64,000 nt of DNA from Vulcanimicrobiota bacterium. GTDB taxonomy: Bacteria; Vulcanimicrobiota; Vulcanimicrobiia; Vulcanimicrobiales; Vulcanimicrobiaceae. Both the position numbers and the translations under genes were made by a program. The stretch lies in the NCBI GenBank assembly GCA_963812155.1, contig CAWETW010000002.1, positions 416,001-480,000 of the forward strand, in the 5' to 3' direction. This document shows, one piece after another, positions 1 to 64,000 of this stretch; position 1 is the first letter of the stretch; each line of letters begins with the position of its first letter. A model generated the notes under the pieces. It searched no databases. It saw nothing but the letters and a program-made list of their open reading frames with translations, and was not told where the DNA came from.

Positions 1-84
1 GCACGGCGGATCCGCGCGGCCATTGGCCCATACTGCCCCGCATTTCTCGCATCCAAACCTGAAAGCTCAACCAAGGGGCTTTCG

Positions 85-111
85 GGTTTCGCGACGAGCG
101 GCCCGGGGTAA
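85..111 (+). promoter_or_regulatory. SigB/SigF-type general stress promoter
   Basis: GGTTT(85-89)-N16-GGGTAA(106-111), 9 nt before the ATG of a CsbD-like gene; fits the GGWWT-N16/17-GGGTAY consensus. Confidence 0.55.
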
Positions 112-120
112 TCACGGCGC

Positions 121-336
121 ATGAGCGATCAAATAAAGAAAGCCGGCGCCGATTTGCACGACGCCGCAGAAGAAATCAAACACCGGACGGTTGCCGAGGG
201 CGAGCGGTTGAAGCGCGACGCTTTAGGAGACGAACTCACGACCGGAGAAAAGATCGAGTCGGGCGCAAACGAGCTGAAGAACCGGACGCAGGCCGAGATA
301 GACAAAGCCAAACGCGGCCTACGCGACCACACCTGA
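121..336 (+). CDS. Small hydrophilic CsbD-like/general stress protein
   Basis: 71 aa, charged, helical, Lys/Glu/Ala-rich; stress-type promoter upstream. Confidence 0.6.
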   Translation: MSDQIKKAGADLHDAAEEIKHRTVAEGERLKRDALGDELTTGEKIESGANELKNRTQAEIDKAKRGLRDHT

Positions 337-355
337 AGCGACGACGTTAAGCGCC

Positions 356-544
356 ATGCCGATCATCGAAGTCTGCATCGTTCTCGTCGTCGTCGGCGTG
401 CTGCTGTGGCTCGTCAACACGTATATTCCGATGGCCGCCGGCGTTAAGTCGTTACTCAATGCCGTCGTCATCATCTTCCTCATCGTCTGGCTGCTCCGGG
501 TCTTCGGGCTCTGGAACTACATCACGCACCTGCACGCGAGCTGA
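356..544 (+). CDS. Thivi_2564-family small membrane protein
   Basis: Two hydrophobic helices; pattern LVVVGVLLWLVNTYIPM...LNAVVIIFLIVWLL.VFG. Confidence 0.75.
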   Translation: MPIIEVCIVLVVVGVLLWLVNTYIPMAAGVKSLLNAVVIIFLIVWLLRVFGLWNYITHLHAS

Positions 545-580
545 CGCGCGGGCTGATTGAAAACGCTTCCTTCGGCGACA

Positions 581-1156
581 TCATTTCGCAAGCGCGTTTG
601 CGGCGACGATGGCGGCCGCCAGCGCGAGTTTGTGGTCCTGGTTCCATGGGGATCCGAGGCTCCTTCGCAGATCGAGGAAGTGTGCGTCGAAGCTGTCGAG
701 CCCCAGCGCGCGGCCGGCTTCGCTACAGACGTTTTTAGGTTCGAACCAATACACGGGTAGAGCGCGCGCCGCCGCCGCCGAGGCCAGGACGTCGCGGTAC
801 ATCACCCAGTCGGCGACGTTCCGCGCCACTGGATCGTTGATTCGTTCTGCAATCGTCGGCGGAAGCGGCTGGCGTTCGCGAAGGGCTATGCCGAAAACAT
901 CGCCGACGTCCTTCGTCACCGCATCGAGCGCGATGGCCGCATACCTCTCAACCGATGCGCGCACGCGTTCCACCAGCGCAACGCCCTCGTCGGACGAGAG
1001 CATCTGAGCTTCGTGGTGATGCGGAATCGCCGGCAAGTCGTCATCGACGAGTTCCACACGCCGCCGGTCGAGCAGCGTGCCGTCGCGCGCCGCGGTCACG
1101 AGCACGGCCCAACCGCCGTGGTCCGATATCCCGATGACGCCACCACTTTTCGACAT
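581..1156 (-). CDS. Hypothetical protein
   Basis: Long ORF with coding-like codon use; ATG at 1156 preceded by AAAGGGA. Confidence 0.7.
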   Translation of the reverse strand: MSKSGGVIGISDHGGWAVLVTAARDGTLLDRRRVELVDDDLPAIPHHHEAQMLSSDEGVALVERVRASVERYAAIALDAVTKDVGDVFGIALRERQPLPPTIAERINDPVARNVADWVMYRDVLASAAAARALPVYWFEPKNVCSEAGRALGLDSFDAHFLDLRRSLGSPWNQDHKLALAAAIVAANALAK

Positions 1157-1247
1157 CACGATCCCTTTCATCTCACGTAACACAAGGCCAATTCGTCCTC
1201 TTGAGCACGCCAATCACGTTTTTATCGGACGGCGGTTGCTAAGGAAA

Positions 1248-2795
1248 TTACCTTGATGATCTCGAGATAAAGGCAGCTGGTTTCAGTGCGCCAACGCACG
1301 ATGTATCGGGCGCAACCTTCGGATCGGCATAGAACGAAACGATCACTTTTTGTGCACAGGGAGACCAGGGTGAGACGGTGTGCCCGACGCCCGGGATGGC
1401 GATGAGCGTTGCGTGGGATAGCCGCGCTGCCGCTGCCTTCGCTCCCGCGAACGACGTCAACGTGTCGAACGTTCCGGAGAGAAGGAGCGTCGGAATGTTG
1501 CTGGCAACGGGCTCGTGCATTGATTTCGGGGCGAGGGGAAGTTTCCAGACGTCGCGACAGTCTTCTTGAACGTAAGCCCAGCCGCCGATACCTTCACGTT
1601 GCACCGAGGCCGGATAATCCGGGAACGCTTCTCGTCCGGCCGCGGCGAGTTCTCGCGGCGTCCCGAGGTGATCTTCGCGGCAGGTGGTACCGACCGCGAG
1701 ACCGTCGCCGAGAGCAGGTGCGCCTGGATGATAGGGCGGCGCTCGGCTTGCCCGATCCTTAGCAATCGCCTCGATGGAATCGGTGCGGCCGGCCGCGAGT
1801 CCCCCAATTGTATCGGGCGCGGCTTGAAGTGTGGGGATGCCGTACGTTTGGTTGCGCAGCCAATCGATGAGTGCCCCGCCATCGAGCATCACCTTGATGT
1901 TCTTGCCGGTGTTGGGGTCGCTGATTGTTGGCGTCAGCGGCTTGGCTTCGAGCTTATTGACCAGTTTGGTAAAAGTCCGCTCGAGATGAGGGTGGGCCGC
2001 GTTGCAGGCCGGTTGCGCTTCGCAGGCGTCAAAGAGGTTGTCGAAGCCAGAGCGCGCGTTCCACCAGTTTACCGCGATGCTGTAGCTCGTCGGTAGGACG
2101 GAGTCCAGAACGACGCTGCGGATCCCCTCCGGATGCTCGCGCATAAGCGTCTGCGCGGTATACGTGCCGAACGAGTTTCCGTAAACGTTCCACTCGGCAA
2201 TGCCAAGCACTTTGCGGAGATCGACCAAATCGGCCACGCTCTCGGTCGAATTATAAGCGCTGAGATTGGCGCCGGTGGCCGTGAGTTCGTCTCGGCAGGC
2301 TTTGGTTGCAAGCAAGTGGGCACGCTTTGTTGCCTCGGAATAAAACCGAAGGCCAAGTAACTCTCCGGCGAAGTTGTTACTTGCCGCGCAGATCAGCGCC
2401 GGCTTTGAGGACCAGGTGCCGCGTTGACTCACGACCCAGATGTCCCGGTCGCGAATAAAGTTCGCCTTGATGATCTGGTCGATTTCAAGCGGAGCAATAT
2501 CGCCCGGCCCACCTTCAAGGTACAGAACCGGATCGGGCCGCTTTTCCGACGATTGCGCTCGATGTCTTGCGACCATGATCCGAATGGTGCGACCGTTCGG
2601 CCTACTGCGATCCTCCGGGACGACAAGATACCCGCAGTCTGCGTTGGCAAGCCATTCTACGCCCCCAATTTTCGAGCACGTCGCCCGCTCGAAGCGTGGC
2701 ACGGCTGCCGGCCGATCGGCCCGTACGACTTGCGCCGTAACGGATAAACCAAACAGAATGGCGAGCGCCAGGAGATGTCGGCGGTTGATCGTCAT
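1248..2795 (-). CDS. Secreted alpha/beta hydrolase (TAP-like peptidase/esterase)
   Basis: Signal peptide; CGYLVVPEDR, GGPG, GNSFG nucleophile elbow, D(TLT) and GH catalytic motifs. Confidence 0.9.
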   Translation of the reverse strand: MTINRRHLLALAILFGLSVTAQVVRADRPAAVPRFERATCSKIGGVEWLANADCGYLVVPEDRSRPNGRTIRIMVARHRAQSSEKRPDPVLYLEGGPGDIAPLEIDQIIKANFIRDRDIWVVSQRGTWSSKPALICAASNNFAGELLGLRFYSEATKRAHLLATKACRDELTATGANLSAYNSTESVADLVDLRKVLGIAEWNVYGNSFGTYTAQTLMREHPEGIRSVVLDSVLPTSYSIAVNWWNARSGFDNLFDACEAQPACNAAHPHLERTFTKLVNKLEAKPLTPTISDPNTGKNIKVMLDGGALIDWLRNQTYGIPTLQAAPDTIGGLAAGRTDSIEAIAKDRASRAPPYHPGAPALGDGLAVGTTCREDHLGTPRELAAAGREAFPDYPASVQREGIGGWAYVQEDCRDVWKLPLAPKSMHEPVASNIPTLLLSGTFDTLTSFAGAKAAAARLSHATLIAIPGVGHTVSPWSPCAQKVIVSFYADPKVAPDTSCVGALKPAAFISRSSR

Positions 2796-2891
2796 GGCTT
2801 CTTTCTATATGCACCGAACGCGTTGGCTCGAAAACATTTTCTACCTCCTGCGTTGCAGCAACGTTTTTCGCCGCTTTGCCAACCGAAGGGT

Positions 2892-3431
2892 CTATGGTTT
2901 TCTCGGTAGAGATTGGACTAGGTGCCCCTTTAGCTTGGGGTCCTCGAGCGGTTGAGATTCGAAGATCGGTCGCAGGAATGACGCGAACTCCGGTTCGATT
3001 GCCGCGCGCGTTACGGCATTATCGAAAATTGCACGCGTGATCGGCATGCGGGCGACGGGAACGAATGAGGCCATCCAGTTGCGCCAGAAATGATCTCCGA
3101 CAATCGAATCCTTACGCAGAAAGTACATGTCTTGCAAGTCGTCGATAATATTGCGCACCACGACCGTAGACTCGATGCTCGGGACATCCGGGTACAACTC
3201 ACGCATTTCCGGATTTGCTTCCAGATACATTGCCATAGTACCGGGATTGCGGATGAGACTCATTCGCGCCTGATACATTCGCTCCGACATCGCTTGCTGC
3301 ACTTCGAGAGTGGACGCCAGATGTGCCGCGTCTGCTTGCCTACGCGAGTGCAGCGCTTGCGTACGCGCGTACACTAGCGATAACATGCCGATCGCCATAC
3401 CGGTGGCGCCGAAAATAAGCCCTAAATCCAC
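2892..3431 (-). CDS. Hypothetical protein with N-terminal membrane anchor
   Basis: 179 aa; N-terminal hydrophobic helix followed by a helical domain; GGGGA before GTG. Confidence 0.65.
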   Translation of the reverse strand: MDLGLIFGATGMAIGMLSLVYARTQALHSRRQADAAHLASTLEVQQAMSERMYQARMSLIRNPGTMAMYLEANPEMRELYPDVPSIESTVVVRNIIDDLQDMYFLRKDSIVGDHFWRNWMASFVPVARMPITRAIFDNAVTRAAIEPEFASFLRPIFESQPLEDPKLKGHLVQSLPRKP

Positions 3432-3671
3432 AACACTTCCCCGATGACGCTATAGCCTGTTTTCGCAAACGTATCCTTTTTTCTCGTGAATGCCTCGGGC
3501 CCCTGACCCGTCCGCGCACGGCTGACCGAGCGTGGCCACGATAGAAGCCTTCGAGAGGGACTGGTATTTGGACAGCGGCAACGCCCTGATAAATGCGAGG
3601 GTCTTCCTCCGGGGTGGCGGAGAACGTAGGCACGTGGTCGCATTGGCGTTACGAAGATGGATTGAGTTCGT

Positions 3672-4097
3672 ATGAACGTACAAGAACAAATTAAAGAGTA
3701 TCTTACCAGCCAACCTGAGCCAAAGCGTAGTGATATGCAAGAGTTGCACCACCTCACGCTTCACGTTTTACCAGGTTGTAAATTATGGTTCGACAATGGT
3801 AAAAACAGCGAAAACAAGACCGTTAATAACCCTACTATAGGCTATGGATTTCACACCATTAAATACGCTGATGGAAAGACCAGGGACGTGTTTCAAATTG
3901 GTTTGAGTGCAAACAAAACCGGAATCTCCGTCTACATCCTCGGTATCAAAGATAAGACACACTTAGCCCAAACGTATGGAAACAAATTAGGCAAGGCGAG
4001 CGTGACCGGGTATTGCATTAGGTTCAAAACGCTAAAAGATATAAACATTGATATACTTGAAGCGGCAATACGATATGGGGTAGAGGCGCCGCATTAG
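3672..4097 (+). CDS. DUF1801 (YdhG-like) protein
   Basis: Motifs IGYG, IGLSANKTGISVY, LGKA..TGYCIRFK.L.DI; visibly AT-rich. Confidence 0.85.
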   Translation: MNVQEQIKEYLTSQPEPKRSDMQELHHLTLHVLPGCKLWFDNGKNSENKTVNNPTIGYGFHTIKYADGKTRDVFQIGLSANKTGISVYILGIKDKTHLAQTYGNKLGKASVTGYCIRFKTLKDINIDILEAAIRYGVEAPH

Positions 4098-4107
4098 TAG
4101 ATAAGGA

Positions 4108-4572
4108 GTGCATGCCGTGCACGAAATGGACTCGAACGAAGACCTACGCGCGACGCGCACCCGCTACTACGAGCGGTACGCGTTTCCGCTCTTCAGCCAC
4201 ATCGACTTTCGCGTCAGCGACGCCGATGCCGTGCGACCATTCTACGACGCGCTGATGCCACTGTTCGGTACCGAGCCCACGACGGTGCGCGTCGCGCGCT
4301 ACGGATATACGCGGCGCTACGGCACCGTCCGGGCAGATTTCTTCAACGTGTTCGAAGACCCGGACGCGCGCCCGACGGCGACGCGCATTGCATTCGCGGC
4401 GCCCAGCACCGATTTCGTCGATGAGGTCGCCCGGGTCGTACGCGCGCACGGCGGGCAAAACGTGGACGGTCCCGGGTACTTCGCGCAGCACCATCCGACG
4501 TTCTATGCGGTCTTCTTTGAAGATCCGCTGGGCAACCGCCTAGAAGTCTGCCATCACCGCATGGACAAATAG
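4108..4572 (+). CDS. VOC/glyoxalase family protein
   Basis: HIDFRVSD...FYD, RIAFAA, YAVFFEDPLGNRLEV; AAGGAG RBS. Confidence 0.88.
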   Translation: MHAVHEMDSNEDLRATRTRYYERYAFPLFSHIDFRVSDADAVRPFYDALMPLFGTEPTTVRVARYGYTRRYGTVRADFFNVFEDPDARPTATRIAFAAPSTDFVDEVARVVRAHGGQNVDGPGYFAQHHPTFYAVFFEDPLGNRLEVCHHRMDK

Positions 4573-4712
4573 CGTCTAAGATCTACGTCTGGCGTTCATC
4601 CGGCGAATGCGGCTTGGGTCGTATTCCTCATATAGCCGCCGGTTCAACCAATTGTTTGCCGTTGACGGTGCCGAACGCTTGATTTCGATGCGATCGCCAT
4701 CCACTCGTCGCT

Positions 4713-5015
4713 CTAAAGCGTCGAGTCGTCGTAGCCGTCGACGACGATGAGATCCGTCGTGCTGATCTGTTGACGCAACGCCTTGGCGGGTGCGTATTCG
4801 GGCGAGTTCCACCATTCGATGGCTCGTTCAAACGCTTCGAACGTCAGGACGACGATTCGCGTGGGCGCCCACGCCCCTTCTAGCACGGTCATGGTGCCGC
4901 CGCGAGCGAGGTAACGGCCTCCGTATTGCGCCACGGTTCGCTGTGCGAGATCCTTGTACGTCTGGTACTTGGCCGGATCGACGGTTGCAACGTTGACGAT
5001 GACGTAAGCGGCCAT
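4713..5015 (-). CDS. DUF1330 protein
   Basis: AYVI...YGGRYLARGG..VLEG.W...F...W.NSPEY; AGGAG RBS. Confidence 0.9.
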   Translation of the reverse strand: MAAYVIVNVATVDPAKYQTYKDLAQRTVAQYGGRYLARGGTMTVLEGAWAPTRIVVLTFEAFERAIEWWNSPEYAPAKALRQQISTTDLIVVDGYDDSTL

Positions 5016-5165
5016 ACATGTCTCCTAGGATGAATCCGGATCGAATGCGTTAGACGCGGTAACGCCGGGCGGCAAGGCATGATGCACGAACCGGAGCCGT
5101 CCAACCTGCTTCACGAAGATCGCCGCGGCTGCGGGGTGCGGAGCGACAGCCGAGAACTAAGGCGC

Positions 5166-6170
5166 GTGCGGCAATCGGCCTTTATCGAAAAACGTTCGCA
5201 ATCGTGGGAACGGCTCGATGCGCTCGCAACGAAGGCCGGGAGGAAAGGCGTTCGGGGACTCGGAGCCGGCGACGCCGACGAACTCGGCCGGCTGTATCGC
5301 GCCGCGACGAGCGACTTGTCGTATGCCCGCGGACGCGAGTTCGATCCGGCGCTCGTCGAGTACTTGAACCGGCTGGCCGCACGGGCGCACGCGTACGTCT
5401 ATGGCGGCTCGGCGCAAACCGGCGGCGCACGTATATCCGCCTTCTATCGGGAAACGTTTCCGCGCGAGTTCCGGCGGTCGTTCGCGTACGTCGCGATCTG
5501 CACGGCGGTTACCGTCGCCTTCGCCGTCGTCGCCTTCGCCGTCGTACGCGCGCATCCGGCGGCCGCCTACTCGCTGCTTCCGTCGCAACTCGTGCCCGAC
5601 GAGATACGCAAGAGCCTGCACGACTCGAACTTCGCCTTCGATCACGACTTCGCGCCGGCGATGTCCGCCGCCATCATCACGAATAATATCCGCGTCGCAA
5701 TTGCCGCCTTTGCGGGTTCGGTCACGCTCGGCGCGCTGACGCTCTACATCATCGCCTACAACGGATTGATGCTCGGCGGCATGGGAGCGCTTTTTACCAA
5801 CGCCGGCTTCGGTTACGATTTCTGGGCGACGATTGCGCCGCACGGCGCGATCGAGCTCACCGCAATCCAAATCGCCGGCGCCGCCGGACTCCTGATCGCG
5901 GCCGGCGTGCTGTATCCCGGACGCTTACGCCGTAAGGAAGCGATCGTGCGTAACGCGCGCCGCGCCGGAACGCTGATCGCCGGCGTCGCATCGATGCTCG
6001 TCGTCGCCGGCACCATCGAAGGCTTCATCTCCCCGCAGCGCTGGCCGCCGCAAACGCGCGTAGGGTTCGGCGCGCTGACGGCCGTCGCGCTGGTGCTCTA
6101 CTTCGGCTTCAGCGGCCGCCATAAAAGAAAGTCCCATAAACAAGGGAGGTCTGACGTATTCCAAATCTAG
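5166..6170 (+). CDS. SpoIIM-family (DUF95) membrane protein
   Basis: LYR.A..DLS, ITNNIRVA, NGLMLG, PHG.IEL, AG.IEGFISP; start placed at GTG 5166 (ORF open from 5079). Confidence 0.88.
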   Translation: MRQSAFIEKRSQSWERLDALATKAGRKGVRGLGAGDADELGRLYRAATSDLSYARGREFDPALVEYLNRLAARAHAYVYGGSAQTGGARISAFYRETFPREFRRSFAYVAICTAVTVAFAVVAFAVVRAHPAAAYSLLPSQLVPDEIRKSLHDSNFAFDHDFAPAMSAAIITNNIRVAIAAFAGSVTLGALTLYIIAYNGLMLGGMGALFTNAGFGYDFWATIAPHGAIELTAIQIAGAAGLLIAAGVLYPGRLRRKEAIVRNARRAGTLIAGVASMLVVAGTIEGFISPQRWPPQTRVGFGALTAVALVLYFGFSGRHKRKSHKQGRSDVFQI

Positions 6171-6245
6171 GAAGCGAGGGTCGAAGTTTGCTACGGCAAA
6201 TGAGACCCGAGGTGACAACGAGTTGGGATACGTCAGGCCTCCCTT
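6142..6245. repeat. ~104-nt inverted-repeat element (structured RNA or MITE-like)
   Basis: 23-bp arms 6142-6164 and 6223-6245 (21/23 complementary); inner GGGTC/GACCC and TTTGC-TACG-GCAAA stems. Confidence 0.8.
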
Positions 6246-7617
6246 ACAAAAGTCCGCGTTGTTTGATGCGCAGATACTCGTCAATCAGCGCGGTCGTCAG
6301 TTTTTCCGCGGGCACGTCGATGACGACGACGCCCATGCGGCCGAGCAGCGCGGCCGCGGTGCGGCGCTCCTCGGCGAGTCCGACCGCAACGCCCGCGCGA
6401 AAAGCCCCGCCCACGTCGCGAGGCTCTTCGGCGAGTGCGGCGTTGACGGCGGCATCGTTCATGAAGACGCAGGCGAGCAAGTGGTGGCGTGCGACCGACG
6501 CGAGTTCGGCCAGCAGCGCGCTCTGCGAAACCGGATCGATGACGTCGGTGAGAAAGAGCACGAGCGAGCGTTTGTGCAGGTGCGAGCGCAGGTAGAAGAA
6601 CGCGCGCGCATAGTCGGATTCTTCGAAGCGCGGCTCGAGATCGTACAGCAGCTCGGCAACGGCCGCGGCCGAGGATCGCGTCGAACGCGGCGCCGCCGCC
6701 GCGAGAATTTCGCCGGCAAACGCGACCACGCCGACGCGGTCGCTCGCCAAGCCGGCAATGGCGGCGACCGAAAGCGCCGCCGTCACCGCGTAGTCGAACT
6801 TGCGCAGTTTGGCGCCGATGCGCGGCGTCATGAGGCGTCCGCAATCGAGCACGAGCATTACGTTCTGGCTGCGCTCGACCTCGTGATGCGCGACCATGAG
6901 TTTGCCGCGCCGCGCCGTCACCTTCCAATCGATCGCACGGAACGCATCGCCGTCGGCGTATTCGCGCAGTGATTCGAACTCGGTACCCGTGCCGCGCAGC
7001 CGCATCTTTCGCAGTCCGGCTTCGATCGTGCGGTTGCGCACGTGTAGCGAGCCGTAACGCTCGACTGCCGAGAGATCGGGAAAGACGCGGAAGGGCTCTG
7101 CCGCCGCGACCGCCATGCGCCGGCGAATGAGGCCGAGCGCGTTTTCGTACCAGACGAACAGCGTGCCGAACTCGTCGGGGCCGCGCGCGACCGGCGTAAC
7201 CGTACGGGACACCTCGACGCTCGAACGCGGCGGCACGCCAACGACCGTGTCGTCTTCGCCCCACTGCAGCGTGCGCACCGGCGTCTCGACGATGCCCACA
7301 CGAATAGAGCGCGCACAACGATTCACCACCCGATACGCAACGTCGAGTGTCACCCGTAACGCGAGATGGTCGCCCGCGACGCGCACGACGCCGATATCCG
7401 CATTCCGCGGACCCCACGCCGCGTCGACAACGGCTGCCGCGACGAGCGCGACGACGCCCGCATACGCGACGGCAATCAGCGCCGGCAGCCCGGGAGAACA
7501 CGCGAAGAGCAGCGCAATCGCGCCGAGCAGATAGAAGAATCGCGGCGTCGGCCACCCCGGCAGCCACACCCGCGGCCGCAAGCGCGCGCCGCTAGCGTCC
7601 CTACGTTTCGGGGCCAC
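6244..7617 (-). CDS. DUF58 (vWA-like) MoxR-associated protein
   Basis: GTGTEFESLREY..GD.FR.IDWK.TAR, LVLDCGRLM, DRVGVVAF; start uncertain (7617 or 7569). Confidence 0.9.
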   Translation of the reverse strand: MAPKRRDASGARLRPRVWLPGWPTPRFFYLLGAIALLFACSPGLPALIAVAYAGVVALVAAAVVDAAWGPRNADIGVVRVAGDHLALRVTLDVAYRVVNRCARSIRVGIVETPVRTLQWGEDDTVVGVPPRSSVEVSRTVTPVARGPDEFGTLFVWYENALGLIRRRMAVAAAEPFRVFPDLSAVERYGSLHVRNRTIEAGLRKMRLRGTGTEFESLREYADGDAFRAIDWKVTARRGKLMVAHHEVERSQNVMLVLDCGRLMTPRIGAKLRKFDYAVTAALSVAAIAGLASDRVGVVAFAGEILAAAAPRSTRSSAAAVAELLYDLEPRFEESDYARAFFYLRSHLHKRSLVLFLTDVIDPVSQSALLAELASVARHHLLACVFMNDAAVNAALAEEPRDVGGAFRAGVAVGLAEERRTAAALLGRMGVVVIDVPAEKLTTALIDEYLRIKQRGLL

Positions 7618-8563
7618 GCGGCACCGGCACCGTCGCGAGGATGCCGCGCAATACTTCGACCGCGGAGATGCCTTCGATCTCCGCATCGGGTGCCACGATG
7701 AGCCGGTGCGGCAAGACGGCGGACGCGACGTCCTTGACGTCGTCGGGCGTCGCAAAATCGCGGCCCGCGATTGCCGCAGCCGCCTGCGATGCGAGCAGCA
7801 GCGCTACGCCGGCGCGCGGCGAAGCTCCGAGCGTTAAGCGCTGATGGTTGCGCGTCGCCGCGACGATTGCGTACACGTACTCGCACACGCCGTTCGACAG
7901 ATGCACCTCGCGAATGGCGCGCTGGGCCTCGAGCACTTCGTTCGCGGTCGTGATGGGAACGATTCCCGACGATGCGAGCGCATGCGCGTCGAAGCCGCCG
8001 GCAACGCGTTGCAGAAGTTCGAGCTCGCGCGCGGGCGCCGGATACGAAGGCGCAATCTTTACCATGAAGCGGTCGAGCTGCGCCTCCGGCAGCGGATACG
8101 TTCCTTCGTACTCGATGGGGTTTTGCGTCGCGCAGAGCAAGAACGGAGACGGCAGCGCGTGTGCGACGCCGTCGATCGTCACGAAGCCCTCCTCCATCGC
8201 TTCGAGGAGGGCGGCTTGCGTCTTGGGCGGCGTGCGGTTGACCTCGTCGGCCAGCACGACGTTGGCAACGATCGGTCCGAGACGAGTCGTGAACTCGGCG
8301 GTCTTCGGATTGAATACGGTCGTGCCGACGACGTCGGCAGGCATGAGATCCGGCGTGAACTGAATGCGCCGAAACTCCAAACCCAGCAGCGCGGCGAACG
8401 CGCGCACCGCCAGCGTCTTGCCCGTCCCGGGAACGCCTTCGATCAAGACGTGACCGCGCGCGAGCAGCGCGACCGTCAAATTGAAAGCGGTCCCTCGCGC
8501 GTCGACGACGACGCGTTCCATCCCCTGCGCGATGCGCTCTGCCAAGTTTCCGACGACGTTCAT
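7601..8563 (-). CDS. MoxR-family AAA+ ATPase
   Basis: GHVLIEGVPGTGKT, RIQFTPDLMPAD, DEVNRTPPKTQAALLEAMEE, ATQNPIEYEGTYPLPEAQLDRF. Confidence 0.95.
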   Translation of the reverse strand: MNVVGNLAERIAQGMERVVVDARGTAFNLTVALLARGHVLIEGVPGTGKTLAVRAFAALLGLEFRRIQFTPDLMPADVVGTTVFNPKTAEFTTRLGPIVANVVLADEVNRTPPKTQAALLEAMEEGFVTIDGVAHALPSPFLLCATQNPIEYEGTYPLPEAQLDRFMVKIAPSYPAPARELELLQRVAGGFDAHALASSGIVPITTANEVLEAQRAIREVHLSNGVCEYVYAIVAATRNHQRLTLGASPRAGVALLLASQAAAAIAGRDFATPDDVKDVASAVLPHRLIVAPDAEIEGISAVEVLRGILATVPVPRGPET

Positions 8564-9636
8564 CCCCACTCCTTACGCAAGCGGAACGCAATAGAGGCCG
8601 CCGCGAGCAGCGACGATTCCGACGGTCGCCCGAGGCCGCGCAATCGTTCGAGTTCGGCAAGTGCGCTGCGCGTCTCGGGATCGTCGCGGCCGCGAGCCCG
8701 GCGTGCGGAATCTTCGGCAAAGCGCGCGACGAGCGCCGCAGAGCCGCGTGCGCGCCGCAACAGCGCCGCCATGGCGGTAACGTAGGCCGACGAATCGCGA
8801 TCGGCTGCAGCGGCCGCAGGCAACGGCGGTGCGAACGGAACGTTGGCGCCGATCAATCCGAGCACGACGATGCCCACGACCATCCAAAATGCCGCGCGCA
8901 CGGGCTCCGGCATGACCTGCCAAAAACCGAGATCGTCGTCGTACCCGTGCACGTATTCGTCGAATGCTACCGCACCGTGTCCGGCAACGGCGTCGTACGC
9001 GAACGCCGCATTGTCGGCGTCGTGCAGCCTGGCGTTGCTGAATATGCCGGGCGCCGTGACGGCAATGACGTCGCCTTTACCGTAGCGATACCAAACGGCG
9101 ACGATGCCGCGTGCGTTTGCCAGTAGCGGTATGCCGCGACGCAACGCGAAAGGGAACACCGCTTCGACCGGCGCTCCGACGCGCGTAACGCCGGCCGTGT
9201 AACGATTGCGGGCGATCGCGAGCGCGCCATAGGCGCTCGCCGGCGTGCTGATGCCCACACCCGGGGCGACGTCATCCGCTCCGGCGAAATCGGTATCGAG
9301 CGCCACGAGGCGTCCGCCGCCGGCGACAAATCGCTTCAACGCAGACGCGTCGCGAGCGTTCAATCCTCGGGCAGCGGAATCGCCGGCATAACTCGAAACG
9401 ACCAGCGTTCCGATGCCGGAATCGAGCAATGCCAGCGGATGCTGGAAGCGCCGCAGCGGCACGCCGGCATCGAGCAGCACGCCGTAGAGGGCGCGATAGC
9501 CGCGCATTCCGGTATCGTAGGTGGAGTACGTCGAGGGTGCCGCGCCGCTTTGCACGCGTTCGCGTTCGAACGCAATCAGCGCCAGCGCGGCGACGCCGAT
9601 CGCCAACACGGCAAATTCGACGCGGCGGTTCGTCAC
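8560..9636 (-). CDS. DUF4350 membrane-anchored protein
   Basis: N-terminal TM, STYS...GY.ALY, FV..GGRLV, FSN..L, FDEY.HG, C-terminal TM; GTGA overlap with upstream gene. Confidence 0.8.
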   Translation of the reverse strand: MTNRRVEFAVLAIGVAALALIAFERERVQSGAAPSTYSTYDTGMRGYRALYGVLLDAGVPLRRFQHPLALLDSGIGTLVVSSYAGDSAARGLNARDASALKRFVAGGGRLVALDTDFAGADDVAPGVGISTPASAYGALAIARNRYTAGVTRVGAPVEAVFPFALRRGIPLLANARGIVAVWYRYGKGDVIAVTAPGIFSNARLHDADNAAFAYDAVAGHGAVAFDEYVHGYDDDLGFWQVMPEPVRAAFWMVVGIVVLGLIGANVPFAPPLPAAAAADRDSSAYVTAMAALLRRARGSAALVARFAEDSARRARGRDDPETRSALAELERLRGLGRPSESSLLAAASIAFRLRKEWG

Positions 9637-10439
9637 GCGGACGGCTCGCCTGCGAGCCGGAGATACGAGCTCCGCGCGCGCTCCCACTCCCCGCTCGCGA
9701 GCGCGCGCTCCGCATACGTACCGGCGACGAACGCGGATGCGACGTCATCGAACGGGGCAACGAGCCTGCCGTCCTCCGTGCGCAGCGTCCGGCGCAGATC
9801 CCCGACGGTTGCGCTGCGGTCGTCGCTCACGACGCCGCGTGCGGAAAGCGACGCTAACGCGGCAGCAAACAGCCCTGCCGACGCGCGCGCGTAGTCGCCG
9901 TCGCGAGCCCACGCGCACGCCGCCGCATAGAGCTCGGATGCGTCGCGCGGCGTTTCAATCCGCAGCGCGCGACCCGCAGCGCGCCGTTCGATCGCCAAGC
10001 CGGAGAGCAAACGAAACGCCACGACGAGCAGTACGAGTGCGACCAGCGCCATCAACGCGTCGCCGGCGACCACCGCGCCCCGCGTGCTCAAGTGCACGCG
10101 TCCGAACGCGGCGCGCCAGAGATCGTTCCAGCGGTCGCGCACCCATTGCCAGAACTCCAGCCACAGCGACGGGCGCGCCACCGCCGCGCGTTCGGCTGCA
10201 AGCCGATAGCGTCCGCGGATCGAGAGTTCGGCGGCCACCAAACGTTTGAGATCGGCCGGCGGTTGCGCGCCGGCGTTGGACTGGAGCGCGTGCGGCGAAC
10301 GGTGGCTGGCGGCGGCCCATCGCGCCACCAGCGCGCTGCGTGTCGGCTCGTCATTCGCCGGCGCGCGCGCCGGCAGCAGCACCGCCGCCGCGCACGCTGC
10401 GGCGGCAGCGGCGGCGTGGCGGCAGCGTTGCGATATCAC
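9633..10439 (-). CDS. DUF4129-domain protein
   Basis: Signal/TM, then A..GDY..A...LF.A.L..L...G and F....YA; typical position in this cluster. Confidence 0.75.
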   Translation of the reverse strand: MISQRCRHAAAAAAACAAAVLLPARAPANDEPTRSALVARWAAASHRSPHALQSNAGAQPPADLKRLVAAELSIRGRYRLAAERAAVARPSLWLEFWQWVRDRWNDLWRAAFGRVHLSTRGAVVAGDALMALVALVLLVVAFRLLSGLAIERRAAGRALRIETPRDASELYAAACAWARDGDYARASAGLFAAALASLSARGVVSDDRSATVGDLRRTLRTEDGRLVAPFDDVASAFVAGTYAERALASGEWERARSSYLRLAGEPSA

Positions 10440-11371
10440 GCGACGGCGGGAGTCGCAGCGATGCGTTCGATCTCCGCTTCGAGATCGTAACCCTCTCGCC
10501 GGATACGGACGTCGAAATAGTAGACGCCGACGAGGACGATCGAAAACGGAGCGATCGCCGCGCGCAATAGCGCCGAGACGATGACCTCAACGGCCACGGC
10601 GTGCGCGAACAGCGCGAGGAGCGCCACCGCCGACACCACCATCGATCCACCAAAGATCACGGCGAACGCTGCGAGCGCAAACACCAGCGCTCTCCCGAGT
10701 TCTTTGCGGGCAAAAACCCGGCCGAATCCCGACGCGATCGCTGCCATCGGACCGGCGTTTTCGATCGCGACGGCATTCATGGCGAAAGCGAGCGCGATGA
10801 AGACCAGTGCGAGCGCGAGCAGAAACGCCAACGCCAGCAGCAGCAGCACGACGAAGGCGACGATCGCCAGCACGATCGACGCCCGCGCCAGCAGCGCCGC
10901 GACGACGCCCGCCGCTACCAGCACGATGAAAAATGCGACGTACCACGCGACGAAGACGGCCACCGCAACGAGTTGCGTGAGTAGAATCGCGCCCCAGTGC
11001 GGCAGCACGCTGCGATAACACGCGCCGAACTCGACGGGACGGCCTCCGTAGAGCCGCGCGACGCCGAAGGCGACCGCAACGAAGACGAACGGCCAGAGCG
11101 CGTAGTACAACAGCGCGACGGCCACAATCGCCGCAATCTCACCGGGCGATGAAAACAGGCTCGCCAGCGCCGGCTGCGGCGCGTTCGGATGCGTAAAGAC
11201 GCGAATCATCTGATCGAACTGCGCCAACTGGCTTGAATCTAAAACGTATTGAATCACGGCCAACGGCACGATCAACACGAGTACGATAGCGAGGAACGGC
11301 CAAAAGTTACGGACGTACAGCGTAATGGCCCGGTCGAAAATCTCGCCGAAGCCGAGCGGGCGCAGGTCCAT
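10436..11371 (-). CDS. Integral membrane protein of the MoxR cluster (GPDPase membrane-domain-like)
   Basis: LRPL.FGEIFD.A..LY at N-terminus and YYFDVRIRREGYDL at C-terminus. Confidence 0.82.
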   Translation of the reverse strand: MDLRPLGFGEIFDRAITLYVRNFWPFLAIVLVLIVPLAVIQYVLDSSQLAQFDQMIRVFTHPNAPQPALASLFSSPGEIAAIVAVALLYYALWPFVFVAVAFGVARLYGGRPVEFGACYRSVLPHWGAILLTQLVAVAVFVAWYVAFFIVLVAAGVVAALLARASIVLAIVAFVVLLLLALAFLLALALVFIALAFAMNAVAIENAGPMAAIASGFGRVFARKELGRALVFALAAFAVIFGGSMVVSAVALLALFAHAVAVEVIVSALLRAAIAPFSIVLVGVYYFDVRIRREGYDLEAEIERIAATPAVA

Positions 11372-11424
11372 CGCGCGGCACTTCCGGCAGGGGCGGCCAA
11401 AAACCCCCGGGTAAAAGGAGCAAC

Positions 11425-12054
11425 GTGGTCATCGGAACGCTCGCCGCCATCTGGCGATACCCGGTGAAAAGCCTGCGCGGCGAATCGCTGACCGGCGCCG
11501 AGGTCACCGGTTCCGGGATCGCGGGCGATCGCACCGCCGCACTTTTCGTCACGCGCGGTCACGCGCGCGCTGGGAAACCGTATCGCGGCAAAGAGCACGA
11601 CCGGCTGCATCTCACCGCGGATACCGAGGAAGCGCGCGCCCTCGGCGCCGCGCGCGGCGTCGAGCTCGAGCGGCACAACGACGGGCGATTTTTCGATACC
11701 GCGCCGATCTCGCTTATCGTGGATCGTTGGCTCGAGGAGTTGGCCGCGTTGCTCGGCCGGCCGGTCGAGCCCGAACGCTTCCGGCCGAATTTTCTCGTGC
11801 GCGCCGATGCCGCGTTCGACGCCGGAGAAGCGGCGCTCACCGGCACGCACCTGCAGCTTGGAGACGTGCGCCTGCGCGTCCTCAAGCCGATCGAACGCTG
11901 CGTCGTCACGACCTACGATCCGCGCGGGGGCTCGTCGGATCCCAACGTGCTGCGCCTCGTCACTCAGAAGCGCAACACGTGGATGGGAATTCTATGCGAC
12001 GTCGTGCATCCGGCAACGGTGCGCGTCGGCGACACGCTCCTCTCCTCGCCGTAG
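11425..12054 (+). CDS. MOSC-domain protein
   Basis: IWRYPVKSLRGE, GDR, ERFRPN, RC.VTT.DP; AAGGAG RBS. Confidence 0.9.
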   Translation: MVIGTLAAIWRYPVKSLRGESLTGAEVTGSGIAGDRTAALFVTRGHARAGKPYRGKEHDRLHLTADTEEARALGAARGVELERHNDGRFFDTAPISLIVDRWLEELAALLGRPVEPERFRPNFLVRADAAFDAGEAALTGTHLQLGDVRLRVLKPIERCVVTTYDPRGGSSDPNVLRLVTQKRNTWMGILCDVVHPATVRVGDTLLSSP

Positions 12055-12080
12055 CCCCGATTCGGGGCACTCTCGCGCTC

Positions 12081-12734
12081 GTGGAATCGCAGCGCGGATT
12101 TAGCCTCGTCGAAACGATCGTCGCGGCGGCCATCGCACTGTCGCTCGCGCTGCAGCTGCTTGCGATGACGCACGCAACCGCGCTCGGAGCGCGCCGGCTC
12201 GACGGCCGGCTGCGGGCGCGCGGCTCCGCCGACCGGCTCGAAGAACGTCTCGTCGCAGACGCTGCGACTGCCTGGTCCGTCTTCGTTCCGGACGCCGGCG
12301 TCGACGGCCGGCCGAACGTCGACGGACACGAACTCGACTTCGTCACCGAGGACGGGTCGCACGTTGCGTCGTGGTGGGCATACGCGTTCGACGCCGTCTC
12401 CGGACGCGTAACGCGCTATGCCTACGTTCCGGGTAAAACGGCCGTGGCCGGTGAGTCCTACGATCATCTCACCGGCTTGCGCGCGCAGGCGCACCCGGTT
12501 GCCGACGTCGGAAAACGCTCGAGCGGCGTCTACGATCCACTCTTCGCGCGGGCCTCCGCAACCGACGTCGAGGTGGATTTCGGATGGAATCCGGCGGCCA
12601 CCGGCGGCAATCGCGTCGTGGCGGTGCGTCTGACCGGCGACGGCGTCGACCGCACGCTGATGCTGTCGCCCGCGACGGCGCCCAGCCGCTTCACCGTCGT
12701 CGTGAAGTACACGCCGGCTCCGGCATCGCGTTGA
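12081..12734 (+). CDS. Prepilin-type N-terminal cleavage/methylation protein
   Basis: GTG start then QRG|FSLVE followed by a hydrophobic helix. Confidence 0.78.
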   Translation: MESQRGFSLVETIVAAAIALSLALQLLAMTHATALGARRLDGRLRARGSADRLEERLVADAATAWSVFVPDAGVDGRPNVDGHELDFVTEDGSHVASWWAYAFDAVSGRVTRYAYVPGKTAVAGESYDHLTGLRAQAHPVADVGKRSSGVYDPLFARASATDVEVDFGWNPAATGGNRVVAVRLTGDGVDRTLMLSPATAPSRFTVVVKYTPAPASR

Positions 12735-12766
12735 ATGCGTCCGGCTCCGCTCGGCACGACGTGGTG

Positions 12767-13375
12767 TTAGAGCGTCGTGCGGCCTTCGAACGCTTTCGCC
12801 AGCGTGATTTCATCGGCGTAATCCAGGTCGCCGCCGATCGGCAAACCGTAGGCGAGGCGAGTCACCACGACGCCCAGCGGCGAGATGAGGCGCGACAAGT
12901 AGAGTGCGGTCGCTTCGCCCTCGGCATTCGGATTGGTCGCCAAAATGATTTCGCGCGGCTCTTCGCGACCGATGCGCTCGATCAATTCCTTGACGCGCAG
13001 CTGAGCCGGGCCGATGCCGTCCATCGGCGATATCAAACCGCCGAGCACGTGATACCGTCCCTTGAACGCGCCCGTGCGCTCGACCGCGTAGACATCTTTC
13101 GCTTCGGCGACGACGCAAACGGCGCTCGCGTCGCGGCGCTCGTCGTTGCAGATCGGGCACGGATCGTTTTCGGTCAGCGAAAAGCACACCGAACAGAAAC
13201 GCACGCGATCTTTCACGGCGACGATGGCTTCTGCGAGCGCTTGCGCTTCGTGACGCGGACGGTTGAGCAAATAGAAGACCAGCCGTGCGGCGGTCTTCGG
13301 GCCGATGGTGGGAAGCTTGCTGAACTCGTTGATGAGGGCCGCGACCGGGCCGGCAATGGAACCGGAACTCGGCAT
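12767..13375 (-). CDS. recR: Recombination mediator RecR
   Basis: LPTIGPKTA.RL HhH, C4 zinc finger, Toprim ILATNPNAEGEATA. Confidence 0.97.
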   Translation of the reverse strand: MPSSGSIAGPVAALINEFSKLPTIGPKTAARLVFYLLNRPRHEAQALAEAIVAVKDRVRFCSVCFSLTENDPCPICNDERRDASAVCVVAEAKDVYAVERTGAFKGRYHVLGGLISPMDGIGPAQLRVKELIERIGREEPREIILATNPNAEGEATALYLSRLISPLGVVVTRLAYGLPIGGDLDYADEITLAKAFEGRTTL

Positions 13376-13383
13376 TCCGGAGG

Positions 13384-13688
13384 TTACGAAAATCCCGGGA
13401 TGCGCATGCCGCCGGTCAGCGAGGCCATTCGCTTTTGCGACGTCTCGGTCGATTTCGAGAGCGCGTCGTTCATCGCGACGACGACCAAGTCTTCGAGCGT
13501 TTCGAGATCGTCGGGGTCGACGGCGTCTTTCGCGATGCGCACCGACTTCACGCGCTGATCGCACGTCGCTTCCACCGTCACCAGACCGCCCGCGGCGGTG
13601 CCGGTCACAAGCGTCGTGGCGAGTTCTTCCTGCGCCTTCGTCATTTCGGCTTGCATCTTTTTGACTTGCGCCATCAGTTGAGCTTGAT

Positions 13689-13692
<4 letters not shown>
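13384..13692 (-). CDS. ybaB: YbaB/EbfC nucleoid-associated protein
   Basis: GGLVTV, DLETLEDLV..A.NDAL; lies between dnaX and recR. Confidence 0.95.
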
Positions 13693-15275
<1,583 letters not shown>

Positions 15276-15414
15276 ACTGCAATCTTACGAGGAGGGTTTG
15301 GGCGAGCCTGCCGGCGGGTAGGCTGAAACGGTCCGGTTCCGGACGGGTTTAGAGAGGTTGGCTGGAGCGCCGCAATAGCGCTTCGGCGTTTCCGGTTACG
15401 AAGGGAACCGTCCA

Positions 15415-17061
15415 TTGGCTTTTGGAGACCTGCGCGCGGCCTTGCGGAAACACTTCGGTTTCGAAGCGTTCTATCCGGGCCAAGAAGAGGTCATTTCGCG
15501 CGTCCTGCAAGAGCAGGATACATTGGCTATTCTTGCCACCGGCGCGGGCAAGAGCCTCACGTATCAGCTGTCGGCGCTGTTGCTCGAAGGCACCACCGTC
15601 GTCGTCAGCCCCTTGATTGCGTTGATGAAAGATCAGCTCGACGTTCTGCGCGAGCGCGGCATTCGCGGTGCGATTGCATTGAACTCGACGCTATCGGAAG
15701 AACAGGAAGCGCGTGCGCGCGAACGGATAGCGTCCGGTAAGATCAAGATCGCGTACACGACGCCCGAAAAGCTCGAAGACGAAAGCTTTTTGCGCCTCCT
15801 CCAGTCGATCCAAGTCCCGCTTTTCGTCGTCGACGAAGCGCACTGCATCAGTCAATGGGGACACGATTTTCGCCCGGCGTATCTCGCGCTCGGCGGCGCC
15901 ATCAACAAGTTGGGCAAGCCGACGGTGCTGGCCCTCACCGCCACCGCGACGCCGTCGGTACGCGAAGATATTCTGCATCAACTCGGCATCGAGCACGTGA
16001 AGCCGATCGTCCGCGGCTTCGATCGTCCGAATCTCGTCTACGAGGCCTGCAAGGCGCACAAGGCCGTCGACAAGATGAAGATTCTCACGTCGCTCTTCAC
16101 CGGTCCCAACGCCCTCGAAGGCACCGGCATCATTTACACGGCGACGATCAAAAACGCGCTCGAGGTTCAACACCACCTGACGCACGAGCTCAACGTGCCC
16201 GCGGCCGTCTATCACTCGAAACTGCATAAAGAAGACCGCACGTCGGTGCAAAATCTCTTCATGAGTGAAGCGATTCGCGCGGTCGTCGCGACCAATGCGT
16301 TCGGACTGGGCATCGATAAATCGAACATTCGTTTCGTCGTGCACTACGACCTCACGGGTTCGCTCGAAGCCTATACGCAAGAAGCCGGTCGCGCCGGAAG
16401 AGACGGGCTGCCGTCGCGCTGCATTCTGATCTATCGCATGAGCGACACGCGCGTGCAAAGTTACTTCTTGACGGGAAAGTATCCCGACATCGAAGAGGTG
16501 CAGCGCGTCTTCGGGACGATCGAGGTGTTCGGCGATCAAGCCGACGGCGTTTCGATGGCCGATCTGCGCAAGATCCTGCAGCTTCCGCTCACCAAGCTGC
16601 GCGTAATTCTCGCGCTGCTCAAGAAATCGGGCTATCTCGAAATCGTCAAAAAATCGGCGTACGGTTTGACCGAAGCGGTGCGCAAGAACCGCGAACTCGT
16701 GTTGAGCCTAGCCAACTACGAGACGAAAAAATCATACGACCAGAGCAAACTCGCGATGATGCTGCAGTACGCGGAGACGACCTCGTGCCGCCGGCGATTC
16801 ATTCTCAACTATTTCGGCGAAGACTTCGACCGTTCGAACTGCGGTGCGTGCGACAACTGCCTGCGAGCGGCCGTTGGGAGGGTCGACGAGGGAGCGGCCA
16901 CCGGAGGGTTCAAAATCTCCGACGTGGTGCAGCACCCCAAGTTCGGCATGGGAACGGTGGAACGCGCGGAGCGGGATTTGGTGACGGTGCTCTTTCCGAG
17001 CTGCGGCTACAAGACGCTGCTGGCATCGGCCGTCCACCGCTCCGGCAAAATTGCTTCCTAG
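15415..17061 (+). CDS. recQ: RecQ-family helicase with C-terminal Tudor-like domain
   Basis: TGAGKS, VDEAHCISQWGHDFRP, QEAGRAGRDG, CRR..IL.YFGE...CGACDNC; TTG start. Confidence 0.92.
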   Translation: MAFGDLRAALRKHFGFEAFYPGQEEVISRVLQEQDTLAILATGAGKSLTYQLSALLLEGTTVVVSPLIALMKDQLDVLRERGIRGAIALNSTLSEEQEARARERIASGKIKIAYTTPEKLEDESFLRLLQSIQVPLFVVDEAHCISQWGHDFRPAYLALGGAINKLGKPTVLALTATATPSVREDILHQLGIEHVKPIVRGFDRPNLVYEACKAHKAVDKMKILTSLFTGPNALEGTGIIYTATIKNALEVQHHLTHELNVPAAVYHSKLHKEDRTSVQNLFMSEAIRAVVATNAFGLGIDKSNIRFVVHYDLTGSLEAYTQEAGRAGRDGLPSRCILIYRMSDTRVQSYFLTGKYPDIEEVQRVFGTIEVFGDQADGVSMADLRKILQLPLTKLRVILALLKKSGYLEIVKKSAYGLTEAVRKNRELVLSLANYETKKSYDQSKLAMMLQYAETTSCRRRFILNYFGEDFDRSNCGACDNCLRAAVGRVDEGAATGGFKISDVVQHPKFGMGTVERAERDLVTVLFPSCGYKTLLASAVHRSGKIAS

Positions 17062-18700
17062 CGAGACCGTCTCTCGCTCCTTCGCGGCGCTGACGCTGCT
17101 GGCGGCGTGCCTGACGGCTCCCGCCCCGGCGCAGACGCCCGCGTCTCCTACGCCCTCGCCGGCCGCGGCCCCGTCTCCCGGCGCATCGACGTCACCGGCC
17201 GCCTCGACCTCTCCCTCCCTTCCCGGAACGGCGTCGCCGACGCCGCCGCCGATTACGGTCGAGCCGGCGAGCGCGACGGTTCCGGTGGGTGGTTCGGCCC
17301 GCGTCGTGGTCGGGTCGGCAATCGCGCCGATTACCGTCGTCGCGCGCGACCCCGCGGTCGTCGAGGCGGCGGTCGATCAATCGTCGTCGGCGATTGCGCT
17401 CTCGGGAAAGAAGCCGGGAACGACCGTCGTCACGGTCTCCGACGCGCGCGGCCTCACGCGCGACGTCCAGGTGCGCGTCGCATACTATGCCGGAAGCACG
17501 GCCGCACAGACGACGCTCTCGATCACCGGCGATCCCGCATCGGCCGATTTCGTCCGCCAAGAGGTCGTGGCCGCGGTCGTTCGCGCGACCCAAGCGCGTC
17601 CGGGCGCACAGGTCGTCGTCTCCGCCGACGACGTCCGGTTCGCGGGCACGCTCGCGCAGGATCGCGTCGCCGCCGTCAACGTTCCGGTGCTCGTTCAAGG
17701 AACGGATTACATCGAAGTCGATGCGACGACGCGCGTCGACGTCCGCAACGTCGCCGCACCGCGCATTTCGCCCGGTTCCCTCATGGTGAGCGACTATCCC
17801 GAACGGCTCGAGGAAAACGGAACGCTCTTCACCGCGGATCTGCGCAGCGAACAGCCTTCGCGCTTTCTCTATTTTCATTACAATCCGCCGGGTCAGCCGA
17901 CGCGGCGCGTCGTTCTGCGCGTCGACAACACGTCGCCCGAGCCGGCAAACGTGCAGTTCATCAGCGGACTCGGCGGTCCGACTGCCAACGAAATGGAGGC
18001 GGGACACACGGCGACGCGCGCCTTCTTGATCAACGTCGTGCAGAATCAGGGACGGCTGATCACGATTCCCGGAAACTCGTCGCTGAACATCTCCCAACAG
18101 AGTCTCCCGCCGGGGACGATCGTATGCAACCTGCTGCAGCTGCGCGCCCTCTCGGGAAACGGCAGCGTACATTTGACGCTGACGTCGCAGCCCGCCGAGG
18201 GCGATGTCGCCGTCGCAGCCGGCGGAGCGCTGTTGGAAGCCGAGCACAAGCACGCGCGCGGCATCTATCCGATCCCGGAGTTTTACTACGCGGCGCAGTG
18301 GAACGTCAACGACGACTACCTCGAGGTTCCCATCGGTCAGATTCCGCTGCCCAACGATCTCCAAGGCCAAGCATTGGCGGGAGATTACGGCGTGCTGCAG
18401 TCGTTCGTGGTCACTTTACACAATCCAGGCTCGACGCCGCAGGCGGTCGCCATCTACGAAAACCCGCGCGGCGGACGCGCGACCGGAACCTACATCATCG
18501 ACGGCGTCCTCGTGCAGTCGCATCAGGTCACCGCGTTTTCACGCTACAAGATTCGGCAGTACCTCATCCCGGCGCGCGGATTCGTGCGCGTCACGATCGT
18601 GACGATGCCCGAGGCCGGCTCGAGCTACCCGCTGCGGTTGATCTTCGCACCGGACGACGGCAGCGTCGCGCCGGGAGCGCCCGGTTCGCCGGTGTATTAG
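17051..18700 (+). CDS. Secreted protein: Pro/Ser/Thr linker, Ig-like (pilus-assembly N-terminal-like) domain, large beta-rich domain
   Basis: Signal peptide, PSPT-rich tract, GTTVVTVSD Ig-like motif, SDYPE and GDYGV motifs. Confidence 0.72.
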   Translation: MLPSETVSRSFAALTLLAACLTAPAPAQTPASPTPSPAAAPSPGASTSPAASTSPSLPGTASPTPPPITVEPASATVPVGGSARVVVGSAIAPITVVARDPAVVEAAVDQSSSAIALSGKKPGTTVVTVSDARGLTRDVQVRVAYYAGSTAAQTTLSITGDPASADFVRQEVVAAVVRATQARPGAQVVVSADDVRFAGTLAQDRVAAVNVPVLVQGTDYIEVDATTRVDVRNVAAPRISPGSLMVSDYPERLEENGTLFTADLRSEQPSRFLYFHYNPPGQPTRRVVLRVDNTSPEPANVQFISGLGGPTANEMEAGHTATRAFLINVVQNQGRLITIPGNSSLNISQQSLPPGTIVCNLLQLRALSGNGSVHLTLTSQPAEGDVAVAAGGALLEAEHKHARGIYPIPEFYYAAQWNVNDDYLEVPIGQIPLPNDLQGQALAGDYGVLQSFVVTLHNPGSTPQAVAIYENPRGGRATGTYIIDGVLVQSHQVTAFSRYKIRQYLIPARGFVRVTIVTMPEAGSSYPLRLIFAPDDGSVAPGAPGSPVY

Positions 18701-18706
18701 GGTTCC

Positions 18707-19738
18707 CTAGCCCACGCTTCCGACGCTCGCATAGAGTCCGCGCATGGCGCGCGCACTGGCCGGCCACGAGAGCCGATCGATAGCGGCGGCCCGCACCGAC
18801 GTTGCGCGCGCGTCGTCGTCTCCGCGCATCGCGCGCCGCAACGCGTGCGCCCATTGCGATTCATTTTCCACCGGGACGACCGGGGCGTCGCTCCCGACGA
18901 CTTCCGGCAACGCGCCGCGATCGGAAACGATGCACGGCGTACCGGCGCAGAGCGCTTGAGCGGCGGCATAGCCGAATCCCTCGTAGTGCGAGGGCACGGC
19001 GACGACCGCGCAGCTCGCGTAGAGATCGAGCAGTTCCCGGCGCTCGACGTATCCGCGAAACTCGACGCGATCCGCCACGCCGAGCCGGCGCGCGATCACC
19101 GCGCACTCGTTGCGATACGGCGTGGGCGGACCAACCGAAAGGATACGCGCGCCGGGAAGTTCGGGAAGCAGCCGCACGAGCGCGTCGAGGTTTTTACGCC
19201 GTTCGACAGTTCCGACGATGAGAATCGTGCGTCCGTCTCCGGCGCGCCGCTCCAGCGTGCAGAAATCGTCGGCGACGCCCGGATACACCACGTGCACGCG
19301 CGCCGGGTCGTAGTCGCCGAGCACTCGCAGCAGCTCCCCTCGCGAGAACTCCGAGTCGACCGCGATGCGTGCGACCGTGCGGTAGCGGTCGAGAGAAAAG
19401 CGTCCGAAGTAGTAGCGCGCGTACGCGGGCGCGTGCGCCTGCACGCACAGCCACGCCACGTCGTGTACGGTTGCGACGACCGGTAACGGCGATGCGAACG
19501 GCACCGTGCCGGAGGCGCAGTGCAGCACGGCCGCGTGCGCACGCGCGGCGCGGCGCGGCAACAGCACCTGATCCCACCAGATTCGCCGGTCGAAGCGCCA
19601 CGGATCGAGCGACGGCTCGCAGAGTTTGACGAGTTCGATCTCGGGATCGTCGCGCAGTGCATCAGCCAACCCGCGAACGTATTCGCCGATGCCGGTCGCG
19701 GTGCCGATGGCGAGTTGCGCGTCGAGCGCGACCCTCAA
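18707..19738 (-). CDS. GT4 glycosyltransferase
   Basis: TGIGEY, TVHD, GTVERRKN, PSHYEGFG; TTG start overlaps the upstream TGA. Confidence 0.92.
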   Translation of the reverse strand: MRVALDAQLAIGTATGIGEYVRGLADALRDDPEIELVKLCEPSLDPWRFDRRIWWDQVLLPRRAARAHAAVLHCASGTVPFASPLPVVATVHDVAWLCVQAHAPAYARYYFGRFSLDRYRTVARIAVDSEFSRGELLRVLGDYDPARVHVVYPGVADDFCTLERRAGDGRTILIVGTVERRKNLDALVRLLPELPGARILSVGPPTPYRNECAVIARRLGVADRVEFRGYVERRELLDLYASCAVVAVPSHYEGFGYAAAQALCAGTPCIVSDRGALPEVVGSDAPVVPVENESQWAHALRRAMRGDDDARATSVRAAAIDRLSWPASARAMRGLYASVGSVG

Positions 19739-20586
19739 CGCAGTTCGCGCTCCAGCGCCCGCACCATCAACGCACGCGCGTCGATCCGGCGCGCGCGCTC
19801 GAGATACCGGCGGGCTGCGGGCGCGTCGCCACGCCGGTGCGCGACGACGCCCAAGCCGGCGACTGCGTCGGCGCTCGCCGGATCGGCGGCGGCCGCACGC
19901 GCGAACAGCGACGACGCGTCGTCGAGATCGCCGAGCAGCACGGCTTGATTGGCGGCTACGATCGCATACTTCTCGGAAAGCGGCGCGAGGTCGGTCGCGA
20001 TCCGCATGTCGCGCATCCCGCGGCGCAGCCACGCCATCTGCGCGGGGCTTCCGGACACTTCGCGCCAGGCTTGCCGGTTCGCGAGGTCGCCCATGCGCCA
20101 GGCCGTTTGAGCGATCGCGTCGGGATGCGTCGTCGTCAGCGACAGCCGCAGGTCGAGCGTCCGTTCCAGCGCATACGCCTTCGCGGGGCTGGCCGGCTCC
20201 AACGCTCGCACCGCCAACTGTACCGCATCGACGTCGGGAGCGGCGATAAAATACTCGAGCGCGAGATCGCGGTCGCCTTGCGCCATCGCAAGGCGTGCCA
20301 GCAGTTCGTCGCGCGAAGCCGACGGCGGCAGCCGCAGCGCGTAGTGCAGCGCCTCGCCGTTTCGCCGCGCAGAGAGCGCGTAGGCGGCCAATGTCGCTTC
20401 GACGTAGGGTGCGGGGGCGAGGCGATCGAGCGCGCGATAGACGGCGGCGCCGAATGCGACGGGAACGTGCGACGGCAGCGTGCCGCGCGCCGCCGCCGGG
20501 GCGGCAAACGCGTCCGATGCCAACTGAATCGCGCCGAATGCCGTCAACACCGAAACGGCGGCCGCGATGACGAAGACGCGAGTCAG
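19735..20586 (-). CDS. TPR-like helical repeat protein with N-terminal anchor
   Basis: N-terminal TM; TPR-like A...F.RA...DP.SADA..GLG; start uncertain (CTG 20586 proposed). Confidence 0.65.
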   Translation of the reverse strand: MTRVFVIAAAVSVLTAFGAIQLASDAFAAPAAARGTLPSHVPVAFGAAVYRALDRLAPAPYVEATLAAYALSARRNGEALHYALRLPPSASRDELLARLAMAQGDRDLALEYFIAAPDVDAVQLAVRALEPASPAKAYALERTLDLRLSLTTTHPDAIAQTAWRMGDLANRQAWREVSGSPAQMAWLRRGMRDMRIATDLAPLSEKYAIVAANQAVLLGDLDDASSLFARAAAADPASADAVAGLGVVAHRRGDAPAARRYLERARRIDARALMVRALERELR

Positions 20587-21776
20587 AATTTGACGGTGAA
20601 GTTCACGTCTTCGCGGGTCTCCGTGGTCGTGTTGACCGGAATGAGACTGTCGAGATAGCGCAGCTGGCGTGCGGAGACCGACAGCGTGCTCGACGAGTTT
20701 GGAATCTGGAAGGTGAGCTTCCCGCCGTACGAGTTGTCGATCGCATCGAGGTTGCTCAGGCCCGGTAGGCCGTATCCGCCGAACAGCCGGTCGGCGGCGT
20801 AATCGAGATTGAGCGTCAATCCGCTTAGGACTGGGACGGCAACGCCGGCGCCGAGCGAGACTTTGCTCATGTTGGCGTAGTTCGGCACGGCCAGCGGCAC
20901 GCCGGCGCCCGGCAGCTGCCACGAGGATGCGTCTCCCAGCGTGGCCGGCGTAAGCCCGCTGGAATCGCTGCGCGTCAATCGCTCGTAATCGCTCGAAAGC
21001 CCGAACGTCAGCGTGCGCGCCCCGGCACGCACGTCGAGATTCGCGCCGGCTGCCGCGCCGTCGTCGTTCAAACCGACCGAGGGTGCGGCCATCGACGCGC
21101 TTTCCAATCGCGTCGTAAACTTCAGCGGCCCCAAGCGCACCGAGGACGGCACAGCTTGCACCGAACCGGCGGATCCGGCGATCGTTCCGCTCTCGCCGAA
21201 CGCAAGCGCCGAGCTCGCCGCAACCGTAGGCGCCGTGCCGTGCACGAGTCCGCCGAGCGAGAACGCGCCGGATTGCGGCGATACGAGCGTAACCCGCGCG
21301 ACCGGCTGGTACTGGCCGGCGGTGAACGTGGTCGCCGAAATGCGTGCGGCGTCGTCGCGCGCCGATGCGTCGTCGTCGCTTTGAGGCGTGACCGCGAAAC
21401 GAAGATTCGAGCGCAGCAGGGGCGCACCGACGGATTGCGCGAGATCGAACGCGGCGCCGTCGGATGCAACGAATCGCGCGTTGCGCGACGATGCGAACGT
21501 CGGCGACGATCCCGGACGGCGCTCGAACGTCGCCGAACGCAAAGCCGGCGCGGTTCCCAAAGCGAGATCGCGCAACGGAGACTCGCTGATGCGATCGCCG
21601 TACGCGGCGGCAAGCGCAGCACTGGCGTCGGCCGACTCGCCGAAGATGCGCATCATGACTTGCGCGGGGAGATCGAACGACGCGGTGCCCGCAACGTGCG
21701 GCGACGCCGAGGCAATGCGAGGTACGAGCGCTACTGCGAGCGCCGCCGAGGCGATCAAGCCGGCCAGCCTACGCAC
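20583..21776 (-). CDS. Exported protein, probable outer-membrane beta-barrel
   Basis: GGAGGAGG RBS, signal peptide, amphipathic beta-strand pattern, ends DVNFTVKF. Confidence 0.62.
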   Translation of the reverse strand: MRRLAGLIASAALAVALVPRIASASPHVAGTASFDLPAQVMMRIFGESADASAALAAAYGDRISESPLRDLALGTAPALRSATFERRPGSSPTFASSRNARFVASDGAAFDLAQSVGAPLLRSNLRFAVTPQSDDDASARDDAARISATTFTAGQYQPVARVTLVSPQSGAFSLGGLVHGTAPTVAASSALAFGESGTIAGSAGSVQAVPSSVRLGPLKFTTRLESASMAAPSVGLNDDGAAAGANLDVRAGARTLTFGLSSDYERLTRSDSSGLTPATLGDASSWQLPGAGVPLAVPNYANMSKVSLGAGVAVPVLSGLTLNLDYAADRLFGGYGLPGLSNLDAIDNSYGGKLTFQIPNSSSTLSVSARQLRYLDSLIPVNTTTETREDVNFTVKF

Positions 21777-21869
21777 GTCCTCCTCCACTACGGTTGAAAG
21801 ACACCCTTCCCGTAAACGATGCAAGGGCTCCCGCCGTTACATCGCTCGGACGTTCCATCTTGGAGGCCT

Positions 21870-22274
21870 CTAGGCGCGGTCCCTGGCGATAAATCGCCGA
21901 GCTATCAAAATAGCCGCATAGTCGTCGACCGGCACGGGCGGCATCTGCAAGCCGGCCGGAACCAGACGGCGCCACCCCCGGGGCGGGTGTTCCCGGAAAT
22001 AGAGTTCGCGGGCCCTGCGCGAGGTCTCGAACTCGTCGACCAGGTGGATCGGGACGCCCAAGACGAGCAGCCGTTCCCGCAGCCCGGCGGCGCTGGTCCC
22101 GCGCCCGAGGGCGAGCGCCTCGACGCCGCCGGAAGCAACGAGTGCGGCCAGGCGTTCGACCAGATTCCCGGCGGGGACGACGCCCGATTCAATGACGGCG
22201 CCCGCCGGGTCGAGCAGGGCGAAGCCGGCCTTGTCCCGGCCAGGATCCACCCCTAGGACCGTCCCGGTGCTCAT
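21870..22274 (-). CDS. YqgF/RuvX-like RNase H-fold protein
   Basis: VLGVDPGRDKAG, ALG.GT, VDEFETS, VDDYAA. Confidence 0.88.
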   Translation of the reverse strand: MSTGTVLGVDPGRDKAGFALLDPAGAVIESGVVPAGNLVERLAALVASGGVEALALGRGTSAAGLRERLLVLGVPIHLVDEFETSRRARELYFREHPPRGWRRLVPAGLQMPPVPVDDYAAILIARRFIARDRA

Positions 22275-23215
22275 TTACGCTGCGGCGTAAGCACGATGAC
22301 GATCGGGACGCCGCCGATGTGAGGATAGAAGTCCTGCGCTGCAAACGCCGTCAGCACGTAGGTGCCGCGCTTGTCTATCCGCTGCTGCATTTGGGTGGCA
22401 TCGGGGATCAGTTGGAGCGCCTGCACGTTGTCGGCGAGAAACGGCGGCAGCCCCAGGCGCTTGGCCGAGATCGAAACGTAGTTCTGAACCTGCCCGAGTG
22501 CAATGTACGCACTGGCCCCGCTCGCGCCCGGAACTGTCAGTTGCGCGATGACCTGACCTTTTTGGAAGTATCGCTTGTCGTCGGTCCCGTTGACCTCGAA
22601 GTGGATCTCGTCGTTCTGGTAGAGATTTTGATCCGACGTGACCGTCAGCATCACGTTTGCTTGAGTCGTTTTCGCAAGATTCGTTAGCGTGTCGGAAAGC
22701 GTCGCGAGCCGCTTGTCGGCGTCGGGCGGAATGGCGTACGGCTTAAGGCCGAGAAGCGGATAGTTCGCGTTCACGAACTTTACGGCGTCGTAGTAGAACG
22801 ACCGAATCGTCCCCAGGCGCTGGGCTCGCGACGCGTCTCGATCGACGATTCGATAAAATGGAACCATGAGCGCGTCGACTTGGACGACGAGCTTGCCTGT
22901 GTTGACTTTCTTTTCGAGATCCCGCTCGCGATGCGTGAGTTCGGAGATCTGCTGGTTGAGCGAGTTGAGTTTGAAGAACGCCGTTTTTACCTGTTCCGAA
23001 GCGAAGATCGCGACCAGCGTTACGACCAGCGCGATGATCATGCCGGTCGCGATTGCAACGATGGTGGACGTGTAGCGCGGGCGGATGCCGAAGAGCGTAA
23101 GCCGCTGGCGCCCGACCCGGTGGCCGACGCGGTCGCCCACGTAGGCGACTGCGCCCGAAATCAGCATCACGAACAGCACGTTGCCCACGCCGCGTATGAA
23201 TTCGACGAAGTTCAC
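22271..23215 (-). CDS. DUF3084 membrane protein
   Basis: IAY.GDRVG.RVGR.RLTLFG.RPRYTS...I.TG. Confidence 0.88.
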   Translation of the reverse strand: MNFVEFIRGVGNVLFVMLISGAVAYVGDRVGHRVGRQRLTLFGIRPRYTSTIVAIATGMIIALVVTLVAIFASEQVKTAFFKLNSLNQQISELTHRERDLEKKVNTGKLVVQVDALMVPFYRIVDRDASRAQRLGTIRSFYYDAVKFVNANYPLLGLKPYAIPPDADKRLATLSDTLTNLAKTTQANVMLTVTSDQNLYQNDEIHFEVNGTDDKRYFQKGQVIAQLTVPGASGASAYIALGQVQNYVSISAKRLGLPPFLADNVQALQLIPDATQMQQRIDKRGTYVLTAFAAQDFYPHIGGVPIVIVLTPQRK

Positions 23216-23234
23216 CCCGCGCTACGCTCCGTCA

Positions 23235-24344
23235 CTAGACCAGCGCCGCCCGGCGCAGCCGGGCGAGCCCGATTGCGGTGAACAGCAGGTTCGGCATCCA
23301 CGCCCAGAGCCACGCGATTGCCAGAAAGGCTTCGCCGAAGAACGAGCACACCGTCATGACGATATAGTAGACGAAGACGATTGCCAGCGACAATCCGAAC
23401 CCCAAGCTCGCGCTGCTGCCGCCGCTGCGTATCGTGCGCAGCCCGAAGGGAACCGCGATCAGAATGAACACGAAGCAGGCAAACGGTCGCGCGAGCTTTT
23501 CCTGATAGGTGGTGACGTACTTTCGCAGCTCGCTCTCCGTCAGTTGTCCCGTTCGGACGATCCCGGCGATTTGAGCGCGGCTCATGTTGTCGGGATCGTC
23601 GTTCTTGATGCGCTTGACGAGGTCGGTTGGATTTTGGCCGATTTCGACCTGCTGTTGCGGTATCGGCGGCTCGGCCAGCACCGAACCGTCGGGATTGAAG
23701 CGGTAGAGGCTGGAATCTTGCAGCAGCCACTTGTCGGCCGTGAACTCGGCCCGGTCGGCGAAGACGATTTGGCGCGGCCGGTTGCGACTGTCGTATTGAA
23801 TCAGCGTGACGTGCAGCAGCGCCTCTGAATTCGGTTCGTAGGCGGTGGCGACGGTGACTTGGCGCCCGCCGCCCGGTAGCGGCGCCGTCACGGTCAGGTC
23901 ACGCCCGTACGCGCTGGTGTGATTGATGACCGAACTTTCGATCTCGACGAGCTGGTCGTTGGCGTACGGAACGAGTGCTTCTTGCAAAAAAAGCGTTACG
24001 AACGACATCACGATGCCGACGGCCAGCAGCGGCATCACGATTCGGCCGAACGTCACGCCCGCCGCTTTCATCGCCGTCAGTTCGCTGTCGCTCGAAAGCC
24101 GCTGGATCGCCAGCAGGGTGCCGAGCAGCAATGCCATCGGGATCACCAGCACGATGTAGGCCGGCAACGACCACGCAAACACGAGCACTGCCGCCCACAG
24201 CGGTGCGTGCTCGCTGCTGACGAGTTTTCCGACGTTGAGGATTTCCGTCGCCGCGAAGATCAGCGTAAACGCGCCCAAGCCGAAACCGAACGGTCCCGCC
24301 AACTCGGTCAGCATGTAACGGTCGAGGATGGTGAACTTTAGCAA
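23235..24344 (-). CDS. LptF/LptG family LPS export permease
   Basis: ILDRYM..E, LS.DSELTAMKAAGV, periplasmic domain, W.PNLLF. Confidence 0.93.
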   Translation of the reverse strand: MLKFTILDRYMLTELAGPFGFGLGAFTLIFAATEILNVGKLVSSEHAPLWAAVLVFAWSLPAYIVLVIPMALLLGTLLAIQRLSSDSELTAMKAAGVTFGRIVMPLLAVGIVMSFVTLFLQEALVPYANDQLVEIESSVINHTSAYGRDLTVTAPLPGGGRQVTVATAYEPNSEALLHVTLIQYDSRNRPRQIVFADRAEFTADKWLLQDSSLYRFNPDGSVLAEPPIPQQQVEIGQNPTDLVKRIKNDDPDNMSRAQIAGIVRTGQLTESELRKYVTTYQEKLARPFACFVFILIAVPFGLRTIRSGGSSASLGFGLSLAIVFVYYIVMTVCSFFGEAFLAIAWLWAWMPNLLFTAIGLARLRRAALV

Positions 24345-24394
24345 GCGCCAAAGCGCCTTTTAAACACCCAACTACGCCGGCCACTCACTCCCTG

Positions 24395-25141
24395 TTAAAG
24401 CCTAAAGCCTTCGCCGAGATAGAACGTCCTCGCAATCGGAGAATCGAGCACTTCTTGCGCTGTGCCCGAGACTTCGATGCGCCCGTTATTCATGATGTAG
24501 GCGCGATCGACGATGGCGAGCGTCTCGCGAACTTGATGGTCGGTGATGAGAATGCCTAAGCCGCGGTCGCGCAGTTGGCGGATCATCGTTTGGATATCGG
24601 CGACGGCGATCGGGTCGATGCCCGTAAAGGGCTCGTCGAGCAAAAGAAACGCCGGTTCGATCGCCAGGGCGCGCGCGATCTCGACGCGCCGGCGCTCGCC
24701 GCCGGAAAGACTGTCGCCGCGAGCGTCGACGAAGGCCCGCAGTCCGAACTCCTCGAGCAATGCGGGCAATCGCCGCTCGCGCTCGTCGTGCGGTATGCCG
24801 TTCTGCTCCCAGATGAGCCGGATGTTGTCGCCGACGGAGAGTTTGCGAAAGATCGAGTTCTCCTGTGAGAGATACCCGACGCCGTTGCGGGCGCGCGCGT
24901 ACATCGGCGCCGACGTGAGGTCGATCTTCTTGGACTCCATGTCGAGCAGCACGGTGCCGCCGTCGGGCTTCACCAAGCCCACGACCATGTAAAACGTGGT
25001 CGTCTTTCCGGCGCCGTTCGGACCGAGCAGCCCGACGACTTCGCCGGTGCCGACTTCCGCCGAAACGCCGTTGACGACGGTGCGCTCGCCGTAGCGTTTG
25101 ACCAGCCCGCGCAGTTTAATCGACGATTCTTGACCGTTCAT
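24395..25141 (-). CDS. lptB: LPS export ABC ATPase
   Basis: [49 protein letters not shown]. Confidence 0.97.
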
Positions 25142-25695
25142 TGCATTCGCATGTGGGTGAGTGAGATGTCGGATTCAAAGCTCGAGCCGGTGCCGCGAAA
25201 ACCCTTGGGATCCACGATGACGACGTTGCCGTTGCCGCGCAGCGCTTGCCCGGTGCGATCGTAGACGAGCCGGTCGCAATCGAGCTGCATGCCGGTGCTC
25301 GTCTGCGCGTGAACCGGTTTCAGCAGCGTGATCGTATTGGCATCCTCGTCGAGAAGCGCTTGCGGCGCTACGGCGGTCATCGTTCTCCCGTTGCGATCGT
25401 GGAAAGTGACGTGAGCATCTTGGAAAACCGCTCGCGCCTTGCCCTGCGGGCCTTTGCTCTCGTAGGATTTTGCGATCAATTCATACTCGATGCGGTTTTG
25501 GACTTGCTGAATGATGCGTACGGGCCGGTGCGCGCTGCCCTGACCGGTGATGTGGAGAGACGGCGCGGCGGCACTGCGCGGCGGATTCGCGCGTGCCGAA
25601 GGGGCCGGCCTGCTGGCGGGAGCTTGAGGGTTGCACGCGCAGAGCAAGAGGACGGCCGCGAACCGGCCGGCCCGGCGAAGTTCGACGGCGTTCAC
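25138..25695 (-). CDS. lptC: LptC-like beta-jellyroll lipoprotein
   Basis: Lipobox LCAC; jellyroll-like C-terminal strands; immediately upstream of lptB; GTGA overlap. Confidence 0.72.
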
Positions 25696-26909
25696 CGTTG
25701 CCGATCGCCCGGCGGCTCCTTCGGACCGGCCGCGGCCAGCGCCAAGCCCATCGCCGGCAGCCAGAGTCCGAAGATGGCGATGCTCATCGTATCGATCAGC
25801 CCTTGTACGGCAATGCCGGCGAGTCCCGCCGTAACCGCGAGCGCAAGCACCGGCGACGCGGGCCCGCGCGACATCCGAGCGCGCAGTTCCGCCGCAAACC
25901 TCCACGCGAGCCAAGCGAACGCAGCCAACAGCAGTACGCCGCCTTCGGCGAAGAACGTAAGGTAGATGCTATGCGCGTGAAATGCGGTCGCGTCGGCATC
26001 CGGAACGTGCACGAGCGCGTAGAGCAACGGAAAGTCGAACGGTCCCACCCCGGTGAGCGGAAAGCGGTCGATGATTTGCAATGCAGCCTGCCAAATCGAG
26101 AGCCGCGTGTAGTCTTCGCTGGGATCGTGGTGGCTGTTAAAGAGCAGCAGCACGGCGAGCGCGCCTGCGGCAATCGCGAGCAGCGCGACGATGCGGCCGT
26201 GCCTGTTTTCACGCGAGCCCACCGCGACCAGAAACGCGGCCGCCGCCGCTGCGCCCATCCATCCGGCACGCGAAAACGTCAGCACCAGCGCAACCGCGCC
26301 GACACCCATTGCCGCCCATCCGAGCACGCGCAGCGCTCTCGGCGCAGCTTCGCGCGTGGCCGCGTAGGCGATCGGCAACATGACGATCAGATATGCCGCG
26401 AGCTCGCCGGGCAACACGAACGTACCGGTGGCGCGCCCGTGTTGCAACGCGTAGAGCGACGCCGGGGTGCGCGTCACGACCATCGCAATCGCCGCCGCCG
26501 CCGCGAGCGTCCCGGTCGAGAGGTACGCCCAGAAAATCGCGTCGGCGACGCGCGCTGCCCGATAGAAACGCAGCAGGGAACAGTGCCACAAAATACTCGT
26601 TCCGAAAATCCCGACGAACAGAAGACCGCGCAGCGGATCGAAGCCGGCCAGCGCGGCGAGCGTGGCCGCACCGAATCCCGCAAGCATCGGCAACAGCAAT
26701 GGCTGCGAGCGAGGCACGCGATATATGACGAGCAGCGCGCTCGAATAGACGACCAGCGCGCCAACGAGCGCCAGCACGGCGAGCGCGAAGGGCCTGGGCA
26801 CCACCGAAACGCCCGGATACGTGACGCTCGTCAGCACGATGAATGCCGGGTACAGCGGCAGCGCTGCGTAGACGGCCGCAAATCCCAGCGGAAGCGCGCG
26901 TTTCAGCAT
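25692..26909 (-). CDS. O-antigen ligase (WaaL/Wzy_C) family protein
   Basis: Multi-TM; TFSRAGW, R..IWQ.A...I...PLTGVG, HAHSIYL...AEGG. Confidence 0.88.
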   Translation of the reverse strand: MLKRALPLGFAAVYAALPLYPAFIVLTSVTYPGVSVVPRPFALAVLALVGALVVYSSALLVIYRVPRSQPLLLPMLAGFGAATLAALAGFDPLRGLLFVGIFGTSILWHCSLLRFYRAARVADAIFWAYLSTGTLAAAAAIAMVVTRTPASLYALQHGRATGTFVLPGELAAYLIVMLPIAYAATREAAPRALRVLGWAAMGVGAVALVLTFSRAGWMGAAAAAAFLVAVGSRENRHGRIVALLAIAAGALAVLLLFNSHHDPSEDYTRLSIWQAALQIIDRFPLTGVGPFDFPLLYALVHVPDADATAFHAHSIYLTFFAEGGVLLLAAFAWLAWRFAAELRARMSRGPASPVLALAVTAGLAGIAVQGLIDTMSIAIFGLWLPAMGLALAAAGPKEPPGDRQR

Positions 26910-28069
26910 TGCGCCGGCGTTGCAACCGCAGCGATGCGCTCGGCGACGCGCCGGGCCGCGCCGGACTCGCCGATGCGTGCTTTTCCGGCAGCCGCCATGC
27001 GCGCGCGACGCAACGGATCGTCGAGCAGCGCCGACACGCCGGCGGCCGCGCTTTCGCTCTCCGCCGGAAGCACCGTCATCGCGTCGCCGAGCAGGCCCGA
27101 TTGGCGTTTGCGGTACCAGCCCGAATCGCGTCCCGGCGGTTCGAACGCAACGACGGGTACGCCGGCAGCCGCGGCCGCTTCGTTTGCGGTGCCCGCCTGT
27201 CCGAGCACGAGCGCCGCGCGACGCAACAGCGGGCCGATCGCACCGCGCCACGCGCGGGCACCGATGCGCCCTGCGGACGCAAGCGTGAAGGGAATCGCTT
27301 CGTCCGTCGTTGCGGCCACATCCCAGCCGCAGCGGCGGGCAATCGCTTCGAACTCGCCGGCGTCGAGTCCGCGTGCGACCGAGAGCACGGAGCCGGCGTC
27401 GGGCCGAGCGTGCGCGACGCGCCGCGCGACGTCCAACAGGAATGCCGCGCTGGCGTACGCGCCGGCGCGACTTCCCGGAAAGAGCACGATCGGCTGCTCG
27501 AAACCTTCGACCGCGGCGCCGGCTCGAGCGTCGTCGGGGGTGGCGAAGAGATCGGCGATGACGTTCGCCGGCGGTTCGACGCGCAGGCCGTGTCGCTCGA
27601 GGCGCTGCGCCGTCGGCGCGTCGCGCACGAAACGTGCGACCGCGCGCCGCAGGAGCCGTTCTTCGAAGGCGCCGTAGGGCGCGACGTCGACGCTCTTCGC
27701 CGTGCCGACGAAGACCGCCGGCGTCCGCGCCTGCAGCGCCATCATTAAGGCGAACGCGTCGCCGACGGCAACGACCGCGGCGTACTCGCCGCGCACCGCG
27801 CGTAAGAAGCGCCGTTGCGCGAGCGTGAGCCCGAGCAGACCCGCCCGCACGTCGCGCACGATGTTGCGCACGTTTCCCATGGCGATCAACCCGCCGCTGG
27901 GCATCGCCGCGCGCGGCCCGACGTCGCGCAACGATTCGGACGGAACGTCGCCGACGAGCGCCAGGTGATCGAGCCCCAGGTTCGGGCGCAGCGCCGCGAG
28001 CTCGACCGCGATCCGTTCGGCAATCGCCGCCTCGCCGTGCCCGTTACTGACGAACAAAACCGCGGTCAT
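26903..28069 (-). CDS. Lipid-A-disaccharide synthase-related GT-B protein (TIGR03492-like)
   Basis: SNGHGE, PSGG, VGD, VGTAKS, PGSR, AGTANE. Confidence 0.82.
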   Translation of the reverse strand: MTAVLFVSNGHGEAAIAERIAVELAALRPNLGLDHLALVGDVPSESLRDVGPRAAMPSGGLIAMGNVRNIVRDVRAGLLGLTLAQRRFLRAVRGEYAAVVAVGDAFALMMALQARTPAVFVGTAKSVDVAPYGAFEERLLRRAVARFVRDAPTAQRLERHGLRVEPPANVIADLFATPDDARAGAAVEGFEQPIVLFPGSRAGAYASAAFLLDVARRVAHARPDAGSVLSVARGLDAGEFEAIARRCGWDVAATTDEAIPFTLASAGRIGARAWRGAIGPLLRRAALVLGQAGTANEAAAAAGVPVVAFEPPGRDSGWYRKRQSGLLGDAMTVLPAESESAAAGVSALLDDPLRRARMAAAGKARIGESGAARRVAERIAAVATPAQC

Positions 28070-28794
28070 GCCGCCGGCAGCAGCGGAACGAGCCCGAAGC
28101 CGGTCAGCGAGAAACGCGCGCGCGATGCGTCGTATGCGAGTTCGCTTCGCGACACGTAGCGTCCGTAAGGTCCGGCATGAACGATCGGTACGTCGCCGGC
28201 ATACTCCGGCTCGAAAAGCGTGTCGTGGCTGTGGCCGCCGAGGAGCAGATCGATCCGCGGGACGCGTTGCGCGAGCGTGCGGTCGAGACGCAAGCCGAGG
28301 TGCGAGAGCACGACCAGCACGTCGCCGCCGGGAATCGTGCGCGCGTACGGCTCGACCGCATCCCACGGGTCGAGAAATCGCCAGCCGAAAACGCGCTCCC
28401 AGGCGCTGCCGGCCGGATATTGCATGATCAGCAACCCGAGCACGTGGACGCGCACGCCTTCGCGCTCCATCGTAAGCGAACGCGCGAAGGGCAACGCACG
28501 TCGTTTCGTGTCGACGAGATTCGTGCAGACCAGGGGATGGCGCATGCGTGCCGCCCGCGCGGCAAGCAACGGAAAGAAATAGTGAAACTCACGGTTACCG
28601 ATGGCCTGAGCGTCGTATCCGGCGGAATCGATTTCGCCGACGATCGGCTCGTTGCGGTGATAGACGGTTTGACTGCCGCGCAACGAATCGCCGCAATCGA
28701 AGAGTAGTCCCGGCTGCGTTTCGCGTAGCGCGCGCAGGGGCGCGACGATCCCGCGGTGGTCGTGAAGATCCGACGTGTGATAGATGCGGATCAC
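28066..28794 (-). CDS. Calcineurin-like metallophosphoesterase (5'-nucleotidase N-terminal-like)
   Basis: TSDLH, DCGDS, GNRE, VLSHLG, GGHSH; GTGA overlap with lpxB stop. Confidence 0.9.
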   Translation of the reverse strand: MIRIYHTSDLHDHRGIVAPLRALRETQPGLLFDCGDSLRGSQTVYHRNEPIVGEIDSAGYDAQAIGNREFHYFFPLLAARAARMRHPLVCTNLVDTKRRALPFARSLTMEREGVRVHVLGLLIMQYPAGSAWERVFGWRFLDPWDAVEPYARTIPGGDVLVVLSHLGLRLDRTLAQRVPRIDLLLGGHSHDTLFEPEYAGDVPIVHAGPYGRYVSRSELAYDASRARFSLTGFGLVPLLPAA

Positions 28795-29924
28795 GCGGGC
28801 GGCCCCGCGGCCGCTGCGTTCGACTGCGCCAGCGCCACCGCGAAACGCGCGCAACGCTCCAGCGCGTCGGGCGGTCCGAGCGCTCGCTGAAGTTCGTCGA
28901 ACTGCCCGTACTGCCGTCCGGGATCGCGCAGCACCGCGTCCATGGCATCGGCGAGGCGTTCCGGCGTCGCTTCCTCTTGCAGCAGTTCCGGAACGACTTC
29001 GCGCTGCAGCACGAGATTCGGCAGCGTAATGAAACGGTGCTTGATCATCGTGCGCCCGTGCTTGACCAGCACCGGCGTTATGATGTAGAACGCGACCGCG
29101 GGGACGCCGCACAGCAGCGTCTCGAGCACGGCGGTTCCGGAGGCAACCCACGCGGCATCGGCATCCGCGATCGCGTCGATCGTTCCGCGCGCGATCTCGA
29201 TGCCGGTGAGATCGTACCGGCAGATCGTTTGCTCGATGCGCGACGTCGCACGATCGCCGGCCGCACCGAACACGCCGCGAAGCTGCGGGCGGCGCCGTTT
29301 GAGCAGCGCAAACGCACGCGCGAGCGCCGGCAGATGGTAGCGCAACTCACCGCTGCGGCTGCCCGGCAGCATCGCCACGGTGCCGCCGCCGGCGGGAGGC
29401 GCTTGACGCGCGGCGCGCCGCCGGTAGCGTCCGGCGAGCGGATGTCCGAAATACACGACCGGCAAGTTGAGGCTTTCGTAGAACGACGCCTGATGCGCAA
29501 AAGCGGTCATCGGCACCGCCACGCCTGCGACGGCGCGCGCCTTCTTCGGATTATCGAGCCACGTTCCGGGTGGAAAGACGTCGAGCACCGGCCCCGTGTA
29601 ACGCAGTCGCCGCAGCGTCATCGCCAGCCGCAAATTGAACACGCCGAAATCTACCAGCACGACAAGATCCGGCTTCGTCGCAACGAGATGAAAGGCCGTG
29701 CGCCACATAATGGCCAGCAGCTTCGGGATTCGCGGAATCGCCGCCAGCGGACCCATGCTCGCCCAACCCGTATGGTCGCGCCACAGCGTAAAACCCGCCT
29801 CCCGCATCGCTTGGGATCCGATGCCTTCGAATTGCGCGTCTAGGTCGACCTCGCGTATCGCTTGCGCGAGCAACAACGCGCTCGACTCTCCAGATGCCTC
29901 GCCGGTCGAAAAGAAATACCGCAC
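28791..29924 (-). CDS. lpxB: Lipid-A-disaccharide synthase
   Basis: GEASG, VDF..FN, GHPL, LPGSR..E, SGTAVLE, LPNLV....VPELLQ. Confidence 0.94.
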   Translation of the reverse strand: MRYFFSTGEASGESSALLLAQAIREVDLDAQFEGIGSQAMREAGFTLWRDHTGWASMGPLAAIPRIPKLLAIMWRTAFHLVATKPDLVVLVDFGVFNLRLAMTLRRLRYTGPVLDVFPPGTWLDNPKKARAVAGVAVPMTAFAHQASFYESLNLPVVYFGHPLAGRYRRRAARQAPPAGGGTVAMLPGSRSGELRYHLPALARAFALLKRRRPQLRGVFGAAGDRATSRIEQTICRYDLTGIEIARGTIDAIADADAAWVASGTAVLETLLCGVPAVAFYIITPVLVKHGRTMIKHRFITLPNLVLQREVVPELLQEEATPERLADAMDAVLRDPGRQYGQFDELQRALGPPDALERCARFAVALAQSNAAAAGPPA

Positions 29925-29930
29925 TGCAAA

Positions 29931-29972
29931 GGTCGCGCGGTTAAGCGCCGTGCCGGCGCTTAACGCGCGACC
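29931..29972. repeat. Intergenic palindrome/hairpin (REP-like)
   Basis: GGTCGCGCG-g-TTAAGCGCCG-tgc-CGGCGCTTAA-CGCGCGACC: 19-bp stem with one bulge. Confidence 0.8.
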
Positions 29973-29981
29973 GTCGCAACG

Positions 29982-30749
29982 TCACTTTAGTATGCCGCGT
30001 TGGGATTCGGCCTCGACGAAGGCGACGATCTCGCGGCCGGGATCGGTCGTGACTTCGGCTTTCATCGCGTCGAGCGCTTTGGAAACCGTGAGTTTCGGAT
30101 CGTAGAGAATTTTGTAGCATTTTTTGATTTCGTTGCGCTCTTCGGGGGAGAAGGCGGCGCGGCGAAGGCCGACGCTGTTGAGACCGTAGGGGCGTGCCGG
30201 ATTACCCTCGATGAGAAAAAACGGCGGCACGTCCTTCGTGAGTTTGGTCGCTCCGCCGACCATCGCGTATCGTCCGATACGCGTGAATTGGTGGACGCCG
30301 GCTTGGCCGCCGATGGTTGCGTAGGCGCCGACGTCGACGTGTCCGGCCAACTGCGCGAGATTACTCATCGTCACGCCGTCGGCGATCGTGCAGTTGTGCG
30401 CGATGTGCACGTAGGCGAGCAGCAAACAGTCGTCGCCGACCGCGGTCACTTCGTCGTGACCCGTTGCGCGCTGGATGCTCACGTACTCGCGCAGCACCGT
30501 CCGGTTTCCGACGCGAGTGAAGGCCCGTTCGCCGCTGTACTTGCGATCTTGCGAGGCGGCGCCGATCGTCGCAAACGGATAAACGTGGCAATCCTCGCCG
30601 ATGCACGTCCAACCGTTGACCACGACGTGCGACTGCAGCACCGTGCGGTCTCCGACGGTGACGTGTTCGCCGATGATGCAGTACGGCCCGATTTCTGCTC
30701 GCCTGGCGATATCCGCGCCGGGGTGAACGATTGCGGTCGGATGGATCAC
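29982..30749 (-). CDS. lpxA: UDP-GlcNAc acyltransferase
   Basis: IHPTAIV, hexapeptide repeats, QD.KY.GE, HIAHNC, LAGHV, VHQF. Confidence 0.97.
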   Translation of the reverse strand: MIHPTAIVHPGADIARRAEIGPYCIIGEHVTVGDRTVLQSHVVVNGWTCIGEDCHVYPFATIGAASQDRKYSGERAFTRVGNRTVLREYVSIQRATGHDEVTAVGDDCLLLAYVHIAHNCTIADGVTMSNLAQLAGHVDVGAYATIGGQAGVHQFTRIGRYAMVGGATKLTKDVPPFFLIEGNPARPYGLNSVGLRRAAFSPEERNEIKKCYKILYDPKLTVSKALDAMKAEVTTDPGREIVAFVEAESQRGILK

Positions 30750-31219
30750 GAGTGCAGAACCGACGCATCGGCGCCGAACATGCGCCGGTCGGAAACGATC
30801 GAGAAGCTGAGCACGGCAGAGCACGCGAGTTGTCCCTCGACCGTTGCCACGGTCGAGACCCAGCCGATGTTGCGCCGGTGACGGATCATCGCCACCTCCA
30901 TGTCGAGGCGATCGCCCGGTATGACGGGCCGCCGGAACTTCGCCTTATCGATGCCGGTCAGATACGGCGTCTTGCGCGAGAACTCGCCCGGTTCTAGGAC
31001 GACGGCACCGCCGAGCTGCGCCATCGCTTCGAGCATGTACACGCCCGGCAATAGCGGATTTCCCGGAAAGTGGCCGTTGAAGACGGGCTCGTTGAACGTG
31101 ATGTTCTTGAAACCGCGCGCGCGCACCATCGGCTCCAACTCGGTGATGCGATCGATCAGCAAAATTGGATATCGGTGCGGCAGCACTTCGAGAATTTGCC
31201 GGATGTCTAAGGCTCCCAC
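30746..31219 (-). CDS. fabZ: 3-hydroxyacyl-ACP dehydratase
   Basis: LPHRYP.LLIDR, GHFPG.P..PGV...EAMAQ, FRRPV.PGD. Confidence 0.97.
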   Translation of the reverse strand: MGALDIRQILEVLPHRYPILLIDRITELEPMVRARGFKNITFNEPVFNGHFPGNPLLPGVYMLEAMAQLGGAVVLEPGEFSRKTPYLTGIDKAKFRRPVIPGDRLDMEVAMIRHRRNIGWVSTVATVEGQLACSAVLSFSIVSDRRMFGADASVLHS

Positions 31220-32109
31220 GCAATCTCCTTCGCGGCCTCGCGCAGCGCACGCGTGGCCCGTGCGTGCATTTCGTGGCCGCTCTTTACGGCGACGATCTCG
31301 AATTGCGGCCACGCTCCGAGCAGTGCGAAATCGCCGATGAGATCGAGCACCTTGTGACGCACGACTTCGTTAGACCAGCGCAGCGGCTGCATCGGTCCTT
31401 CGGGGGTAAACACCAGCGCGTTCTCGAGGCTCGCCCCTCGCGCGAGCCCGCGCGCGTGCAAGCCTTCGAGTTCGTGCAGGTAGCCAAAGGTGCGGGCGCC
31501 TGCGATCTCGCGCTCGTAGAGTTGCGCGTCGACCTCCGCGTCGAAATACTGCGTTCCTACCGGCGGCGCGAATTCGGCGACGAATCGCACCCGGAACGCC
31601 GGTGCGGGAAGTGCGGCCACCAAACGGTCTCCCGCGCGCAGCACGTACGGCTGCGTCAAGGTCACGACGGTGCGCGGACGATCCTGCATCGTCACGCCCG
31701 CGCGCTCGATGGCCTCGACAAAGTTCTGCGCGCTGCCGTCGCAGATCGGAATCTCGGGTCCCTCCACCGCAATCCGCGCATTGCTCACGCCGCTCGCGAA
31801 CAAAGCGGAGAGTAAATGTTCGGTTGTGGAAACCGAGGCGCCGTCGAGTCCGACGACGGTCGCGCGCGACGTGTCCACGACATTCTCCGCAACGGCCGGT
31901 ACGCTGACCGTGACGCCGGGATCGCGCGGCGAACGCAACAGAAAGACGATGCCGCTGCCGGGTTCGGCAGGCTGGACGTCGACGGTTGCGCGTTCGCCCG
32001 TGTGAAGCCCGACGCCCTCGAAGCGCATCGGCGCCGCCAGCGTCGCCTGCTTGCGCTCGCTACGATCGTTCGGGTTCGATTGCGCGCTCCAGTGCGTCGA
32101 CACGAGCAA
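31207..32109 (-). CDS. lpxC: UDP-3-O-acyl-GlcNAc deacetylase
   Basis: GVGLHTG, TEHLLSAL, ARTFG, RHK.LDLIGD, KSGH; start uncertain. Confidence 0.96.
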   Translation of the reverse strand: MLVSTHWSAQSNPNDRSERKQATLAAPMRFEGVGLHTGERATVDVQPAEPGSGIVFLLRSPRDPGVTVSVPAVAENVVDTSRATVVGLDGASVSTTEHLLSALFASGVSNARIAVEGPEIPICDGSAQNFVEAIERAGVTMQDRPRTVVTLTQPYVLRAGDRLVAALPAPAFRVRFVAEFAPPVGTQYFDAEVDAQLYEREIAGARTFGYLHELEGLHARGLARGASLENALVFTPEGPMQPLRWSNEVVRHKVLDLIGDFALLGAWPQFEIVAVKSGHEMHARATRALREAAKEIAWEP

Positions 32110-33085
32110 CGAGCTTTGGCAGCTTGCGAATCATGACCTCTCGCCGCAGCTCGTCGCGGTGTTCGCGCGCCGGATTCCCCGAAACCGTCGTGCCTTCGGC
32201 GACGTCGCCCCACACGCCGGATTGACCGGCGACGGTCGCACGAGAACCGATCGTCATGTGTCCGCGCGTGCCGACTTGACCCGCAATTTTTACGTAGTCG
32301 CCGATGACGGTCGATCCCGCCAGCCCGGTGAGCGACGCCAGCGCGCAATGCTTACCAATCCGGCAGTTGTGCCCGATTTGCACGAGGTTGTCGATTTTCG
32401 TTCCCGTACCGATATGCGTGCTGCCGGTTTGCGCGCGATCGACGCACGAGTTCGCACCGATTTCCACGTCGTCGTCGAGCACCACGTTGCCGACCTGCGG
32501 GATCCGTTCGAGACGGCCCTCGACGAACGCCCAGCCGAAGCCTTCGCTTCCCACCACGCTGCAGGGGTGCAGCACGACGCGGTTGCCGATGCGGCAGCGA
32601 TCCATGACGCACGCGTGCCCGTGCAGCCACGCCGATTCGCCGATCGAAACGTCGTCGCCGACGTACGCGCCCGGCCCGATGATGCTGCCCGCACCGACGG
32701 CCGTTCGCCGGCCGACGTACGCACCGGCACCAATGTAGACGGCCTCGCCGACGCGCGCGTCCGCCTCGACCACCGCGGTCGCGTGCACGAACGGTCCTTG
32801 CGGACGCGGCGGCCGCAACGCTTCGAGCAGCCGCGCGAGCGCGAGCCGCGCGTTTTCGACGACGAGCAACGGCTTTTCCGACTTCGGTAGAGATACCGAC
32901 GCATCCACGAGCACCGCCGCCGCACGGCTTCGCAATGCGGTGGCGAGATAGCGCTGGTCGGTCGCGAACGTCAGCGTTTCGGAATCGGCGTCATCGATGC
33001 CCGCAATGCGCGCGATCGGAAGCGCGCCGTCGCCTATCACGCTGCCGCCGACTCGCCCGGCCAGTTCGTTGAGCGTTCCTAACAT
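32060..33085 (-). CDS. lpxD: UDP-3-O-acylglucosamine N-acyltransferase
   Basis: GFG.A, IPQVGNV, DDVEIGAN, KIDNLVQIGHN. Confidence 0.97.
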   Translation of the reverse strand: MLGTLNELAGRVGGSVIGDGALPIARIAGIDDADSETLTFATDQRYLATALRSRAAAVLVDASVSLPKSEKPLLVVENARLALARLLEALRPPRPQGPFVHATAVVEADARVGEAVYIGAGAYVGRRTAVGAGSIIGPGAYVGDDVSIGESAWLHGHACVMDRCRIGNRVVLHPCSVVGSEGFGWAFVEGRLERIPQVGNVVLDDDVEIGANSCVDRAQTGSTHIGTGTKIDNLVQIGHNCRIGKHCALASLTGLAGSTVIGDYVKIAGQVGTRGHMTIGSRATVAGQSGVWGDVAEGTTVSGNPAREHRDELRREVMIRKLPKLVARVDALERAIEPERS

Positions 33086-33102
33086 TGCGACGTATGCAGC
33101 GT

Positions 33103-33519
33103 TTAGCCGGCCGGCTTCGGCGTCGCTTTTTCGGTGATGTTCAGCGATTTTTCGACGTCGCCGGTGATGTCGACTCCGCCGTAGCCGATGCCTTCGCGCG
33201 TGACCACGAGCTGCAACTTTCTCTGCTGGGCGATCTTGGAGGACGCGTCGCGAATTTGCTGCGTGAGCTGTTCGGTTATTTTCGCGTACTTTTGCTGCAT
33301 GGCAAGCGTGGCGCGTAGTTTTTGCCCGCGATTGCCGCGGCCGCCCGCGATCGTCCGCTCGTCGGCAAGCAGCTGGTTCTGGTAGTTTTGGTATTCCGGC
33401 CAATTGGCGACGATGCGCTGCACGTCGACCAGTCCGATCGGACTGGACGCTCCGCAGCCGGTCAGCGAAAGGGACGCGCCGAGCGCGGCCAGCGTAAGTA
33501 CGAATATCTGATGTTTCAC
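33103..33519 (-). CDS. OmpH/Skp-like lipoprotein
   Basis: Lipobox LTGC; IGLVDVQRI...GGVDITGDV. Confidence 0.75.
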   Translation of the reverse strand: MKHQIFVLTLAALGASLSLTGCGASSPIGLVDVQRIVANWPEYQNYQNQLLADERTIAGGRGNRGQKLRATLAMQQKYAKITEQLTQQIRDASSKIAQQRKLQLVVTREGIGYGGVDITGDVEKSLNITEKATPKPAG

Positions 33520-34814
33520 TCGTGTAAGCTTTCGACGTCCTTGACGAGATCGTTGGTGAGGTCGTAACCGCCGGCGGCCGCCGCAACGCGATCGAGCACG
33601 ATACTGAATCCGCGCTCTTTCGCGATGCGCGCCGCTTCGCGCATTACTTGGTCGACGATCTGCTTGTAGAGGGCATCTCGCCGCCGTTGTAAGGCTTCGA
33701 GTTCTTTGGCCGCAGCTCCGGTCGCTCCCACGTCGGCGCCGTGAAGGGCCGCGAACTGGCGGTCCAAATCGGCCTTCGTCGCCTGATAATCCGCAACCGT
33801 CTTGCGGGCATCGGTCTGAAATTGCATGGTGAACTGGCGATGGATGCCGGCCAGCTTGTCCCGTACGCCCGGCGGCAAGTTGGGTGGAAGCGCTGGCGGC
33901 CCTAAGCTGCGCAGTTGGGCGCCCACCTCGTTCCGGCGCTCGAGCAGCTTGGCTTGCGTCTGGCCCGCAATCGCGCCGGCCTGCGTCCGTACGGCCGCGC
34001 CGGTTTGGGCGCTCAGCTGCGCGCGGTAGGCGCTCAAGGTCGCGGCGTCGGCCCGGCGCGCGGCGTCGAGCTGCGAACTCTCCTTGGAGTTGATCGACTC
34101 GAGCTGGCCCTGTAACTGCTTACGCGTGGCTTCGTCGAGCGCGAGATTTGAAAGCCGGGTCTTAATCGCCAGACGCTGCGCCGCGTCGGCTTGTGACAGT
34201 CTCAGCGAGAGATCCGTCTCGTTCTGTTGCAGCTGCGCCGCTTTGGCCGAATATTTTTGCGATGCCTGCTGCTGCAGTTGGCGGGCAATCGCGGACGTCG
34301 CGGCGTTGTTCTGCGCGACGACGCTCTGCTGGTAGGCCATGAAGTCTTGGTTTGCGGCGGCGGCGGCCTGGCGCGCTTGCTGCGCCGACGTCGCACTCAT
34401 CTGCCCGGCCGCGTACGCGCCGCCTTTGATGCCGGCGGCGCTCAACGCCGCAGCGACTGCTTGGCGTTCCCGGCCGGCGTACTGCTGCTGCTGTTGCGCG
34501 AGAATCGCGTTGGCCCGGTTCTGCGCGTCGTGCAGCTGGCGGTTGAGATCGGTGGTCTGCCGGGCGATCTGCGACGCGTTGAGCGGCACGCGCGGCGCGG
34601 CCGCCGCGAGGTTGATTGCGGCGATGCCGTCGTCGAGTTGCGTGAGCTGCGGGTAGAGCGGGTGGTGCTTGACGACTTCGTCGAGCCGGATGTAGCCGGT
34701 GCCGCGAATGGAAGTTGAATGAACGTTTACGCAGCCGCCGAGAAAAAGGGTCGCGAACGCCAGTGCGAGCGCAGCATAGCGGCGGCTCTTACTTGCCGAG
34801 CGCATTTTGGACAT
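33516..34814 (-). CDS. OmpH/Skp-like lipoprotein with long coiled coil
   Basis: Lipobox LGGC; GYI.LDEVVKHHP at N-terminus, GGYDLTNDL at C-terminus; Gln/Ala-rich helical middle. Confidence 0.7.
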   Translation of the reverse strand: MSKMRSASKSRRYAALALAFATLFLGGCVNVHSTSIRGTGYIRLDEVVKHHPLYPQLTQLDDGIAAINLAAAAPRVPLNASQIARQTTDLNRQLHDAQNRANAILAQQQQQYAGRERQAVAAALSAAGIKGGAYAAGQMSATSAQQARQAAAAANQDFMAYQQSVVAQNNAATSAIARQLQQQASQKYSAKAAQLQQNETDLSLRLSQADAAQRLAIKTRLSNLALDEATRKQLQGQLESINSKESSQLDAARRADAATLSAYRAQLSAQTGAAVRTQAGAIAGQTQAKLLERRNEVGAQLRSLGPPALPPNLPPGVRDKLAGIHRQFTMQFQTDARKTVADYQATKADLDRQFAALHGADVGATGAAAKELEALQRRRDALYKQIVDQVMREAARIAKERGFSIVLDRVAAAAGGYDLTNDLVKDVESLHE

Positions 34815-35596
34815 CCGCCGTGATGTCCGTTCCTCCGTAGATCACGTCGGCGCGGTCGACGACGAGCAGCAGTTTTTTGCTTGCGGCGACGTCGGCGGTC
34901 GCGCGTTTCGTCTGATCGACGAACGGCTTGAGGAGCTGATCCTGTTTGTCGGAGACGGTCTTGTTAAACTGCTGGTAGAGTTGCTGCTTGTCGGTATTGT
35001 TTTTCGCCTGCGCGACCTTCGGCGCGAAGAGCGCCCGCTGAGTGTTTGCGAACTGGTTCATCTCGTCGTTGGCCGTCTTGACTTTCGGCACGTTGTCGAG
35101 CACGTTCTGGTCGACGAAGCCGATCTCCGAGGGCGGCGGGCTGGCGGCCGGCGGCTGAATCGCCTGCGAACTCATGAAGAGCGTCTCGACGTCTTTGGTG
35201 ACGTCTTGGCCGCCGTAGACGACGATCCGCTTGTCGACGACCACCGTCAGGTTGTGCGCGCCTGCGACTTGCGCGATGGCGAGTTGCGCGCGCTGAAAGA
35301 GCGGCCCCACGATCTCGCGCTGCTTGTCGGTGTACTGCTGCTGGAACTGCATCGAGATGCGCTGCTTGTCGGCGTCGCTGTTCGCGCCGCTTCACCGACG
35401 AGTTGAACTGTGCGTCGAGCTGCGCCTTGTATGCCGCCAGCGTGCGATTGGCGTTGGCGAAAACCGGCATGTTTCCAAGTTCGGCTTGATCGACGAATCC
35501 GACGTCGGTGAGATCCGCCGCAATCGCGGCGGGTGCGAGCGACGCCGCCAACGTGAGCGCGAGGGTCGCAAGCGATGGAATCGATCGAACGTTCAT
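34789..35596 (-). CDS. Tandem two-domain OmpH/Skp chaperone; apparent one-base frameshift near 35390
   Basis: ORF 35596 (signal peptide, VGFVDQ) joins ORF 35352 (YGGQDVT, IGFVDQ, YGGTDIT) if one base is removed at ~35390. Confidence 0.8.
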
Positions 35597-35623
35597 ACTT
35601 TGCCCCTTAGTGTCGCGTTTTCA

Positions 35624-37889
35624 CTAGAAACTCTGGCCGATGCCGAAGCTCGTGTGCGTTCCGTATGCGCCGCGCGCGAAGTCGATGCGCACGGTACGCA
35701 ATCCGAACTGCGGCACGTCGAACCGTATGCCCGCGCCGTAGTCGCCGTAGAGCGCCCAATTGGCCGGATAACCGACGATCCGGTTCGTGTACGGATTCAG
35801 CAGCGGATACGCACCGCGAATCCGATAGTCGAGTTCGTCGACGAAGACGGCCAGCGTAATGCGGCGGTCGAGCGCCAGCGGCTGGCGCAACTCGATCTGT
35901 CCCGAAGCCGGCGTCGGTTGCGTAGAAGACTTGGTTGTAGCCGCGCATCTGCTGGTCGGAGAACGTGTACAGATTGTTCGGCGGAATGACGCCCGTGGAT
36001 GCGTCGAGCAACAGGTGCACGCCGAGCGTTGCGGATTTGAGCACCGGGAAAAACTTCGCAATGCCCAGCGACGGTTGCGTGAACTGGAAGTTCGAACCGA
36101 GCGCCGGCATCGAGAACGTTCCCGACAAATAGGCGTTGGCGCCGTGGCGCGGATTGAACGGATCGTCGAGAGTGTTGGTCGAGAGGTTCAGCGTCGCCGT
36201 GTTGAGCTTGTACGGTGCGCCGGTGTTGACGTTGGCGATCGACGACGCCGCAATGCCGAACGACCCACCGTAGGAGTTGACGGTGGAGTTGACCGGTCCG
36301 GGCGTCGGGCCGACGAAGATGTTCGGCTGGTTGCCTTGGAAATAAAATGGCGACGGCACCGTGGTGTTGTAGCGAATCGTTTGAGCGCTCAGGGCGAACG
36401 AAAGAATCGTATAGTCGCTGAGGCGGCGTCCGATGTTGCCGGACGCGCCGATCGAACTCGACGTATTGGTCGCGACGATGCCGCCGATCTGGGCGCTGTT
36501 GGTACCGGGATAGAGCGTTACCGGAACCGGCGCCGGCGTGCCGCCGATCGACGGGATGCTGGGAGACGAAGCCGTGACGCCGTACACCGGATAGTAGTAC
36601 GTGTTGTTGTTCGCGAACAACTGCGCGCCGACACTGTATTTCTGCGATTGCGGCGAGTTGCCGAGATACGGAACCGCAACGGCGATCTGAGCGACGCCCG
36701 TACGCGCGCCCTTCTCGAACTGAACCGATCCGGAGTTGCCGGTACCGTGCAGGTTGCTGTCGGAGAAGCCGAGCGTGCCGTAGAGCCCTTGCCCGGTGAG
36801 TCCGCCGGAGTATCCGAAACCGACCGAGGCTTGCGCGGTGCGCTGTTCGGTCACGTGCCATACCAGCGTCACGTCCTGCGGCTTCTTCGGATCGGGGCCG
36901 GGCTTGACGTCGGGCTCGACCTTCGAGAAGTAGCCGAGCGAGTTGAGCCGTTCGTAGTCGCGCTTGACCGCGTCCGTGTTGAGCACCATTCCCGGCACCT
37001 CGCGCAGCACGCGCCGGATGACCTGATCCTTCGTGCGCGCGTTGCCGGTGATTTCGACGATCGAAATGCGCGCGACGTAGATATTGTATTTGACGTTCGC
37101 GGTGCCCGCCTTGTGATCGATCGACGACGGGTCGATGCCGCCCTCGAAGTTTCCGAGCTCCAGCCGATACTTGTCTTCGTAGAGTTTCTGCAGCGCTTTG
37201 AAGTCGGCATCGCGCACCGCGTCGGAGTAGATGGTCCCAGGCTTCAGCGTCAACGCCGGAAGAATCAGCGGCGGCGGCAGCAGCGGATCGCCGCCGATGA
37301 TGATTTCTTTGACGACGAGACCCTCTTGAATCACCAGCGTCAGGACGCCGCTCTTCGGATCGAGGTTGAGATCCTTGACGTGCGTGGGGACTTGTCCGCC
37401 GTATCCGATGCGCTCGTAGTAGTTGTTGATCTTCAAAACGTCCTGGCGAAACGTGTTCGTGTTGAAGACTTGACCGACGGAAAGATCCATCAGTGCCAAC
37501 AGCGTATCGCTGGGAACCTTTTGGTTTCCGTTAAAGACGATCTTGGTGAGTACCGGATTTTCCACCACGCGATAGGTGATGGCGATGCCGTTGGGACGCT
37601 GGCGCACGAGCGGCGGCGCGATGTCGGCGAAGTAACCGAGCGCGTTGATGCGCGCCAAGTCGTCCTGCACGATCTTGGGATCGTACGTTGCACCGGGTCG
37701 CGCAGCAATGACGGCCATGATCGTCGATGTCGGGACGTGCAGATTTCCGGTGACGTCGACCGAGACGATCTTCGGGGGAGTAGCCGCAGCGGCGCGCTGG
37801 GTCGCCGGAACGGCCGCGACGACGAGAGCGAGCAGAGCGCCCGCCCCGCACGCCAGTGCGCGAAGGGCGCGCCGAAGGTCAACGGTCAT
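35624..37889 (-). CDS. bamA: BamA/Omp85 outer-membrane assembly factor; apparent one-base frameshift near 35902
   Basis: POTRA repeats (GN.., LGYF), QMRGY loop motif; the alternate frame supplies the barrel end DYGAGIRF...SFGIGQSF. Confidence 0.9.
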
Positions 37890-38063
37890 GCGAAAAAAGT
37901 TCGTCCTCGACTTCTGATAGAGAGGCGCTGACGTCGTCAGCGACGGGCCGCCGGCTCCACGCGCCTGTTCTGACCCGGGTCGCCCTGTTCGCCCTGCCCG
38001 ACTTGGGTCCTTGCCTGCCGGATGAGGCTCCGATTGGAGTTCGATGCGGCATGCGTTGAGACA

Positions 38064-41000
38064 CTACAAATATCGCTGTAAGCTGAAGCTGAAGCCGTTG
38101 GTTCCCAGCAACGGCAGCAGGAGCAACTGGTTCGAGGAACCCAGCACCGTCACGGGCTGCTCGAAGAGTTTAATGGGGCCCGTTTGGTAGTAGAAGCTCA
38201 GCGTTGCCGACGTGAAGGCGCTGGGATTGTACTTGACGCCGAACGACTGGATCTGTGGCAATCCAAAGGTTGTGGCATAGACGGCACTGACCGATTTACC
38301 GAGCAGGCGAGTCGCCGAAACGCCGACGTTGCCATAGTAGCCGAGCGTCAGGTTGACGCTCGAGAGCCCGAGGCCCGAGCCGATGGCGTTTTCGAGCGGC
38401 GACAGCAAGCCGGCCGCGAACTGCGCGTTGAGCAGGTTGAACGCCTCTTGTCCTGCCGTAATCGTTCCGTTGTGCGTCTGATAGGCGCCCGGCGGCAAAG
38501 GCGACAGCGCTCCGTAGGGCGTGATTCCGCCCGGCGACTGCACCTGGTAAGGCGATTGCGAGTTGAACGCGATGCCGTTGATGAAGCCGCCGAACGGCGC
38601 GATCATCGAGAGCACCTGCTCCCTCGTATATCCCGGCGGATTCGACGTGAACGCAATCTTCAGCCCTTGAATTTGTCCGTCAACCGTAATGGTGATGTCC
38701 GCGGATCCGTACGGATTGCGCGCGCGGTCGGGATCGGGGTTGACGACGTTCGTCGTCGCCACCGCGTGAATGGTCGGCGCAATGCCGTCGCTCGGATCGA
38801 ACGCGACGCTGCCCTCGCGCACGCGGAAGGCACGATCGAAATAGGTGAGCGTGCCGCCCGTCGACGTAATCGAGCCGCCCAGCTGCGGCGACGCCAGCGT
38901 ACCGCCTAAGTGCACCGTGCCGGCAGCCCCGATGTCTAGCCCCGCGCCGTATCCGCTGCCGCGCACCCGCACGTTCTTGCCGGCGGTCGCATTCAAATCG
39001 AAGCCGACCGGTGGAAACGGCAGCGCGGTGGTGCCGGGCGCGTTCGCAGCGGCTTGTATGAACGCCGAGAAGGGCAGCGTCGCGTCGTTGAGCGTCAGCT
39101 TGCCGGAGAGCAACGCCGTCGACGCGGGCGTCTTCGTGAGCGTGAACCCGGCATCCAGCGAGCCGCTGCCGTAGGCGGGCAGGTTCAACTGCGCGCCGCG
39201 GGCGGTCACCTTCGCCGAGAACGCGTAGCCTGCGCTTGCCCCGGCCCCCTTTGGGAGTGTCAGGTTCCCCGACCCGGTCATCGTGCCCGAGCCGAGCCGC
39301 GCGAAGACTCGATCGAACGTTGCGCCGGTACGATTGAAAACCAGACGGGCGGTCGCGTCGGAAATCGGCGTACGCTCGAGATCGCTCGCGTACGATCCCT
39401 TCGAAAGTTGCGCGTGCCCAACGACGATCGGCGCGCGAATCGTCCCGCTCAATCCGAAGTGACCGTCGATCGTTCCGCCAAGCTTCGTGTTGTTCCCGAG
39501 GGCGGCGTCGAAGACGCCGGGATCCAAGCCCACGACGTCGACGTCGACGTTCAACGGCTGATCCGGCGGACCGATGCGAAACGGCGACAACTCGAGCGGC
39601 AGCGACCCCGCCAACGACGCCTCGCCGCGCGCGAACGTTGCGCCCGCGTTCGAGAGCACGAGCGTGCGCCCGTGCAAGCGCACCTGTCCGAAGAGCGATT
39701 CGATGCCGACGTCGTACGCGCGCACGTTCGACGCGTCGAGCCCTGCCACGAACGTCGGCGATGCGAACGTGCCGCCGACTTGAAGGGTCGATTCGAAAGA
39801 ACCCGCGACCGGAATTTTTACGCGTGCGAGTTGATACACCAGGCGGGGAAGATCGTCGGTGGCGGCGTGAATCTGCAGATCGAGCGGGTCGCGCGGTCGC
39901 AGTCCGAGCGATCCGCCGGCCGTCGCGGAGAGACCGGGGGTTACTAATTGCGCGCGGTCGACGACGACGCGCCTCCCGCTCGAATGCACGCTCGCCGTCG
40001 CAGTATCCAGCGTCAGCGGCCCGAGCGTGCCGCTTTCGACCGACGCGTCGCCGCGCAGCGCAAACTGCGGATAGCGTCCGCGCAACATCGCGCTTCCCGA
40101 CGCCTTGCCGGTAATCGGCACGGTTGGAAATCCCAACGCCGCCACCCACAGCGAGAGGTCGAGATTACTGACGGTCCCGTGCAAATCGTAGCGCGAACGG
40201 ACGAGCGTTTCGTAGAGACTCGCCTCGGGCGAAAAACCGACCGACCCGCCGGCGCGCAGCCGTCCCTGGTCGCCGCCGATTGCGAGCGACCCGTCGACTA
40301 CGTTGCGCGCGCTCGACCACGACGCATAGGTATCGCCGATGGGAAGATTGCGGTAGCGGAACGACCGCACGGTTACGTTGCCGCTGGTCGAGAGGCGGTT
40401 GGCGCTCACCGCGGCCGCGATTTTGATCGATCCGTTGCCGTCGAGCGTGTCGCCCGTATCGAAGTAATCGTTGAAGTCGGAAAGATCCGCGTGCGGGGCG
40501 CTGACGTCGAGCGTGCTATTGCCCGGAGTGGTCGCGGCGTCGAACGCAACGCGCGTGCTCGCCACCTGCACGTGTCCGTCGCGCGCGCCGACGCCGCGGG
40601 TATCGGCGGCCAGCATCGCGGCGCCGTCGACGAAGCGCAGACCGTTGATGGAGCCGGCGGGTACCGCAACACGGCCGGCTACGGTGGGCGCGGCAGCAGC
40701 ACCGCCGACGGTGAGGTTTGCATTGAACGTTCCTTCGGTCGCGTAGTTGGGAAGATGGAACGAGCGCAGCGCGCCGGCGATATCGGCGGCCGGAACGTCG
40801 GCGGTGAGCGCGTAGCGCGGACCGTTCGACGCGAGCCCACCCAGGCTGCCGCCGATGCGCGCGTACGTCGTTCCCAGCGCGCCGAGCACGCGATGCAAAT
40901 ACGCCGTCTGGCCCGTCAGCTGCACGTCGCCGTTGCCCGACAGCGCGAACTGCGCTACGCGTCCGCCGGCAATCGTCACGCCGCCGCCGAACGACGGAAG

Positions 41001-43310
41001 CGGGGCGCCGGCCGCCAAATCACCGCTCGCCCAAACATGTCCGGTTTCCAGCGGCAGCCCGATTCCGCGCAGTTGGACGGCGCTCAAACGATTGGCGATC
41101 AGCGAGAGCGCGCCGTTCGACGCACCCGGCGAGAGTGCGAAGATGCCCGCGGCAACGACGTCGCCGCCGGCCGCTTGCGCGTGTGCGGAGTAGACGCGCA
41201 GACGATTGCCTTCGATGCCGAGCGTGATGCTCGCATCCGAAATCGGCACGCCGCGCAACGTGGCATCGCGCATCGCGAGGTGCGATGCTTGCACGACGAT
41301 GCCCGACGGCAGTACCGCAACGGCCGTTGGACCGGCTAATGCGCCGTGGGCGGGGATGGCGTTGCCGAGAAACGGCTGCAACCCCTCGAACGTGCCGCGA
41401 TACTCTCCGTTCGCGACGAACGCTTGCGTCGAGAAGGCGCCGCTGCCGGCGAACGCACCCCACGGTCCCGATGCCCGCAACCGGCCGATGTGCGCGTTGC
41501 CGAGCGTTCCGCCGAACGCTGCATCGATGCGATCGAAATGCATGCCGGCGATCGTCGCTCCGTTCGCCGCAACGTTTCCGGCCAGCACGATATCGTTGCC
41601 GGATCCGCCGCCGGCAACCGCAACGTTCGTGATGCGGCCGCCGATCGGGGGAACGGCGGGCAGCGCCATTCCCGGGAACTTCGTCGAGACCGCGCGCATG
41701 TGAAGATTGCTCGCGAGCGCCCAGAAGGCGCTCGTGGAGTGCGGACGATCGAGTGCGTATCCGCCGTCGAAATCGCCGCGCCCGGTATGCATCCAAAACG
41801 GCGCAATCGCCGCCGTGCCTTCGGGATCGAGCGCGAAGAGCGCCGCGACGCGGCCGGTGCCAAGCGCCGACGCGGCCGCGCCGCGCACGCGGAACGACGT
41901 ATTGTCGCCGGTGACCGCGGCGTCGACGAGCATCGGCTCGCGTCCGAGCATCTCGTCGAGATAGGGAAGCCGGTCGGCGGTGCCGGCGATATGGACGGCA
42001 AGACGCGAGTGCAGCCGCCCTGCGATGTCGAGCGTTCCGCGGATGCCGACGTCGGTTCCCTCGTAGCGCGCGCTCAGCGGCATCAGCGCCACGACGTTGT
42101 CGCGATACACGACGCCCGCGCGCAACGCATCGAACGGTAACTGACGATAGACGGCGCGCTTGGCCGCGCCTTGCGCGACGATCATCGGATTGTCGATTGG
42201 CCCTTGCACGAGAACGCCGAGATTGATGACGCCGGAAATCGGTTCGCGGCGCGTGAACGCAAACGCACTTCGCAGTGAGGCCAAGTCGCCCGTGCCGTAG
42301 ATGCCCAGCCGCAGTTGTGCGATGCCGGTCAAGTCGCCCGTTAAATCGTAGATGCCGCCCGCCATGTGCAGCGGGATGCCGGCCAGCGATGCATGGATAT
42401 GCTTCAGGAAAAAGGCGTTGTCGACGAGCTGCAAGCGGCCGTGGATCGCTTCGACGGGTGCGTCGAGCGCCGCAAGCGCCAGCGCACCGCCGTCGATGTC
42501 GAGCTGCAGGTTGGCATGGTACTCGGGCGTGACGTTCGGCTGCACGTCGAGCGAGTAGAGCCGTGCGTCGAAGTTGCGGGCACGCCCCTTGAGAATGCGC
42601 ACGACCGGCGTATCGGCGAAGTAATTCGCGAGCGCGCGCAGCGGAAAGCGTGCCGCGCGAGCGCGGTGCATGGCGTAGCCGCGTATCGCGTCCATCGTGC
42701 CGACGAGCGTGAAAGGCATGGGCCGGCTCCCCACGAGGAAGGAACCGCCCGCATCGTAGTGGGAGCGCCGGGCCGTGTCGATCGCTGCGTCGACGTTGAA
42801 GTGCACGATGCGAATGCGCTTGGCGCTGGCGTCGTAGGCCCTCGGCTCGAGCAACTCGAGCGACGCATCGTGCATGCGCAGATCGAAGCGAATCGGGACG
42901 TCGCTGACCACCTGCGGCGCCGGCGCCTGCGGCAGACGTCGCGCCGCGGCGGGAACGATGAAATTGTACGTACCGTCGGCAAACCGTTCGATCGTCAGCT
43001 TGGCATCCCGTACCTCGATGCCCACCAAGCCGAAACGATGCGCGCTACCCGGGAACAGATCGCGAAGCGAATACCGTACGTCGATGCGCGACGCCGAGAG
43101 CAGCGGAACGCCGTCGCGGGACACGCGCACGCCGGCAAAGGCTGCGTGACCGGCGCCGATATGCTGCTCGCCCAGCGCAACGGTATAACCGCTCGCCAAG
43201 AACGCCGCCGTCTCGAGGGTCCAGCGGACGGCGAGGTGGCGGAAGGCGATCGCCGTTCCGAACACGACGATCGCGACCGTTAGGCCGGTCAGCCACCAAC
43301 GTTTGCGCAC
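38064..43310 (-). CDS. tamB: TamB/AsmA-like bridge protein
   Basis: 1748 aa, N-terminal TM, beta-taco repeats, TamB-like C-terminus; adjacent to bamA. Confidence 0.82.
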   Translation of the reverse strand: MRKRWWLTGLTVAIVVFGTAIAFRHLAVRWTLETAAFLASGYTVALGEQHIGAGHAAFAGVRVSRDGVPLLSASRIDVRYSLRDLFPGSAHRFGLVGIEVRDAKLTIERFADGTYNFIVPAAARRLPQAPAPQVVSDVPIRFDLRMHDASLELLEPRAYDASAKRIRIVHFNVDAAIDTARRSHYDAGGSFLVGSRPMPFTLVGTMDAIRGYAMHRARAARFPLRALANYFADTPVVRILKGRARNFDARLYSLDVQPNVTPEYHANLQLDIDGGALALAALDAPVEAIHGRLQLVDNAFFLKHIHASLAGIPLHMAGGIYDLTGDLTGIAQLRLGIYGTGDLASLRSAFAFTRREPISGVINLGVLVQGPIDNPMIVAQGAAKRAVYRQLPFDALRAGVVYRDNVVALMPLSARYEGTDVGIRGTLDIAGRLHSRLAVHIAGTADRLPYLDEMLGREPMLVDAAVTGDNTSFRVRGAAASALGTGRVAALFALDPEGTAAIAPFWMHTGRGDFDGGYALDRPHSTSAFWALASNLHMRAVSTKFPGMALPAVPPIGGRITNVAVAGGGSGNDIVLAGNVAANGATIAGMHFDRIDAAFGGTLGNAHIGRLRASGPWGAFAGSGAFSTQAFVANGEYRGTFEGLQPFLGNAIPAHGALAGPTAVAVLPSGIVVQASHLAMRDATLRGVPISDASITLGIEGNRLRVYSAHAQAAGGDVVAAGIFALSPGASNGALSLIANRLSAVQLRGIGLPLETGHVWASGDLAAGAPLPSFGGGVTIAGGRVAQFALSGNGDVQLTGQTAYLHRVLGALGTTYARIGGSLGGLASNGPRYALTADVPAADIAGALRSFHLPNYATEGTFNANLTVGGAAAAPTVAGRVAVPAGSINGLRFVDGAAMLAADTRGVGARDGHVQVASTRVAFDAATTPGNSTLDVSAPHADLSDFNDYFDTGDTLDGNGSIKIAAAVSANRLSTSGNVTVRSFRYRNLPIGDTYASWSSARNVVDGSLAIGGDQGRLRAGGSVGFSPEASLYETLVRSRYDLHGTVSNLDLSLWVAALGFPTVPITGKASGSAMLRGRYPQFALRGDASVESGTLGPLTLDTATASVHSSGRRVVVDRAQLVTPGLSATAGGSLGLRPRDPLDLQIHAATDDLPRLVYQLARVKIPVAGSFESTLQVGGTFASPTFVAGLDASNVRAYDVGIESLFGQVRLHGRTLVLSNAGATFARGEASLAGSLPLELSPFRIGPPDQPLNVDVDVVGLDPGVFDAALGNNTKLGGTIDGHFGLSGTIRAPIVVGHAQLSKGSYASDLERTPISDATARLVFNRTGATFDRVFARLGSGTMTGSGNLTLPKGAGASAGYAFSAKVTARGAQLNLPAYGSGSLDAGFTLTKTPASTALLSGKLTLNDATLPFSAFIQAAANAPGTTALPFPPVGFDLNATAGKNVRVRGSGYGAGLDIGAAGTVHLGGTLASPQLGGSITSTGGTLTYFDRAFRVREGSVAFDPSDGIAPTIHAVATTNVVNPDPDRARNPYGSADITITVDGQIQGLKIAFTSNPPGYTREQVLSMIAPFGGFINGIAFNSQSPYQVQSPGGITPYGALSPLPPGAYQTHNGTITAGQEAFNLLNAQFAAGLLSPLENAIGSGLGLSSVNLTLGYYGNVGVSATRLLGKSVSAVYATTFGLPQIQSFGVKYNPSAFTSATLSFYYQTGPIKLFEQPVTVLGSSNQLLLLPLLGTNGFSFSLQRYL

Positions 43311-43413
43311 GCCCAGGAACCTCGCATTCCTTTACCCTTCGGCAAGCGGCGACTCCCTGCCGCCACATCCTTACGTTTCAATGAGGAAGCCCCTGAGCTT
43401 CCCTTAAAGCCGG

Positions 43414-46161
<2,748 letters not shown>

Positions 46162-46168
<7 letters not shown>

Positions 46169-47271
46169 GCCGCTGCCGCAATGCGCGCGCCGCTTACGAC
46201 GCGCACGTGCGCGCTGGGGGGGAGCGCCTTGGGTACGTGCGTCGCCGTGACGAACGCCTGCTCGTAGTCGCCGACGCCGGCCAGAAACGCGGCCGCGCGT
46301 TCTTCGTCCAGCTCGGAGAGAACGTCGTCGAGCAACAACAGCGGCGCCTCGGCGGCGCGCTCGCGAGACACCGCGTACTCGGCCACCTTCAATGCCAGCA
46401 CGGCCGTGCGCTGTTGTCCCTGCGACCCGTAGACCGCCAGCGAACGCCCGTCGAGCGCGAGCGCGAGATCGTCGCGGTGCGGACCCGCCACCGAAGACTT
46501 CCGGGCGCGTTCCGAAGCCGCGACGTGCTGCAGCCGCGTCGCTATGGCGGCCTCGACCGCTTCCGGCGTTGCGGTGTCGAAAGGAACGTTCGGCTCGTAC
46601 TCGACCGCCAGTGACTCCGCCCCGTTGGTGAAGCGCGCGTGCGCATCGCGCGCCGCGCGCGCGAGCGCCTCGACGAACGCGGCCCGCGCGAGCACGATGT
46701 GCGTTCCGGCGGCAACGAGTTCGCGATCGTACACGGCCAGCAACTCCGGATCGCCGGGATCCTCAGCACGAAGCAAGGCGTTCTTCTGTTGCAGCGCTTT
46801 ACGATAGCGCGCCAACTCGCGGTAGTATGCCGGGTCTTCTTGTGCGAGCGCGACGTTGAGAAATGCACGCCGCTGACTCGGCGCCCCGGCGGCCAGTTGC
46901 AGATCGGCCGGCACGAAGGTCACGACGCGCAACTTGCCGAGGAAACTCGAGTAGCGGACGGGACGGCCGTTGAGGGTGTAGGTTTTGCGGGTGCTGCGAT
47001 GTCCTTTCGCGATCGTGCAGGCGAGGTTCACGCTGCCGGCACTCACGCGGCCTTCGCCGGAAATCGTTGCGGTTTCGGCGCCGTAGCGCACCGCGTCGGC
47101 GTCGCGGCTGGTCCGAAACGACTTTCCGGTGCCCAGCATCGCGATCGCTTCCAACAGATTACTCTTCCCTTGCGCATTGGCTCCGACGTACAGATTCAAC
47201 CCCGGCGCGGGCTCGACGTCGAGTTCGCCGTAGTTGCGAAAGTCGAAGAGCCGCACGTGCGTCAGCCGCAC
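46162..47271 (-). CDS. recF: DNA repair protein RecF
   Basis: FRNY, GANAQGKSNLLEAI, GPHRDD, GSQGQQRT, LLLDDVLSELD. Confidence 0.97.
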
Positions 47272-47289
47272 GAGCTCACGAGGACGGCC

Positions 47290-48405
47290 TTATTGGCGCA
47301 ACGGCATGAGGACGTACAGCTGCTGCCCGGAGTCGAGCGGCTCGAGCGGTCGAATCGCGGCCGGTGAAAGCGGCCCGAGAAATTCGACGACCGTCTTGTC
47401 GCTCTTGACGTGATTGAGAATCTCAACCAAGTAACGCGCGTTGAACGCGATCGAAAGATCCTCGCCGGTCTGCTCGATTTCGAGTTCTTCGTACGCCGTA
47501 CCGGAGACGTCGGAGTTGGCGGTGACGACGAGCGTTTGGTTCGATATCGCGAGCTTTACCATGCTCGCGCGGTCGCCGGCGACGAGTTCGGCGCGACGCA
47601 GGCTGCCGATCAGCGCAGCCGTCGCGACGGTCATCGTGCGGTCGAACTTCGCCGGTATGACTTGCTGGTAGTTGGGATACTGCCCGTCCACGAGGCGGAC
47701 CGTAATGGAGACGTCGCCGGCGGTCATCTGCAACTGATTGCTCTGGGCTCCGAGCGCGCTGACCGCGATCGTTTCGCCGGCGCCGAGATTGCGCGACGTT
47801 TCGGCGAGCGCGCGCGACGGCACGATGTATTTTTCGCTGCCGGTAATGCCGTCGTCGAGCGTCGTGACGAATTTCGCCAGACGGTATCCGTCGGTCGCAA
47901 CCATCGTCAACGACGCGCCTTCGATCTCGAGCAGGGTGCCCATGAGGACCGCGCCGCGTGCTTCTTCACTCGAAGCGGCGAAGATCGTGCCGTCGATGGC
48001 GTCGCGAAACTTCTTCGCGGCAATCGTGAAGTGCGACCCGCGCGTTGCCGCCGGCAGCGGGGGATACTCCTCGGCCGGCAAGGCGTGAAAATCGTAGTTG
48101 CTGCGCTCGCACTTGATGCCGGCGCGCGTCGGCGTGCCGGTCAGCTCGAGCGTGCCGGTCGGGAGATTCCCCAAGTAGCTCGAGAACAGTTTGGCCGGAA
48201 CGGTGACCGACCCGGACTCGCTGATGTCGGCCGGAAAGGCGTGCTCGAGGGTGAGTTCTAGATCGGTGGCGCGCACCGCGATCTTCCCTTCCTCTGCCTG
48301 CAACAGCACGTTGGAGAGGATTGGGACGGTCGTATGTGCGTTGACGACCTTGCTGGCTGCCCCCACCGCGGAAGCGATGTCTTTGGTATTACACGTAAAC
48401 TTCAT
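47290..48405 (-). CDS. dnaN: DNA polymerase III beta clamp
   Basis: PILSNV, ATDLE, VATDGYRL, RL.DG.YPNY, IAFNARY, YVLMPLR. Confidence 0.97.
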   Translation of the reverse strand: MKFTCNTKDIASAVGAASKVVNAHTTVPILSNVLLQAEEGKIAVRATDLELTLEHAFPADISESGSVTVPAKLFSSYLGNLPTGTLELTGTPTRAGIKCERSNYDFHALPAEEYPPLPAATRGSHFTIAAKKFRDAIDGTIFAASSEEARGAVLMGTLLEIEGASLTMVATDGYRLAKFVTTLDDGITGSEKYIVPSRALAETSRNLGAGETIAVSALGAQSNQLQMTAGDVSITVRLVDGQYPNYQQVIPAKFDRTMTVATAALIGSLRRAELVAGDRASMVKLAISNQTLVVTANSDVSGTAYEELEIEQTGEDLSIAFNARYLVEILNHVKSDKTVVEFLGPLSPAAIRPLEPLDSGQQLYVLMPLRQ

Positions 48406-48427
48406 TTTCTACCGTTTCTACCGTTTC
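48406..48427. repeat. 9-bp tandem repeat (TTTCTACCG x2.4) directly before the dnaN start
   Basis: TTTCTACCG TTTCTACCG TTTC. Confidence 0.6.
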
Positions 48428-48447
48428 AAGCGTGCGGTACTCGGGAG

Positions 48448-48503
48448 AATTTATATTTATACTAGAGCCGTAACAGCAGTAGGGCGGTGCATTCTGAGGA
48501 CAA
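48448..48503 (-). other. oriC unwinding module (DnaA boxes, GC patch, DnaA-trios, AT-rich tract)
   Basis: Minus strand TTGTCCTCA-GAATGCACC-GCCC-TAC TGC TGT TAC GGC-TCTAGTATAAATATAAATT in the dnaA-dnaN spacer. Confidence 0.75.
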
Positions 48504-48666
48504 GTGCCCAACGGCACGCCGTGGCGGGGCAATGCGCCGGGAATAAGGTGTGGACGCGTCGCGGCGCGCGATGCACATATGCACGTCATGAAAGCTGCGC
48601 AATGAGTTATCCCTGCAGGCGCCGCCGCCCTGTGCGCACGCTGTGGCGAGCGCGGGCGGACGCGGG

Positions 48667-50019
48667 CTAAGGATTCTGACACATGGCGACGAGCTGACGG
48701 ATCTTGTTCCGATACGCCTCGTCACGTTCCATCTGGTCTTTGATCTTGTCGCGCGCGTACATGACCGTCGTATGGTCTTTCTTCCCGAACTCCCGCGCGA
48801 TCTGCGGCAGCGAATACTCGGTGAGCACGGTTGCGACGTACATCGCGATCTGGCGGGGCGCCGCCAGGCGCTGATCCCGCCGCCCGTTGTCCATCTCCTT
48901 CACGGTCAGCCCGTGGGCACCGGCGACGGTTTCCTTGATCTTCGCGATCGTGACCCGCTGGAGCGGCGCGTTGGCAACGGCGCTCTTGAGCACTTCGGCA
49001 GCGAGATCGATGGTGATCGGCGAGCGCGTCAGCGAGGCGTAGGCAACGACCCGAATCAGGGCGCCTTCGAGTTCGCGGATGTTCGACGGGATGACCTTAG
49101 CGATGAACGAGGTCACCTCGTCGGGGACGGGGATCTTTTCGCTCTCGGCCTTCTTGCGCAAGATGGCTTCCCGAGTCTCGAGGTCCGGTGCCTGGATGTC
49201 GGTGAGCAGACCCCATTCGAAGCGCGATCGAAGGCGTGACTCGAGCGTCTGGATTTCCTTGGGTGGACGATCCGAGGAGATGATTAACTGACGCCCGGAT
49301 TCGTGCAGAGCGTTGAATGTATGGAAGAACTCTTCTTGCGTGGTTTCCTTTCCGGCCAAGAACTGAATGTCGTCGATGAGAAGCACGTCGACTTGGCGAT
49401 AGCGATTGCGGAACTCGGGCGTCCGGTTGTTTTGCAGCGCGATAATAAATTCGTTGGTGAACTTTTCGCACGTAAGATACACGACGTTGGCGCTGGGGTT
49501 GTCGAGCATGACGCGATGGCCGATTGCGTGCATCAGGTGCGTCTTGCCCAATCCGACGCCGCCGTAGAGAAACAGCGGATTATAGGCACGCGCGGGCGCG
49601 CTCGCAACCGCCTGCGAAGCTGCGTGGGCGAAGCGGTTGGAATTGCCGACGACGAACTCCTCAAACGTATAGCGGACGTTGAGGTTGGCGGTGCGCAGCT
49701 CTTCGGGGGCGCGCGCCGAGTGCGGCGGAACGGCGGCCGTCGTTTCGACGGGTTCCGCTACCGACAACCGCAACTCGAGATCGGTTCCGAAGACGGCTCT
49801 TAATACGTCGATAATCTGCGCTTGCAGTTTCGTACCGACCCACTCGCGCGCAAACTTGCTGTGCACGGCGAGATGCAACTCGTTTCCGTGCAGACCGACG
49901 AAGCGCATCGGCTTGATCCACATCTCGAATACGGGTTTGGAAAAACTCGCTTCGAGCGTTCCCAACGCCGACTGCCACAATTCGTTCGAGACGTCGGAAT
50001 TGCCGAGCGCAAGCGCCAT
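48667..50019 (-). CDS. dnaA: Chromosomal replication initiator
   Basis: YNPLFLYGGVGLGKTHL, LLIDDIQF, QEEFFHTFN, NIRELEGAL, DHTTV. Confidence 0.98.
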   Translation of the reverse strand: MALALGNSDVSNELWQSALGTLEASFSKPVFEMWIKPMRFVGLHGNELHLAVHSKFAREWVGTKLQAQIIDVLRAVFGTDLELRLSVAEPVETTAAVPPHSARAPEELRTANLNVRYTFEEFVVGNSNRFAHAASQAVASAPARAYNPLFLYGGVGLGKTHLMHAIGHRVMLDNPSANVVYLTCEKFTNEFIIALQNNRTPEFRNRYRQVDVLLIDDIQFLAGKETTQEEFFHTFNALHESGRQLIISSDRPPKEIQTLESRLRSRFEWGLLTDIQAPDLETREAILRKKAESEKIPVPDEVTSFIAKVIPSNIRELEGALIRVVAYASLTRSPITIDLAAEVLKSAVANAPLQRVTIAKIKETVAGAHGLTVKEMDNGRRDQRLAAPRQIAMYVATVLTEYSLPQIAREFGKKDHTTVMYARDKIKDQMERDEAYRNKIRQLVAMCQNP

Positions 50020-50111
50020 CTTCTACATCCTCTATCGTCTGAGAAATTGAGCTGCCCCCAGCCCGGGAGGGCGCAAACTCTTGGCTTAATGAAGCGGTGC
50101 TCCTGCGAGGA

Positions 50112-50301
50112 ATATGCACGACTTTATGCACTTATCCACAGGGCACCCGTTACGATGTTTCCGGCTCTTTTCGGCACTATGAACCGGGCCGGCGGCCATC
50201 CCCCGAAGCGCGAAATGATCATATGCAGCCGTCGTTTCCGGGACCGTCTCGAGGCCCTCCGGGACGAATTTTTCCACAGGGTTGTCCACATGTGTGGAGA
50301 G
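50112..50301. promoter_or_regulatory. DnaA box cluster upstream of dnaA
   Basis: Perfect TTATCCACA 50132-50140; TTTTCCACA 50270-50278; TTGTCCACA 50282-50290; inverted TGTGGAGAG 50293-50301; degenerate TTATGCACT 50124-50132. Confidence 0.85.
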
Positions 50302-50461
50302 CGGGTTCGCGGGCGCGCCTTCAAACGCCGCGAGGGTGCCGCACCCGGGCCGGATCGACGCCCTTTCACGCGGGTCTAGGCAAGCGTCCGGACGGGAAGG
50401 GCGCCAGGACCGCTCGAGGCGATTGGGTAGCACGTCGTCGCGGGTGACCGGAGGATAGGCC

Positions 50462-51478
50462 ATGCTCTGGCGCTCGTTCTCGTTTGCCCGGCAGCCGTTG
50501 TGGGCTGCACTCCTGCTCGCCGGAGCCGGCTGCGCCGGCAACGCAGCCCCCGCGGCTCCTTCGCCGGCAACGCTTCTGCAAGCCGATGCGACGCCGAGCG
50601 CGCTTGCGCCCGCGATCGTCGTTGGAAATTATAGCGGCGCAAACATTCTCAAATTCGCGCTCGACGCGAAGGGTAACGTTTCGCCGACCGCGGTGATCTC
50701 GGGACCGCGAACCGGCATCGAACACGCCGACAACGTCGCGCTCGATACGAGCTTTCGCACGTACGCGTCGATCAACGGCAAGACGATCGCAGCGTATTCG
50801 GCCGATGCGCACGGAAATGCGAAACCCGTCCGCACGATTGCGGGCGGCAATACGCAGCTGGCGTTTCCAATCGGCGTCGCGGTGGACTCGGCGGGGTATT
50901 TGTACGTCGCCGACTGCGGCTACGGGAACGTGAAAGTCTACGCTCCGGGCGCAAACGGAAACGTTTCGCCGATTCGCGTCATCGGGTTGACCAGCGGCTG
51001 CACGATTCAACTCGCGGTCGATAAAACCGACCAACTCTACGTGACCTCGGGCGACAACCTCATTTCGGAGTTTTCTTCCGAATCCAACGGCAACGCGCTG
51101 CTGCGCACGATTTCGGAAGGAAAGGGCTCGGGCGGCATCGGCATTCGTTCCATTGCGGTCGACGGCCGCGGTTATGTGTACGCCGGCAATCTGTTGGCGA
51201 AAGACATTCGCGTCTTCGCGCCGCACGCGCAAGGATTCGCGAAACCCGTGCGCACGATCGGTGGTTCGAACACGCACCTCGGCGCGGCGACGGGCTTAGC
51301 GCTCGATGCATCCAACAACCTGTACGCGACGATATGCCGCCATTGCTCGCAGGGTTCGGGTACCGACAGCATCGTGGTCTTTGGCCCGGGCGCAAAAGGT
51401 AATGTGAAGCCCGACCGCGTCATCGAGGGGAAGAACACGATGCTCTCATCCCCGACCGATCTCGTCGTACGGCAATAG
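50462..51478 (+). CDS. NHL-repeat/beta-propeller lipoprotein
   Basis: Lipobox AGC; repeats P.GVAVD..G.LYVAD and F/YAPGA.GNV.P.R.I.G.NT.L; GGAGG RBS. Confidence 0.85.
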
Positions 51479-51585
51479 AGGGCTCGCCCCGGCGCCTCCG
51501 ACGATTTTTTCCGCCTCTCGACCGACTACCTGAGCGTCTACCGGTACATCCTCAAGGACCTGCGGTCGGTCCCCTAGCGCGCGCC

Positions 51586-51615
51586 TTGCCACGGGCGCCC
51601 GCCTCCTGGTATAGT
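51586..51615 (+). promoter_or_regulatory. Sigma70-type promoter of rpmA
   Basis: TTGCCA(51586-51591)-N18-TATAGT(51610-51615) with extended TGn. Confidence 0.7.
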
Positions 51616-51624
51616 AGCCCGGCT

Positions 51625-51903
51625 ATGTTCGTCTTCGATCTCCAGCTCTTCGCCTCGAAGAAGGGCGCCGGTTCCACGCGCAACGGTCGCGACTCCAACG
51701 CGCAGCGCTTGGGCGTCAAGCGCTTCGGCGGCGAGAACGTCATCGCCGGCAACATCATCGTGCGCCAGCGCGGCACGCGGTTTTACGCGGGTCAGAACGT
51801 CGGCATCGGCCGCGACCACACGCTGTTTGCGCTGGTCGACGGCACGGTGCAGTTCTCGAACCGCCGCAACCGCAAGTACGTCGACATTCGCCCGGCCGCG
51901 TAA
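51625..51903 (+). CDS. rpmA: 50S ribosomal protein L27 with N-terminal extension
   Basis: [40 protein letters not shown]. Confidence 0.97.
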
Positions 51904-51949
51904 GCGACCGGCATCTTTTCTGGCGCGCGCGCCGAAGCAGAACGGCGGC

Positions 51950-53215
51950 GTGCAGTTCATCGATGAAGCCGTGATTGCCGTCGCCGCCGGGAAGGGCGGG
52001 GACGGCATCGTTGCATGGCGGCGGGAAAAGTATATTCCCAAAGGCGGCCCTGCCGGCGGTGACGGCGGCCACGGCGGCAGCGTCTACCTGCAAGCCGACT
52101 CGGAACTCTCGACGCTCGTTGAGTTTCGCTACAAGCGGAGCTTCGCAGCGGAGTCCGGCCGGCCGGGCGGCACCTCGAACAAATCCGGCAAGAGCGGCGA
52201 CGACTTGACGATTGCCGTGCCCGCGGGAACGCTCGTCTACCGGACGCTCGAAGGGAAAACGGAAGCCTATTTCGCCGATCTCGACGTTCCCGGCGAACGG
52301 CTGCTCGTCGCCAAGGGCGGACGCGGCGGTCTCGGCAACCAGCACTTCGCAACCAGCGTCCGCCAAGCGCCGCGCTTTGCCGAGCGGGGCGAGCCCGGGG
52401 AGCATTGCGCGTTACGGCTCGAACTGCGCCTGCTGGCCGATTGCGGCGTCGTCGGCGTTCCCAATGCCGGCAAATCGACGCTGCTTTCGGTGGTTTCGGC
52501 GGCCCGTCCGAAAATCGCCGACTATCCGTTTACCACGATCGAACCGCAGCTCGGCGTGGTGCGCGTCTCCGACGAAGAATCGTTCGTGATGGTCGACGTT
52601 CCCGGCCTGATCGAAGGCGCGCACGCCGGTGCCGGTCTCGGCGATCAATTCCTCAAGCACGTCGAGCGCACGCGCGCGCTCGTGCATCTGCTCGACGGCG
52701 CCAAGCCCCTCGACGACATACTTCACGACAAAACGATGATCGAGCGCGAGTTGGAAGCGTGGAATCCGAAACTGCTCGAGAAGCCGGCGCTTCTCGTCGT
52801 GAACAAAATCGATCTGCCCGACGCGCGCGAACGGCTCGCCGAACTGCGCGAGCGATTTCCCGGGATTTCCGGCATCAGCGCGGCGACGCGCGAAGGCGTG
52901 CGCGAACTCGTTTTTGCGGTCGCCCGCACCGTCGAGCTGGCGCCGGTTCCCGAAGTCGTCGCGCCGGCGCCGGCGACCATCGAACTGCTGCCGTCGGACG
53001 CCTTCGTGCTCGTGCGCGGCAGCGACGGCGCTTTCGAATTGTCGGGCAAGCGTATCGAGCGGCTCGCCGCGATGACGAACTTCGACTCCGACGAGTCGCT
53101 CGCGCGCTTCGAACGCGCGCTCGCAAAAATGGGCGTCGAAAAGAAATTGCGCGACATGGGCGCCGCGCAAGGGGATACCGTCCGCATCGGGACGTACGAA
53201 TTCACGTACTCATGA
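51950..53215 (+). CDS. obg: GTPase Obg/CgtA with C-terminal OCT domain
   Basis: F.D...GGDGG.GG, G.PNAGKSTL, ADYPFTT, D.PGLIEGA, NKID, GDTVRIG.YEF. Confidence 0.97.
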   Translation: MQFIDEAVIAVAAGKGGDGIVAWRREKYIPKGGPAGGDGGHGGSVYLQADSELSTLVEFRYKRSFAAESGRPGGTSNKSGKSGDDLTIAVPAGTLVYRTLEGKTEAYFADLDVPGERLLVAKGGRGGLGNQHFATSVRQAPRFAERGEPGEHCALRLELRLLADCGVVGVPNAGKSTLLSVVSAARPKIADYPFTTIEPQLGVVRVSDEESFVMVDVPGLIEGAHAGAGLGDQFLKHVERTRALVHLLDGAKPLDDILHDKTMIERELEAWNPKLLEKPALLVVNKIDLPDARERLAELRERFPGISGISAATREGVRELVFAVARTVELAPVPEVVAPAPATIELLPSDAFVLVRGSDGAFELSGKRIERLAAMTNFDSDESLARFERALAKMGVEKKLRDMGAAQGDTVRIGTYEFTYS

Positions 53216-53820
53216 AACTCGGTATTTTCGGCGGCACGTTCGATCCGATTCATAACGCGCATCTCTTCGTCGCCGAATCGGCGCGGTTGAGCGAAGATCT
53301 CGATCGCGTGTTGTTCGTACCGGCTAACTCCCAGCATTATCGCGACCGGGCGCACGCGCCGGTCGAGCATCGGTGCGCGATGATCCTCGCCGCCATCGCC
53401 GGCAACTCCGGATTCGCGCTCGACGATACCGATTTGCACGAGGATGCGACCGGGTATACGGCCGATTTGATTCCGCGGCTCGCACGGCGCTATCCGGGCG
53501 GCACGTTCACGTTCATCATCGGCGCCGATTCGCTCGTCAACACGGCGTGGGTTCGCTTCGACGAAGTGTTGGAATCGCTCGAACGTTTCGTCATCGCGCC
53601 GCGCCCCGGCGTTCGAGCCGACGCGCTGGGCCGCGTGCTGGAGGCCGTTCCGGGCCGTCTGCGCGAGCGCGTCGCGTCGCTAAACCTTCCCGAGGTTCCC
53701 GAATCGGCGACGGCAATTCGCGCGTTGCTGTCGCAAGGCCGCAGCATTCGTTACTTGGTCCCCGACGAGGTTTGGCAATACATCCTCACGCAAAAGCTCT
53801 ACGGCTTCGGCGATGCGTAG
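53212..53820 (+). CDS. nadD: Nicotinate-nucleotide adenylyltransferase
   Basis: GIFGGTFDPIHNAH, FIIGADS, SAT.IR, YLVP..V..YI...LY. Confidence 0.94.
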   Translation: MKLGIFGGTFDPIHNAHLFVAESARLSEDLDRVLFVPANSQHYRDRAHAPVEHRCAMILAAIAGNSGFALDDTDLHEDATGYTADLIPRLARRYPGGTFTFIIGADSLVNTAWVRFDEVLESLERFVIAPRPGVRADALGRVLEAVPGRLRERVASLNLPEVPESATAIRALLSQGRSIRYLVPDEVWQYILTQKLYGFGDA

Positions 53821-54217
53821 CGGGCTGCTCGCGCCGCTCGCCGTCGCGCTCTGGGCGAGCGGCTGCGCCGGCGGTGGCGGCGACGCGGCGGTCTGCTCCG
53901 CCTACCACGACGGACGTTCGCACGCCGAGGTGGTTGCCGATGGACGCGTCACCACCGTACTCGGCGTTGCGCAAGGCCGCGTCAGCCCCCACGAAGGGTT
54001 TCTGATGCGACTCGATTCTGGTTGCGACGTCATCGTTCGCGTGGAAGCCAATACCGATCTCACCGGCGAGTTTCCGATCGCTCGCGGCGACCGCGTGGTC
54101 GTCAAGGGCGAGTACGAGTACTATCCGCGCGGCGGCGTGATCCACTGGACGCATCGCGACCCGCGCGGGCGGCACGAGGGGGGCTACGTGCAGCTCGGCG
54201 GCCGCACGTATCAATAG
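53813..54217 (+). CDS. DUF3465 lipoprotein
   Basis: Lipobox ASGC; GD.V..KGEYEY...GGVIHWTHRDP.G.H.GG. Confidence 0.88.
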   Translation: MRSGLLAPLAVALWASGCAGGGGDAAVCSAYHDGRSHAEVVADGRVTTVLGVAQGRVSPHEGFLMRLDSGCDVIVRVEANTDLTGEFPIARGDRVVVKGEYEYYPRGGVIHWTHRDPRGRHEGGYVQLGGRTYQ

Positions 54218-54222
54218 CGCGG

Positions 54223-54912
54223 ATGGACGATCGTCGCGTCACGCGCGTGATTCTCGCGAGCGGCTCGCCGCGGCGACTGGAACTGCTGCGCTCGCTCGGG
54301 CTGGACGTCGTCGTCAAGCGGAGCGGTTACGGTGAGCCGTCGATCGCGGGAGTCTCGCCCGAGCGCCTGGCGACGCTCCACGCGCGTGAGAAGCTGGCGA
54401 GCGCCTTGCGCGCCGCGGCCGAAAGCGCCGCCGCGGACCTGCCCGTTATCGCGGCAGACACGGTGGTCGATGCCGGCGGCGTCGCGCTCGGGAAGCCTGC
54501 GGATGCCGGCGATGCGGCCCGAATGCTGCGACTCCTCTCGGGTCGCGAACATCGCGTGCATACCGCATTCGCGCTCTCGCTGCCCGGCGTCGCATCGCCG
54601 GTCGAGGAACTCTCGACGGCGCTGGTGCGCTTCTACCCGCTCGACGATCGCGAAATCGCCGAGTACGTGGAAAGCGGGGAGCCGCTCGACAAGGCGGGAG
54701 GTTACGGCATCCAAGGGCGCGCGGCCGCACTCGTCGAGTCGATCGCCGGCGACTTTTACACGGTGATGGGTTTTCCGCTGGCTCGCTTCGTTCGCGCCAT
54801 GCGGCGGTTGGGATTTTCTCTGCCGACCGCGAATCCCGTGGCTCCTTCAACTGCGGCCTCGGCCGCGCACACCGTGGGAGCGGCCGATTTTCACGTACCG
54901 GGACGAACGTAG
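54223..54912 (+). CDS. maf: Maf-family nucleotide pyrophosphatase
   Basis: ILASGSPRRLELL, AADTVV, GKP, DKAGGYGIQG, VMGFPL. Confidence 0.95.
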   Translation: MDDRRVTRVILASGSPRRLELLRSLGLDVVVKRSGYGEPSIAGVSPERLATLHAREKLASALRAAAESAAADLPVIAADTVVDAGGVALGKPADAGDAARMLRLLSGREHRVHTAFALSLPGVASPVEELSTALVRFYPLDDREIAEYVESGEPLDKAGGYGIQGRAAALVESIAGDFYTVMGFPLARFVRAMRRLGFSLPTANPVAPSTAASAAHTVGAADFHVPGRT

Positions 54913-55690
54913 ACTTTTCGCGCTGATCAGCCTCATCATCGTGGCGGCGTTGATTGCGCTCGTGCAAATCAACGCGCAGCGTGCGAAGACGGAGAGTCCG
55001 ATCGCGGCGGTCGCGACGTCGCTTTTCGCATTTGCAGAGAGTGCGGTCTCGGCGACGGCGGCCGGGGCGCGCGGCGGCGCTGCGGCGGTCTTAGCGTTGC
55101 CGCAGCTCGAACGCGACGTCGCGCGGCTGCGCGCGCAGAATACCGCGCTGTCGGCCGAAAACGCCCGGCTGCACGAACTCGCCGCCGCCTATGCGGCCGA
55201 GGCCGGCGTTCGCGCTTCGGTCGCGCTTTACCACGGCATCGAGGCACGCGTCATCGGCTTCGCGCCGGAAAACGAATCGCGCACGGTGACGATCGATCGC
55301 GGATCTCATGCCGGCGTGCGCCGCGACGACGGCGTCGTCTCGGAAAGCGGCGTCGTCGGAAGAGTTGCATCGGCCGGTCCGCTGACCAGCACGGTGGTGC
55401 TCGTCACCGATTATACCAGCCGCATTCCGGCGGTCGTGCGCCGGGGCCGGTGGTGGGGCATCGCGCGCGGGAATCTCGGCAGCGTCCGGTTGGAATACGT
55501 GTCGCAGGATGCGCCGCTGGCAGCCGGGGACGTCGTCGTCACCGGCGAGGGACGTTCGTTTCATTCGGGCGTGCCGATCGGGACCGTCAGCGCAACCGAG
55601 CGCGGCGACGCAACGCTCTACCAAACGGCGGTGGTAACGCCCGCGGCGAATCTCGGCGCTCTCGATCGCGTTGTCGTCATTCCGCGGTAA
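54887..55690 (+). CDS. mreC: Rod shape-determining protein MreC (start possibly ATT 54887; first canonical start GTG 54941)
   Basis: TM, coiled coil EN..L, IDRG...GV, GVVGRV, GD.VVT.G...F..G.PIG.V. Confidence 0.92.
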   Translation: MFTYRDERRLFALISLIIVAALIALVQINAQRAKTESPIAAVATSLFAFAESAVSATAAGARGGAAAVLALPQLERDVARLRAQNTALSAENARLHELAAAYAAEAGVRASVALYHGIEARVIGFAPENESRTVTIDRGSHAGVRRDDGVVSESGVVGRVASAGPLTSTVVLVTDYTSRIPAVVRRGRWWGIARGNLGSVRLEYVSQDAPLAAGDVVVTGEGRSFHSGVPIGTVSATERGDATLYQTAVVTPAANLGALDRVVVIPR

Positions 55691-56198
55691 GCCGCAAGCC
55701 GCGCCGTTCGTCGGGCCGCCGTGGTACGTGGCGGCGGCATGGCTGGCGGTCGCGGTCCTCCTGCAAGCGACGCTGGTGCACGCGGTTGCGATTCGCGGCG
55801 TCGTGCCGAGCGTCGTACTGGCAGTCGTCGTCTGGTATGCGCTGCGCGTCGACGTGCTGCGCGCGGCGGCGTACGGACTCGCCGCCGGACTCTGTGAAGA
55901 CGTCCTTTCCGCGACGACCGGCGCGGCGTGGACGATTTCGACGCTCGCCGCCGCCGTAACCGCCGGCATCCTGTCGCGCGGGTTTTTCGCCGACTCAATT
56001 CCGCTCGCAGCCGCCATTACGATCGTCGCAACGCTGCTGCGGGCGCTGATTTTCTGGGCCATCATGTCGTTCGAAGGCTATCCGCCGGGATTGGGCGCGA
56101 TGCACGCGCGCGAAGCGCTGGCGGCTGCAGTGCTCAACGCCGCGGTCATCGTTGCGGCCACGCTCGTCGTGCGCCGCATCGGTCCGCGCACTGCATGA
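55671..56198 (+). CDS. mreD: Rod shape-determining protein MreD
   Basis: Hydrophobic; G..P...L, G...GL..D; lies between mreC and mrdA. Confidence 0.88.
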   Translation: MSSFRGKPQAAPFVGPPWYVAAAWLAVAVLLQATLVHAVAIRGVVPSVVLAVVVWYALRVDVLRAAAYGLAAGLCEDVLSATTGAAWTISTLAAAVTAGILSRGFFADSIPLAAAITIVATLLRALIFWAIMSFEGYPPGLGAMHAREALAAAVLNAAVIVAATLVVRRIGPRTA

Positions 56199-58045
56199 CG
56201 ACGAACCGGCCGCCGAAACCGCAGCCGTGGGAGCGGCCCGCGTGGCGCGTTGCCGCACTGGTCGCGTGCATGCTCGCGGCGGGCATCGCGCTCGTCGTGC
56301 GCCTAGTCGAGGTGCAGTTGCTGGACGGCGAAAAATATCGCGCCGCGGCGCAAGCCAATCAAGTGCGCTTGATTCCGGTGGCAGCACCGCGCGGCGTCAT
56401 CTACGATCGTCACGGCACCGTCCTGGTGCGCAGCCGTCCCTCGTTCGTCGTCGGATTGATTCCCTCGCAGATCGAAGATATCGACGGCGAGCTGGCAACG
56501 CTCGCGACGACGCTCGGCGTCGACCCGGGCGTGCTGCGTTTTCGTTTGCTCCATCATCGCGGCGCGAACTATCGCGATTTCGACGAGGTCGTTGCCGGCG
56601 AACCGTACGGTCCGGTCGTGCTCGCAAGCGATTTGCCGGTCGCGAAAGTCGCGCGCCTTTCCGAGCTGCTCAGCGAACTGCCGGGCATCGATTTGGAAGT
56701 GCAGCCGACGCGCGACTATCCGTACGGGCCGCTTGGATCGCACCTTTTCGGCTACGTCGGGGCCATCACCGAACAAGAGTACCAACGCCTTAAGAACCAA
56801 GGGTATTCGCCCAACGACGTCGTCGGCAAAGACGGCCTGGAAGCCGTCTACGATAGGTATCTGCGCGGCGTTCCGGGCGGCGAGCGCGAGCTCGTCGACG
56901 CGACCGGCGCCGTCGTGTCGACGATTTCCTCGCAGCCCGCCATTGCGGGCGACACGCTGGTGACCAGCATCGATTGGCGGCTGCAGCATATCGTCGAAAA
57001 CGCGCTGGCTTCCGAGATTGCGTCGTGGGGGCACGGCCGCCGGCTGTCGGGAGCCGTGGTCGCCGAGGATCCGTGGACGGGCGGAATTCTCGCGCTGGCG
57101 AGTTATCCCAACTTCGATCCGCGCGACTTTGCGAGCGACCGCTTCAAACGCGTGCAGCGCTATCTCACCGACGCGAGCGAACCGCTCTTCGATCGCGCGA
57201 TTGCCGCGGCTACGCCGACCGGGTCGACCTTCAAGATGGTCACCGGTTCCGCAGCGCTCACCGAAGGCGTCGTCAAAGTCGATCAAGTCGTCTACGATAC
57301 CGGCGGCTGGAACTGCGGCGGTTACTACGCGCGCGACATCGCCGCCGGCGGCCTCGGCAACACGACCTTCGTGCCCGCACTGGCGGCGTCGAGCGACGGC
57401 TACTTCTTCCGGCTTTCGTGGTGGCTGGGCAACGAGCGCTTGCGCAGGTACGCGCTCGCGTTCGGTCTCGATGCGAAAAGCGGCGTCGATCTTCCGGGGG
57501 AGAACGAAGGCAATTGGCCGACGAACGCGTGGGAAATGCGAACCTTCGGCGTTCCGATGCAGCCCAGCGAATCGTGCTTTCTCGGAATCGGGCAAGGCGC
57601 GATGCAAGCAACGCCGCTGCAGATGGCCAACGTCGCTTCCGCGGTCATCAACGGCGGTACGCTCTACAAACCACAGATCGTGCACGAGATTCGTTCGCCG
57701 AACGGCCGCATCATCAAGCGCTTCTTGCCCGAAGTCATTCGCCGAGTTCCGGTCACGCCGGAGTCGCTGGCTGCGGTGCGCGCGGGCATGGCGAAAGTCA
57801 CCGATCCGGGCGGCACCGCGTACGGATTGGCGATTGCGGGCTTACCGTATTCGGGAAAGACGGGCACCGCCGAAACCGCCGGCGGCAACGGTCCGAACAC
57901 GACGTGGTTCATCGCGTGGGCTCCAAGCGATCGCCCTAAAATCGCGTTGGCGGTTTTCGTCGATCGCAGCGGTGGCTACGGCGCGCAGGTTGCCGCTCCG
58001 ATCGCGCGCCAAATTCTCGTCGAGTACTTCCGCAAGAAACCGTAG
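56195..58045 (+). CDS. mrdA: Penicillin-binding protein 2
   Basis: APRG.IYDR, R.YP, GK.GLE..YD..LRG, STFK, SSD, KTGTAE. Confidence 0.95.
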   Translation: MTTNRPPKPQPWERPAWRVAALVACMLAAGIALVVRLVEVQLLDGEKYRAAAQANQVRLIPVAAPRGVIYDRHGTVLVRSRPSFVVGLIPSQIEDIDGELATLATTLGVDPGVLRFRLLHHRGANYRDFDEVVAGEPYGPVVLASDLPVAKVARLSELLSELPGIDLEVQPTRDYPYGPLGSHLFGYVGAITEQEYQRLKNQGYSPNDVVGKDGLEAVYDRYLRGVPGGERELVDATGAVVSTISSQPAIAGDTLVTSIDWRLQHIVENALASEIASWGHGRRLSGAVVAEDPWTGGILALASYPNFDPRDFASDRFKRVQRYLTDASEPLFDRAIAAATPTGSTFKMVTGSAALTEGVVKVDQVVYDTGGWNCGGYYARDIAAGGLGNTTFVPALAASSDGYFFRLSWWLGNERLRRYALAFGLDAKSGVDLPGENEGNWPTNAWEMRTFGVPMQPSESCFLGIGQGAMQATPLQMANVASAVINGGTLYKPQIVHEIRSPNGRIIKRFLPEVIRRVPVTPESLAAVRAGMAKVTDPGGTAYGLAIAGLPYSGKTGTAETAGGNGPNTTWFIAWAPSDRPKIALAVFVDRSGGYGAQVAAPIARQILVEYFRKKP

Positions 58046-58051
58046 CGCATA

Positions 58052-58438
58052 TCAGGATGACGAGGCGAGCACTGCGAGTGCCGCCGAGATGCGCGACGCG
58101 CGTTCGCCGGGATTGGCGGCGAAATAACGCTCCACGCATGCGCTGCCGCCGCGGCGCGTAAGGGCGTGCGCCGCCGCTAGTGCGACCGCTTCGGACGAAT
58201 CCCCGAGGGCGCGCTCCAGCAACGGCTGCGAGGCATCGTCTTCCAGCGCGCCGAGGGCAAAGACCACGTCGCAGCGCTCGGATTCGCAAAGGCCTGCGAA
58301 ATCGCTGCCCGCGTCGCCGGTCCAGGTATCGTCGCCGCGCGCACGCACGGCAGCGGCTCGCGACGATGCGCGCACGGCAACGAACGCGACCGTCGCCAGA
58401 ATGAAGACGCCCGCGACGACCGCCGCGGCGAAGATCAC
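58052..58438 (-). CDS. Small membrane-anchored HEAT-repeat protein
   Basis: N-terminal TM; L..AL.D....V..AAA.AL; GTGA overlap with upstream gene. Confidence 0.7.
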   Translation of the reverse strand: MIFAAAVVAGVFILATVAFVAVRASSRAAAVRARGDDTWTGDAGSDFAGLCESERCDVVFALGALEDDASQPLLERALGDSSEAVALAAAHALTRRGGSACVERYFAANPGERASRISAALAVLASSS

Positions 58439-61400
58439 CGCGCGGCCGCGTGCAGCGCCGCGAGCACGTCGTCGAGCGCAGCGTCGAGTGCGCCGTCACG
58501 ATCGCGCTGCAGCGCGGTGACGAACTCCGCGGATTCCAACTCCGCCATGGCGTCGAGCCGGTCGCACAGCGGTGCACGATAGCGAGCGAACTCCGCCGGC
58601 GCCTCCGGCAGCAGACGTGCTAACGCGGCCCACGAAGTCGCGCTTGCCAACTCGGCGTCTTCGATCCGATCGGCAAACTGCGAGAGCGCGCCCGGTTCGA
58701 ACGTGCCGGTGAGAAGCGTCACGGCGGCATCGGGCGGTTCCGCGGGCATTCCAAGGGCCGACGCGGCTTCGTGGAGCAGCCGTTCGATCACCGCGCGCAG
58801 CGACGGCGTCTCGAGGTCCCGCGCTGCGATGGCGTAGTTCGGCAGCCGAAGTTTGATGAAGAGCCGGTCGAGTTCGTCGCGCAACGCGTCGCGCAACGCC
58901 GCAAGCGCGCCGGCGCGTGCGTCGCCGAGCGCGTCGGGCAAAAAGGCACGGATCGCAAAGAGATGCGTGACGAATCCTTCGAAGCGCGCCTCCTCGAGAA
59001 ACCGCACGACGCGCGTCAGTCGCTCGGGGGAGAACGCGAGCATCGTTCCGGCGCGACGCTCGCCGCTCGCCGCGAGCGAGGCAATCGCAGGTATTCCCGG
59101 CTCGAGCGCGATCTCCGCAGTGCCGTTACGCTCGGCAACCGGCGTGGCCGGCGGGAGTTCGAGGAATCGTTCTTCGGTCAGCGCGCGGCGGCTGCGCCCG
59201 AAGGCCGGCCCGAGCATGCCGTCGAGCCCGAACGGCAGTCCCGCGATCGAATTCGCGAACGCGGGCGCGGCGCGCACTTTCAGTTCTTCGGCGACGATGT
59301 CGTCTTCGCGTTCGTCGTCGTAACGAACGCGCGCGGTGACGTCGATCGCTTCGCCCGCGGCAAGGCCGTTGTGCACGACGTCCTGCCATCGAATCGTCGC
59401 TTCGACGCCCGGGTCCACGTCGTTGAGCGCGATGCCCGGCTCGACCGCGAACGGCGCCGCCGCCCCGGCGTCGCGAATCGGGACGTCGTTGACCGTCGTC
59501 GAGTTCGGAACGTAGATCAACGACGAAGGGCGCGCGACCGACGCGCAGACGCGCCGCGCCGGCCCGTCGCCGCCGTTGCGTAAGTGGAGCGTCCATTCGA
59601 TCGTTTCACCCGCGTCGACGACGCCGGCGGGCTCGCAGGCCAGCGATCCGACCGAGAAATCGGGTTGCGCGGCGGTGGCAATCGTCAACTGCGTGAGCGG
59701 TACCGGCAGCATCGCGGATGCCGTGACGACGCCGTCGACCGTGACGGGATGTTCGCGCGCGATGCTGCGCAATAGCCGCAAGCCTAACCGAGCCCTCGCG
59801 TGAGCGCCGGCGCGGACTTCGCCGAAGACGAGCGTCGAACGTTCCCGCACGGCGCCCTCGACGCTCTCCAGCCGCGCTTCCGGAGAGACGTACAAGCGCA
59901 GGCGGACGTCGTGAGCGACGTCGGTGCCGGCATTGACGAGTGCGACGTCGACGTCGGCGATTTGGTTCGGGCGCAAAACGCCTTCGCTCGCCAACTCCAA
60001 ACGGGATGTCGCAACGTCGAAGGCGGGATGCGAGTCGACGAGCCAAAAGACGTCGCCGAGCGGGGTTTCGCCGAGTTCGCGCGTGTGCAAACTTGCGCCG
60101 ACGCGGATCTCGCTGCGATCGGGATAGGGCGATCGCACGTGGGCGCGCAACGTCAGCCGCCGGCTCGCGTATGCGTCGAGCGCTCCAAGATCGACGGTGT
60201 CGCCGTCGATCGGCAAGCGAGACGTGCGCTCGAAGATCCGCACCTCGTCGAGGGCGGGATCGGTGCGGAGGTGCAGCACCGCATCCGAAGCGACCGCCGT
60301 GCCGTCGTTGGCGACCGTCACGACGGCTTCAATGTCGCCGCCGGGTTTCACCGACGCGCCGCTCGCGCGCCGTAACGCGTTGCGATGCTCGGGCAACGCA
60401 GGCTCCGATCGAACGATCGCGCGAGATTCCAACCGCCGGGACCCGTTTTCTCGCGCCGGTTCCCACGACAGAACGGCGGCAACCGGCAGCGCGATGGCGT
60501 CGGCGAGCGGCGCGGCGACCGTCGCTTGCGCGCACAATACGACGGTCGCACCGGCATCGATCGAACCGAGCTCGAAGTGCAGCGGATCTTTGCGGCGCTC
60601 GCGCACCGGCCGGCCGTCGATCGTCGACGCGCCGCGCACCGGGACGATCGAATCGGGCAGCTCGAAGGCGACCGTCACGTTTTCGGCCGCGGCGGTGCCG
60701 GCGTTGCACGCGTTGAGCGTGAACGTGAGGCGGCTGCCGGGGCGCGCCTGCGTAGACGGCTCGACGCGCAGCGACGTCTCGTCGCCTTGAAAGTTGGGCG
60801 ACGAACGTACGGTCAGCGATGCCGGCGCCAAATCGAATGCCGCAGTCTCTTGCGACGCTACGGAAGCACGCGCGACGACGACGGTGCCGTCGGCGAGCGG
60901 CGCGTCGATGCGGATGCGATAGGTTAGGGTCGCGGTTGCGCCTGCGGGAAGCGTGCGCATCATGACCGGCGCGTAGACTCGATCGAATGCCGCGCCGAGT
61001 TCTCGTTCGAGTTCGCGTCCGTTCACGCGCGCCGATCCGCCCGCGTAACTCGCGTGCTCGGGAATCGGCGCCACGATGACGACGTCGTGCGCGCTCGATT
61101 CGCCGGCGTTGTGCACGCGTACGCTCGCCTCGGCGGTCGTTCCCGGAACCGGTTCGTCGCGCGACTCGAGCGAAACGATCGTCAACGCGTTTCGCAGTTG
61201 CGGACGGCTTCGCACCGCCAGCCGGACGACGTTCGATCCGACCGGCGCCAGTTCGAACGAAGCAACGGCGGCCTGCACTTCGATCGTCGTACCGTTCTCG
61301 ATGGCGCCCGCGACGCTATAGGCAACGACGACGGTGCGCTCTTCGCCGGGCGCGACGTCGCCGATGTCGGCCCCGCCGCTCGCCAAAATCGGCGAGTTTC

Positions 61401-61644
61401 CTAGTCCGTCGTCGAGTAGTGCATCGTCGAGCTTACCGCTGCCGACGAGATACACCAAACCGTCGGGCAAGGTGAAACGGACGCGTACGCCGGTCGCCGG
61501 AGCGCCCCCCTGGTTGCGAAAGGTGAACGCCGCGTGCACCGTCATTCCAGGTTCCAGCTCGCGTTCGGGCGAAACGACGAGCGTCCGGAGGCCCTCCGGC
61601 AGCGTCGGAGCGCCGGGCGCGAAAACCTCCGACAGGGTACGCAT
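58435..61644 (-). CDS. Multi-DUF11 (conserved repeat, Ig-like) protein
   Basis: About six PG....(F/W)T..N.G...A..V repeats, several with Y..GS...NG; C-terminal helical domain. Confidence 0.85.
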   Translation of the reverse strand: MRTLSEVFAPGAPTLPEGLRTLVVSPERELEPGMTVHAAFTFRNQGGAPATGVRVRFTLPDGLVYLVGSGKLDDALLDDGLGNSPILASGGADIGDVAPGEERTVVVAYSVAGAIENGTTIEVQAAVASFELAPVGSNVVRLAVRSRPQLRNALTIVSLESRDEPVPGTTAEASVRVHNAGESSAHDVVIVAPIPEHASYAGGSARVNGRELERELGAAFDRVYAPVMMRTLPAGATATLTYRIRIDAPLADGTVVVARASVASQETAAFDLAPASLTVRSSPNFQGDETSLRVEPSTQARPGSRLTFTLNACNAGTAAAENVTVAFELPDSIVPVRGASTIDGRPVRERRKDPLHFELGSIDAGATVVLCAQATVAAPLADAIALPVAAVLSWEPARENGSRRLESRAIVRSEPALPEHRNALRRASGASVKPGGDIEAVVTVANDGTAVASDAVLHLRTDPALDEVRIFERTSRLPIDGDTVDLGALDAYASRRLTLRAHVRSPYPDRSEIRVGASLHTRELGETPLGDVFWLVDSHPAFDVATSRLELASEGVLRPNQIADVDVALVNAGTDVAHDVRLRLYVSPEARLESVEGAVRERSTLVFGEVRAGAHARARLGLRLLRSIAREHPVTVDGVVTASAMLPVPLTQLTIATAAQPDFSVGSLACEPAGVVDAGETIEWTLHLRNGGDGPARRVCASVARPSSLIYVPNSTTVNDVPIRDAGAAAPFAVEPGIALNDVDPGVEATIRWQDVVHNGLAAGEAIDVTARVRYDDEREDDIVAEELKVRAAPAFANSIAGLPFGLDGMLGPAFGRSRRALTEERFLELPPATPVAERNGTAEIALEPGIPAIASLAASGERRAGTMLAFSPERLTRVVRFLEEARFEGFVTHLFAIRAFLPDALGDARAGALAALRDALRDELDRLFIKLRLPNYAIAARDLETPSLRAVIERLLHEAASALGMPAEPPDAAVTLLTGTFEPGALSQFADRIEDAELASATSWAALARLLPEAPAEFARYRAPLCDRLDAMAELESAEFVTALQRDRDGALDAALDDVLAALHAAAR

Positions 61645-61720
61645 GACGCGATGACGTTTCGCCGCCCGCCAATGGCCCCCTTGACGCACATTCATTGCGC
61701 TGATGCCTGAAGGAGTCACG

Positions 61721-62917
61721 ATGCTCGCAGTTCACGAAGATCGCATCGCCGCGGCCGTCGATCGCCTCGGATCCGAGAACGCGTTCGAAGTGCTGGCTCG
61801 CGCGCGCCAACTCGAAGCGCAAGGACGCCGCGTCGTGCACATGGAGATCGGCGAGCCCGATTTCGATACGCCCGATCACATCAAGAAAGCCGCCGCGGAA
61901 GCGCTCTACGACTGTCACACCCACTATACGCCGTCGGCCGGCATTCCCGAGCTGCGCTCGACGATTGCTGAGTATGCAACGCGTTTTCGCCGGATCGCGC
62001 CGGCATACGGCGTTGAAAACGTGGTCGTCGCGCCCGGTGCGAAGCCGGTCATTTGGAACGTGCTTTCGGCGCTGCTCGATCCCGGCGACGACTTCATTTA
62101 TTTCGACCCCGCGTATCCGGCGTACGCGTCGTGCGCGAGTTATCTCCAGGCGAACGTTCACGCGATTCCGCTGCTCGAGTCACGCAACTGGCGGATGGAT
62201 CTCGACGAACTCGAAAGCCGCGTGTCGAACCGTACCAAAGCAGTCGTCATCAACTCGCCGCACAATCCGACCGGCGGCGTGCTGACGAAAGGCGATCTCG
62301 AGCGAATTGCCGACATGGCGCAGCGCCACGATTTCTTCGTCATCGCCGACGAGATTTACAGCCGCAATTTCTATCTCGACAGCGACTACGTTTCGATCGC
62401 ATCGCTCGACGGAATGCGCGATCGCACGATCGTGGTCGACGGTTTTTCGAAAGCCTACGCGATGACGGGATGGCGGCTCGGGTACGCGATCATGGCGCCG
62501 GAGTTGGCGAAGATCGTCACGCTCTTCAACAACAACACGTTCAGCTGCGTGACGGCATTCGTGCAGATGGCAGGCATTGCGGCGTTGACCGGTCCCGACG
62601 AACCCGTGCGGCGCATGAACGAAACCTTTCGCCAGCGCCGCGACCGGCTCGTTGCGGGGCTCAACGACATCCGCGGCATGTCGTGCACGCTCCCCGAAGG
62701 CGCGTTCTACGCGTTCCCCAACGTGACGGCGATCACGCAAGACGACCGCGCGCTCGCGAAGTTCCTTTTAGAAGAAGGCGGCGTGGCGTGCGGCGGCGGC
62801 TCGTCGTTCGGCGCGGCCGGCAAAGGTTACTTGCGCTTCTCGTACGCGGCCTCCATCGACGACATCGATTGGGCGCTCGAGCAGATCGCAAGAGTGTTGC
62901 CCGACTTCAAAGGCTGA
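61721..62917 (+). CDS. PLP-dependent aminotransferase class I/II
   Basis: IGEPDF.TP, NSPHNPTG, DEIY, GFSKAYAMTGWRLGY, GAFY.F; AAGGAG RBS. Confidence 0.95.
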   Translation: MLAVHEDRIAAAVDRLGSENAFEVLARARQLEAQGRRVVHMEIGEPDFDTPDHIKKAAAEALYDCHTHYTPSAGIPELRSTIAEYATRFRRIAPAYGVENVVVAPGAKPVIWNVLSALLDPGDDFIYFDPAYPAYASCASYLQANVHAIPLLESRNWRMDLDELESRVSNRTKAVVINSPHNPTGGVLTKGDLERIADMAQRHDFFVIADEIYSRNFYLDSDYVSIASLDGMRDRTIVVDGFSKAYAMTGWRLGYAIMAPELAKIVTLFNNNTFSCVTAFVQMAGIAALTGPDEPVRRMNETFRQRRDRLVAGLNDIRGMSCTLPEGAFYAFPNVTAITQDDRALAKFLLEEGGVACGGGSSFGAAGKGYLRFSYAASIDDIDWALEQIARVLPDFKG

Positions 62918-63133
62918 GCGGTGAAAGCGAGCGCGGCGGTGCGCGTCGTCGCCGCGCTCGGCCTCGCGCTGCATCGTCGCGGCGCTCGTCTACGCCATCG
63001 CGAACGGGCGGCGTCTTTCTCTTTCCGTTCCTGCTGCTCGTCGGCTTTCCGATGGCGGCCGTTTTTCGGAGGCGGCGTCTTCCTCCACCGGATTGCGACG
63101 ATCCGCTCCAGCCCCCGCCGCGCATCTCGCTCA

Positions 63134-63156
63134 ACTAGTGACATGACACTAGTGTC
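63134..63156. repeat. Nested palindromes (possible operator)
   Basis: ACTAGTG-N6-CACTAGT (63134-63153) overlapping perfect GACACTAGTGTC (63145-63156). Confidence 0.5.
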
Positions 63157-63204
63157 GTGTGAACGTACGATGCTCGGCGCTTCTGCGATCGAAGACGTTT
63201 AAAG

Positions 63205-63627
63205 CTACCCGTTGGGACGGACTCGTACGAACGTGCGCATTGCTTGCCCGATCGTCGTTGCGAATGCGGTCGGACGCTGCGCTCCTTCGCCGCCTGCAAT
63301 GAAGACGAATGTATCGCCTTCTAACGTGTAGCTTGCCGGCAAGACTTTCCCCGCGTCCGGACCGATCGAGTCGACCCAGTCAATAGCTTTCGGGCTAACC
63401 GATGCATCTATGGAGAACGTACCGTTGAGCGCGACCGACCCGTCCAAATTTCGAACGGTGAAGGAGTGCCCCGAGAACGTCGTTACTCCGCCAACGTCAA
63501 ACTCGTCGTCAGGATTTTCGATCCCGTCAGCTTCCTTACGGACCTGACGCCAGCTGCCTTGCAGTTTCGCGACTTCCCGCTCTGAAACGGCCGTCTGTTC
63601 CGGCGAGACCGGCTTTTGCTCGTTCAG
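63205..63627 (-). CDS. TIGR03067-like domain protein
   Basis: Frame open upstream of 63447: KLQGSW...GTF.ID....PKAID.....G.......Y.LEGD......RPT.F; start unclear (CTG 63627 after GAGGG). Confidence 0.7.
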   Translation of the reverse strand: MNEQKPVSPEQTAVSEREVAKLQGSWRQVRKEADGIENPDDEFDVGGVTTFSGHSFTVRNLDGSVALNGTFSIDASVSPKAIDWVDSIGPDAGKVLPASYTLEGDTFVFIAGGEGAQRPTAFATTIGQAMRTFVRVRPNG

Positions 63628-63698
63628 AACGCCCTCGAACTTTGAAAGGGCGACACACGCGGGCCGGTTCTCGCAATCACGTTGTGTTAACGCACGCC

Positions 63699-64000
63699 CT
63701 AGTGTGATGGAACGGTGGCGCGGCTGGGCGAGAGCTCGACCTCGCCGGTAATGCCGACGTTACCTTTGTGCGGGCGCCGCGCGATGTTATAGAAGTGCCA
63801 ATGCATGAGGCAGAGCGATACGAACTGGTAGAACGGCATGCGCTCGCCGCGCATTGCGAGATTCTCGTCGACGTAGAGCCGAACGTACTGCGGAAACAAA
63901 CGCCAAAACGCGGACTTTCGAGTCAACTCGCGCGCAAGCCGCAAAACGACGAGCAGGGCCCCGAAATTGCGCGTGACGGTCGAGCGGAAGCCCGTCATGC
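63699..64000 (-). CDS. 3' end of a gene truncated by the window edge (possibly DUF4070-like tail of a radical SAM protein)
   Basis: Open frame to the window edge; FW...MHWHF pattern; family call is weak. Confidence 0.45.
   Translation of the reverse strand, partial: MTGFRSTVTRNFGALLVVLRLARELTRKSAFWRLFPQYVRLYVDENLAMRGERMPFYQFVSLCLMHWHFYNIARRPHKGNVGITGEVELSPSRATVPSH

Follow-up and report, generated by a model that had tools for sequence, protein, structure and literature searches.

The window analysed here, 64,000 nucleotides in full, carries on its minus strand an outer-membrane gene cluster whose upstream part consists of three skp/ompH genes, bamA and tamB (33103..43310). There follow lpxD (32060..33106), lpxC (31207..32079), fabZ (30746..31210) and lpxA (29982..30755), the starts of the three lpx genes being approximate, and then lpxB, encoding lipid A disaccharide synthase (28791..29924; PF02684, E 4.7e-55). 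The next gene (28066..28794) encodes a stand-alone metallophosphoesterase of 242 aa with an Arg in motif III and a 5'-nucleotidase N-domain fold, which is a candidate UDP-2,3-diacylglucosamine pyrophosphatase. It is read from 28794 to 28066, and the plus-strand reading contains stops. Its start overlaps the lpxB stop in a GTGA (28791-28794), and its own stop overlaps, in an ATGA (28066-28069), the start of a gene for an LpxB-related GT-B glycosyltransferase of the TIGR03492 type (26903..28069; 200 bits, cut-off 219). Further downstream, still on the minus strand, lie a gene for an O-antigen-ligase-like (Wzy_C) membrane protein (25692..26906, start approximate) and the LPS transport genes lptC, lptB and lptF/G (23235..25695). 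The original prediction had described a stand-alone calcineurin-like phosphoesterase of about 242 aa that overlaps both neighbours in this way, and we found exactly this arrangement; its lpxD, lpxC, lpxA and lpxB were also identified correctly, but it had left out fabZ and had not named the TIGR03492 gene.

The protein shows the features of the calcineurin-like metallophosphoesterase superfamily, with the ligands D-x-H, GD, GN, H and H-x-H on a beta-sandwich fold, and scores 22 bits against Pfam Metallophos (PF00149; cut-off 21.5). All seven metal ligands (D9, H11, D36, N67, H165, H188, H190) are intact, and 66 of 66 diverse family members keep every one of them. The translation contains the motifs HTSDLH and DCGD as well as the GNRE and the UshA-type LVCTNL, VLSHLG and IDLLLGGHSH that had been noticed before. 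The closest NCBIfam and PDB matches are the N-domains of 5'-nucleotidases, UshA and SoxB, E. coli UshA matches the family profile at E 4.5e-39, and in a fold search with the predicted structure (pLDDT 97.5) 5'-nucleotidases filled the rows listed, LpxH not being among them; Thermus 5'-nucleotidase (2z1a) superimposed with Z 27.7 and an rmsd of 2.5 A over 231 residues. The 5'-nucleotidase N-domain of UshA, CD73, CpdB and SoxB is the direct ancestry of the family, and the nucleotidase lineage proposed earlier is supported by both the fold match and the tree. Alignment and hydropathy revealed no signal peptide or transmembrane segment in the protein: like its homologues, it begins on strand beta-1, three residues ahead of the motif I strand core, and no 19-residue window has a hydropathy above 0.94. 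Because the N-terminus lies directly on this strand and hydropathy is low, we judged an export signal to be absent. The C-terminal nucleotidase domain is absent from the protein as well, and a profile built from 44 nucleotidase C-domains had no match in the window genome (83.85% complete); the prediction had already noted that the protein has neither a signal peptide nor this domain. These proteins constitute an undescribed family that is derived from the 5'-nucleotidase N-domain and present in Eremiobacterota and Armatimonadota. A literature search, with most subscription journals outside its scope, found no paper on this family and none on TIGR03492.

The G-N-R-E of motif III lies at 28588..28599 on the minus strand, and its Arg68 (codon 28591-28593) occupies the position of His117 in UshA and of the Arg in the GNRD of E. 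coli LpxH. Since GNRE is constant in 60 of 60 loci and in 120 of 120 among the homologues listed, Arg68 is not a chance substitution, and the conservation in relatives that had been anticipated holds. Of 357 domains aligned to the profile, 246 have Arg at this position, and 242 of the 246 are stand-alone; none of the two-domain 5'-nucleotidases has it. One cluster within the family (P0250/P0280) carries His instead; three Armatimonadota members that had seemed to be Arg-less all have GNRE, the pattern having matched an earlier loop. A basic residue at position 80 is also specific to the family (R or K in 241/246), and the helix after motif III has a net charge of +3.3 and +2.6, compared with 0.0 in nucleotidases. 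The His-to-Arg change at motif III has been said to occur only in LpxH, in which the Arg binds the phosphate of lipid X (PMC5016852). CthPnkp and CpdB need the motif-III His to act as phosphomonoesterases, and its loss should therefore disfavour monoester hydrolysis.

Lipid X formation is the only early step of lipid A synthesis that is catalysed by several unrelated enzymes, and to our knowledge a number of deeply branching diderm phyla lack all three of the known ones. We define the pathway hole by LpxH, LpxI and LpxG. LpxI was found in 0 of 301 Eremiobacterota and 0 of 131 Armatimonadota, and LpxG above the cut-off was likewise found in 0/301 and 0/131, while the window's class, with 232 genomes, had not even weak matches of the YkuE/YaeI type. 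LpxH was found in 0 of 6 Eremiobacterota (the window genome and 5/5 single-contig relatives) and, over the cut-off, in 0 of 131 Armatimonadota. The original prediction had seen no lpxH or lpxI in the cluster; none of the three enzymes has a match in the 83.85%-complete window genome, and the hole extends through the Eremiobacterota sample. In Armatimonadota, LpxB is present in 130/131 genomes, WaaA in 5/5 tested, and LpxK was seen. The published LPS gene table of Fimbriimonas ginsengisoli has lpxA/B/C/D/K and kdtA and no hydrolase (PMC4072686).

Most of the genomes with this hole have a member of the family, but not all. In Eremiobacterota, 297 of 301 genomes match the phosphoesterase, mostly with one copy in the window's class; genus g71 and G008 were at one time taken to be gene-less, but their wider loci hold the gene, the low E-values being due to scores split by insertions. 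In Armatimonadota, 108/131 genomes match the family profile, and 23/131 keep lpxB yet have no match at E<=1e-35. When 25 Armatimonadota genomes were searched again, 21 gave no match at 1e-6, and of the other four only G378 proved to hold a family member. On the LpxB tree the member-less genomes, near-closed assemblies among them, group as two clades of 11, with one further genome. Ten of them have the GT-C gene next after kdsC, with no family member between the two, and no substitute hydrolase was found in the neighbourhoods of lpxB or kdsC that were read. Five member-less genomes carry 12-18 other metallophosphoesterases each; among 30 such loci fetched, all 20 with a readable motif III have His. 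LpxG-like matches are not enriched in member-less Armatimonadota (16/23, against 63/108 in genomes with a member), and LpxH2-like proteins occur in 9/131, all in genomes that have a member; no anti-correlation was found with either. The hole is shared by Cyanobacteria and Dictyoglomi (PMC3087551), and the matches of our homologue searches included no family member from either group, indicating that the hole can be filled by other means.

We consider that the family is a convergent fourth UDP-diacylglucosamine pyrophosphatase, with a probability of roughly 0.55. This is the best reading of the pathway hole, the presence of the family, its LPS context in both phyla, the Arg active site, the basic residues, and the methyltransferase genes found in the phosphoesterase cluster of other Eremiobacterota classes. 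These methyltransferases are LmtA-like, the link of their family to LmtA being presumed, and point to a lipid A that carries a 1-phosphate. The enzyme would be a pyrophosphatase with a dimetal site that works in the cytoplasm, probably at the membrane surface, and splits UDP-2,3-diacylglucosamine (or a diamino analogue) into lipid X and UMP; the lipid X would be the acceptor for LpxB. The beta-phosphate of the substrate may be held by the Arg, with a metal-bound hydroxide attacking at the alpha-phosphate. On this reading the family arose from a 5'-nucleotidase N-domain before the split of Eremiobacterota and Armatimonadota; the signal peptide and the C-domain that binds the nucleotide were lost, and the motif-III Arg was gained independently of LpxH. 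The lipid X function had been put forward in the original prediction; the ancestry, the Arg, the pathway hole and the lpxB linkage stand in its favour, and none of the outcomes that it had listed as contradicting it appeared in the computations. However, the losses in 23/131 Armatimonadota, the tie to TIGR03492 with its fusions, the kdsC neighbour, the missing helical lid, the His cluster and the loci without LPS genes count against it.

The expected synteny with lpxB is real within Eremiobacterota: lpxB lies directly upstream in 36/36 loci of the window's class and within about 5 kb in 16/19 wider loci of other classes. However, the phosphoesterase follows TIGR03492 more tightly than lpxB. 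In the other classes TIGR03492 lies within 1.5 kb in 22/24 loci, compared with 7/24 for lpxB; the phosphoesterase-TIGR03492 pair is apart from lpxB in 2 loci and inverted in 3, and there are two independent clean fusions of the pair. Apparent LpxB-phosphoesterase fusions (P0281, P0298, P0348, P0129, P0140) and broken TIGR03492 joins (P0284, P0290) lose similarity part-way and are probably frameshift artefacts, and in genus g71 the long LpxB is joined to another LpxB-like glycosyltransferase and not to a hydrolase. In Armatimonadota the gene mostly stands beside kdsC, which adjoins it in 24 of the best 30 loci, and 8/19 lower-scoring loci have no LPS gene (against the reference set used). A role as Kdo-8-phosphate phosphatase was rejected, because KdsC adjoins the gene in most Armatimonadota and the window genome has no kdsB/C/D, the Kdo pathway being missing there.

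The main rival explanation is a hydrolase of nucleoside diphosphates or NDP-sugars that aids the first core-sugar step, clearing the nucleotide left by the glycosyltransferase or trimming the donor pool, this step being TIGR03492 in the Kdo-less Eremiobacterota and the Kdo pathway in Armatimonadota. It would explain why the pair moves as a unit and has been fused twice, why the Armatimonadota gene sits beside kdsC/kdsD/kdsA/kdsB, and why the phosphoesterase is dispensable in two Armatimonadota clades; descent from a nucleotidase would fit as well, as would an Arg that suits diphosphates. However, the C-domain, which confers nucleotide specificity on UshA and CpdB (PMC7922932), is gone, and the donors would differ by phylum (CMP-Kdo or UDP-sugar). 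TIGR03492 was found in only 1/131 Armatimonadota, and in G002 the phosphoesterase stays with lpxB with no TIGR03492 in the 16 kb read. The lipid X hole would also remain in both phyla, and we regard this explanation as unlikely.

Lipid A remodelling, in which the enzyme would remove a 1-/4'-phosphate or a phosphodiester substituent from lipid A on the cytoplasmic face before TIGR03492 or an ArnT-like GT-C enzyme adds a sugar, seems to us improbable. A glycosyltransferase does adjoin the gene in both phyla (TIGR03492, or PMT_2/GT-C in 21 of the best 30 Armatimonadota loci), and basic and hydrophobic surface elements lie close to the active site. But GT-C enzymes work in the periplasm and the phosphoesterase lacks a signal for export, the GT-C gene is kept where the phosphoesterase has been lost, monoester hydrolysis is disfavoured without the motif-III His, and the LmtA-like enzymes would need the 1-phosphate; that the LPS of cyanobacteria has neither phosphate nor Kdo (PMC3087551) while Synechococcus, among our controls, has TIGR03492 is the remaining point in its favour. 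A housekeeping cytoplasmic pyrophosphatase or phosphodiesterase for nucleotide, CDP-alcohol or cofactor turnover, riding in an envelope super-operon, could account for the loss of the gene without change in neighbouring LPS genes and for the trpC, coaX or DUF1385 neighbours in some Armatimonadota, and isolated nucleotidase N-domains do retain broad phosphodiesterase activity (PMC7922932). However, the gene is kept with lpx across all sampled Eremiobacterota classes despite rearrangement, accompanies kds genes in the other phylum and was fused twice to a glycosyltransferase, which leaves this explanation very doubtful. Half of a split 5'-nucleotidase, as known with stand-alone N-domains in Bacteroidota, or an inactive relic is scarcely credible, because the Bacteroidota split domains keep GNH[DE]FD, the C-domain profile finds nothing in the window genome, and the metal ligands are invariant.

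Returning to the fourth lipid X pyrophosphatase, we tentatively propose a wider scenario, which we think possible but doubtful as a whole. The enzyme may be ancestral to both phyla and occupy the Terrabacterial cluster slot that LpxI has in diderm Firmicutes; in Eremiobacterota it would work with LpxB and TIGR03492, and the latter (perhaps with a second LpxB-like glycosyltransferase) would take over from WaaA and attach the first core sugar. LPS would then be assembled without Kdo or LpxK, and in cyanobacteria, too, TIGR03492 might have this role. Among Eremiobacterota, the search for WaaA and LpxK covered the window genome only. If the lipid X reading is true, the gap would be closed for two whole phyla, the LpxH-type Arg would be a chemical requirement of the substrate and no mark of lineage, and the finding would bear on LPS synthesis in ancestral Terrabacteria. 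Should it prove false, what remains is a hydrolase family of LPS clusters that is new to the literature searched and is tied to an LpxB paralogue of uncharacterised function. For E. coli, a conditional lpxH strain is available (PMC4807358), and among the non-pathogenic hosts of the family, Vulcanimicrobium alpinus (PMC9758169) and Fimbriimonas ginsengisoli (PMC4072686) have been cultured.

Among known enzymes, LpxH, which catalyses the reaction proposed here, shares with the window protein the seven ligands, a dimetal calcineurin-like site, the motif-III Arg, a length of about 240 aa and a cytoplasmic location. However, LpxH profiles (TIGR01854, NF003743) match neither the window protein nor the 66 members at E<=0.01, and beyond the superfamily there is no detectable sequence relationship (profile E 0.016, hhalign probability 0.7%). 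As the prediction had implied, the family lies outside the LpxH branch (SH-aLRT 98, in a quick tree with long branches flagged). P. aeruginosa LpxH has a helical insertion between motifs IV and V (residues 119-173) that buries the acyl chains (PMC5016852), with 80 residues between His114 and His195, whereas the window protein has 22 between H165 and H188 and no such lid; LpxH belongs to beta/gamma-proteobacteria and the family to Terrabacterial phyla. UshA also cleaves the pyrophosphate bonds of UDP-sugars (PMC7922932), but UshA and the 5'-nucleotidases have the export signal and the C-terminal specificity domain that the window protein lacks, and the GNHEFD of UshA, with its catalytic His117, corresponds to GNREFH. 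The Asp three residues past this position is found in 86/107 nucleotidases, whereas 225/246 family members have His or Asn, and the extra conserved basic residue and the LPS-cluster location also set the family apart. LpxG of Chlamydia (NF033458, YkuE/YaeI type) sets a precedent, as another calcineurin-like lineage that was recruited separately for lipid X synthesis (PMC4807358); it keeps GNHD and an N-terminal transmembrane helix, neither of which the window protein has, its GDxxDR motif contrasts with GDSLRG, and NF033458 matched neither the window protein nor the 66 family members. LpxI (PF06230) is unrelated in family and mechanism, and PF06230 is absent from the window protein, but in diderm Firmicutes LpxI fills this very step in a matching cluster, lpxACDIBK/waaM/waaA/kdsABCD (PMC5007114).

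The phosphoesterase gene (window 28066..28794, minus strand) encodes 242 aa, and every motif quoted in the original prediction is present in it; named homologues assign its genome to Eremiobacterota/Vulcanimicrobiota. The proposed coupling to both neighbours is also there, as its GTG start shares bases with the lpxB stop, and its stop with the following ATG, within a cluster ordered tamB, bamA, three skp, lpxD, lpxC, fabZ, lpxA, lpxB, phosphoesterase, TIGR03492 (LpxB-related glycosyltransferase), an O-antigen-ligase-like gene, lptC, lptB and lptF/G. Linkage to lpxB extends to relatives: in the window's class lpxB lies directly upstream in 36/36 loci and TIGR03492 downstream in 35/36, the exception being a contig end. 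In the other Eremiobacterota classes, TIGR03492 was found within 1.5 kb in 22/24 loci and lpxB in 7/24, and in wider stretches 16 of the 19 loci that hold the phosphoesterase have lpxB no more than about 5 kb away. The usual order there is lpxC, fabZ, (DegT aminotransferase), Gfo/Idh/MocA oxidoreductase, lpxA, lpxB, (second LpxB-like glycosyltransferase), (PEMT/ICMT methyltransferase), phosphoesterase, TIGR03492.

Several neighbouring genes deserve mention in their own right. The oxidoreductase, with or without the aminotransferase, sits between fabZ and lpxA in L305-L324 of these other classes and is, like the aminotransferase, absent from the window's cluster; the pair is GnnA/GnnB-like, GnnA and GnnB being Gfo/DegT enzymes, and the genes suggest a diamino-glucose lipid A. 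The second LpxB-like glycosyltransferase, of no Pfam family (G000:C3:38608-39822 in L145, from the window's own genome; L305 7904-10348; L315 8357-10327), directly follows lpxB in other classes; genus g71 carries it as a fusion with LpxB (frames of 816-845 aa), and in three genomes outside g71 its fusion partner is the PEMT/ICMT methyltransferase. This membrane methyltransferase, LmtA-like in that LmtA is akin to ICMT proteins, adjoins lpxB in both phyla (L308 6981-7616; L345 2262-3212), and its homologue in the window's genome lies away from lpxB (G000:C2:32856-33368). A DUF3084 gene and a RuvX-like gene (window 21870-23215, minus strand) come next after lptF/G, and DUF3084 holds the same place in loci of three relatives. 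The bamA gene looks frameshifted at about 35600-36060 (minus strand): relatives match the 35607-37889 frame no further than residue 663, and frame 35624-36061 holds a C-terminus that ends in Phe. The break is probably a sequencing indel.

The predicted gap before LpxB is supported, in that the LpxH, LpxI and LpxG models found no match in the window's genome, an 83.85% complete assembly whose remaining metallophosphoesterases are CpdA-like, YfcE-like and TIGR00282-type. LpxK and WaaA were likewise unmatched and tblastn gave no kdsB/C/D hits, an absence that resembles cyanobacteria. Among 301 Eremiobacterota genomes, none had LpxI or above-cut-off LpxG (30 had weak LpxG-like matches, all of them outside the window's class with its 232 genomes), and LpxH was absent from the five genomes searched for it besides the window's own; the phosphoesterase query matched 297/301, a few low scores of which may be nucleotidases. 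These three 301-genome tallies take in ten unpublished genomes (G264, G213, G248, G238, G178, G246, G275, G231, G128, G233), from which none of the analysed loci comes.

The 131 Armatimonadota genomes gave a similar picture, with LpxB in 130, LpxI in none, and neither LpxH (9 weak matches, His-type) nor LpxG (79 weak matches) above cut-off. The family profile at E<=1e-35 matched 108/131, a few being two-domain nucleotidases. In the other 23, lpxB is present and the family match absent, which counts against a lipid X-forming role; re-searching these and two weak cases at 1e-6 returned nothing in 21/25 and one true member, in G378, although the search tool pre-filters candidates and a very divergent copy could therefore escape it. 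In the LpxB tree the 23 comprise a single genome and two clades, each of 11 genomes with support 100. Several are near-closed, with lpxA, msbA and waaA kept beside lpxB, and in 10 a GT-C gene directly follows kdsC with the phosphoesterase missing. No replacement hydrolase was found in the neighbourhood, and LpxG-like genes were not enriched (16/23 versus 63/108). The loci of the two clades (L227-L246, L365-L367) have lpxB with mostly msbA and often waaA adjoining, and with no LpxH, LpxI, above-cut-off LpxG or Arg-type enzyme they represent a residual pathway hole. Many Armatimonadota LpxB (L148, L150 and others) match Pfam in two pieces of one frame, an insertion near model position 240.

The nucleotidase ancestry originally proposed is supported: all NCBIfam matches belong to the UshA/CpdB/SoxB/NadN group, and the predicted model (pLDDT 97.5) aligns with Thermus 5'-nucleotidase over 231 residues (Z 27.7, rmsd 2.5 A). 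The phosphoesterase is thus a 5'-nucleotidase N-terminal domain, but unlike nucleotidases it has no export signal and, as predicted, no C-domain, Arg replaces His117, and the family has His/Asn instead of Asp three residues further on. Alignment to the family profile covered 357 domains, where near-copies and some repeated loci make the rows not independent; in these the motif-III residue is Arg in 246, His in 107 and another in 4. The Arg-type rows comprise 242 stand-alone proteins and 4 longer ones (a fusion or extended records), with no two-domain nucleotidase, and 241/246 carry Arg or Lys at position 80; the His-type rows comprise 82 long and 25 short proteins, the latter being split nucleotidases, mostly of Bacteroidota, plus P0250/P0280. 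In the family, the helix that follows motif III is basic, at +3.3 over 54 rows from Eremiobacterota and +2.6 over 50 from Armatimonadota, compared with 0.0 in 103 nucleotidase rows. P0250/P0280, the single cluster within the family with His (GNHEFF), apparently a reversion, offers a natural comparison for assays.

According to the available text of the source papers, the alpha-phosphate in LpxH is attacked by a metal-bound hydroxide, with the beta-phosphate bound by Arg, and the His-to-Arg substitution is described as unique to LpxH (PMC5016852); the corresponding His is critical for the Mn2+-dependent monoesterase but not the diesterase activity of CthPnkp (PMC2190708), and in CpdB His117Ala abolishes 3'-AMP hydrolysis and nucleotide specificity comes from the C-domain (PMC7922932). 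Having Arg and no C-domain, the phosphoesterase therefore resembles a pyrophosphatase or diesterase that would bind its substrate some other way. UDP-DAGn cleavage is favoured as the reaction because both phyla need it and it is assigned in neither. The phosphoesterase would bind the membrane and cleave UDP-DAGn to lipid X, at a probability of roughly 0.55. As a fourth enzyme that forms lipid X, the family is a good, though unproven, candidate.

Less probably, the phosphoesterase would instead help a core-sugar step with its partner TIGR03492 (window 26903-28069, minus strand), an LpxB paralogue that occurs where WaaA/Kdo genes are not found. Two clean in-frame fusions of the two proteins, P0176 and P0282, emerged from a longer-protein search; each is a single record, and they sit on different branches, both well supported. 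TIGR03492 has a GT-B fold, with best but moderate matches to UDP-GlcNAc 2-epimerases (TM about 0.6), and shares PGSR and GTA motifs with LpxB. It is present in the window's genome, Synechococcus and Deinococcus, in which three WaaA was not found, and in 1/131 Armatimonadota (G406, without KdsC), a phylum with WaaA in 5/5 genomes tested. As a lead only, TIGR03492 is possibly a Kdo-independent first core-sugar transferase in place of WaaA; in the Deinococcus control it occurs without LpxB.

In the best 30 Armatimonadota loci an ArnT-like GT-C gene is present in 21 (GT-C enzymes act in the periplasm), kdsC is adjacent in 24, and the Arg expected to be conserved appears as GNRE in all 30. A set of 19 lower-scoring Armatimonadota loci have kdsC in 7 and no LPS gene among the reference set in 8, and in other loci kdsB-kdsA-kdsD precede the phosphoesterase. 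A lipid A remodelling role is improbable, and a housekeeping role slightly less probable still. Half of a split nucleotidase, or a dead enzyme, is very improbable, with seven metal ligands unchanged in 66/66 diverse family members and no C-domain found in the window's genome by a profile built from 44 of them.

We infer an ancestral order lpxB-msbA-waaA-lpxK-kds-phosphoesterase whose Kdo block was later lost in Eremiobacterota, so that the phosphoesterase-lpxB adjacency would be secondary. The diderm Firmicutes cluster, as far as PMC5007114 was available, resembles this order, which differs by having no lpxI. A quick tree built from 121 sampled rows recovers the stand-alone proteins as one group (79 rows, SH-aLRT 90), which splits into Eremiobacterota and Armatimonadota sides with support of 82 and 98. 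LpxH, LpxH2-like and YaeI/YkuE-like rows are separate from it (98; quick tree, long branches flagged), and its Arg was therefore, on these sequences, not inherited from LpxH. No description of the family was found in titles and abstract openings; this LPS-cluster hydrolase family is real, conserved and apparently undescribed. The phosphoesterase falls outside LpxH, LpxG, LpxI and complete 5'-nucleotidases. LpxH buries acyl chains under a helical lid (PMC5016852, available part) that the phosphoesterase lacks, a further point against the lipid X role. The phosphoesterase may work like LpxH, and LpxG, in the accessible portion of PMC4807358, is a precedent for a separate calcineurin-like lineage being recruitable to the lipid X step.
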